Below are positions 1-32,000 of a DNA stretch of 32,000 nucleotides, in pieces. The position numbers and the translations under genes are program-made. Below the pieces are notes generated by a model. That model worked only from the letters and a program-made list of their open reading frames with translations. It did no database searches and was not told the DNA's origin. Every line of letters starts with the position of its first letter. Within the stretch, counting starts at the first letter, position 1. Source of the DNA: Acaryochloris marina MBIC11017 (GTDB taxonomy: Bacteria > Cyanobacteriota > Cyanobacteriia > Thermosynechococcales > Thermosynechococcaceae); the NCBI RefSeq assembly GCF_000018105.1, contig NC_009925.1, positions 1,200,001-1,232,000 on the forward strand, read 5' to 3'.

Positions 1-451
1 CTTGACCCGCTGCAGTTAATTTTGATGCTGAGACCAATAAGTTAATTCCACTACGAATCCCCAGTGATTCCAATTGCTTTACTTGTGCCATGACTCGATT
101 CACTTCCCACAACTGTTCTGGGAAATGGATGGATAGGTGAACTTTATCAGGATGAACAGATACTAGTCGCCTCAGGGTACTACCCCATAAATGCAATCCA
201 TTACTGGTGATGGAGCGGAATACCATACCCTGCAAACGTTGCAAAACCTCAAATAAGGCTGGGTACTCTAACGGCTCTCCACCTCCAAAGGAAACAGCTT
301 GAGTTCCTGCCTGCGCACAATCCGTAACAAAGGTGATCAGCTCATCTGCGGTCCAAGTCGTATTGCCGATGGGATGGCTGCTGTTATAACAAAAATGACA
401 TTGCTTACTACACTGATTAGTCAGTTCAATAGAAAGCCTTTCAACACTCAT
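1..451 (-). CDS. Radical SAM domain protein, N-terminal 150 codons (3' end runs off the left window edge)
   Basis: Absent from the ORF track because it is open at the window edge. My reverse-complement translation from the ATG (complement of 449-451) gives MSVERLSIELTNQCSKQCHFCYNSSHPIGNTTWTADELITFVTDCAQAGTQAVSFGGGEPLEYP... It has the CX3CX2C cluster motif (C14,C18,C21) and a downstream GGGEP motif. In-frame TGA/TAG lie just upstream of the ATG, and the frame stays open to position 1. Confidence 0.7.
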   Translation of the reverse strand, partial: MSVERLSIELTNQCSKQCHFCYNSSHPIGNTTWTADELITFVTDCAQAGTQAVSFGGGEPLEYPALFEVLQRLQGMVFRSITSNGLHLWGSTLRRLVSVHPDKVHLSIHFPEQLWEVNRVMAQVKQLESLGIRSGINLLVSASKLTAAGQ

Positions 452-643
452 CAATCGACGGTAACGTCTCTTCAGGCATCAATCCTAACAAAATCTGCCA
501 TTCACTTACGGAAAGCTTATTCTGGCAAAATTGTTTCAACATCCACCCAGCTAATCCTATTCAGCAAAACTCACCGACCCGGAGGAAGATTGATTTGCTG
601 AATTTGGACGGAAGCAACCATAGGAGCTACAGCTCACTGGCGC

Positions 644-1906
644 TTATCCAAAGATACTGCTGAAAAATTCTACGGCTTCTTTAAGTGAGTTGATAAACGC
701 ATCTATTTCTTCGCGAGTATTGTAAAAATAGAGACTTGCTCTGGCCGTAGACGACACCTTCAGATGCCGATGCAAAGGCTGAGTACAGTGATGTCCGGCC
801 CGAATGGCTACACCTGCTTGATCCAAAATCGTGGAGAGATCATGGGGATGCACATCCCCTGCGGTAAAGGAAGCCAATGCCGCTCGACCCGTGCCATCCG
901 CATGGGGCTGAGGACCATAAATCTGCACCTCAGGAATCTCCCGCAGCCGCTTAAACAGGTAAGCCGTTAACTCCGCTTCATAGGCATGAATCTTGTCCAT
1001 ACCAATTTGGGTCAAGTAATCAACCGCAGCCCCTAGGCCCACTGCCTCACCAATGGCAGGGGTGCCTGCCTCAAATTTATGGGGTAAATCTGCATAGGTG
1101 GCATGGTCTAGGAATACATCTGCAATCATTTCACCGCCACCCAAGAACGGAGGCATACTGCGGAGCAAATCCAGTTTGCCGTAGAGGAAGCCAATGCCGG
1201 TGGGAGCACACATTTTATGGCCAGAGGCCACCAGCCAATCGCAGTCTATCTTCTGGACATCGATGGGCATATGGGGGACGCTTTGGCAGGCGTCGATCAG
1301 CACTTTGGCATCGTATTGGTGTGCGATCACAACAATCTCTTCCACAGGATTAATACAGCCCAAGGTATTGGAGACATGCACCACCCCCACTAGTTTGGTG
1401 CGGTCATTGATCAGGGTTTTAAACTGCTCTAAATCAAAGGCTTGATTCTCATCCAGCTCCACAAACTTGAGCACCGCTCCAGTTTTCTGAGCCACCCACT
1501 GCCAGGGAATCAAATTACTGTGATGCTCCATCACCGTCAGGATGACTTCATCCCCAGCCTTGAGATTATTCATTCCCCAGCTATAAGCCACCAGGTTAAT
1601 CCCTTCACTGGCATTGCGGGTATAGACAATCTCCTGCCGAGACGCCGCATTGACAAAGGCAGCCACCTTATCCCGTGCCCCTTCATAGGCATCCGTGGCC
1701 CGACCACTGAGGGTATGGACGCCTCGGTGGACATTGGCATTATCCTGCTCGTAATAATCCTGCAGTGCCGCCAAGACAGAGGTCGGTTTCTGAGACGTCG
1801 CCGCACTATCCAAATAGACCAAGGGACTCTCCTGAATCTGCTGATGCAAAATGGGAAAGTCAGGACGAACCTGAAGGGCTAGAGACTTTTCTTGGATGGC
1901 AATCAT
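644..1906 (-). CDS. sufS: Cysteine desulfurase SufS (class V aminotransferase, group II)
   Basis: 420-aa ORF with motifs [25 protein letters not shown] (PLP lysine) and [10 protein letters not shown] (active-site Cys loop). It is the last gene of the sufBCDS string. Confidence 0.93.
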
Positions 1907-1924
1907 AGGTGCAGAATCACGAAT

Positions 1925-3229
1925 CTAACGTATTTGGGACAACACAGCGTTCAGCAAAGTCTGGCGCTGTTCAGCAATGGGCAATTGATCAATAATTTCC
2001 GCCGCAAACCCCTCGACCAGCAAATCGCAAGCGCTATTGCGGTCTAACCCCCGGCTTTGTAAATAAAAGACTTCTTCATCGTCCAGCTGACTCACTGTGG
2101 CCCCGTGGGCGCACTTAACGTCATCGGCAATAATTTCTAGTTGCGGTTTGGTGTCCACCCGCGCCTTGGACGACAGCAGCAAATTGCGGCTCAGCTGGCT
2201 GGCATTGGTCTGCTGAGCCAATTTAGGCACAAACACTCGGCCATTAAACACCGCGCGAGCACGGTTATCAACGATGCACTTATGCAACTGCTGAGCTGTA
2301 CAGTGGGGACCTGTGAAGGATAGATCAGAATGGGTGTCGGCCACCTGCTGATCCACCGCTAGGGTCAATCCATTGAGAGTGGTATCCGTCTGCTCTGCTG
2401 TAGGCACCACCACGGGGTTATGGCGAGACATCTGTCCCCCCAGGCTCAAACTCGTCAGAGCATAGCGACTATCGCGATCCTGAGATACTGATGTCGTACC
2501 GATATGAAAGGCCGTCTTCGCCTCTCGCTGAATTCGGTGGTGGTGAAGCTGAGCATTTTGCCCCAAGCTCACTTCCATCACCGAGTTCGTAAAGTAGGAC
2601 GCTGCGTTGACCGCTGCATATTCTTCTATTAAGGTGGCCGCACTATTAGCTTCAGCTATCACCAGCCCCCGAGGCGAGGTGATTATCGGTGTATCCCCTG
2701 TGGTCAAATACAACAGATGGATGGGGGCTTCAATGACCTGATTTTTGGCAATGCGTAAGACGGCAACATCGGCAAAGCTAGCGGTATTGAGAGCCGTAAA
2801 GACTTCTGACAGTCCTGGCTGCTGTCCTAGCTCAGGTAGGTTGCCTGCATCCGCTAGGGTACTGACGCTTAACCCAGCAGGCAAGTGATCGATCGTAGAT
2901 AAATCAGGAGCAAACCAGCCATTTACAAATACCAGTCGGACTGGGGCCTCTGCCAAGATAAAGGCGTCAATCTCCTCTAGGGATAGCGACGCAGCAGTAG
3001 GAGCAGTAAAAGCGGTTTTGTACAGACCCGACAGATCTGTAAATCGCCAGTCCTCATCCCGGTTACTGGGCAGACCCCGCTCTTGCACAATGCTGAGGGC
3101 ACCCTCTCGTACTTTTTCCAGCCCCTGCGGATTGGGCCGCTGGGCGAGAAGATGGGTCAAATAGGCTTGCCGATCCTGGGCTGCTGAGGAGCTAGGCGCG
3201 ACGGCTTCGGGGTTTACTTCTACGGTCAT
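1925..3229 (-). CDS. sufD: Fe-S cluster assembly protein SufD
   Basis: 434-aa ORF between sufC and sufS. The C-terminal beta-helix-type sequence (VKCAHGATVSQLDDEEVFYLQSRGL) is typical of SufD/SufB. Its start overlaps the sufC stop (TAATG at 3227-3231). Confidence 0.9.
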   Translation of the reverse strand: MTVEVNPEAVAPSSSAAQDRQAYLTHLLAQRPNPQGLEKVREGALSIVQERGLPSNRDEDWRFTDLSGLYKTAFTAPTAASLSLEEIDAFILAEAPVRLVFVNGWFAPDLSTIDHLPAGLSVSTLADAGNLPELGQQPGLSEVFTALNTASFADVAVLRIAKNQVIEAPIHLLYLTTGDTPIITSPRGLVIAEANSAATLIEEYAAVNAASYFTNSVMEVSLGQNAQLHHHRIQREAKTAFHIGTTSVSQDRDSRYALTSLSLGGQMSRHNPVVVPTAEQTDTTLNGLTLAVDQQVADTHSDLSFTGPHCTAQQLHKCIVDNRARAVFNGRVFVPKLAQQTNASQLSRNLLLSSKARVDTKPQLEIIADDVKCAHGATVSQLDDEEVFYLQSRGLDRNSACDLLVEGFAAEIIDQLPIAEQRQTLLNAVLSQIR

Positions 3230-4017
3230 TAGACTGCCACCTCAGCCACATCTTCTGCTTTCACCCAGTCATAGCCTTTGGCTTCCAGCTCTTGGGCCAG
3301 TTCCTTGCCGCCCGTGGTCAAGATTTTGCCCTCGGCCATCACATGCACAAAGTCAGGGACGATATAGTCCAGCAAGCGCTGATAGTGGGTAATCATCAGG
3401 GTGGCATTTTCCGGCTTAGCCAGCTGATTCACCCCATTGGCGACAATCTTGAGGGCATCAATATCTAGACCTGAATCCGTTTCATCCAGAATGGCTAAAG
3501 TCGGTTCAAGAAGGGCCATCTGCAAGATTTCGTTGCGCTTCTTTTCACCACCAGAAAAGCCTTCATTCACACTGCGATCGAGGAAGGCCGGGTCCATTTT
3601 GACTACGTCTAAGCGTTCCCGCACCAAATCATCAAAATCAAAGGCGTCTAGCTCTTCTAAACCTTCATGCTGGCGCTTGGAATTAAAGGACACCCGCAGG
3701 AAGTCGAGATTACTCACTCCAGGAATTTCTAAGGGATATTGAAAGGCCAGAAACACACCGGAGCGGGACCGTTCTTCTGGTTCTAGTTCCAGTAGGTTCT
3801 GCCCCTTATAAATGACCTCGCCGCCAGTAACCGTATAGGCAGGGTGTCCGGCCAATACCTTAGAAAAGGTACTTTTTCCCGATCCATTCGGCCCCATAAT
3901 GGCATGGATTTCTCCCGCCTTAATTTCTAGATTTAACCCCTTCAGAATCGGGGTTCCATCCACATCGGCCGTCAAATTACGGACCGACAGAATCACGTCG
4001 CTATTGTCAATAATCAC
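3229..4017 (-). CDS. sufC: Fe-S cluster assembly ATPase SufC
   Basis: 262-aa ORF with Walker [13 protein letters not shown] signature FSGGEKKR and Walker [13 protein letters not shown]. Confidence 0.95.
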
Positions 4018-4068
4018 GCCTGAACCTCTAACTGCGTCTAACGTCTAGTACTGCTTTGGTGAGAAACC

Positions 4069-5505
4069 TTATCCCACACTTCCTTCTAACTTCAGGCTTA
4101 AAAGCCGATCGGCTTCCACGGCAAATTCCATCGGCAGTTGATTAAACACATCCTGACAGAAGCCGCTAATCATCATCGACACCGCATCTTCTACGGAAAT
4201 CCCCCGCTGGGCAAAGTAGAAGAGCTGGTCTTCGCCAATCTTGGAGGTGGAGGCTTCATGCTCCACTTTCGTTTGGTTATTTTGCACCTGGATATAGGGG
4301 AAGGTATTGGCCTCGGCATCACTGCCAATCAGCATGGAATCACACTGGGAGTAATTGCGAGAGCCATCGGCCTTCGGCCCCATTCGTACCAAGCCGCGAT
4401 AGCTATTTTGAGAGCGGCCTGCGGAAATGCCCTTGGAAATAATCGTGCTGCGGGTGTTTTTGCCCACATGGATCATCTTGGTGCCCGTGTCCGCCTGCTG
4501 TTTATTGTTGGTCAAGGCCACGGAGTAAAACTCTCCCACGGAGTTATCGCCCACCAACACGCAGCTGGGATACTTCCAGGTAATCGCTGACCCCGTCTCT
4601 ACCTGGGTCCAGGAAATCTTGGAGTTCTTACCCGCGCATAGGCCCCGTTTGGTCACAAAGTTATAGATACCGCCTTTGCCGTTCTCGTCGCCTGCATACC
4701 AGTTCTGGACTGTGGAATATTTGATATCGGCGTCATCTAAAGCCACCAGTTCCACCACCGCCGCGTGGAGCTGATTGGTATCGAACATGGGGGCAGTACA
4801 ACCTTCTAGATAGCTGACCTGGCTGCCTTCTTCAGCAATAATCAGAGTGCGTTCAAACTGTCCCGCCCCTTCGGTATTAATCCGGAAATAGGTGGACAGT
4901 TCCATGGGGCATTTAACCCCCTTAGGAATATAGACGAAGGAGCCATCACTAAATACTGCCGAGTTGAGGGCCGAGAAAAAATTGTCGTTGATGGGCACCA
5001 CGCTTCCCAGGTACTTCTCCACTAGCTCGGGAAAGTCCTTGAGGGCTTCAGAAATGGAGCAGAAGATCACGCCTTCTTTGGCTAGCTGCTCTTTAAAGGT
5101 GGTTGCAACCGAAACGCTATCAAACACCGCATCCACAGCCACATTGCTGAGGCGCTTCTGCTCCGACAGAGGAATGCCAAGTTTATCGAAGGTTTCGAGC
5201 AGCGCCGGATCCACATCATCCAAACTCTTTTTCTTCTCTTGCTCTTTAGGAGCGGAGTAGTAGGTGATGTCTTGATAATCGATGGCCGGATAGTCAACAT
5301 GGGGCCAAGTGGGCTCCTTCATCTTGAGCCACTGCCGATAGGCCTTCAGCCGAAACTCCAGCATAAAAGCGGGTTCTTCCTTTTTGGCCGAGATCAAGCG
5401 AATCACGTCTTCGCTCAGTCCCTTAGGAATGGTTTCAACTTCAATATCCGTGACAAAGCCGTATTTGTAGGGTTGATTAACCAGATTTTCAACGGTTGCG
5501 GTCAT
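4069..5505 (-). CDS. sufB: Fe-S cluster assembly scaffold SufB
   Basis: 478-aa ORF, first gene of the operon. It carries highly conserved SufB sequence ([30 protein letters not shown]). Confidence 0.95.
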
Positions 5506-5552
5506 GGGGGGTGTTCTCTCAGAGCAAGTGGCGCGCGTGTATAATCATAAAA

Positions 5553-5566
5553 CAACAACTTTGTTG
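5553..5566. promoter_or_regulatory. SufR operator candidate 1 (CAAC-N6-GTTG)
   Basis: The sequence CAACAACTTTGTTG sits inside a longer inverted repeat, AACAACAA-ct-TTGTTGTT (5551-5568), in the sufB-sufR intergenic region. It matches the inverted repeat described for cyanobacterial SufR. A TATAAT hexamer (5540-5545, plus strand) lies just upstream. Confidence 0.7.
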
Positions 5567-5580
5567 TTCAACACCATCAT

Positions 5581-5610
5581 AGAGTACTTTAGCAACATTT
5601 ATGTTGTCAA
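5581..5610 (-). promoter_or_regulatory. Candidate sufBCDS promoter
   Basis: The minus strand reads TTGACA (complement of 5605-5610), an 18-nt spacer, then TACTCT (complement of 5581-5586). Operator 2 overlaps the -35 and spacer. The hexamers were picked by eye. Confidence 0.35.
5593..5606. promoter_or_regulatory. SufR operator candidate 2 (CAAC-N6-GTTG)
   Basis: CAACATTTATGTTG is the second perfect CAAC-N6-GTTG in the same intergenic region. It overlaps the candidate -35 of the sufBCDS promoter. Confidence 0.7.
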
Positions 5611-5685
5611 AGTCGAGAGAAATTGTTGTAATAGGTTAAACCGCTTCTTGGGATTGGCCCTTCAAAAACCAATGTTGATTGCTGC

Positions 5686-6348
5686 TTGGACATCTCAATT
5701 GTGAACACCACCTCTTCCACAAAACAAGATATCCTTCAGCATTTGCTCAAGCAGGGTCAAGCCAATACCCACGAGCTAGCAGAGCAATTACAGGTAACAC
5801 CTCAAGCCATCCGCCGCCATCTTAAGGACTTAGAATCAGAAGGACTCATCCTATTTGAGAGCGTCCATGCCGGGACTGGACGCCCCCAACATATGTATCA
5901 GTTGAGTCGAGCGGGGCGCGATCGCTTCCCAGATCACCACGATACCTTTGCGATCGATTTACTCGATACCCTCTCAGAAACCGTTGGCAAGGACCAAATG
6001 CGGGTAATTCTCCGCAAACAGTGGGAGCGTAAAGCTCTGGAATATCAACAAAAATTAGGTCCCGGTACTTTGGCAGAGCGGGTGGCCAAACTGGTCAAAC
6101 TGCGAGAAGCCGAAGGATATATGGCTGAGTACTACCCGATTCCTGAAGATGCCGACCCCATGAAGGCGACGCGGTTTATCCTCACGGAATATAATTGCGC
6201 CATTTCCCAGGTGGCTGAGACCTTTCCAAGCGTGTGTGACAATGAGCTGGAAATGTTTGCCATTGCCCTGAAAGATTGCCAGGTGGAACGCACCCACTGG
6301 CTCGTCAATGGCGAGCATCGTTGTGGATACTTGATTGAGGCGGATTAG
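5686..6348 (+). CDS. sufR: Iron-sulfur cluster biosynthesis transcriptional regulator SufR
   Basis: 220-aa ORF divergent from sufB. It has an N-terminal winged-helix region (ILQHLLKQGQANTHELAEQLQVTPQAIRRHLKDLESEGLI) and four C-terminal Cys residues (C..VC..DC..RC) typical of the SufR cluster-binding domain. The track start is TTG 5686; GTG 5701 is an alternative. Confidence 0.9.
   Translation: MDISIVNTTSSTKQDILQHLLKQGQANTHELAEQLQVTPQAIRRHLKDLESEGLILFESVHAGTGRPQHMYQLSRAGRDRFPDHHDTFAIDLLDTLSETVGKDQMRVILRKQWERKALEYQQKLGPGTLAERVAKLVKLREAEGYMAEYYPIPEDADPMKATRFILTEYNCAISQVAETFPSVCDNELEMFAIALKDCQVERTHWLVNGEHRCGYLIEAD
5918..5925. repeat. HIP1 octamer GCGATCGC
   Basis: Exact match. Confidence 0.9.
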
Positions 6349-6742
6349 TGCAAGCTTGCCCTTATTGCACCTAAAATTTGTTTTCACACCTATTAAATTA
6401 CTAATGCCTTCAACCGCGAAGAAGGGTAATGCCCGTGCAGAGAAGGTCCATTGTAATATTTGACGATCCACGCGCTTCTGGGTTTGGGCAGTCATACAAC
6501 CGAATTATGCCTGCGTTGATCTTCAAGCAAGTAACTCTTCAAGGCGTTTATATTTACGTGAAGAATACATGGTTTCAAAATACACAATCCCTTCTCAATG
6601 AGTCATTACTGAAAATTGCAGTCATAAAATTCCTGCAACCGTAAGACTGTCTATCGGCTAACCTCCCTATCCATAGAGACAGACCTACAGATCGGCATGA
6701 TCAACTCATTTTTCCAGAAAAACGATCCTGGGAAAAACACAG

Positions 6743-7474
6743 CTAAACATTAACCAGATTTGTAGCCCTATAGTTAGCGGTCTGGGTATAAGCAACAAAC
6801 GACTTATTTAACCCCAGATACTTCTCTTGGTAGATATTAGACTCAGGGAAAAGGTGTTGAAATTCATTCTGAGACAATAGACGAATACTACTTACTTCAT
6901 CTACTGCAGCTTGATAGTCCTCAATGGGATTTGTGCGCCAACCCATCGCAAAATTATGGGCAAGCCATGCTCGCATTGAAACTGGCAGAAATTGAAATAG
7001 TGGAAAAGCAAAATGAGGTTCAATCGGGAAGAATTTATTGGGAGTTTGAATAAAGTATCGCTTTCCTAAGCGCTTAACTTCCTGTGCCATACGGTGTTGA
7101 TCATCATAATCTCCAACATGTTCGATGGTGGAATTGGAGAAAACAATATCGGATTGTTGGTCAGCAAACTGAGATAAGTCCCTAGCATCACCCGTTACTG
7201 ATTGAATATTGGTTGATGAAATATTGTGTTTCTCAATATTAACTAAAGTGATAAACAGATCATCCTTGATATCGAACTCAGAGAACATCATTTCCCAAAA
7301 TCCTGGCCTACCACCTATATCAAGGATTTGAATGGGGCGATCCAGTCCCTCAATCATATCCAAGAAAATCCGGAATCTTTGGCGACGCAGCTTATTCGCT
7401 ACCGAGATTTCGTTTTTATTATCCACGAATGTTTTATAGAACATGTCATACCCTTGCACAGGCATAAGCAGCAT
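6743..7474 (-). CDS. Class I SAM-dependent methyltransferase (orphan, AT-rich)
   Basis: 243-aa ORF with SAM-binding motif I ILDIGGRPGFWE and post-I acidic residues, then FSNSTIEHV (motif II/III region). The start may be the downstream Met (MFYKTF, about 7444). Composition is clearly more AT-rich than the flanking genes. Confidence 0.8.
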   Translation of the reverse strand: MLLMPVQGYDMFYKTFVDNKNEISVANKLRRQRFRIFLDMIEGLDRPIQILDIGGRPGFWEMMFSEFDIKDDLFITLVNIEKHNISSTNIQSVTGDARDLSQFADQQSDIVFSNSTIEHVGDYDDQHRMAQEVKRLGKRYFIQTPNKFFPIEPHFAFPLFQFLPVSMRAWLAHNFAMGWRTNPIEDYQAAVDEVSSIRLLSQNEFQHLFPESNIYQEKYLGLNKSFVAYTQTANYRATNLVNV

Positions 7475-7833
7475 CTCTAAATTGGTCTACATGTGGGTTT
7501 TACACCTAATGTTTCGGGAGCCTCACATAATAGATTTTAAGAACACTGCAGATACTTATGGCGAAAATTTTCTCGACTATTCTATGCCATCACTGACTAT
7601 TTATTCGTATTTTTTGCAACATCTGAGGGATTAACAATGCAATACAAATCACATTATTGATTTGAATTTATTTTACTGCCTTAAAAAATTAATATTGAAA
7701 AACAATCACTCTTTAGCTATTCATTAATTCACTAAATTCTAGGCTGATTTTTTCTAGTCTTATCAATAAATACAAATCTTGCTTCTTTACCACTAACTCA
7801 TGAATCACCTTGACGGATGACTTGAAATATCAA

Positions 7834-8415
7834 TTAGCTCCCATCACTATTCAGCAATAGAGTCGCTGCACTTTTAGCTTCAGCGGCTGCTTGGGGACGA
7901 TCTTGCATCATGGCAATCACGATGGCACCTTGGACGAGCAACAACAGCTGCCGAGCAAAAGATTCGGCGGGTTCCAGGCCTTCTGCCTTCACTAAATCAA
8001 AAATATATTGATAGACCGCGAGTTGATGGTCTAAAGCCGCTTGGCAACCAGGATGATGGGGATTGGCTAGTTCAACTGTGGCATTAATAAAAGCACAGCC
8101 CCGGAAATTAGGGTTTTCAAACCATTCTTGCAAAACATCAAACAAGCTCAAAAGTCGCTGTTTGGGGTCATCACTGCGTTCTTCAACGCGAGTGACAAAC
8201 CATTCTCGCCATTGCTGATCTCGCTGACGCAGAAATGCTTCGATTAAGGCATCTTTGGACTTGAAATGGTTGTAGAGAGACATTTTCGCCACACCAGATT
8301 CAGCAATAATCCGGTCGATGCCAACATTCTGAATACCCTCACGGTAAAACAGTTCGCAAGCAGTCTCTAGAATACGTTCACGAACAGGTTTCCGAGGTGT
8401 TTTTGACACGGACAT
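7834..8415 (-). CDS. TetR/AcrR family transcriptional regulator
   Basis: 193-aa ORF with a typical TetR N-terminal HTH (ILETACELFYREGIQNVGIDRIIAESGVAKMSLYNHFKSKDALI). Confidence 0.9.
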   Translation of the reverse strand: MSVSKTPRKPVRERILETACELFYREGIQNVGIDRIIAESGVAKMSLYNHFKSKDALIEAFLRQRDQQWREWFVTRVEERSDDPKQRLLSLFDVLQEWFENPNFRGCAFINATVELANPHHPGCQAALDHQLAVYQYIFDLVKAEGLEPAESFARQLLLLVQGAIVIAMMQDRPQAAAEAKSAATLLLNSDGS

Positions 8416-8507
8416 AGATGAGTAGGAAAGTGTAGTCGGCTTCAGCTTATCATTTGGTTCAAAGAACAGCGTTTGTGGGTTCTTAGAAAGAAAGTTTTTC
8501 TCATGAA

Positions 8508-9140
8508 TTACTGAGCTAAATCGCTCTTAAACTCGGGGGTTAAGATGGCCATTCCGGTTTGCACGGCAGGTCTTTGCCCCACTCGCTCCAGCCAAGCTTG
8601 GACATGGGGAAAGGGGTCTAAACTGAGTCCCACATACTCATAGGCAGCCACCCAGGGATAGGTAGCAATATCTGCAATGGAATACTCGCCAGCGATAAAG
8701 TCCCTCTCTTGTAATTGCCGATTTAGAACCTTCACTAGGCGTAACGCTTCTTGTTCATAGCGGTTAATCGCATATTCAATCGGTTCTGGTGCGGATCGAC
8801 GGAAATGCCCCAGTTGACCAAACATCGGGCCGACGCCTGCCATTTGGAACATCAGCCATGCCATCACTTGAGCCCGACTCGCAGCATCAGTAGGTAATAA
8901 TTTTTCAGTTTTTTCCGCCAGGTAAATGAGGATGGCACCTGACTCAAAGACGGTTACGCCCGTGTCTTCGTCTTTGATAGCTGGAATTTTGCTATTGGGA
9001 TTGAGGGCCACAAATTCGGGACTAAACTGTTCTCCCTTGCCCAAGTCAACTTTGTGAAGGGTATAGGGCAACCCTAACTCTTCCAGGAGAATGGCGGGTT
9101 TGCGTCCATTGGGGGTTGTGTAAGTGTAGAGGTGGATCAT
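8508..9140 (-). CDS. Glutathione S-transferase, Nu-class / YfcG-like
   Basis: 210-aa ORF. Its N-terminus (MIHLYTYTTPNGRKPAILLEELGLPYTLHKVDLGKGEQFSPEFVALNPNSKIPAI...FESGAILIYLAEKT) closely parallels E. coli YfcG-type GSTs as I recall them. Confidence 0.85.
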   Translation of the reverse strand: MIHLYTYTTPNGRKPAILLEELGLPYTLHKVDLGKGEQFSPEFVALNPNSKIPAIKDEDTGVTVFESGAILIYLAEKTEKLLPTDAASRAQVMAWLMFQMAGVGPMFGQLGHFRRSAPEPIEYAINRYEQEALRLVKVLNRQLQERDFIAGEYSIADIATYPWVAAYEYVGLSLDPFPHVQAWLERVGQRPAVQTGMAILTPEFKSDLAQ

Positions 9141-9200
9141 GGTAGGCGCCTTGCTAGTGTACGCATGGGGGTTGATCGAGAATCATCGCTATTCAGGCTG

Positions 9201-10166
9201 CTAGACGGTCTTAGGCCAGCTACCTGTTTTTTCCAGGAAGGGAGAATACTCTTGAAAGTTTGCCTGAAAGGGTAAGGCTGATTTTAGTAAGAAGCCTGCT
9301 TCCAGCTTGATTTGAATCAGTCGCTCTGCTCCTGCAAAAGACTGCAGATCGTCGCCATCCCAAATCACATCGGCCTTGCCGGTCAAGGTCAGCAAATCTC
9401 CCGTTTGAAAGTTGGGGAACAGAAGTCCAACCCGTGGATCGAGGATCAAGTTACCGATGGTATTGAACGCCAGGTTGCCTGCAAAGTCTGGGAAGGTCAG
9501 AGTTTGGGCATCATCCACCCGGATAAAGCCAGGTTTACCGCCTCGATGGGAGACATCGACACCATGGGCTAGGTTAGACGTGCTATCGGCATAGCGAGTG
9601 GCAATAAAGAAGGTATCAGCCGATTCAACGACCGCTTGAAGATCTGAATCCAAGGCGTCAACAGCCGTCAATGCAGCCGGGGGAGCTTGTTCAGGTATAA
9701 GTTGCACGTCGCGAGTCTGAATGTATTGGGGACAGTTGCCAAAGGTTTGCTTCACCTCCACAACAAATCCTTCAGAAGTGATCTGCTGGATCACCCCATT
9801 CATCCGATTACGTCGTCGAGTGGGTAGTTCTATCCCTAACAGCCCCACATCAGCGCCTACCTTTAGGTTTTGCTGGAGCGGGTCACCGGCGATGGGTTGG
9901 GTTTGAATGCTCAGGGTCTGCGGATTTGGGGAGGAGATAAAACCGGGCTGTCCCGCCACCATCGAAGCCCAAGGATGTCCCTCCTGATCAACGCTACCCA
10001 CGAGAAGGAAGGGCAGCTGCGGATAAAAGGTCCGATGCTGTTCTGGCAGGAAGTCACGGATAATGCGACGTCCTTGTTTTTCCATGCGATCGCGAATCCC
10101 ATACCGCTCTTGAACCGCTTGTTCGCCTGCATGAAAGGGAGATGTTTCTCTTGTCCAGCCTGACAT
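9201..10166 (-). CDS. Pyridoxamine 5'-phosphate oxidase-like FMN-binding (split-barrel) family protein
   Basis: 321-aa ORF. Its N-terminal sequence (FHAGEQAVQERYGIRDRMEKQGRRIIRDFLPEQHRTFYPQLPFLLVGSVDQEGHPWAS) and a second barrel-like half (FFIATRYAD...SHRGGKPGFIRV) are typical of PNPOx-related proteins. Family call is from motif memory. Confidence 0.6.
   Translation of the reverse strand: MSGWTRETSPFHAGEQAVQERYGIRDRMEKQGRRIIRDFLPEQHRTFYPQLPFLLVGSVDQEGHPWASMVAGQPGFISSPNPQTLSIQTQPIAGDPLQQNLKVGADVGLLGIELPTRRRNRMNGVIQQITSEGFVVEVKQTFGNCPQYIQTRDVQLIPEQAPPAALTAVDALDSDLQAVVESADTFFIATRYADSTSNLAHGVDVSHRGGKPGFIRVDDAQTLTFPDFAGNLAFNTIGNLILDPRVGLLFPNFQTGDLLTLTGKADVIWDGDDLQSFAGAERLIQIKLEAGFLLKSALPFQANFQEYSPFLEKTGSWPKTV
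10086..10093. repeat. HIP1 octamer GCGATCGC
   Basis: Exact match. Confidence 0.9.
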
Positions 10167-10200
10167 GGGGATGACCTCTTCAATTCACTCTAAAAACCGA

Positions 10201-10608
10201 TTAACCTGCCGCAATAAATTCCATCCGAATGCCGCCAGGGATGTAGCACATCATGTGGTGCATAGGAGAACCGCCTAGGGATTCGGGGGCAAACTCAATT
10301 TCAACATCAGGGGTCTGAGTCAGGGTTTGGTGTAATTCATTTAAGACAGTCAGGCTTTCCATTTTGAGGGCAAAGTGATGTAAACCAATCACATTTTTGC
10401 GATCAAAAGGGGTGGCCTGTTCTGGGTTCACAGCTTGCCACAGGGTAATCATAATCGTGCCGTCGGAAACAAACACGGCAGGGTAATCCGGTTTTTCACC
10501 GACTTGCTTGAATCCGAGGGTGTCGACAAAGAAAGTCCGAGTCTGTTGGAGATCGGGAACGGTTAATCCAATATGGTGGGCGCCTTGAGTGGCTGCGGAG
10601 TTAGTCAT
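10201..10608 (-). CDS. VOC family protein (glyoxalase / bleomycin resistance / extradiol dioxygenase fold)
   Basis: 135-aa ORF with HHIGLTVPDL...FFVDTLGF at the N-terminus and HHFALKM in the second half, the typical paired beta-alpha-beta-beta-beta metal ligand pattern. An AAGGAA RBS lies about 7 nt upstream of the ATG. Confidence 0.85.
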   Translation of the reverse strand: MTNSAATQGAHHIGLTVPDLQQTRTFFVDTLGFKQVGEKPDYPAVFVSDGTIMITLWQAVNPEQATPFDRKNVIGLHHFALKMESLTVLNELHQTLTQTPDVEIEFAPESLGGSPMHHMMCYIPGGIRMEFIAAG

Positions 10609-10696
10609 GATGGATTTCCTTAAATTTCAATGGGAGGGGTATTGATGTGTCTAGAAGATGCCGCTAATGACATTTGGTATTGCTTTAATTAATTCA

Positions 10697-10725
10697 TTTA
10701 TACAGACAGGTCTGTCTATTGTCAA
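10697..10725 (-). promoter_or_regulatory. Near-consensus sigma70-type promoter upstream of the VOC gene
   Basis: The minus strand reads TTGACA (complement of 10720-10725), a 17-nt spacer ATAGACAGACCTGTCTG, then TATAAA (complement of 10697-10702). This is about 90 nt upstream of the VOC start codon. Confidence 0.55.
10704..10717. promoter_or_regulatory. Palindromic operator candidate (AGACAG-GT-CTGTCT), possibly for the TetR encoded by 7834-8415
   Basis: Perfect 6+6 inverted repeat lying entirely inside the 17-nt spacer of the promoter above. This is the classical position for a TetR-type repressor. Confidence 0.45.
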
Positions 10726-11434
10726 GAGATGAGGTAACTTTAGTCGCAAGTATCTAGCGACGTATTGGCAATCTCTAGAGCGTGTCTGGGATTATATCTC
10801 TCTCTTTAATCGCCTTCTCGATGTAGAACGTCTCTCAAATCATTACAATTCAGGCAATCAACTTAATTCTTCTCAATCGTCGATATGCCTGTAGCTATAA
10901 AATTCATTGAGTTCAAACATCTCATACTCAACCATTTTTTTAGTCAAGCAGCTCTTCGAAGACGTAACTCATAACCTCACCATTTTCTTCAATAATTTCA
11001 TCAAAACTAATACCATCATTCAGCTCAATATCTATTGCGCTTAAATTCTCGACTTTTACTTTATCCATTTCATAAATGTAGAGCTTAGAATAGTCAATTA
11101 CACTTTGACTTAAGTCAACCTCTCTGAGCTTTAGCCTGCAACACAAAAGTCTTTTAAGCTGGGTAAATCTAAGACTGGATCTAGAGATTAAAGCTTCTGT
11201 AAAGCTTGATTCGCTTAAGTTAGCATGATCAAATATCGTCTTCTTTAAATGAACTTGGTTAAAATTTGATCTTCTCAAGTCAGCATCAGTAACATCACAC
11301 TTAGAGATGTCAGTTTTATAGAATCTTGAATTTTGCAACATCGAACCACAAAAATCGGCGTTGCTCAATGACGGGATGAATTTGATTGCGTCAGGATAAC
11401 CTCATGACTATTTCGAACATCATGAGGAATCTGT

Positions 11435-12263
11435 ATGAAGTGTCCAGAGTGTGGATACTGTTGGCGAATGTGCTACAAGTATGAAATTTAAAATACTACG
11501 CACGGAACAACCTACAGAATTTCGTTTCACTTATGATCCTGTAATACACGTGTAGTTGCATTTGTAATACTTTCGCCGACAGTATCAGTGTGGTGGTCAA
11601 CATATCCATAAGAATGGGCATCGTCGAGGTAAACAAAATCATATTTGTGTGGCCTGTGGACGACAGTTTCTTTCAACTTACTCAAAGCGTGGATACAGTG
11701 ATTGGACGAAACGACTCTGCCTGAGAATGTATGTCAACGGAATGGGGTTACAAGGTATCGAACGAGTCATAGGCGTTGCTCATACCACTGTGATCCGTTG
11801 GGTTCAACAAGTTGGAGTTCTATTACCCGATGCTTATGACCCTGACGATATCCCCCAGGTAGGAGAATTAGATGAACTCGAAACCTTCGTGGGCCAAAAA
11901 CGCAACAAGGTCTGGATTTGGACTGTGGTGGATCATTTTCACCCCGGCATTCTAGGCTGGGTTGTGGGTGACCATAGTGCTGAGACCTTTCGACCGTTAT
12001 GGCAAGCAATCGTCTGTTGGCAATGTTTTTTCTGGGTCAGTGATGGCAATCCCGTCTATCCAGGCTTTATCCCAGAGGGTGACCAGATTGTTAGCAAGAC
12101 CTACATGACACGAGTAGAGGGAGAAAACACGCGTTTACGACATTACTTGGCACGGCTCCATCGCAAGACTTTATGTTATTCAAAGTCGGTGGACATGCTC
12201 AAGCATTCAATTCGACTATTGATCCACTATCTCAAGTTTGGTGAAGTACCTATTCCTGCGTGA
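11435..12263 (+). pseudogene. IS1-family transposase gene, disrupted in its zinc-finger coding region
   Basis: ATG 11435 gives MKCPECG and then runs into the insert, with a stop after 18 codons. Removing 11455-11593 restores MKCPECGGQHIHKNGHRRGKQNHICVACGRQFLSTYSKRGYS... continuous with track ORF 11649-12263. The stop TGA (12261-12263) abuts the right IR. Confidence 0.85.
11455..11586. mobile_element. MITE-like non-autonomous element (132 bp) inside the IS1 transposase gene
   Basis: It is flanked by a 7-bp direct repeat AGTGTGG (11448-11454 and 11587-11593). Its terminal inverted repeats are (G)ATACTGTTGGCGAATGTGCTACAAGT and the complement of ACAAATGTAATACTTTCGCCGACAGTAT(C), matching at 22 of 27 positions. 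It has no coding capacity. The boundary is ambiguous by 1 nt (6-bp TSD if the G/C pair belongs to the TIR). Confidence 0.7.
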
Positions 12264-12544
12264 GTCATCCCGTCATTGAGCAACGCCCAAAATTCTACCC
12301 CTCTAATATCTGTTTTAACAATCTCCGAATTATTTAGAATGGCACCATTTAGATCTAAATCTTGAATTAGTAGCCTACTCAATACTAGCCCTTCCAGGAA
12401 TTCGCCACTAAAATCTCTATGACCATCAGCATATCTTTCTATAAATTCATTGCTGTCCATAGCCGTGAAATCCATTGAGTCTTATCCTACAAGGGATATT
12501 TCAGATTCTTTAGTGCCATTAGAAGCCGAAATTGATTTTTTGGG

Positions 12545-14200
12545 TTATTTCTTAGACTTTAAAGCCAATAAAAACTCGCTGGTCAAGGTGGATGAATCCG
12601 TTTGGGCATTCGCCATGCCGATACCTCGAATAGAGTTAAGAATAGCTTTTACCTCTGGTGTATTAAACTCACTATTGTTCGCTACATCGGGATAACTAAA
12701 CAATAGTTGATTCACCTCCTCCATATTGACGTAGAAATAACCTGAGTCTTGGGGTAAAGATTGCGTCACAGATTGGAAAATATCGCTCTTGTCTAGAGTC
12801 TTTTTAGGGCGATTCGCCATGACTTGAGCAATAGGTTGGCCCACGGTGACAAACATAGTGTTGTCATCTAGCCATCCCCGCCCAATCACGTTTTGTCCTA
12901 AGGGGGGAACTTGCCAATGGGTGACCTTCACGTCGCCAATTTTACTGTTGGAGATTTTTATATTATTTTGCTTGGCAAAGGTATCCAGCTTGGCAAACGT
13001 GGCGGTAGCTTTTTTGCGATCGCTCGTATCAAACACCAACGCACCCCCAAACCCAACGGGTTCGAGAATACCTTCCTTACTGGGAATCAGGGCAAACCCC
13101 ACCTCTCCATCCATCCAGCTAATAATGTCTCGATCCAAATCTAGCCGAGTGGTTTGACGCACATAGATTCGGATTGCATCGATGGCAGAGGCAAATTCAG
13201 GAATGTTCGAAAAATGGTCAACATAAAGCGGCCACTGTTTCTTGATATTTCCTCCATTCGCAGACAACAACGTATTGGCAGGAAAGCGAGAGATAATCTT
13301 GCCGGGAATGGGGTCAAATTGACCTTTCCACAGCTTCGGATCGAATTGAGTCACACTTCTGAAGCGAATCCCCTGATCGTCAATTCCCATGCCCACGGAA
13401 ACTGATTTCACCTGCTTGAACCGCTCTTCAAGTTCTGGCGGTATCTCAGGCGCATCTGCTTCATCCAAGATATCCAGTTGATCAATAATTTCGGCATAGT
13501 CTAGGATATGGAACTGGGCCACTGAATTTTCTAATTCGAGGGATTGAAAGGCTTTAGCCGACACTCCAGTTGTCCCTAAAGAAGGAGCCCCCTGAGAGGC
13601 ATCAATGGCTTTTTTGACCGTCGTTACTTGATCCGATGCTGCCAGGTGGTTCTCCAGAATCGCAACGTATCCGGGGTTATCCGACTTTTCGGCCCCTATT
13701 TTGACAATCTCTACCCCTTTATATTGCTTGGTTTCTTGGATATTTAAGCTATCCTCTTTTTTCACCTTGTTATAGAAATCTAAGGCTGCGAGTTTATCCT
13801 TAATGCCAATCACCACTAAGAACTCGGGCGTCCCACCCGACTTCTCCTCCGGTAAAAATGCCATCATGGCGTTCCCCAGCCAGGGTTTGAAATCTTTGCT
13901 GTAGCTCAAATTATCTTCAGCTAATTCCTGATCCAGTTCCTTGATTAAGGTGTCTAAGCCCTCTTTATAGAGTTTCTGAGCCTCTGAAGTCCCAAACTGT
14001 TCTAGCTTCTGCCAGGCTTCAAAATCGAGATTAATGGAGGCCGTCATCCATGCTTCATCGGGTACTATTTTTGCGATCGCTAACGTACTGGTTCCTTGCT
14101 GAGCCGGAATCACCTTGAGATACAGGTAGGCTGCCACACCGCCTAAGCCCAGCACACCAGCAATTATTCCCGGAATAATGTACTTCCACTTTTTGGCCAT
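12545..14200 (-). CDS. Conserved cyanobacterial membrane-anchored protein, DUF3352-like
   Basis: Long ORF (track 12545-14227). The likely start is the second Met (MAKKWKYIIPGIIAGVLGLGGVAAYLYL), which gives an N-terminal TM anchor followed by a large soluble domain. Size and layout match what I recall for DUF3352. Family assignment is unverified. Confidence 0.6.
   Translation of the reverse strand: MAKKWKYIIPGIIAGVLGLGGVAAYLYLKVIPAQQGTSTLAIAKIVPDEAWMTASINLDFEAWQKLEQFGTSEAQKLYKEGLDTLIKELDQELAEDNLSYSKDFKPWLGNAMMAFLPEEKSGGTPEFLVVIGIKDKLAALDFYNKVKKEDSLNIQETKQYKGVEIVKIGAEKSDNPGYVAILENHLAASDQVTTVKKAIDASQGAPSLGTTGVSAKAFQSLELENSVAQFHILDYAEIIDQLDILDEADAPEIPPELEERFKQVKSVSVGMGIDDQGIRFRSVTQFDPKLWKGQFDPIPGKIISRFPANTLLSANGGNIKKQWPLYVDHFSNIPEFASAIDAIRIYVRQTTRLDLDRDIISWMDGEVGFALIPSKEGILEPVGFGGALVFDTSDRKKATATFAKLDTFAKQNNIKISNSKIGDVKVTHWQVPPLGQNVIGRGWLDDNTMFVTVGQPIAQVMANRPKKTLDKSDIFQSVTQSLPQDSGYFYVNMEEVNQLLFSYPDVANNSEFNTPEVKAILNSIRGIGMANAQTDSSTLTSEFLLALKSKK
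13016..13023. repeat. HIP1 octamer GCGATCGC
   Basis: Exact match. Confidence 0.9.
14073..14080. repeat. HIP1 octamer GCGATCGC
   Basis: Exact match. Confidence 0.9.
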
Positions 14201-14300
14201 GATGATACCCCACACCTGATTTTCCATTGACGGACTCTAGCTAAAGTCTTCCCGTTTCATCAGAGTGATGAACAGTTATTTCTACAGGTTCGTCTTTCAC

Positions 14301-15660
14301 TCATCTGGAAACGACGACATCTTGAAGCGGAGCATCGTTTAAATAGCCTTGCCACATCTGTTGAAAAGCACTTTCCAAAGAAGCCACAAATTGCTCCACC
14401 TGAAAGAGGGCAGGGTAAGTCTCCGGGGACTGTAGTTGTCGCTTTAACCCATTGCGGATCTCAGCTAATTCCGCTGGATGAGTGGCTAAGTGAATGGCTC
14501 GCTGTTCATAGTCGGCAACGCTTTTACAGATCAGTGACTCTAATCCCGCCGCCGCACAGATACTCGCCCCCATGCGTGACGCATTTGTGGGGCCGGGACA
14601 AGTGAGCATTGGTAATCCTGACCAGCAGGTCGCCACTGCCGTTGAACCGGCGTTATAGACAAAGGTATCTAAATACAAATCCGCCAGCCCATATCGAGCC
14701 AGGTAATCTTCATGGGCGATTTTAGGGGCAAAAACAAGTCGGTCTGGGTTCACGCCCCGCTGCTTGGCTTCAGTCCGCAAGTTACCCATCACCGTTTCAG
14801 CCCCCTCTATTAGCCAAAGAACGGAGTCCGGCACCTGCTGCAAAATTCGCATCCAGACATCAAATAGATCCGGCGTAATTTTGTAGTGAGAATTGAAGCA
14901 GCAGAACACAAACCCCGACTCAGGCACCCCAAACTCAGCACGGGTCATGGGGCGATCAGAGATCGCCAAGGGAGACCCCACAAACGCATGGGGGAGATAG
15001 ACAATTTTTTCCGTGTAGGACTGGGCAATTTCAGGCGAAATCAGCCACTGATCCGCCAGGGCATATTGGATAAACTCCGCCCCCATCGTATCGGGATAGC
15101 CTAACCATTGAGCTTGAATCGGCGCAGGCTGCAGAGACAGGACAGACGCCGCATTGCCAATGGTATAGCCCGCCAGATCCACCAAAATCTGAATCCCATC
15201 GTCGTAGATACGCTGGGCGGTCTGCTCGGTTGAGAGCGGAGATAAGTCAACAAAGGCATCACAGCCCGTTTGAATCTGTTGGGTGATGTGATCTTCGACA
15301 TCAACGGTCGTATAAGCAACAATCTCATACTGATCGCGGTTGTGGTGGGGAAACAGGTCAACCACCAAACGCCCAACGGCATGATCGCGCAGGTCAGGAG
15401 AAAGATAGCCAATCCGTAGTTTAGGGGTTGCTTTACAAGGATGGGCAAAGGTCAGAGAAGACCTCAGTTGGGCAACGGCTCGTTGGGCATTTTGAGCTTG
15501 GTTGCGGGCCGCCGCTTGATGCAGCTCTAACGGAAAATTAAAGGTGCTGAGAACAAAGGGATTGGGAGTATATTTCGCCGTAAAAGACTCCGCAATCATC
15601 TGCTGTAAGCGTTGCACCTGAGCCTCATAATCCTGCCAGTTACACAGCTTGATCTTGACT
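14301..15660 (-). other. Domain: canonical GT41 (O-GlcNAc-transferase-like) catalytic module
   Basis: LRIGYLSPDLRDHAVGRLV, ILVDLAGYT, QAQWLGYPDTMG, FVFCCFNSHYKITPDLFDVWMRIL and LDTFVYNAGSTAVATCWSGLPMLT are typical of TPR-GT41 proteins. Confidence 0.8.
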
Positions 15661-18600
15661 AAGCTGATAAAGAACCAGAGGGAATGGGTTTCGGGGTTCC
15701 CCTGCAAGGCCCGTTCGTAACAGGCTAAAGCCTCTTCTGACTTGCCCTGATATTCAAAAATTTGCCCCAAGCTAAAATGGGCTTCCGTATGCTGGGGTTC
15801 AGCCACAACCACTTTTTGATAATGCTCAATGGCAACGGCCATACGCCGCTGTTCTTTATAGAGGTTAGCCAAATTCAAATGGGCTGGGACGTAGTCCGGT
15901 TTTAGTTGTAAGGCTCGATAAAAACCAGCTTTAGCCCGTTCTGGCTGCTCATTCAGTTGCCAAATACTCGCCAGATTAGAATGGGCTTCGGCAAAGTTCG
16001 TGTTGAGCTGAAGGGCTTGTTGATAGCAGGCTTCGGCCTCTTGAATATTGCCCTGATTTTGGAGCAAGGTGCCCAAGTTGTTATAAGCGCCCCAATGATT
16101 CGGGTAGAGGTGAATCACTTCCCGTAAACAAGCTTCTGCTTCCGTGAGTTTGTTCTCTTTCTTCAGCTGTCGGCTGCGCTCAAATAAGGCTTGCACCGTG
16201 GAGGGGGCCGCTAGGGTGGTAGCAGGAGTAGCCGAAGGTGAGGACGGTTCAAACCCATTCAAAGCGAGGGGATCATTTTTAAGTAAATGTTGCTGTAAGA
16301 GGTCATCAATGGGTTTTAAGGTACTTTCATCTTCTAAGAACACCTGCCCCACATATTCCAACCCTTGTCTTGCGGCAGGGTAGGGGTTCTGCAGAAAAAT
16401 CTCATCATGAACCATACAGGAGGACTGGGTTTTGGGATAAATCTGAGTCGCCAAGAAATGCTGATCAATGCCGTACCGCAACCCCAGATCGGCTTGGTCA
16501 ACCAGATGCTGCTCTACCAGTAGTTCCATGTCCAAGACATTGCCTTTGACCCCCCACATTCCTGCCAGCATGGGCACATTATGACGGGGATGATCGCGCA
16601 TAATATGGTACTTCTGGGGACTTTGGAGCCAAGCCTCCACCGCAGCTTTTTCTCGCAGATTCAGGCGAGAGTCGGCATCCCGACAAATCAACACCTCAAC
16701 ATCTGGATCAGCAGCGGGCAAGAACCGAGCAAATGACATCTTCCAGCCTCTATCTCCGTCTAGCTGAATGACTTCAACGTGGGAGCGGGCCTTTAATTGG
16801 TTAACCACCTCAGAGGGAACGGTCTGGTCCACATAGAAGCGACAAATCCAGCCGGGGTAGAGGGTCGGAGCTAAGTCTGCATTCTTAAGGGCACCCGTGG
16901 TGTACTTCGGGTTGGCACCCCACAGACTAAAGGCAATGACCCGTTGGCGCCGCCGGGAAGCGGACGGCGGATGCTCTTCTTCCAGCTCGGCAAACGAGGA
17001 GGGGAGCAACTGCTGTAATAAAGTCCCCACTTGAGCACCATAGGCTGGGCTATCCATAAAAGCAGGATTGGCGGCCATTTTTTGTTGAATCAGCGTCCGA
17101 TACTGCTGCCGTCGAGTCGAATCTTGGCCTAGCTGAATAGCCAATTCAACGTATCCCTGTTCATCTGTGGCAATTAAATCAGTTAAGTCAATTGATTCCA
17201 GTAAAGCTGGACCTTGCCGGGAGCGGAGCGAATGTCCGGCTTGAGTAACGACGGGAAGTCCTACTTCTAAGGGATCTAGAAGAGAGGTAACCCCCGTAAA
17301 GGGATAAGCATCGAGATAAACATCCGCAATCTGCAGCAGTTGTTTGACTTGTTCTCGGTTGGGAATCGGATCTTGAATGATCAGTCGGGAGGGGTCAATC
17401 CCGTCGCCTGCAAACAATGCAGCCATATGGTTACGAAAGGCTGAAACGGGATAGTGATGACTCCAAGCGGAGAAGGGATAGAGCAAAAGGACTGAGTTAG
17501 GGACTGCGGCTAATATCTGGGTCCATGTGATTCTTAGCTCGGGTATCAGTTTGAAAAAGTTAGCCCCGGACACAAAGACCACGGCATCATCAGCAATATT
17601 CAAATCGCGGCGGTAGTAGGAGGCGGCTGTCGGCTGCTGGGCACTAGGAGGAAAACGGTAGCAACAGGAGGGGCCAGCCCAAGTGACCAGCTTCTCACTA
17701 TATTGGCTCTGAAAGGTCTCAGCAGGGGTAGTAAGTTCCCCTGAGAGGTAGTAATCAATATTATTGATGCCAGAGGTGACGGGGGACGAATTAGCAGAAA
17801 CCTGAACTCGGGCCAGCCGATACATCGCTAATCGAGCAGTGGACTTATTGCCAACCGCAATATTGATCCCAAACAGCAAGATATCTAGGTCGTCATTCCG
17901 AATCCGTTGAACGGATTCCGGTAGGTCTTGAGGTAGGAGTACAAACTGATCGCATCGACTCCGGCAATAGGCTTCTAGAGGGTGATCTTGGCTAGACTCG
18001 GCGTAGAGAATGATTTCAAACTGCTGCCGATCTAAATGCTCATAGAATGGCAGGGTGGAAAAGGTCTCCGAATGAGGACTATAGGCTTGATTGAGAACAC
18101 CCAGGCGAATTTTTGATCGGTGCGAAGGTCTAGGTGAACCGTGCTGATGCACGGTCATTCCGCGATGTTCTAAACTGAATTCCGTAATCGCAGCCCACTT
18201 GATAAAGGTGTCTTTCAGGTTGAGATCGTTAAAGTAGATAGGCGCAAATACCGCTTCGGCGGCGACCGCAGCCACGCTTTGCCAAGAGGCTGAGTTGAGA
18301 TTTTGATGAATCTTGCGATGGATAAAGGTAAACCAATGGTTTAAATATTGGGCATACTGCTCTGACTCCCCCACGGCTTGAAAAAATAGAGGGACGGCCT
18401 GCATATAGGCGAGATAGTCATTCACCAACCACGATGGAATCGTAATCGGTTCAAACCAGCGCTCTGGAAGCTGATAGGCGGCGCGGTACGGCATCAGAGC
18501 GAGGAGTGACTGCACGGGATGGGTCGTCAATGCTGTCATCAGCGGTTCAATAAAGGCCTGCTCTGCAGCGGTGAGGGGTTCATAGCGCAGGTCATGGTTC

Positions 18601-19898
18601 ACCAGGGTTCGGTGAGCTTGGCCCAGTTCCCCACCATAGGCTGCTTCTAACTGTTCTAGGGGGAGGTTCAACCACTGCTGGACCAGGTGTTGGCGATGTT
18701 GTCTAAGGTCAGCAAGTTCGGGTTGATCCTCAGGTTGGGTCAACGTGGTTGGCGGCTTGGGAGGGGCCGGGCTAACCGTGGGGTTCGGTTGCGGTGGGTC
18801 CGGGACCTGCGGTCCTAGGGTAATCAGTTGGGCAATTTCTTCGCTTTGGAACCCTAAGGCCATCGGGCGCTGCACCTGGGGCAAAATTTGGACATCGTAG
18901 AGTTCGGTGATGATGCCTTCAAACCGCAACCAATGTTCAATAGCTCCGGTATTGAGGTTAATCACCATCAGCCCACAGCGCGGGCTGGCATCCTTGGCTT
19001 TGAGTATGTCATCTAGGGGTAGGCCTGAGAAGGTTTTATCGCCATTGCGAGGTTGCGATAAACCGACAATGGCAAAATCCCCCCAAAAGGCCAGCCCTCT
19101 AAGGTAACCGGGGCAGAAAGCAATGGGTTCAAAGGTGCCGGTTCGTAAATCGACGTAGCCTAATTCTCCTCGACCGGAGTTGAGGAGCCAGAGGCGGTCC
19201 CGATACCAGCGAGGGGAGTGGGGCATAGAAAAGCCAGTCGCCACAATCTCGTTAGTGGACAAGTCCATCACAAGGCCGCCATCCTGACGGCGATCTCGCC
19301 AGCCATCAATGATGTCGGAGCGGCTGACGGCGGTAACGTAGCGGGGTTGGCCGTTTACAGCGGCTAATCCGTTCAGGTGGCATCGATCTTCGTTGATGAT
19401 GCGGGAAATAAAGGGCGGTTTCCAGAGGGGCTGGCAACTGTAGTGATCGCTAACTGTAGCGATGCAGTTGAGGAGGGTACTGACAAACACAAAGGGGACA
19501 GGGAGGGTTTCCTGCCAGGGAGTACCATCAATCCCTCGCTCGACTTCGACAATATCGTGGATATCTAAATCACCGGTGGTATAGCCTATTCGTGGGATGT
19601 AGAGCTTGTCGTAGCCGTTGTGTTGCTGTTGGCCAGATAAGACATTATCAAATCGCCAAATCTGATATTTAGAACTGAGGTAGAGGCGATCGGTCGTGGT
19701 GTAAAGGCCCATAGCCCGGTCAAAGATACGTTCAAACCCAGAGATAGTTCTACCGTCGGGACTAACGCCCAATAGCATCAGGCGACTGGTTTGGTAGGTA
19801 GTGCAGGCAATACTAATTTTCTGTTGTGCTAACCAGGGAATAAACTGACGATCTGCGGTGATGTCGTGACCTGAGGAAGAAGCGGTGCGTTTCGTCAT
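14301..19898 (-). CDS. Giant multidomain glycosyltransferase (TIGR03032/DUF4915-like + GT41-like + DXD GT-A-like + TPR + GT41)
   Basis: Single uninterrupted 1,865-codon ORF. The domain reading is given in the sub-features below. Confidence 0.9.
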   Translation of the reverse strand: MTKRTASSSGHDITADRQFIPWLAQQKISIACTTYQTSRLMLLGVSPDGRTISGFERIFDRAMGLYTTTDRLYLSSKYQIWRFDNVLSGQQQHNGYDKLYIPRIGYTTGDLDIHDIVEVERGIDGTPWQETLPVPFVFVSTLLNCIATVSDHYSCQPLWKPPFISRIINEDRCHLNGLAAVNGQPRYVTAVSRSDIIDGWRDRRQDGGLVMDLSTNEIVATGFSMPHSPRWYRDRLWLLNSGRGELGYVDLRTGTFEPIAFCPGYLRGLAFWGDFAIVGLSQPRNGDKTFSGLPLDDILKAKDASPRCGLMVINLNTGAIEHWLRFEGIITELYDVQILPQVQRPMALGFQSEEIAQLITLGPQVPDPPQPNPTVSPAPPKPPTTLTQPEDQPELADLRQHRQHLVQQWLNLPLEQLEAAYGGELGQAHRTLVNHDLRYEPLTAAEQAFIEPLMTALTTHPVQSLLALMPYRAAYQLPERWFEPITIPSWLVNDYLAYMQAVPLFFQAVGESEQYAQYLNHWFTFIHRKIHQNLNSASWQSVAAVAAEAVFAPIYFNDLNLKDTFIKWAAITEFSLEHRGMTVHQHGSPRPSHRSKIRLGVLNQAYSPHSETFSTLPFYEHLDRQQFEIILYAESSQDHPLEAYCRSRCDQFVLLPQDLPESVQRIRNDDLDILLFGINIAVGNKSTARLAMYRLARVQVSANSSPVTSGINNIDYYLSGELTTPAETFQSQYSEKLVTWAGPSCCYRFPPSAQQPTAASYYRRDLNIADDAVVFVSGANFFKLIPELRITWTQILAAVPNSVLLLYPFSAWSHHYPVSAFRNHMAALFAGDGIDPSRLIIQDPIPNREQVKQLLQIADVYLDAYPFTGVTSLLDPLEVGLPVVTQAGHSLRSRQGPALLESIDLTDLIATDEQGYVELAIQLGQDSTRRQQYRTLIQQKMAANPAFMDSPAYGAQVGTLLQQLLPSSFAELEEEHPPSASRRRQRVIAFSLWGANPKYTTGALKNADLAPTLYPGWICRFYVDQTVPSEVVNQLKARSHVEVIQLDGDRGWKMSFARFLPAADPDVEVLICRDADSRLNLREKAAVEAWLQSPQKYHIMRDHPRHNVPMLAGMWGVKGNVLDMELLVEQHLVDQADLGLRYGIDQHFLATQIYPKTQSSCMVHDEIFLQNPYPAARQGLEYVGQVFLEDESTLKPIDDLLQQHLLKNDPLALNGFEPSSPSATPATTLAAPSTVQALFERSRQLKKENKLTEAEACLREVIHLYPNHWGAYNNLGTLLQNQGNIQEAEACYQQALQLNTNFAEAHSNLASIWQLNEQPERAKAGFYRALQLKPDYVPAHLNLANLYKEQRRMAVAIEHYQKVVVAEPQHTEAHFSLGQIFEYQGKSEEALACYERALQGNPETHSLWFFISLVKIKLCNWQDYEAQVQRLQQMIAESFTAKYTPNPFVLSTFNFPLELHQAAARNQAQNAQRAVAQLRSSLTFAHPCKATPKLRIGYLSPDLRDHAVGRLVVDLFPHHNRDQYEIVAYTTVDVEDHITQQIQTGCDAFVDLSPLSTEQTAQRIYDDGIQILVDLAGYTIGNAASVLSLQPAPIQAQWLGYPDTMGAEFIQYALADQWLISPEIAQSYTEKIVYLPHAFVGSPLAISDRPMTRAEFGVPESGFVFCCFNSHYKITPDLFDVWMRILQQVPDSVLWLIEGAETVMGNLRTEAKQRGVNPDRLVFAPKIAHEDYLARYGLADLYLDTFVYNAGSTAVATCWSGLPMLTCPGPTNASRMGASICAAAGLESLICKSVADYEQRAIHLATHPAELAEIRNGLKRQLQSPETYPALFQVEQFVASLESAFQQMWQGYLNDAPLQDVVVSR
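15700..16196 (-). other. Domain: TPR repeats (about 4-5)
   Basis: 34-aa periodic helices with the W/Y-G-A-Y/F-A-P pattern (AYNNLGTLLQNQGNIQEAEACYQQALQLNTNFAEAHSNLASIW...). Confidence 0.8.
16326..16956 (-). other. Domain: compact DXD-containing GT-A-like module (aa ~980-1190), approximate bounds
   Basis: RVIAFSLWGANPKYTTGALKNADLAPTLYPGWICRFYVD ... VLICRDADSRL (DXD-like) ... MRDHPRH..PMLAGMWG. It resembles an uncharacterised nucleotide-sugar transferase family. Confidence 0.45.
17010..18113 (-). other. Domain: first GT41 (OGT/SPINDLY-like) catalytic-type module (aa ~595-960), approximate bounds
   Basis: IRLGVLNQAYSPHSETF...ILLFGINIAVGNKSTARLAMYRLARVQVS...VVFVSGANFFKLIPELRITWTQIL...LDAYPFTGVTSLLDPLEVGLPVVT parallels the second GT41 module of the same protein position by position. 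Confidence 0.55.
18815..19898 (-). other. Domain: TIGR03032 / DUF4915-type domain of unknown function (aa ~1-360), approximate bounds
   Basis: The motifs HSPRWYRDRLWLLNSGRGELGYVD, CPGYLRGLAFWGDFAIVGLS and GLMVINLNTGAIEHWLRFEG..ELYDV match the invariant motifs I recall for this uncharacterised family. It is followed by a Pro-rich linker, PQVPDPPQPNPTVSPAPPKPP (~18720-18815). Confidence 0.6.
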
Positions 19899-20533
19899 TG
19901 CATTCTGAGTTCAGGAGATATCTGCATTACAGCATTAATTTCTCCATAGTTTGCCCTTTGTCTCAGCTAAATTTTTGCTTCCAAGCCATTAAGAGATCTG
20001 TGCTAAGAAACTTTTCTTGCCCGTAGCCCTATGGGGAACTGGTTGGCTATCCCGAGGAGATAAGTCTATCTGATCATATAGATGTCCGTTTTATGGGAGT
20101 GAGGATCTGCGGTTATGGGGCGAGCAAGATTTCTAGTTGATCTAGAGTGGGCAATAGTGAAACATCCTATCCACAGGCTAAATATGCAATCTCAATTGAG
20201 TGTTTAAGATATGTACATTTTCATGGGCAAGAAAATATACTTTAGCTGTATGAAAGATCTCTTCACTTGTCCATACTAGGTTTAGCCCTAACCTTGTTGG
20301 GGCAGGCCTATCTTTATATCTACACCATAGTTCCAGCTCTTCTTCATCATTGATGGTGGGCTGAACAATATTCAAACACTGGATTGGCAACCGCTCTTAA
20401 TCGCATTTGAACCATACAGCTCTTAGGCTGATGACTTGTGAAGGCTCCCTAAAGAAGGAGCTGAAGCAACTCATGAGTCTTGTTCGCTATGGGTGGAAAT
20501 TAGCTGCTACACATTCATCACGTCGTCCCTAAA

Positions 20534-23500
20534 ATGCTCTCTCAGTCCCCAACCCCCTTGTCCTCCGCCTGCCAGACTTTACAGCGTCTCGTTATTATTG
20601 ACCCCACAATTGATAAACCTCAGCATTTGATTGATGGTGTTCTGCCCGGTACAAGGGTGGTAGTGCTGGACCCTGAGCGAGACAGTATCCCCCAAGTTAC
20701 GCAGGCATTGCAAACGCATGGGCCGATTGCAGAGGTGCATTTAGTCAGTCACGGGGCACCTGGTCAAATCCAGTGGGGCAATTGTTGGCTAACGCTGGCA
20801 AACTTAGGGCAATATGCGGTTGAGCTACAGCTCTGGGGAGATCTTTTAGGGGAAAAGGCAACGGTCTTTGTCTATGGATGTCAGGTGGCTGCTGGCGAAG
20901 TGGGACAGCGATTTATTCGACGACTAGGGCAACTGCTAGGGACTTCGATTGCTGCCAATGAGAATTTGACTGGAAGTACTGTAATGGGGGGGGATTGGGA
21001 ACTTTCCTATGGATTGTCCCCGATATTCTTATCTCACCGTTTATCCGCTCTTTTGCCGTTTACGACCACAACGCTCAACACTTATCCTGCTCACCTAGCT
21101 GCGGACTTTAGTGCACAAACCACCTTTGCGACTGGAGATGCCCCATCCTCTGTCAGCGTGGGAGACTTTAACGGCGATAGCCACGCTGACTTGGTGACGG
21201 TAAACTTCTTGAACAACAACGTTTCCGTTCTTTTTGGGGATGGTTCCGGTGGATTCTCTAGCCAAACCACCTTTGCAACGGGATACTCCTCTCTCTCTGC
21301 CAGCGTAGGAGACTTTAATGGCGACGGCCATGCTGATTTGGTGACGGCCAACGGCAGTGGCAACAATATCTCCGTTTTTTTAGGAGATGGCTCGGGCGGG
21401 TTCTCTAGCCCAACTACTTTTGCCGCAGGAAGCATCCCTATCTCCGTCACTGTGGGTGATTTTAATGGCGATAGCCATGCCGACCTGGCGGTGGCAAACA
21501 CTATTAGCCATAACATCTCCGTTTTCTTAGGGAATGGCTCTGGTGGGTTCTCTAGCCAAACTACCTTCGCCGTCGGAGATAGACCTAGCTCTGTGACCGT
21601 GGGTGACTTTAATGGCGATAGCCATGCCGACCTAGTGACGACCAACGGCACTAGCGACAACGTTTCTGTTCTATTAGGGGATGGCTCAGGTGGATTCTCT
21701 AGCCAAACCACCTTTGCCGCAGGGGATAGTCCTTCCTCCGTCACCGTGGGTGATTTTAATGGCGATAGCCATGCCGACCTGGTGACGACCAACGGCACTA
21801 GCGACAACGTTTCTGTTCTGTTAGGGGATGGCTCAGGTGGATTCTCTAGCCAAACCACCTTTGCCGCAGGGAATACCCCTAGATCTATTAAAGTGGGAGA
21901 CTTTAATGGCGACGGCCATGCTGATTTAGTGATGGCGAACCTCAATAGTAACAATGTGTCTGTCCTCGTGGGAGATGGCTCAGGCGGATTCTCTAGCCAA
22001 ACCACCTTTGCGGCTGGGTCTAATCCTACCTCCGTCATCGTCACGGACTTCAATGGTGACAGCCAAGCAGACTTGGTGACAGCGAACGATGGCAACAACG
22101 TCTCTGTCCTTCTGAATACAACACCAATTGACCATACTATTGCTGTGGATGTACCACAGATTATTGAAGGGAATAGCGCTAGCCAAACATTGACTTTTAC
22201 CATCACCCGCCCTGGGTTTACAGCCCAAGCCAGCAGTGTTGATTTCGCTATTGGGGGTTCAGCCACCAACGGCAGCGACTTCAACAATATCGGCGGCACG
22301 AGTGGAGCCACAGCAACGACGGGAACCATCAACTTTGCCGCCGGAGAAACCAGTAAAACCATTACTCTCGATGTCTTAGGAGATACCAGCTTCGAAACTC
22401 TTGAAACTATTGAGGTCTCCCTCAGCAATGCAACCGCAGGCATCAACACCGCGATTAGTGCAGATACCGCCACCAGCACGATCCTTAACGATGAACTCTT
22501 GGTGGACTTTAGTCCCCAAAGCAACTTTGCTGTCGAAGGTGGTCCCGCTGCTGTTAGCGTCGGGGACTTTAATGGCGATAGCCACGCCGACTTAGTAACA
22601 GGAAACTACTCCAACGGCAATATCTCTGTTCTGTTAGGAGATGGGTCTGGGGGATTCTCTAGCCAAACCACCTTTGCAGCTGGCACTGGCCCTTACTCCA
22701 TTACCGTTGGAGATTTCAATGGCGATAGCCAAGCGGACTTAGCGACGGCGAACTATAGCAACGGCAGCGTCTCTGTGCTGCTAGGAGATGGGTCTGGGGG
22801 ATTCTCAGGTCAAACCACCTTCGCAGTTGGCAGTAATTCTCGCTCCATTGCCGTCGGGGATTTTAATGGCGATAGCCACGCCGACTTAGTTGTTGCAAAC
22901 GATAATTCTAACGGTGATGTCTCTGTTCTGTTAGGAGATGGATTAGGCGGATTCTCTAACCAAACCACCTTTGCGGCTGGATCTAATCCTACCTCCGTCA
23001 TCGTCACGGACTTCAATGGCGACAGCCAAGCCGATTTAGTTGTTGCAAACAGTAGCGATGACAATGTCTCTGTTTTGTTAGGGGACGGGTCAGGTGGGTT
23101 CTCGAACCAAATCACCTTTGCCACTGGGAATAATCCATTCACCGTAGCTGCGGGAGATTTCAATGGGGATAGCCAAGCCGATTTAGTTGTTGCAAACGAG
23201 AGTGATAACAATGTCTCCGTTCTGTTAGGAGATGGCTCAGGCGGGTTCTCCAGCCAAGCCACCTTTGCGACTGGAAATCGTCCTAGATTCGTAGTAGTGG
23301 AGGACTTTAATGGCGATGGCCAAGCGGACTTGGTAGCAGCGAGCACCAACAACAACAACGTGTCCGTTCTGCTTGGAGATGGCTCTGGTGGATTTTCTAG
23401 TCCAACTACTTTCTCAGTAGGACATTTGGCTATCTCAAGATCTGTAGCGGACTTTAATGGCGATAGCCAAGCGGATTTGGTGACCACAAGTTTCGGGGGC

Positions 23501-25165
23501 AATAACGTCTCTGTCCTTCTCAATAACTCTGAAATCGATCACAGCATCAGCGTTGACGCTACTCAGATGATTGAGGGAGATAGCGGGAGTCAAACGCTCA
23601 CGTTCACCGTCACTCGTTCTGGGTTTACAGCCCAAGCCAGCAGTATCGATTTCGCTATTGGGGGTTCAGCCACCAACGGCAGCGACTTCAACAATATCGG
23701 CGGTACGAGTGGAGCCACAGCAACGACGGGAACCATCAACTTTGCCGCTGGGGAAACCAGCAAAACCATCACTCTTGATGTACTAGGTGACACTGACTTC
23801 GAGACCTTTGAGACCATTGAGGTGACCCTAAGCAATGACACAGCAGGGGTCAACACCACGATTAGTGCAGATACCGCCACCAGCACAGTCCTTAACGATG
23901 AACTCTTTACGGACTTTAGTGCTCAAACCACCTTTGCAACTGGGGAGAGCCCTTTCTCCGTAGCTGTTGGGGACTTTAATGGCGATAACCAAGCTGACTT
24001 GGTGACGGCAAACTACAATAGCGACAACATTTCGGTCTTTTTAGGGGATGGCTCGGGCGGGTTCTCTGCTCAAACTACCTTCGCGGCAGTAGATGGTCCT
24101 TATTTTGTTACTGTGGCAGACTTCAATGGTGATAGTCATGCTGACTTGGTGACGGCGAACTTAGGTAGCAGCAACGTGTCTATTTTGTTGGGGGATGGCT
24201 CGGGCGGGTTCTCCAGCCAAACCACCTTTGCGGTTGGGTCCTTTCCTAGTTCTGTTACTGTGGCGGACTTCAATGGTGATAGTCATGCTGACTTGGTGAC
24301 GGCCAACCAAGGTAGCAACGACGTCTCCGTTCTGTTAGGGAATGGCTCTGGTGGGTTTTCCAGTCAAACGACCTTTGCCACTGGAGATAGACCTCGCTCC
24401 ATTGCTATGGCCGACTTCAATGGCGACAGTCAGGCTGATTTTATAACCGCCAATCAAGGTAGCGACAACATCTCCGTCTTTTTAGGGGATGGCTCGGGCG
24501 GGTTCTCCAGCCAAACCACCTTTGCCGCTGGAGATAGACCTTACACAGTAGCTGTGGGAGACTTTAACAGCGATAGCCAAGTCGATTTGGTGACAGCCAA
24601 TGCTGGGGACGACAACGTTTCCATTCTGCTAGGGAATGGTTCAGGGGGATTCTCTAGCCAATCTACCTTTGCGGTGGGAGATCGCCCTTTCTCTGTCAGC
24701 ATCGGAGACTTTAATGGTGACGGCCAAGCTGACCTAGTGACGGCGGACAATATTAGCAACAACGTCTCCGTTCTCTTAGGGAACGGTTCTGGCGGTTTCT
24801 CTAGTCCAATCACCTTTGCCACTGGGGTAAATCCCCCTTCTGTAACCGTAGGTGACTTTAATGGTGATGGCCTAGACGAGATAGTGGTGGCAAACTTCAG
24901 TAGCAACAGCCTCTCTGTCCTCAGCGCCAACACCACACTGGCCTCTTTAGACGGCTCCGGCAATCTAGTGATCACTGACCGTTCCAACTCTAAAGACGAT
25001 ACCCTTACCCTCACCAGCGATGGCAGCAACATCACCCTTAGTGATCCAAACAATCTGCTCAACCATGCCATCTCAGGAGCTACAGGCAATGGCACCAACA
25101 CCCTTACCATCCCTAATGCACTAGTGCTTCGCCACAGTGATTATGACAGGATAGTTTGGGGATAG
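20534..25165 (+). CDS. N-terminal fragment as currently translatable (1,543 aa): DUF4347-like domain, 3 x 7 FG-GAP blades, 2 Calx-beta domains
   Basis: Track ORF. The last 14 codons (VLRHSDYDRIVWG) are read from the IS end. No N-terminal signal peptide is evident. Confidence 0.85.
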   Translation: MLSQSPTPLSSACQTLQRLVIIDPTIDKPQHLIDGVLPGTRVVVLDPERDSIPQVTQALQTHGPIAEVHLVSHGAPGQIQWGNCWLTLANLGQYAVELQLWGDLLGEKATVFVYGCQVAAGEVGQRFIRRLGQLLGTSIAANENLTGSTVMGGDWELSYGLSPIFLSHRLSALLPFTTTTLNTYPAHLAADFSAQTTFATGDAPSSVSVGDFNGDSHADLVTVNFLNNNVSVLFGDGSGGFSSQTTFATGYSSLSASVGDFNGDGHADLVTANGSGNNISVFLGDGSGGFSSPTTFAAGSIPISVTVGDFNGDSHADLAVANTISHNISVFLGNGSGGFSSQTTFAVGDRPSSVTVGDFNGDSHADLVTTNGTSDNVSVLLGDGSGGFSSQTTFAAGDSPSSVTVGDFNGDSHADLVTTNGTSDNVSVLLGDGSGGFSSQTTFAAGNTPRSIKVGDFNGDGHADLVMANLNSNNVSVLVGDGSGGFSSQTTFAAGSNPTSVIVTDFNGDSQADLVTANDGNNVSVLLNTTPIDHTIAVDVPQIIEGNSASQTLTFTITRPGFTAQASSVDFAIGGSATNGSDFNNIGGTSGATATTGTINFAAGETSKTITLDVLGDTSFETLETIEVSLSNATAGINTAISADTATSTILNDELLVDFSPQSNFAVEGGPAAVSVGDFNGDSHADLVTGNYSNGNISVLLGDGSGGFSSQTTFAAGTGPYSITVGDFNGDSQADLATANYSNGSVSVLLGDGSGGFSGQTTFAVGSNSRSIAVGDFNGDSHADLVVANDNSNGDVSVLLGDGLGGFSNQTTFAAGSNPTSVIVTDFNGDSQADLVVANSSDDNVSVLLGDGSGGFSNQITFATGNNPFTVAAGDFNGDSQADLVVANESDNNVSVLLGDGSGGFSSQATFATGNRPRFVVVEDFNGDGQADLVAASTNNNNVSVLLGDGSGGFSSPTTFSVGHLAISRSVADFNGDSQADLVTTSFGGNNVSVLLNNSEIDHSISVDATQMIEGDSGSQTLTFTVTRSGFTAQASSIDFAIGGSATNGSDFNNIGGTSGATATTGTINFAAGETSKTITLDVLGDTDFETFETIEVTLSNDTAGVNTTISADTATSTVLNDELFTDFSAQTTFATGESPFSVAVGDFNGDNQADLVTANYNSDNISVFLGDGSGGFSAQTTFAAVDGPYFVTVADFNGDSHADLVTANLGSSNVSILLGDGSGGFSSQTTFAVGSFPSSVTVADFNGDSHADLVTANQGSNDVSVLLGNGSGGFSSQTTFATGDRPRSIAMADFNGDSQADFITANQGSDNISVFLGDGSGGFSSQTTFAAGDRPYTVAVGDFNSDSQVDLVTANAGDDNVSILLGNGSGGFSSQSTFAVGDRPFSVSIGDFNGDGQADLVTADNISNNVSVLLGNGSGGFSSPITFATGVNPPSVTVGDFNGDGLDEIVVANFSSNSLSVLSANTTLASLDGSGNLVITDRSNSKDDTLTLTSDGSNITLSDPNNLLNHAISGATGNGTNTLTIPNALVLRHSDYDRIVWG
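20582..21015 (+). other. Domain: DUF4347-like N-terminal domain, approximate bounds
   Basis: LVIIDPTIDKPQHLIDGVLPGTRVVVLDPERDSIPQVTQALQTHGPIAEVHLVSHGAPGQIQWG...VFVYGCQVAAGEVGQRFIRRLGQLLGTSIAANENLTGSTVMGGDWEL matches the pattern I recall for DUF4347, found at the N-terminus of giant cyanobacterial repeat proteins. Confidence 0.6.
21100..22125 (+). repeat. FG-GAP/VCBS-type repeat block 1: seven blades of about 49 aa (147 bp)
   Basis: There are seven units of FSSQTTFA.G..P.SV.VGDFNGD(S/G)(H/Q)ADLV..N...NNVSVLLGDGSGG. Blades 4 and 5 share 115 of 117 nt (21608-21724 vs 21755-21871). Confidence 0.85.
22125..22500 (+). other. Domain: Calx-beta 1, approximate bounds
   Basis: EGNSASQTLTFTITRPG..AQASSVDFAIGGSATNGSDF...TINFAAGETSKTITLDVLGD..FE..ETIEVSLSN is the Calx-beta pattern. 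Confidence 0.7.
22500..23525 (+). repeat. FG-GAP/VCBS-type repeat block 2: seven blades
   Basis: It has the same unit as block 1. It is offset by 1,407 bp from block 1, measured from the Calx-beta landmarks at 22217 and 23624. Confidence 0.85.
23530..23905 (+). other. Domain: Calx-beta 2, approximate bounds
   Basis: Near-copy of Calx-beta 1. A 56-nt run and a 44-nt run are identical between the copies, separated by a single C/T difference (22241-22341 vs 23648-23748). Confidence 0.7.
23905..24935 (+). repeat. FG-GAP/VCBS-type repeat block 3: seven blades
   Basis: Seven further units follow. The last (FATGVNPPSVTVGDFNGDGLDEIVVANFSSNSLSVL) is degenerate, as expected for a closing blade. Confidence 0.8.
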
Positions 25166-25839
25166 AGTCGGCTGAGTTTAGTTCGTGCATCATCCACCGT
25201 AAACAACCAATTAACCGTTGCCTTATCATGGTTCCGCCTTTTTTCCCATGCAGTGACCTCGTACCGGAGTTGTTCAATATCAGGAATCCGCCGATTTAAG
25301 CATTGCCTCGAAAGGGCAGAGAACTCAAACTCAATCATATTGAGCCAACTGCCATGTTTTGGGGTGTAGTGAAACTGAATACGCTTGAGAATCCGCAAGG
25401 CTTCATCTGGATTGAAGGTTTTGTAAAGTGCTGCGGGAGAATGGGTATTGAGATTGTCCAAAACAACATGTAGCTTGTCAGCCTGGGGAAACAGACCATC
25501 CACTAGATATTGCATGCAAAGTGCAAAATCTTCGCTTTTGCGATGCTCAGTCACCTTCAAATGTCGCCAACTTTTGAGCGGTTGAAAAAAGCCAAATATA
25601 TTACAAGTGCCCTTCCGCTCATATTCATGGTCGTAGCGTTGAGGACGACCGGGCTTCGGTGGACGGGGCACCCGGGTTTCGCCAATCAGTTGGCAAGGCC
25701 GTTCATCAAAACAAACAACAGGCTCATCAGGATCGTAGGGTTGGGCATACCAATCTAGAACGTTCTCCATCCGCCAAACAAAGTCTGCGCCTACAGTAGA
25801 AAAACACCACTGCTCTTTTAGCCAAGGCTTAAGCTGTTT
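25141..25839 (-). CDS. IS630-family transposase, DDE catalytic part (orfB frame, open upstream to the A7 run)
   Basis: The track ORF 25141-25770 (VCFDERPCQL, VVLDNLNTHS, HYTPKHGSWLNMIEFEFS) extends without stops upstream as KQLKPWLKEQWCFSTVGADFVWR, back to the slippery run. Confidence 0.85.
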   Translation of the reverse strand, partial: KQLKPWLKEQWCFSTVGADFVWRMENVLDWYAQPYDPDEPVVCFDERPCQLIGETRVPRPPKPGRPQRYDHEYERKGTCNIFGFFQPLKSWRHLKVTEHRKSEDFALCMQYLVDGLFPQADKLHVVLDNLNTHSPAALYKTFNPDEALRILKRIQFHYTPKHGSWLNMIEFEFSALSRQCLNRRIPDIEQLRYEVTAWEKRRNHDKATVNWLFTVDDARTKLSRLYPQTILS

Positions 25840-26258
25840 TTTTCGAGCGTACGTCGCACAGTTTCATCCGATAGGCTTTCGACGACTTTAAGTTCAACCA
25901 GCCGTTCTGCCAATAGCTGCATGGTCCACCGGCAACAACCGGTTGGTGGGTCGCTACAAGCTGTCGCAATTAGCAAGGCCTCTGCTTTGCTATCGAGCTT
26001 CTTTTGCCCTCCTGGTCTGGGACGCTCATTGAGGGCAAATTCCACACCACCTTCAACAAATTTCTGGCGAGTACGATGCACGGTAGAGATGCCTGCATTG
26101 AGCATTTGAGTAATGGTATCGTCTTTGTGTCCCTCATCTGCCAACATCAAAATCTGGGCTCGTTTCATTTTTCGCGCTGACAGGGTTCTACGTCGGGTGA
26201 GTTGTATCAGCTCACTGCGTTCTTCAGGCGTTAGCGTCACAATATATTTGTCAGGCAT
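25818..26258 (-). CDS. IS630-family transposase, N-terminal HTH part (orfA)
   Basis: 146-aa ORF with helix-turn-helix regions (RAQILMLADEGHKDDTITQMLNAGISTVHRTRQKF; CRWTMQLLAERLV). It ends shortly after an A7 run. Confidence 0.85.
   Translation of the reverse strand: MPDKYIVTLTPEERSELIQLTRRRTLSARKMKRAQILMLADEGHKDDTITQMLNAGISTVHRTRQKFVEGGVEFALNERPRPGGQKKLDSKAEALLIATACSDPPTGCCRWTMQLLAERLVELKVVESLSDETVRRTLEKNSLSLG
25837..25843 (-). promoter_or_regulatory. A7 slippery run (T7 on the plus strand) joining orfA and orfB by a -1 shift
   Basis: The minus strand reads GAA AAA AAC in frame A. A -1 slip gives GAA AAA AAA CAG CTT AAG CCT TGG, i.e. ...TLEKKQLKPWLKEQW..., the junction expected for a full-length IS630-type transposase. 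Confidence 0.55.
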
Positions 26259-26356
26259 GATTAGTTGGCTAAAAACAGCTAGATTGTTGCTAGCTTACCT
26301 ATCCAATTCAGTGTGGTCGAGCACTAGTTACAGGTTCCCAAATCCTGATCAATACA

Positions 26357-26512
26357 GGTGGGGGGAACGATACCGTCTCTGGTAGCAATCTAGCCGAAAC
26401 CATCAATGGTGGAGCGGGCAACGATAGACTCAACGGCAATAACGGTAATGACACCCTCTCAGGCGGCCTAGGAGCCGATACCCTTACAGGCGGTGCTGGC
26501 GATGATGTGCTG
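26357..26512 (+). repeat. RTX (GGxGxDxUx) calcium-binding nonapeptide block 1
   Basis: [52 protein letters not shown]. Confidence 0.8.
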
Positions 26513-26620
26513 ATTGATGAGGGCAGCGGCGAAGCTGAGAACCCAGACGCTGCCGCCTTTGGCCCTGCCACCACTGCCACTACTGCCTTCGCTGGCACCA
26601 GCGGCTTTACCAATGAGGAC

Positions 26621-27545
26621 CAATTCCCCCGCCGATTAGCTGATGTCAATGGCGATGGTCGAGCCGATATTGTTGGCTTTGGCAATAGTGCCGTGGTTGT
26701 GGCTCTCGGGCAAGCAGATGGCACCTTTGGTACAGCCTTCGTTGCCGACAATGTGTTTACCCGCCTCAATGGCTTTTCCAGTGAAGACCAATTCCCCCGC
26801 CGATTAGCTGATGTCAATGGCGATGGTCGAGCCGATATTATTGGCTTTGGTAATAGTGCCGTGGCTGTGGCTCTTGGACAAGCAGATGGCACCTTTGGTA
26901 CAGCCTTCGTTGCCGACAATGTGTTTACCCGCCTCAATGGCTTTTCCAGTGAAGACCAATTCCCCCGCCGATTAGCTGATGTCAATGGCGATGGTCGAGC
27001 CGATATTATTGGCTTTGGTAATAGTGCCGTGGCTGTGGCTCTTGGACAAGCAGATGGCACCTTTGGTGCAGCCTTCGTTGCCGACAATGTGTTTACCCGC
27101 CTCAATGGCTTTTCCAGTGAAGACCAATTCCCCCGCCAATTAGCTGATGTCAATGGCGATGGTCGAGCCGATATTATTGGCTTTGGTAATAGTGCCGTGG
27201 CTGTGGCTCTCGGACAAGCAGATGGCACCTTTGGTGCAGCCTTCGTTGCCGATAATGTATTTACCCGCCTGAATGGCTTTAGCAGTGAGGATCTATTCTC
27301 TCGCCAGGTAGCGGATGTGAATGGCGATGGCCGAGCCGATATTATCGGCTTTGGTAATAGCGCCGTAGCTGTAGCCCTAGGCCAAGCAGATGGCACCTTT
27401 GGTACAGCCACAGTGGTCAACCAAAGCTTCGCCCGACTCGGAGGCTTTCCAACATCATCTGCCACACCGCGACTCGTGGCAGATGTGGATGGGGATAACC
27501 GAGCCGATATCGTTGGTTTTGGCAATGATCAGGTAACCATTGCTA
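26621..27545 (+). repeat. Tandem 168-bp (56-aa) repeat array, about 5.5 units, FG-GAP-like
   Basis: Unit phase markers lie at 26621, 26789, 26957, 27125, 27293 and 27461. The unit is [56 protein letters not shown]. Regions 26761-26928 and 26929-27096 differ at one position (26900 A vs 27068 G). Confidence 0.9.
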
Positions 27546-27571
27546 CCGCGCTGGCCGTCAATGACAGTCTG

Positions 27572-27662
27572 ATTGGCGGTACAGGAAACGACCGTCTCGT
27601 TGGTGGAACCGGCAATGATCTGCTCACAGGCGGCGCTGATGCCGACACGTTTGTCTTTGATG
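27572..27662 (+). repeat. RTX nonapeptide block 2
   Basis: [30 protein letters not shown] is followed by a non-repetitive acidic/hydrophobic C-terminal tail. This layout is typical of type-1-secretion substrates. Confidence 0.7.
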
Positions 27663-27897
27663 CCAACGCAGCGTTGGGTGGCATTGATCAGATTACAGAT
27701 TTCAATGCAGCTCAAGGAGACATCCTAGAGATTGACCAAGCAGCATTTGGCATTATGGGGCTGGCCGATATTTCCTTCAATGCGACGAGTGGGGAATTAT
27801 TCGTCACCGGCACCCATAACAACACCCTGGCTATCCTTACCGGGCAATCTGGGTTTGATATCAATACTCATGTCAACCTAGTCTAAGGATGCATTAC

Positions 27898-27933
27898 CCC
27901 AAGGCTAATCCATTAACTAGGAACAGCCTTGGG
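27898..27933. terminator. Hairpin between convergent genes (9-bp stem CCCAAGGCT / AGCCTTGGG)
   Basis: Perfect 9-bp stem (27898-27906 and 27925-27933). A T5 run follows 12 nt downstream on the plus strand. Confidence 0.4.
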
Positions 27934-27952
27934 CAATGTCAACCGTTTTTAT

Positions 27953-27988
27953 AGCTCGTATGGGTCTATACAACAGCCCATACGAGCT
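27953..27988. terminator. Hairpin between convergent genes (12-bp stem AGCTCGTATGGG / CCCATACGAGCT)
   Basis: Perfect 12-bp stem (27953-27964 and 27977-27988) with a 12-nt loop. It lies between the stop of the plus-strand RTX gene (27886) and the stop of the minus-strand ligase gene (28024). The U-tracts are weak. Confidence 0.45.
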
Positions 27989-28023
27989 TTGAGATATCTG
28001 GAGACTTCCCAAACCCTATCAGT

Positions 28024-29529
28024 TCACAAGGCTTTGCGGTTCAACTTACCCAGAGACGTATAGGGAAGGGCTTGGCGAAACTCAATCACAGCAGGCATTT
28101 GATAGCGAGCCACCCGTGGCTTTAGCCATGCCAATACCGTTGATTGCTCTAAGTTCTCAGCAGACTTAGGGATAATAATCGCTTTCAATCGCTGTCCAAA
28201 CTCTGGATCAGGAATCCCCAGGACCACTGCCGCCTCAATTCCTGGATGTTGGAGCAGCACATTTTCCAGTTCCAGGGGATAAACATTCTCCCCCCCAGAC
28301 ACAATCATGTCATCCACCCGGCCACACAAAAAGAGATTCCCTTCCCCATCTCGATAAGCCAAATCTCCCGTTTCTATCCACCCTTTAGCCCCCGCAGACC
28401 AGGCACTGCGGATACAAAGCTGCCCTTTTGACGAAGGTCCATCCGGCTGGATCTGGACCTGAACCCCGGTAATCGGCTTGCCAATGGACTCTGGCTGCTT
28501 TTGCAACAACTCTGGATCCGCCAAGATACAAAACCCTGCTTCAGACGTGCCATACAGGTTAAACAAAACCGGACCAAACTGCTCTAGGGTGGCTTGGGCC
28601 AACGCGGGTCGCAGAGCCGCCCCTCCCGTGAGGATACGCTGGAGGGAAGACAAAGCCTGGGCATTTTGGTTGAGCATCCGCCGCAACATCAACGGTACTA
28701 GAGTAATCACCTCAATGTTGTCTTGGGCAATCAGGTCACAGGCGCGACTGGCATCAAATCGGCGGGTGAAATACTGTTGCGCCCCCAAAGTCACCCCAAT
28801 TAAAAGAGCGGCTAGCCCAAAGCCATGATAAATCGGGGTGGCAATATACACCGTGCGATACCGATCCAAATGAATCTGCGAAAGTAGGGCAATAAAGGGA
28901 GGGAGGAAATCAAATAGGGAGGGTTTACGGCTGGCCGGTTTCGGTTGGCCCGTCGTGCCCCCCGTCATCACCACTACTTTCCCGGTCTTCACCTTACGCA
29001 GGGGAGTGGCGGATGGAGGCATCACAGACATCCGATCCACAGAATTGCTGGAAGGATGATAGGTGGGAATGGCCTTATGGCCTAGAGAAAGGTCATCAAC
29101 GATCGGAGTAAGTTCTGGATCATAAATGTAGTAGTCAAACTGAAGCTGATGTTCCAGGGCCCGGATCTGATCCGCACTCATTTCGGGATTGACCAGAAAC
29201 AAATCTGCCCCTAACCGAGAGACGGCAAAAATGGCTTTGATGGCTGCGGCATGGTTACGGGTTGCGATCGCAACCCTCTGTCGAGGCTGAATTCCACAGT
29301 CTCTCTGCAATCCGACCGCAACGGCCTCTGCTTGCTTCCATAACTTGGAGTAGGTTAATTCTTCCTGGTCATCAATCACAGCAATCCGCTCAGGATGCAG
29401 CTTGGCCGCAATTCGCAACAGAGCCATCAAGTTAACCCCCGTCGTCCAGATCGCTTCCAGCAAACGATACAAACCAACCAAGGTTAATAGGCGCGTCCGA
29501 TGCAGTTTTCTCAGCAGAGTAAAGATCAT
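28024..29529 (-). CDS. AMP-dependent synthetase/ligase (acyl-CoA synthetase family)
   Basis: 501-aa ORF with the AMP-binding motif MTGGTTGQPK, YGTSE, and GDLAYRDGEGNLFLCGRVDDMIVSGGENVYPLELE, plus a terminal GKLNRK lysine. Confidence 0.85.
   Translation of the reverse strand: MIFTLLRKLHRTRLLTLVGLYRLLEAIWTTGVNLMALLRIAAKLHPERIAVIDDQEELTYSKLWKQAEAVAVGLQRDCGIQPRQRVAIATRNHAAAIKAIFAVSRLGADLFLVNPEMSADQIRALEHQLQFDYYIYDPELTPIVDDLSLGHKAIPTYHPSSNSVDRMSVMPPSATPLRKVKTGKVVVMTGGTTGQPKPASRKPSLFDFLPPFIALLSQIHLDRYRTVYIATPIYHGFGLAALLIGVTLGAQQYFTRRFDASRACDLIAQDNIEVITLVPLMLRRMLNQNAQALSSLQRILTGGAALRPALAQATLEQFGPVLFNLYGTSEAGFCILADPELLQKQPESIGKPITGVQVQIQPDGPSSKGQLCIRSAWSAGAKGWIETGDLAYRDGEGNLFLCGRVDDMIVSGGENVYPLELENVLLQHPGIEAAVVLGIPDPEFGQRLKAIIIPKSAENLEQSTVLAWLKPRVARYQMPAVIEFRQALPYTSLGKLNRKAL
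29264..29271. repeat. HIP1 octamer GCGATCGC
   Basis: Exact match. Confidence 0.9.
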
Positions 29530-29533
29530 GGCT

Positions 29534-30349
29534 CTATCGTCTCCACCTCATCACCCCACTCCAAATTACTTCTCCCGGCCATCGCAGCAGGACAGATACC
29601 AACTCCCCCATCATCAACCACCAAGGGGCAATGGTCCGAGAACGGGTAACCATTGCTTTGCAAATCAGTTTAGCCACCTGATCTGGACTCAAGGCAGGCA
29701 TATTCTGATAGGCTTTCGTCGGCGCAATCATCCGAGTGCGTACCAAAGGTAAATAGATTGAAGTGGTCTTGACCCCTTGGGCATTGAGTTCAGGGGCGGC
29801 ACAGCGGAACCATTGGTCAAAGGCCGTTTTCGAAGCCTGATAGGCTGCCCATTGGGGGGCAGGCAAGAGCAGCACATTGATTGCCGAGATATTAATCATA
29901 TGACCCTGTTGAGCCACCAGGGTGGGGGTCAAGGCCAGCATCAACTGGACAGGACCAAAGTAGTTGATGTTCATGGTCCGGGTAAAGTCATGGAACCGAT
30001 CCAGAGAATCAAACAGGGATCGCCGAATCGACTTCCCCGCATTGCTCACCAGAATATCAATGGGATGGGGAAGCTGCTCTAGCAACGCTTCAACTTCTGT
30101 CGGCTGTCTCAGATCGCAGGGAAAAATATCTGCCTGTCCGCCACGGGCCTCTACCTGAGCTTGAACGGCCAATAGTTTCTCTTCAGTCCGCGCCACTAAG
30201 ATTAACTGAGTCATGGGCAAGGCTAGCCGTAAAGCCAAACATTCTCCGATTCCATAGCTCGCTCCGGTAATCAGAACCGTTTTTCCTACCAGCAATCGTT
30301 CGAGTCTACGCTGATTAACCCTAAGACAGGGAAAGAACAATAAATCCAT
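29534..30349 (-). CDS. SDR-family oxidoreductase, Acr1-like (putative fatty acyl-CoA reductase subfamily)
   Basis: 271-aa ORF with TGASYGIG (NAD(P) binding) and YQASK (catalytic Y-x3-K). Long stretches parallel Acinetobacter Acr1 as I recall it: VARTEEKL, GGQADIFPCDL, NAGKSIRRS..DRFHDFTRTMNINYFG, SIYLPLVRTRMIAPTK..PALSPDQVA. It lies 4 nt upstream of the ligase gene. Confidence 0.7.
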   Translation of the reverse strand: MDLLFFPCLRVNQRRLERLLVGKTVLITGASYGIGECLALRLALPMTQLILVARTEEKLLAVQAQVEARGGQADIFPCDLRQPTEVEALLEQLPHPIDILVSNAGKSIRRSLFDSLDRFHDFTRTMNINYFGPVQLMLALTPTLVAQQGHMINISAINVLLLPAPQWAAYQASKTAFDQWFRCAAPELNAQGVKTTSIYLPLVRTRMIAPTKAYQNMPALSPDQVAKLICKAMVTRSRTIAPWWLMMGELVSVLLRWPGEVIWSGVMRWRR

Positions 30350-30742
30350 TAGGCTGCCCCTCGTTCGCCCAGGCGCGCATCTACCAAAGGAAGTCTGCTG
30401 GATAGAGCTGGGTTAGTTTGAGCTGGCCTAGCAAGACATACAGTTATAGCAGACATAATCTTTAACGCTTTCTCAAGTCACCCACGATACAGGGGCATAC
30501 TACCTTAAATCATTGTCCCAGCAGCCATATCAGGGTCACGAATATCCCTACTTGAGATCAAGTGATCAATGGATTTTCCATAAACGAGCCAATGACCTTC
30601 TGCAAACTAATCGACGCCAAAGACATTAATTTATAGGGTTTGGCCCTGTCTAATGACCCCATTTTCTAGGGTGATTGAATTGAACCCGCGAAGAAACAGC
30701 AGTCCATAGCCTTCCAATACAGCTATAAAATAATCTCAAGTG

Positions 30743-32000
30743 ATGAATCCATCTCCAGGAACCCCCATGTCCCTAGCTCTAGACTCCAAACCCGATACCG
30801 ATAAACTGACGACTTATTTTCGCTGCATTGCCGGGTGTCCTGGCAAGCACTCCATCTATGACGTCATATACACCTGTCCCATCTGTGGCAGCTTACTAGA
30901 GGTGCATCATGAGCGGGAACCGCTGAAAAAGCGCAATGCCCTCCAATGGCAGCAATTGCTCAGCTCCCGAGCCAGCACCTCCATCTGGCCCTACGGGAGT
31001 GGTGTTTGGGGCATGCGGGAGTGGGTGGTTCCATCCCTAGCCGATGAAAATGTCGTCAGCATGTTCGAAGGCAATACCAACTTATTTTGGGCCGAACGCT
31101 TAGGCAAACAACTTGGCGTCCCCGACTTATGGATTAAGCTTTGCGGCAATAGCCATACGGGTAGCTTCAAAGACCTAGGCATGACCGTCTTGGTCAGCGT
31201 CGTCAAACAAATGATGGCCCAAGGCAGTTCCGTCAAAGCCGTGGCCTGCGCCAGTACAGGAGACACCAGCGCCGCCCTCGCCGCCTATGCCGCCTATGCG
31301 GGCATACCGGCCATTATTTTCTTGCCTGCCGGTAAAGTCAGTACGGCTCAGCTTATTCAGCCCGTCTGCAACGGTGCCCATGTCTTAGCCCTCGACACTG
31401 ACTTCGATGGCTGTATGAATATTGTCAAAGAGGTCACGCAAGACAATTCAATTTACCTCGCTAACTCGATGAACAGTCTGCGCATCGAAGGACAAAAAAC
31501 CGTCGGCATCGAAATTATTCGGCAGTTTAATTGGCAAGTCCCCGACTGGATCATCATTCCTGTGGGCAATTTGGGCAATATCAGCGCCCTCTATAAAGGC
31601 TTCAAGTTAATGATGGATCTGGGGTTGATCACTCGGATGCCCAGACTCGTCGCCGCCCAAACGCAGAAAGCCAATCCTTTTTACGAGTCCTTTAAAAACG
31701 GATTCAAAGAAAAAATTAGCGTAACAGCCCAAGACACCCTAGCCAACGCCATCCGAATTGGTGACCCGGTCAGTTATGACAAAGCCGTCACTGCGATCAC
31801 CGAAACAAACGGTATTGTCGAACAGGCCAGCGAAGACGAATTAGCTGCCGCAGCTGCCAAAGCTGATTTAACTGGGATGTTTACCTGTCCCCATACAGGC
31901 GTTGCCTTAGCCGTTCTCACCAAGCTGATCGAACGGGGTGAAATCAAATCCAGCGATAAAACCGTGGTGATTAGCACCGCCCACGGTTTGAAGTTCACCG
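30743..32000 (+). CDS. thrC: Threonine synthase, 5' part (runs off the right window edge)
   Basis: Absent from the track because it is open at the edge. My translation gives (MNPSPGTP)MSLALDSK...[30 protein letters not shown] (Zn-ribbon N-terminus), then [15 protein letters not shown] (PLP lysine), [17 protein letters not shown], and GNLGNISA. Candidate starts are ATG 30743 or ATG 30767. Confidence 0.9.

What the first reader, a model, noticed from the sequence alone, without database searches (positions are those of the whole stretch)
14301..19898. 1,865-aa fusion of an orphan TIGR03032/DUF4915-type domain with three glycosyltransferase modules
Seen: one uninterrupted minus-strand ORF. Reading its translation, I recognise these parts.
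(i) aa ~1-360 carry SPRWYRDRLWLLNSGRGELGYVD, CPGYLRGLAFWGDFAIVGLS and GLMVINLNTGAIEHWLRFEG..ELYDV. I recall these as the invariant motifs of the function-unknown family TIGR03032 (Pfam DUF4915).
(ii) A Pro-rich linker follows.
(iii) aa ~595-960 form a GT41-like module that retains an FNxxxK-type motif (ANFFKLIPE).
(iv) aa ~980-1190 form a compact module with SLWGANPKY and a DXD-like CRDADSR.
(v) TPRs.
(vi) A canonical GT41 module (YLSPDLRDHAVG, CFNSHYKITPD).

TPR+GT41 alone is commonplace. Two GT41-type modules, an extra DXD module and the orphan domain in one polypeptide look like an assembly line for a multi-sugar modification. The fusion would also give a functional context (glycosylation or acceptor recognition) to a family with no assigned function.
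Basis: partly seen in the sequence, partly recalled or inferred. Interest (0 to 1): 0.72.

Follow-up and report, generated by a model that had tools for sequence, protein, structure and literature searches.

The report
Multi-enzyme glycosyltransferase paired with giant repeat protein
A real 1,865-residue cyanobacterial protein joins an uncharacterised beta-propeller domain to three sugar-transferase modules, and across three bacterial phyla that propeller domain is encoded next to giant integrin-like (FG-GAP) secreted proteins, which are therefore its likely targets.

Summary
ORF 14301-19898(-) is intact and is Acaryochloris marina AM1_1237, already annotated "TIGR03032 family protein".

All six parts hold:
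- DUF4915/TIGR03032 (E = 1e-132), predicted to be a beta-propeller.
- A Pro-rich linker.
- A divergent OGT/SPINDLY-like GT41 module.
- A GT-A DXD module with no Pfam model, closest to chlorovirus A64R.
- TPRs.
- A canonical GT41.

The DUF4915-TPR-GT41 fusion is not rare. It is common in cyanobacteria, with variable extra cassettes (GNAT, GT2, GT4, GT11, NodZ-like, sulfotransferase). Only the five-module layout is rare (6 clusters).

The new finding is a gene neighbourhood. DUF4915 genes, fused or stand-alone, sit next to giant FG-GAP repeat proteins, often RTX-tailed, in 44 of 83 species loci (odds ratio about 16). This holds in Cyanobacteria, Planctomycetota and Nitrosomonas. The window shows it too: the divergent FG-GAP gene (20534-27886) is split by an IS630-like insertion but is intact (2,048 aa) in a sister strain.

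Best reading: a cytoplasmic modular glycosylation enzyme that decorates the neighbouring FG-GAP giant before export. DUF4915 would be the FG-GAP-specific module, with a near-invariant D-R-C-H motif. No glycosylation has been shown.

The parts
14301..19898 (-). Whole ORF, 1865 aa (A. marina AM1_1237 / WP_012161820.1); no signal peptide or hydrophobic N-terminus, hence cytoplasmic
18819..19859 (-). aa 14-360: DUF4915/TIGR03032 domain, predicted 6-7-bladed beta-propeller. D171-R172-C173-H174 is near-invariant family-wide and lies just before an innermost blade strand
   Evidence: coordinates verified
18714..18818 (-). aa 361-395: Pro-rich, poorly conserved linker
18129..18713 (-). aa 396-590: conserved region with no family match, taking the place of the TPR/helical region N-terminal to a GT41 catalytic domain
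17019..18128 (-). aa 591-960: divergent GT41 (OGT/SPINDLY-like) GT-B module. Catalytic Lys is invariant; the His498 equivalent is variable among orthologues. 24% identical to the C-terminal GT41
16299..16961 (-). aa 980-1200: GT-A fold module with invariant DXD (RDADSR); no Pfam model. Closest to PBCV-1 A64R domain 1 and to uncharacterised phage and giant-virus proteins
15654..16196 (-). aa 1235-1415: TPR array
14304..15653 (-). aa 1416-1865: canonical GT41 catalytic domain (no metazoan intervening domain); His498 and Lys842 equivalents present
19899..20533 (.). 635-bp divergent intergenic region between the fusion gene and the FG-GAP gene. No promoter signal above chance
20534..25123 (+). 5' part of the neighbouring giant gene: DUF4347 head (aa 19-187), about 22 near-identical FG-GAP_3 repeats and Calx-beta domains. 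Candidate substrate
25120..26328 (.). IS630-like insertion (31-nt terminal inverted repeats, TA duplication, HTH_32 and DDE_3 ORFs on the minus strand) that splits the FG-GAP gene
26327..27886 (+). 3' part of the same FG-GAP gene: further FG-GAP_3 repeats plus RTX (HemolysinCabind) repeats. Joined to the 5' part it gives 2049 aa, 96.2% identical end-to-end to the intact 2048-aa gene of a sister strain

Best explanation
AM1_1237 is a cytoplasmic, modular protein-glycosylation enzyme. Its most likely substrate is the divergently encoded giant FG-GAP/RTX repeat protein (20534-27886, IS-disrupted in this strain).

Proposed mechanism:
- The TPR array and the DUF4915 beta-propeller engage the unfolded or partly folded Ser/Thr/Asn-rich FG-GAP repeats before export.
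- The canonical TPR-GT41 module attaches the first sugar to the protein.
- The second GT41-like module and the GT-A (A64R-like) module add further or different sugars.
- In other species, alternative cassettes (sulfotransferase, GNAT, GT2, GT4, GT11, NodZ-like) diversify the decoration.

DUF4915 is the constant, FG-GAP-linked component. It also works as a stand-alone protein next to FG-GAP genes where no glycosyltransferase is fused. Its near-invariant D-R-C-H motif at the mouth of the propeller channel suggests a defined ligand-binding or catalytic site rather than a passive scaffold.

Shown: domain identities and folds, recurrent fusions, conserved adjacency, IS disruption. Inferred: that the FG-GAP protein is the acceptor, the order of action, the sugars, and what DUF4915 does chemically.
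For: Domains and folds.

All folded modules are under purifying selection while the linkers decay (DUF4915 82-94%, linkers 14-26%).

Recurrent DUF4915-TPR-GT41 fusions carry variable transferase cassettes. The domain order is reversed in L011, and DUF4915 sits at N-, mid- or C-terminal positions across the family. That argues for functional coupling rather than one inherited accident.

Unbiased clustering of neighbours in 83 loci from different species found a single dominant neighbour family, the FG-GAP giants:
- present in 53 of 84 loci at a median distance of 288 bp;
- the immediate neighbour in 44 of 83 loci;
- 28.8% of rank-1 ORFs against 2.5% at rank 4 or beyond, Fisher odds ratio 15.8, p = 2e-20;
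- seen in Cyanobacteria, Planctomycetota, Nitrosomonas and Sulfuritalea, in varying orientation.

Independent gene calls confirm the pattern in N. punctiforme (39 bp downstream), Cylindrospermum stagnale, Planktothrix agardhii, sister A. marina and a 73%-identical homologue.

30 of 43 long neighbours have C-terminal RTX-like repeats, as expected for proteins exported unfolded from the cytoplasm. This is the compartment where GT41 enzymes act.

Precedents:
- S. elongatus TPR-GT41 Ogt is needed for pilin glycosylation (PMC9306852).
- An FG-GAP protein is abundant in the Nostoc exoproteome (PMC5702739).
- HMW1C (GT41) glycosylates the adjacent HMW1 adhesin (established knowledge).

Stand-alone relatives of the GT-A module lie in glycan-synthesis clusters.
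Against: - There is no direct evidence of glycosylation of any FG-GAP protein here.
- N-X-S/T sequon density in the neighbours is 4x that of controls, but this is largely compositional (median z 1.2).
- About 45% of loci show no FG-GAP neighbour, and their neighbours are heterogeneous.
- Stand-alone DUF4915 genes pair with FG-GAP genes with no glycosyltransferase nearby, so the DUF4915-FG-GAP link does not by itself require glycosylation.
- In this very strain the putative substrate gene is IS-disrupted while the enzyme ORF is intact. That is compatible with a recent insertion but also with other substrates.
- The His498 equivalent of the second GT41 module is not conserved among orthologues.
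They are phylogenetically related, so the p-value overstates independence.
Confidence: 0.5

Rival explanations
1. The glycosyltransferase modules act on other proteins (pilins, or many cytoplasmic proteins as classical OGTs do). The FG-GAP adjacency reflects a separate, glycosylation-independent job of DUF4915, for example a cytoplasmic chaperone, export adaptor or quality-control factor for FG-GAP/RTX giants. The fusion would merely co-regulate two cell-surface functions.
For: - Stand-alone DUF4915 genes sit 10-230 bp from FG-GAP genes with no GT nearby in Nostoc, Nitrosomonas and Planctomycetota.
- S. elongatus Ogt targets a pilin (PMC9306852).
- The enzyme ORF is intact here although the FG-GAP gene is disrupted.
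Against: - Fusions to TPR-GT41 arose in both domain orders and with many cassette types. This is hard to explain without a shared substrate.
- The fused versions keep the FG-GAP neighbour.
- A near-invariant Cys-His motif is unusual for a pure chaperone.
Confidence: 0.22
2. DUF4915 is itself an enzyme, using Cys173/His174 possibly with a metal. It carries out a distinct covalent step, either on FG-GAP repeats (a non-glycosyl modification, or processing or removal of a sugar) or on a sugar donor. The GT modules are then accessory, and the propeller is the core activity of the system.
For: - Extreme conservation: 55% identity across phyla; it is the most conserved module of the fusion.
- D171, R172, C173 and H174 are 92-99% conserved in 128 representatives of 50%-identity clusters, together with R230, R267 and E332. 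All lie at the start of inner blade strands, the canonical propeller active-site face (inference from the fold).
Against: - There is no structural match to any propeller enzyme. The top hits are generic YWTD, YVTN and Kelch binding propellers at TM about 0.5.
- There is no sequence match to any solved structure.
- No chemistry can be assigned.
Confidence: 0.2
3. The system builds or modifies a polysaccharide or glycolipid rather than a protein. The FG-GAP giant would be an extracellular partner (for example a glycan-binding or lyase-like protein), not the acceptor.
For: - Stand-alone relatives of the GT-A module are in polysaccharide-type clusters.
- Some DUF4915 loci have GT2, GT4 or WecA-type neighbours.
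- A weak RGL11 lyase-like hit lies in the 3' FG-GAP fragment.
Against: - All characterised GT41 enzymes are protein glycosyltransferases (established knowledge).
- TPR arrays are protein-binding.
- There is no flippase, polymerase or lipid-carrier gene in the window next to the ORF.
Confidence: 0.06
4. The long ORF is an assembly chimera or a decaying pseudogene.
For: IS elements and transposase fragments flank the region.
Against: - An identical or near-identical full-length ORF occurs in two complete genomes and in several independent assemblies.
- Six orthologue clusters at 66-96% identity keep all modules and their catalytic motifs.
Confidence: 0.02

Closest known systems
TIGR03032 / Pfam DUF4915 family (function unknown)
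   Same: aa 14-360 matches end-to-end, well above the curated cutoffs, and keeps all family-wide invariant residues.
   Different: Most members are stand-alone proteins of about 355 aa. Here the domain heads a five-module enzyme. No function had been attached to the family: there is no paper in the searchable library.
GT41 O-GlcNAc transferase / SPINDLY type enzymes (human OGT, Xanthomonas XcOGT, Arabidopsis SPY, S. elongatus Ogt)
   Same: - TPR array followed by a two-lobe GT-B domain.
- His498 and Lys842 equivalents are present in the C-terminal module; Lys is present in the second module.
- Cytoplasmic location.
- The cyanobacterial Ogt modifies a secreted or surface protein, the pilin (PMC9306852).
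   Different: - Two GT41 modules in one chain, only 24% identical to each other.
- The GHTT motif is replaced by AGST in the C-terminal module and GVTS in the second, so the donor sugar is uncertain.
- The enzyme is fused to a propeller and a GT-A module.
HMW1C-HMW1 (and related NGT-adhesin) systems
   Same: Logic only: a cytoplasmic GT41-fold enzyme encoded beside a giant repetitive secreted protein, which it glycosylates before export.
   Different: - The NGT model scores 41 bits against a cutoff of 1000, and PDB HMW1C matches only at E = 8e-4. So this is not an HMW1C-type N-glycosyltransferase.
- The partner is an FG-GAP/RTX protein, not a two-partner-secretion adhesin.
- Extra modules are present.
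Chlorovirus PBCV-1 A064R (multi-domain glycosyltransferase for capsid glycans)
   Same: - Several transferase domains in one polypeptide build a protein-linked glycan (established knowledge).
- The GT-A module here is closest to A64R domain 1 by fold (2p6w/2p73, TM 0.51-0.58) and by profile (E = 0.002).
   Different: - Sequence identity is only about 13-16%.
- The viral enzyme has no GT41, TPR or propeller.
- Closer structural relatives (TM 0.76-0.79, 26-29% identity) are uncharacterised phage and giant-virus proteins.

Membership tests
TIGR03032 / DUF4915 | Whole-domain HMM score above the curated cutoff | tested here: met
   TIGR03032 441.8 bits against 251.5. PF16261 455.2 bits against 35, covering profile positions 2-316 of 316.
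TIGR03032 / DUF4915 | Family-wide invariant motifs (EDRCHLNG, PHSPR, CPGYLRGLAF) | tested here: met
   All are present. C173 occurs in 127 of 128 and H174 in 121 of 128 representatives.
GT41 (C-terminal module, aa 1416-1865) | Glyco_transf_41 HMM above the gathering score; two-lobe GT-B domain aligned to OGT | tested here: met
   285 bits against 25. Human OGT E = 4e-71 and XcOGT E = 2e-64 over both lobes.
GT41 (C-terminal module) | Catalytic Lys (hOGT K842) and His (H498) equivalents | tested here: met
   CFNSHYKITPD aligns with CNFNQLYKIDPS, and YLSPDLRDHAVG aligns with YVSSDFGNHPTS. Both are conserved in the orthologues.
GT41 (C-terminal module) | N-terminal TPR array | tested here: met
   TPR_1/2/8/11 hits at aa 1235-1415.
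GT41 (C-terminal module) | UDP-GlcNAc as donor; O-GlcNAc on Ser/Thr | not testable with these tools
   The GHTT motif (H920-T922 of hOGT) reads AGST here. The donor is unknown.
GT41 (second module, aa 591-960) | Glyco_transf_41 HMM above the gathering score; both lobes aligned | tested here: met
   119.4 bits against 25. XcOGT residues 197-559 are aligned; SPINDLY E = 7e-25.
GT41 (second module) | Catalytic Lys and His equivalents | tested here: inconclusive
   Lys (ANFFKLIPE) is invariant in 7 of 7 orthologues. His is replaced by D (P0251) and by S (P0253) in two of them.
GT41 (second module) | Preceding TPR array | tested here: not met
   aa 360-600 gives no Pfam hit at E <= 1.
HMW1C-type N-glycosyltransferase (NF049992) | Equivalog HMM score above the cutoff | tested here: not met
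   41.2 bits against a cutoff of 1000, partial coverage only. PDB 3q3e matches at E = 8e-4.
GT-A fold DXD glycosyltransferases (module aa 980-1200) | Rossmann-like GT-A fold | tested here: met
   Model pLDDT 95.7. Foldseek probability 1.0 to A64R, Skp1 alpha-GalT (GT77) and glycogenin (GT8), TM 0.5-0.58.
GT-A fold DXD glycosyltransferases | DXD motif after strand beta-4 | tested here: met
   R-D-A-D-S-R follows strand 89-94 of the model. D96 and D98 are invariant in 45 sequences, and D-[AT]-D is kept in the orthologues.
GT-A fold DXD glycosyltransferases | Assignment to a curated (Pfam/CAZy) family | tested here: not met
   No Pfam hit at E <= 1, and the listed homologues carry no Pfam domain (806 hits in all). 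CAZy/dbCAN is not available here.

The most novel reading that the evidence does not exclude
DUF4915 defines a previously unrecognised, widespread two-gene module: a cytoplasmic Cys/His beta-propeller paired with a giant FG-GAP, integrin-like secreted protein. It is found in Cyanobacteria, Planctomycetota and nitrifying Betaproteobacteria. In this reading the propeller is a new kind of FG-GAP-repeat-specific maturation enzyme or recognition factor. In cyanobacteria it has repeatedly captured glycosyl-, sulfo- and acetyl-transferase cassettes, forming single-polypeptide assembly lines that decorate these surface proteins.
Probability: 0.3. Interest if true: 0.78.

Novelty: new variant of a known kind. 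Interest (0 to 1): 0.6.

Why it matters
DUF4915/TIGR03032 is a large orphan family: 1,373 clusters at 50% identity with E <= 1e-30. No paper in the searchable library mentions it.

Linking it to GT41 protein glycosyltransferases and to giant FG-GAP/RTX exoproteins turns "function unknown" into a concrete experiment that can be done by knockout and mass spectrometry. One such FG-GAP protein is among the most abundant secreted proteins of symbiotic Nostoc.

Cyanobacterial surface and RTX-type proteins have long been known to be glycosylated (own knowledge), and I know of no assigned enzymes for that. These fusions are candidate enzymes.

The interchangeable cassettes (sugar, sulfate, acetyl) would also be a compact natural toolkit for protein glyco-engineering.

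Tried and rejected
- N-glycosylation sequon hypothesis. The FG-GAP repeats carry N-X-S/T motifs. Density is 1.7 per 100 aa against 0.42 in controls, but the median z against composition-preserving shuffles is only 1.2. The sequon position also differs between repeat types. Not used as evidence.
- HMW1C-type NGT membership of the second GT41 module: rejected.
- Recent internal duplication of GT41: rejected, since the two modules are 24% identical.
- Assembly chimera or pseudogene: rejected.
- Promoter and terminator scan of the divergent intergenic region: no signal above shuffles.
- Profile and sequence searches of DUF4915 and DUF4347 against PDB sequences: nothing.
- Fold search of DUF4915: only generic propellers, no enzyme family.
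- Literature searches for DUF4915, TIGR03032, DUF4347/DUF3352 and the locus tags: nothing relevant. The supplements of PMC5702739 are not held, so I could not check whether Npun_R6586 has a DUF4915 neighbour.
- The narrow FG-GAP regex undercounted VCBS-type repeats and was replaced by a broader definition.
- The DUF3352 gene downstream is conserved only within A. marina: 1 of 84 loci plus the sister strain. It is not part of the conserved module.
- Microcystis P0335 could not be located on a contig.

Full report
**Observation**

The window is from the Acaryochloris marina MBIC11017 chromosome. ORF 14301..19898 on the minus strand is uninterrupted, starts with ATG and encodes 1865 aa. The exact protein is in NCBI and UniProt as AM1_1237 / WP_012161820.1 / B0C414, named "TIGR03032 family protein" or "protein O-GlcNAc transferase". 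A 1861-aa version occurs in a second complete A. marina genome and in several independent assemblies. It is therefore a real gene, not a chimera.

**Domain anatomy**

- aa 14-360 match TIGR03032 at 441.8 bits (cutoff 251.5) and Pfam DUF4915 at E = 1.5e-136.
- aa 361-395 form a Pro-rich linker.
- aa 396-590 have no family match but are conserved among orthologues.
- aa 591-960 match Glyco_transf_41 at 119 bits. They align over both GT-B lobes with XcOGT, SPINDLY (7e-25) and OGT, but only marginally with HMW1C (8e-4).
- aa 980-1200 have no Pfam hit.
- aa 1235-1415 are TPRs.
- aa 1416-1865 are a canonical GT41 without the metazoan intervening domain.

Both GT41 modules keep the Lys equivalent to human OGT K842. 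In the second module it aligns with the K872M site of the catalytically dead Drosophila OGT 5a01. In this protein both modules also keep the H498 equivalent. The two GT41 modules are only 24% identical, so they are not a recent duplication.

**Structures**

An AlphaFold model of aa 1-365 (42-sequence alignment, pLDDT 85.3, pTM 0.87) is an all-beta propeller of 6-7 blades. Foldseek finds only generic YWTD, YVTN and Kelch propellers at TM about 0.5. A family profile hits nothing in PDB by sequence.

The model of aa 976-1205 (pLDDT 95.7) is a GT-A fold. Its best matches are the chlorovirus PBCV-1 A64R glycosyltransferase domain, the Skp1 alpha-galactosyltransferase and glycogenin. A64R is also the only PDB sequence hit of the family profile (E = 0.002). 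The R-D-A-D-S-R motif follows strand beta-4 and is invariant in 45 homologues.

This module belongs to a family of about 220-aa stand-alone proteins with no Pfam model (806 hits). That family has close structural relatives among uncharacterised phage and giant-virus proteins (TM 0.76-0.79). One marine member lies in a cluster with GT4, GT2, sulfotransferase, GT29, NeuB and CMP-sugar synthetase genes.

**Are the modules maintained?**

Six orthologue clusters at 66-96% identity cover the full length. Per-module identity to the most distant three:

| Module | Identity |
|---|---|
| DUF4915 | 82-86% |
| GT-A module | 76-81% |
| C-terminal GT41 | 67-80% |
| TPR | 64-80% |
| Second GT41 | 58-65% |
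| Linkers | 14-56% |

The DXD motif and both catalytic Lys residues are invariant. The His of the second GT41 varies (H, D, S). All modules thus look functional; the second GT41 is the least constrained.

**How unusual is the fusion?**

Not very. A full-length search returned at least 120 clusters carrying DUF4915 plus TPR plus GT41. They include Microcystis aeruginosa, Planktothrix agardhii, Nostoc punctiforme, Cylindrospermum stagnale, Calothrix and Synechocystis salina, mostly named "TIGR03032 family protein". Many have additional GNAT, GT2, GT4, GT11, NodZ or sulfotransferase domains.

Direct scans of the region between DUF4915 and TPR-GT41 in other species showed:
- Sulfotransfer_1 + Sulfotransfer_3 + NodZ-like (L017);
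- Glyco_trans_1_2 (L025);
- NodZ-like plus the same GT-A module (L018);
- a weak sulfotransferase-like region (L021).

L011 has the reverse order, TPR-GT41-DUF4915. In the 50%-identity library the family has 1,373 clusters at E <= 1e-30, with DUF4915 at N-terminal, internal or C-terminal positions. Most members are stand-alone proteins of about 355 aa. Only the layout with two GT41 modules and the GT-A module is rare.

**The neighbourhood**

I fetched 80 loci from different species that encode the closest DUF4915 relatives. I called ORFs and clustered all neighbours without prior labels.

One family dominates: giant FG-GAP (integrin-alpha-like) repeat proteins. They are present in 53 of 84 loci at a median distance of 288 bp. 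With a broader FG-GAP definition:
- they are the immediate neighbour in 44 of 83 loci;
- they account for 28.8% of rank-1 ORFs against 2.5% at rank 4 or beyond (odds ratio 15.8, p = 2e-20).

The p-value overstates independence because the species are related. Against that, the pairing occurs in Cyanobacteria, Planctomycetota, Nitrosomonas and Sulfuritalea. It appears upstream or downstream, co-directional at 10-230 bp or divergent, and with stand-alone as well as fused DUF4915.

In the closest cyanobacterial clade the giant carries an N-terminal DUF4347 head; elsewhere it does not. 30 of 43 long neighbours have C-terminal RTX-like repeats.

Independent gene calls with precomputed Pfam confirm the pairing:
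- Nostoc punctiforme: an FG-GAP_3/cadherin/Big_9/HemolysinCabind gene 39 bp downstream;
- Cylindrospermum stagnale;
- Microcoleus;
- Planktothrix agardhii: an FG-GAP-like giant after a transposase.

The remaining loci have heterogeneous neighbours, so the association is strong but not universal.

**The window's own pair**

The ORF is divergent, across 635 bp, from ORF 20534-25165. That ORF encodes a DUF4347 head, about 22 near-identical FG-GAP_3 repeats and Calx-beta domains. It ends inside an IS630-like element:
- 31-nt inverted repeats at 25120-25150 and 26298-26328;
- a TA duplication;
- HTH_32 and DDE_3 ORFs.

Downstream, ORF 26507-27886 carries further FG-GAP_3 repeats plus RTX repeats. 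Precise excision gives a 2049-aa ORF that aligns end-to-end at 96.2% with the intact 2048-aa DUF4347/FG-GAP_3/HemolysinCabind gene found at the same position in sister strain AP026075.1. A 73%-identical five-module homologue is likewise divergent from a DUF4347/FG-GAP giant of more than 3,195 aa. The pair is therefore conserved, and the copy in this window is IS-disrupted.

**Interpretation**

The fusion protein has no signal peptide, and GT41 enzymes act in the cytoplasm. RTX-tailed giants leave the cytoplasm unfolded through type I secretion (established knowledge).

The simplest model is a cytoplasmic, modular glycosylation enzyme that decorates the Ser/Thr/Asn-rich FG-GAP repeats before export. 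The logic is analogous to HMW1C-HMW1 and to S. elongatus Ogt-PilA (PMC9306852). The extra GT41 and GT-A modules would extend or diversify the glycan, as the multi-domain chlorovirus A064R does.

DUF4915 is the constant FG-GAP-linked element. Across 128 diverse representatives:
- D171, R172, C173 and H174 are 92-99% conserved and lie just before an innermost blade strand;
- R230, R267 and E332 sit at equivalent positions of later blades.

That points to a defined pocket at the channel mouth. Whether it binds FG-GAP repeats or catalyses a separate step cannot be decided here. Nothing here demonstrates glycosylation, and the sequon test was weak. The intact enzyme next to a disrupted substrate gene leaves room for other substrates.

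**Verdict**

The protein and the basic fusion are already in the databases, but I found no description of the family's function or of the FG-GAP association. I rate it a new variant of a known kind (protein glycosyltransferase plus adjacent giant substrate). It has a genuinely orphan, highly conserved propeller component and a directly testable hypothesis.

Noticed in passing
window 25120-26328 (and 20534-27886): An IS630-like element (HTH_32 + DDE_3 ORFs, 31-nt inverted repeats, TA duplication) has split the FG-GAP giant gene. Excision restores a 2049-aa ORF that is 96.2% identical to the intact gene of a sister strain.
   Followed up: yes
window 20588-21094 (+), DUF4347 head of the FG-GAP giant: In 19 of 19 DUF4347 domains, His73-Gly74 and Cys116 are invariant. 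They are about 43 residues apart, and each follows a hydrophobic strand-like stretch ('HLVSHG...VFVYGC'). This resembles a caspase/CHAT (clan CD) catalytic dyad, so the head may be a self-processing protease.
   Followed up: partly
window 16299-16961 (-); L087 6001-6666: The GT-A module belongs to a sizeable family (806 hits) of about 220-aa proteins with no Pfam model. The family has close relatives in phages and giant viruses (TM 0.76-0.79). A marine member is embedded in a sialic-acid, GT and sulfotransferase cluster next to phage-like PhoH and PD-(D/E)XK genes.
   Followed up: partly
window 12545-14227 (-): A DUF3352 gene (560 aa, function unknown) lies 74 bp downstream of the big ORF on the same strand. 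It is conserved there in the sister A. marina strain but not in the other loci examined. It is possibly co-transcribed.
   Followed up: no
window 11649-12263 (+): An IS1-family transposase fragment lies just beyond the DUF3352 gene. Together with the IS630-like element, this means the locus sits in an IS-rich stretch.
   Followed up: no
L017 5240-7840; L086 13810-14358: Some DUF4915 fusions carry two sulfotransferase domains. In Cylindrospermum an APS-kinase gene and a PMT-type gene lie nearby. This hints that some of these systems sulfate as well as glycosylate their target.
   Followed up: partly
window 20534-25165; L085 12794-19573; L039, L058: Each FG-GAP repeat of the neighbouring giants contains an N-X-S motif (NVSVLLG, NLSDLNG, NVSLSGV) and a Ser/Thr cluster (GGFSSQTTF). 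Enrichment over composition is modest (window z = 3.2, median 1.2), and the motif position differs between repeat types.
   Followed up: partly
window 21091-22524 (-) and 26308-27525 (-): Long antisense ORFs (477 and 405 aa) lie wholly inside the repetitive FG-GAP gene. They are most likely shadow ORFs of the repeat sequence; the one scanned (26308-27525) has only a sub-threshold Pfam hit.
   Followed up: no

Follow-up and report, generated by a model that had tools for sequence, protein, structure and literature searches.

In the stretch of Acaryochloris marina MBIC11017 DNA analysed here (the window, 32,000 nucleotides), a gene for a multidomain glycosyltransferase with an N-terminal DUF4915 (TIGR03032) domain lies divergent from the gene of a giant FG-GAP repeat protein, and the deeper conserved unit behind this arrangement is DUF4915 beside an FG-GAP propeller protein. 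Slightly better than even, at about 0.55, is the chance we give to the reading that the two genes form one widely recurring module in which the enzyme acts on the adjoining exoprotein in the cytoplasm. The linkage, which recurs in many other bacteria, suggests a system not described before, one that probably modifies such surface proteins ahead of export.

The enzyme gene (14301..19898, reverse strand; 1,865 aa) and the 5' ORF of the repeat gene (20534-25165, forward strand; 1,543 aa) diverge from a 635-bp intergenic region (19899..20533), as the sequence-only reading had described. A block of about 60 nt adjoining the glycosyltransferase start (about 19899-19965) aligns in L001 and in the closest relatives, L005 and L007, which have the whole flank in common with the window. 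Promoter and terminator scans of the 635 bp stayed at chance level, promoter-like sites being no commoner than in shuffled sequence, and Rfam and tRNA searches of the region gave no match. That the window holds no T1SS ABC/MFP genes, including any cognate to the repeat gene, was borne out by a Pfam search.

The domain order of the enzyme is DUF4915/TIGR03032, linker, GT41a, a DxD-motif domain, TPR and GT41b, and full-length orthologues, 66-96% identical, support the gene as read. Pfam assigns DUF4915 (455 bits), TPR and Glyco_transf_41 (PF13844; 391.9 bits over four stretches, above the gathering score of 25), and the whole protein matches human OGT at E 7e-128. GT41b (aa 1418-1865; 14304..15647, reverse strand) is a canonical OGT-type catalytic domain in which residue alignment with human OGT shows the equivalents of His498 and Lys842 to be kept, pairing 'dlrdHavg' with 'DFGNHPTS' and 'fnshyKi' with 'FNQLYKI'. 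Immediately before it lies a TPR array (aa ~1235-1410; 15669..16196, reverse strand) recognized by TPR_1/2/11/16 and related families and alignable with the TPRs of human OGT. GT41a (aa ~600-990; 16929..18101, reverse strand) is a divergent second catalytic domain of the SPINDLY/OGT-like kind: the isolated segment scores 117.6 bits with PF13844, its matches in the PDB are SPINDLY (7y4i, E 4e-25), OGT (1e-23) and, more weakly, NGT (~3e-4), and equivalents of the catalytic His and Lys seem to be there when the sequence is read by eye. The NGT-type equivalog NF049992 scores 41.2 bits on the enzyme against a cutoff of 1000. Between GT41a and the TPR array, a segment with an RDADSR (DxD-like) motif (the 'GTA' segment, aa ~990-1215; 16254..16931, reverse strand) is kept in full-length orthologues and is a candidate third transferase, with no Pfam match at E<=1 and no meaningful PDB match. 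The earlier description of a multi-GT enzyme thus holds for the two GT41 domains, while the third transferase stays putative. Neither the glycosyltransferase nor the DUF4915 proteins showed membrane segments or signal peptides.

DUF4915 itself (aa 18-348; 18855..19847, reverse strand) is assigned by PF16261 (455 bits, cutoff 35) and TIGR03032 (441.8 bits against a curated cutoff of 251.5), in a family that forms about 5,250 representative clusters when grouped at 50% identity and on which our searches found no literature. Its AF2 model (pLDDT 91.3) predicts a cytoplasmic beta-propeller; the fold search returned generic propellers alone (TM ~0.5), the PDB sequence search with its profile found no relative, and neither fold nor sequence search gave a catalytic homologue. 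Cyanobacterial copies of the domain share 50-58% identity with those of Planctomycetota or Proteobacteria, and alignment reveals invariant motifs (EDRCHLNG, SMPHSPR and FCPG..RG) and residues (C162/H163, H216, C251, C297 and H103/D104). Placed by comparison with the secondary-structure string of the model, these residues would each fall where the innermost strand of a blade begins, in one blade after the next, a placement known from the active sites of propellers. The high conservation across phyla and the invariant Cys, His and Asp make the domain look like an enzyme in its own right rather than an adaptor. DUF4915 is also found fused to other domains: to GNAT in 24 of 62, to TPR in 20, to GT41 in 12 and to GT2 in 7, and further fusions carry GT4, NodZ/GT11 (fucosyl-) or sulfotransferase domains.

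The repeat gene is split by an IS630-family element of 1,201 bp (25124..26324, reverse strand), recognized by its DDE_3 and HTH ORFs in Pfam, by imperfect terminal inverted repeats of 31 nt (25120-25150 and 26298-26328) and by a TA target duplication on its flanks (25122-3 and 26325-6). Deletion of 25124-26326 restores a single open frame of 2,049 aa from 20534 to 27886, in agreement with the earlier estimate of about 2,050 codons. Because the element interrupts the putative substrate gene, the pair is probably non-functional in this strain. By Pfam, the part upstream of the element (20534..25123, forward strand) encodes DUF4347, 20 FG-GAP_3 stretches and two Calx-beta domains; the blade register yields 21 blades in three seven-bladed propellers (7+7+7), the first two each followed by a Calx-beta domain. 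The part downstream (26327..27886, forward strand) continues in frame with four perfect RTX nonapeptides immediately 3' of the element in a first RTX block, then six more FG-GAP blades, nearly identical to one another and of another type than the first 21, and finally another RTX block with a C-terminal tail of about 70 aa, an end of the T1SS type, with GGxGxDxLx runs visible; within it, Pfam reports FG-GAP_3 and HemolysinCabind (RTX; PF00353, 32.6 bits, cutoff 23) in the piece 26507-27886. The RTX blocks and C-terminal tail that had been noted are therefore present in the restored frame, and by eye the N-terminus (MLSQSPTPLSSACQTLQRLVIID...) has no hydrophobic stretch resembling a signal peptide. 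The DUF4347 domain (aa 19-187; 20588..21094, forward strand), with invariant H63-G64 and Y104-G105-C106 in alignments, is predicted by AF2 (pLDDT 91.8) to adopt a caspase-like fold; Foldseek places Tce1 (9qpe_G, TM 0.56) ahead of legumain and caspases (TM ~0.4), and the ordered His...Cys in the predicted fold may be compared with the clan CD (caspase/legumain-like) cysteine peptidases.

A Ser/Thr-rich stretch had been ascribed to every one of the 21 blades. It occurs in 18 of them, as GGFS(S/N/A/G)(Q/P)xTF, and is lacking from blade 7 of each propeller; an example blade peptide is LGDGSGGFSSQTTFA. The stretch is a lineage version of the ordinary VCBS blade. The blade consensus of other partners differs (GGFgtATNF and ENFTLRTIS, or DGSNGF.ING in classical FG-GAP partners); other partners do not carry the stretch as such, and in this comparison, which covered partner proteins, its partner specificity was not established. 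Sequons number 49 in the repeat protein, compared with 33 +/- 5 in shuffled versions, and 17 of the 21 blades contain N-[VI]-S. N-glycosylation at these sites was dropped as a candidate, given that neither GT41 domain is NGT-like and that 'nvSVLLG', the strand in which the sequon falls, is an ordinary part of VCBS blades.

Coincidence does not account for the pairing. Each of the five close lineages that could be evaluated (P0005, P0002, P0006, P0007 and P0008) has a DUF4347/FG-GAP neighbour, divergent or nearby, and in P0005, at 73% identity, the pair is kept although the other flank carries a different gene set. We surveyed DUF4915 in the best 80 of at least 598 loci from GTDB representatives, a species-representative sample. 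DUF4915/FG-GAP loci in these best 80 span cyanobacteria, Planctomycetota, Verrucomicrobiota and Proteobacteria, and an FG-GAP ORF lies within 1 kb of DUF4915 in 37 of them; where at least 3 kb was available on both sides, the proportion was 21 of 44. Most of the FG-GAP ORFs recorded in the best 80 (36 of 50) are no more than 500 bp away, their density being 4.8 per 10 kb within that distance versus at most 0.1 per 10 kb beyond 4 kb, a positional enrichment of about 50-fold across phyla. All-vs-all clustering of the same best 80 of at least 598 loci made the FG-GAP family, present in 44, the sole recurrent neighbour, with polysaccharide export genes not among the conserved ones; about half of the 80 are without an FG-GAP neighbour, partly owing to short contigs. 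Among eight partner proteins sampled from Planctomycetota, Verrucomicrobiota, Proteobacteria and cyanobacteria, Pfam confirmed FG-GAP in seven, whereas only RTX repeats are present in the eighth (L073). Many partners lack a signal peptide and carry RTX repeats. Independent checks agree with the linkage: in Nostoc punctiforme an FG-GAP/cadherin/RTX gene lies 39 bp downstream of a DUF4915-GNAT-GT2-TPR gene, and in Cylindrospermum stagnale PCC 7417 an FG-GAP/RTX gene is divergent from the DUF4915 gene. Partners of the DUF4347 type track a single DUF4915 clade; DUF4915 lies within 10 kb of only one of three sampled DUF4347 genes on long contigs. A homologue search with the one DUF4347 sequence gave two matches, and those of a profile search were mostly contig-truncated fragments. 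The universal partners are the propellers of DUF4915 and of FG-GAP, and not GT41 domains, RTX blocks or DUF4347. The expectation that TIGR03032-GT fusions would repeatedly adjoin DUF4347/FG-GAP/RTX genes holds for close orthologues and distant cyanobacteria, and in modified form for other phyla; the caution that the pairing might be coincidental is contradicted by synteny conserved both in related genomes and across phyla.

GT41 is a less constant companion. A TPR-GT41 is fused to DUF4915 or lies within 1.5 kb in 15 of the best 80 of at least 598 loci, often with a 4-bp spacing or an overlap, and in the same best 80, 22 of the 37 adjacent DUF4915/FG-GAP pairs lack a GT41 gene within 1.5 kb, so that what the module does at its core may be something other than GT41 glycosylation. 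T1SS ABC/MFP genes stand beside DUF4915 in L035, L064 and L070, while L067 has only HlyD there; in L035 the HlyD and ABC genes are divergent from a GT41-DUF4915-giant FG-GAP/RTX arrangement. Five of the best 80 of at least 598 loci have an adjacent APS-kinase gene, and one such gene lies 2.5 kb from the glycosyltransferase gene in Cylindrospermum.

From this linkage we infer a substrate role for the FG-GAP protein and, for DUF4915, that of a recognition module or of an enzyme; the predicted modification is most likely O-glycosylation. The RTX/FG-GAP protein, which we propose needs calcium to fold, would stay unfolded in the cytoplasm, where its repeats could be captured by DUF4915 and/or the TPR array. 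The GT41 domains would then move sugar onto Ser/Thr of the blades, and in relatives accessory transferases (GT2, GT4, fucosyl-, sulfo- and acetyl-) might elaborate the modification. Type 1 secretion would finally export the modified protein, which, once outside, would fold into a glycosylated adhesin or other surface protein. The original proposal that the glycosyltransferase modifies the repeat protein before export is supported in part: recurrent adjacency and conserved synteny speak for it; the absence of GT41 near many of the adjacent pairs and the divergence of the Ser/Thr-rich stretch in other partners speak against it, and glycosylation is predicted rather than observed.

The same lack of GT41 near many pairs, in the best 80 of at least 598 loci, is what lends weight to a different role for DUF4915, which could be a dedicated FG-GAP partner: either a new enzyme that modifies calcium-loop repeats after translation, by a logic like that of HlyC activating HlyA, or a cytoplasmic holdase or secretion chaperone by which the propeller is kept unfolded, the GT41, GNAT and GT2 fusions being secondary. 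The cross-phylum identity of the domain, its invariant residues and their modelled placement as in propeller active sites, and the tight operon spacing with the FG-GAP gene would all fit such a role. We nevertheless regard it as rather unlikely, in that neither fold nor sequence yields a catalytic homologue and, as regards a chaperone, repeated fusion to several classes of transferase fits a pathway or targeting module better.

Enzyme and repeat protein might also never meet: the transferases could make a surface glycan or polysaccharide, which a secreted FG-GAP lectin or adhesin binds or organizes, with co-regulation as their only tie. Some DUF4915 loci do contain a Wzt-type polysaccharide ABC transporter, sugar-nucleotide epimerase/dehydratase genes stand beside the glycosyltransferase in L008 and L011, and fusions to GT2, GT4, acetyl- and sulfotransferase domains are characteristic of pathways that make polysaccharides. 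However, OGT, SPINDLY and NGT, the characterized GT41 members named by our searches, all act on proteins, DUF4915 and the glycosyltransferase lack membrane segments and signal peptides, and it is FG-GAP rather than export genes that is conserved beside DUF4915 in the best 80 of at least 598 loci, which makes this reading distinctly improbable. More improbable by far is an accidental adjacency, or synteny merely inherited among close relatives; L005 and L007 do have the entire flank of the window, but the pair persists in L001 despite different flanks, it recurs across phyla with marked positional enrichment, and DUF4347-type partners follow one DUF4915 clade.

Our preferred reading, modification of the FG-GAP protein by the neighbouring enzyme, has precedents. 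HMW1C-HMW1 of Haemophilus influenzae, ApNGT and EtpC-EtpA exemplify dedicated cytoplasmic GT41 enzymes encoded beside the adhesin that they modify, and the analogy to such pairs drawn from the sequence is reasonable for GT41, a family whose enzymes glycosylate proteins in the cytoplasm. As in HMW1C-HMW1, a GT41 gene lies beside a giant secreted repeat or adhesin gene and cytoplasmic modification is proposed to precede export; unlike there, the GT41 is OGT/SPINDLY-like with TPRs and not NGT-like, export is likely by type 1 secretion (RTX) whereas HMW1 uses two-partner secretion, the substrate class is FG-GAP propellers, and a universally conserved DUF4915 propeller is added. In HlyC-HlyA an RTX toxin is activated by an acyltransferase from the adjacent gene. 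That system likewise places a cytoplasmic modifier gene beside the gene of a T1SS RTX substrate, with action before secretion (here proposed), and many DUF4915 proteins carry a GNAT acyltransferase fusion; yet the enzyme families differ, there is no acyl-ACP link here, and the conserved substrate feature is an FG-GAP propeller and not a pore-forming domain. As far as we know, few natural substrates of bacterial OGT-like (GT41) enzymes have been identified. OGT/SPINDLY, XcOGT and Synechococcus elongatus Ogt share the TPR-GT41 architecture, of which GT41b keeps the catalytic His and Lys, but they have a single GT41, without DUF4915, a second GT41 or a DxD domain, and the literature that we found describes no dedicated neighbouring substrate gene for them. 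Action of a GT41 enzyme on an exported protein has a precedent among cyanobacteria in S. elongatus, whose Ogt is required for glycosylation of the pilin PilA (PMC9306852).

The kind of product expected from the DUF4915 module resembles SwmA and oscillin, for which we know of no link to DUF4915. Both are cyanobacterial calcium-binding RTX exoproteins reported as glycoproteins (PMC3034196); the text consulted gives them no FG-GAP/DUF4347 architecture and does not name their glycosyltransferases.

It is tentatively possible, though we would not count on it, that DUF4915/TIGR03032 represents either a novel kind of cytoplasmic enzyme or a subunit obligatory for specificity, and that it defines a phylogenetically broad and hitherto unrecognized pathway of post-translational modification for FG-GAP (integrin-alpha-like) exoproteins, which would then be the natural substrates of a large OGT-like GT41 clade. 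For bacterial OGT-like GT41 enzymes the linkage puts forward a concrete class of candidate substrates that is open to experiment, and it gives the DUF4915/TIGR03032 family a working hypothesis. It also proposes a route by which, in cyanobacteria and other environmental bacteria, giant surface proteins dependent on calcium may become glycoproteins, and suggests that modification ahead of type 1 secretion could be more widespread than the acylation of RTX toxins.

Analysis of the two largest genes of the window placed the glycosyltransferase gene (14301-19898, minus strand, 1,865 aa) and the repeat gene, whose first ORF (20534-25165, plus strand, 1,543 aa) runs into an IS630-type element, on either side of a 635-bp intergenic gap. 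The sequence-only reading had proposed that the transferase glycosylates the adjoining DUF4347/FG-GAP/Calx-beta/RTX protein before export, and the arrangement on which this was based indeed recurs in relatives. Full-length orthologues of the transferase are 66-96% identical to it; one of them, P0005 (73% identity), has a divergent DUF4347/FG-GAP/Calx-beta gene of 3,980-4,260 aa located 413 bp upstream, and the genes on its other side are wholly unlike those of the window, yet the divergent pair is present. P0002, P0006 and P0007 each have a divergent DUF4347/FG-GAP gene with the contig end inside it, and P0008 a DUF4347/FG-GAP/Hint gene 1.2 kb upstream; P0001 was left out of this count, as its contigs end 399 bp upstream of the transferase gene. 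In Nostoc punctiforme an FG-GAP/cadherin/RTX gene comes 39 bp after a DUF4915-GNAT-GT2-TPR gene, and in Cylindrospermum stagnale PCC 7417 an FG-GAP/RTX gene is divergent from a DUF4915-TPR-GT41 gene.

The rest of the window comprises the suf operon, regulators, a GST, an IS1 fragment, DUF3352, an AMP-binding enzyme and an SDR, and T1SS genes were not found within it. The suf genes (sufS-sufD-sufC-sufB with a divergent, sufR-like HTH regulator, 644-6348, at the left end) are ordinary housekeeping context. Between DUF3352 and a glyoxalase gene lie a pentapeptide-repeat fragment (10940-11368) and an IS1-family transposase fragment (11649-12263), a second mobile-element scar (10940-12263) at the site of which the closest relatives, L005 and L007, have a Ser/Thr protein kinase gene. 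These two loci also keep a block of ~60 nt directly upstream of the transferase start codon (about 19899-19965; …GAGACAAAGGGCAAACTATGGAGAAAT.AATGCTGTAATGCAG…), which is partly kept in the P0005 locus and could be a leader or promoter element; the remaining intergenic region is not kept.

The linkage extends well beyond these orthologues. Alignment of the DUF4915 domain against one genome per GTDB species yielded at least 598 loci, the best 80 of which were analysed. An FG-GAP ORF, detected with a home-built blade profile seeded from the window and checked by Pfam on a sample only, lies within 1 kb of DUF4915 in 37 of these 80 loci, many of them on short contigs, and in 21 of the 44 whose flanks both extend 3 kb or more. 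Within the same 80 loci, 36 of 50 FG-GAP ORFs are less than 500 bp away; with the internal distance decay as control, they number 4.8 for each 10 kb of flank available at this distance and at most 0.1 per 10 kb at distances above 4 kb. When every ORF was clustered all against all, the FG-GAP family came out as the sole recurrent neighbour (44 of the best 80 loci). Pfam identified FG-GAP or FG-GAP_3, combined with RTX, Calx-beta, GEVED or dockerin, in seven of eight sampled partners, from Stieleria, Pirellulaceae, Tepidisphaeraceae, Chthoniobacteraceae, Woeseiaceae, Sphingomonadaceae, Xenococcaceae and Okeania, and RTX repeats only in the eighth (L073). Usually the FG-GAP gene precedes or follows DUF4915 on the same strand, tens of bases away or with a 4-bp gap or overlap. 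Partners typically have 7, 14, 28 or 35 blades, and in many the first blade is right at the start and RTX repeats are at the end; planctomycete partners differ in having basic N-terminal leaders.

DUF4347-type partners are limited to the window's clade of the DUF4915 tree, which is consistent with co-inheritance of the pair. Conversely, one of three DUF4347 genes on long contigs has a DUF4915-GT41 gene nearby. In Microcoleus vaginatus (CP146622.1), no DUF4915 gene lies within 10 kb of a DUF4347/FG-GAP/Calx-beta/RTX gene cluster; ~1.4 kb upstream of the cluster (locus positions 7496-8620) is a gene of JmjC/Cupin_8 type (protein hydroxylase-like), which may encode an alternative modifying enzyme. 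In Planktothrix (CP136572.1, locus positions 1-16677), several DUF4347-led genes form an array, three of them with FG-GAP and a Big_12/RTX ORF after each, and one with a cadherin-like ORF after it. A convergent GT41-DUF4915 gene closes the array, and this single enzyme gene may serve several substrate genes.

The transferase belongs to TIGR03032 by NCBIfam (441.8 bits against a cutoff of 251.5), and Pfam places DUF4915 at aa 18-348, TPRs at aa 1235-1410 and Glyco_transf_41 in four stretches. The whole protein matches human OGT (E 7e-128), and its canonical OGT-type domain, GT41b (aa 1418-1865), keeps the counterparts of His498 and Lys842. A second, divergent domain, GT41a (aa ~600-990), ranks the O-fucosyltransferase SPINDLY first in the PDB (E 4e-25) and OGT next, and matches HMW1C-type NGTs at only E ~3e-4. 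The conserved segment of ~225 aa at aa 990-1215 (window 16254-16931), with WGANPKY and RDADSR motifs, found no Pfam or PDB relatives and may be an undescribed GT-A-like transferase.

DUF4915 itself is confidently modelled as a beta-propeller (pLDDT 91.3), for which Foldseek returned only generic propellers (YVTN, YWTD, Kelch; TM ~0.5) and a profile search of PDB sequences no match. Its conservation is unusually high, at 46-93% identity among cyanobacterial proteins and 52-58% between these and Planctomycetota and Proteobacteria, with EDRCHLNG, SMPHSPR and FCPG..RG among the invariant motifs; the profile matches about 5,250 representative clusters (50% identity). Most genomes of the best 80 loci encode a stand-alone form of ~360 aa whose N-terminus is short and hydrophilic and lacks a signal peptide, and DUF4915 is predicted to be cytoplasmic. 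Among 62 long representatives it is fused to GNAT (24), TPR (20), GT41 (12) and GT2 (7); fusions to GT4, NodZ/GT11 fucosyltransferase and sulfotransferase domains had come up in the first search for homologues as well. We found no account of DUF4915/TIGR03032 or of its pairing in the full-text literature.

In the repeat protein, Pfam identified DUF4347 (aa 19-187, window 20588-21094), 20 FG-GAP_3 stretches and two Calx-beta domains within the 1,543-aa ORF. The 21 N-terminal blades form 3 x 7 with a period of 49 residues, and the GGFS.QTTF stretch that had been ascribed to all of them occurs in 18. The interrupting element (DDE_3 and HTH ORFs, minus strand) has 31-nt imperfect inverted repeats at its ends and a TA duplication; in silico excision of 25124-26326 restores a frame of 2,049 aa with its stop at 27886, adding four perfect RTX nonapeptides, six second-type blades, a second RTX block and a C-terminal tail. 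These six blades (~56 aa each; 26600-27600, restored aa ~1640-1960) follow the first RTX block and are near-identical, which suggests recent tandem duplication. Since the insertion takes away the RTX/secretion end, the module is probably inactive in MBIC11017. An invariant His-Gly ... Tyr-Gly-Cys pair marks DUF4347, whose modelled fold is caspase/legumain-like (pLDDT 91.8) and has Tce1, a T6SS effector of P. aeruginosa, as its top PDB match (9qpe_G, TM 0.56); PA0256, a P. aeruginosa T6SS effector that may be the same protein, has been called a DUF4347 protein (PMC8262886). DUF4347 may act as a cysteine protease that cleaves its own protein, or as the plug that retains a T1SS adhesin by its N-terminus.

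Transferase genes frequently accompany the pair, and secretion genes do so in some loci. Five of the best 80 loci have TPR-GT41 fused to DUF4915, and 10 more have it as a gene of its own less than 1.5 kb away, often with operon-like spacing. In a Sulfuritalea MAG (L035), TPR-GT41, DUF4915 and an FG-GAP/RTX gene of 35 blades diverge from HlyD and T1SS-type ABC genes, and in L064 and L070 ABC and HlyD genes come after DUF4915. In L001, L008 and L011 the transferase gene has sugar-nucleotide epimerase/dehydratase or acyltransferase-3 genes beside it. An APS-kinase gene adjoins DUF4915 in 5 of the 80 loci (L024, L033, L042, L052 and L053, the last in the order FG-GAP, GT2-TPR-GT41, DUF4915, APS kinase) and lies 2.5 kb from the transferase gene in Cylindrospermum (L096, 13810-14358); together with the sulfotransferase domain of some DUF4915-GT41 proteins, this hints at a possibly sulfated modification.

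What is conserved is DUF4915 together with an exoprotein of the FG-GAP propeller type, often joined, by fusion or adjacency, by GT41 and other transferases. Of the proposed enzyme-substrate pair, the adjacency stands and recurs across species, but it is DUF4915 that defines the pair, and the substrates would be FG-GAP propellers generally. As in known dedicated glycosyltransferase-adhesin pairs, a transferase gene is paired with the gene of a putatively exported protein. OGT, SPINDLY and NGT, the GT41 enzymes named by the searches, are protein glycosyltransferases, and they act in the cytoplasm or nucleus; RTX and FG-GAP domains fold calcium-dependently and are unfolded at cytoplasmic calcium levels (for RTX proteins see PMC3034196). 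Given these properties and a cytoplasmic DUF4915, the most economical model of this entirely in silico analysis is that the FG-GAP protein would be modified in the cytoplasm while unfolded, most likely by O-glycosylation, before type 1 secretion. The model is plausible because Ogt of S. elongatus is required for pilin glycosylation (PMC9306852) and SwmA and oscillin, two RTX proteins of cyanobacteria, are glycoproteins (PMC3034196).

Across the loci analysed, coincidental adjacency of DUF4915 and FG-GAP genes is excluded. A looser link between the genes, through a surface glycan bound by a lectin, may exist, though it agrees poorly with GT41 biology. The strongest competing reading makes DUF4915 itself the key enzyme or a chaperone, glycosylation being optional: 22 of the 37 adjacent pairs among the best 80 loci have no GT41 nearby, and in the model its invariant Cys and His residues appear to sit at the inner-strand starts of successive blades, resembling propeller active sites. 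Cytoplasmic modification before secretion remains our preferred model, and that DUF4915 may define a new modification pathway is an idea we put forward tentatively, as rather less probable than not.
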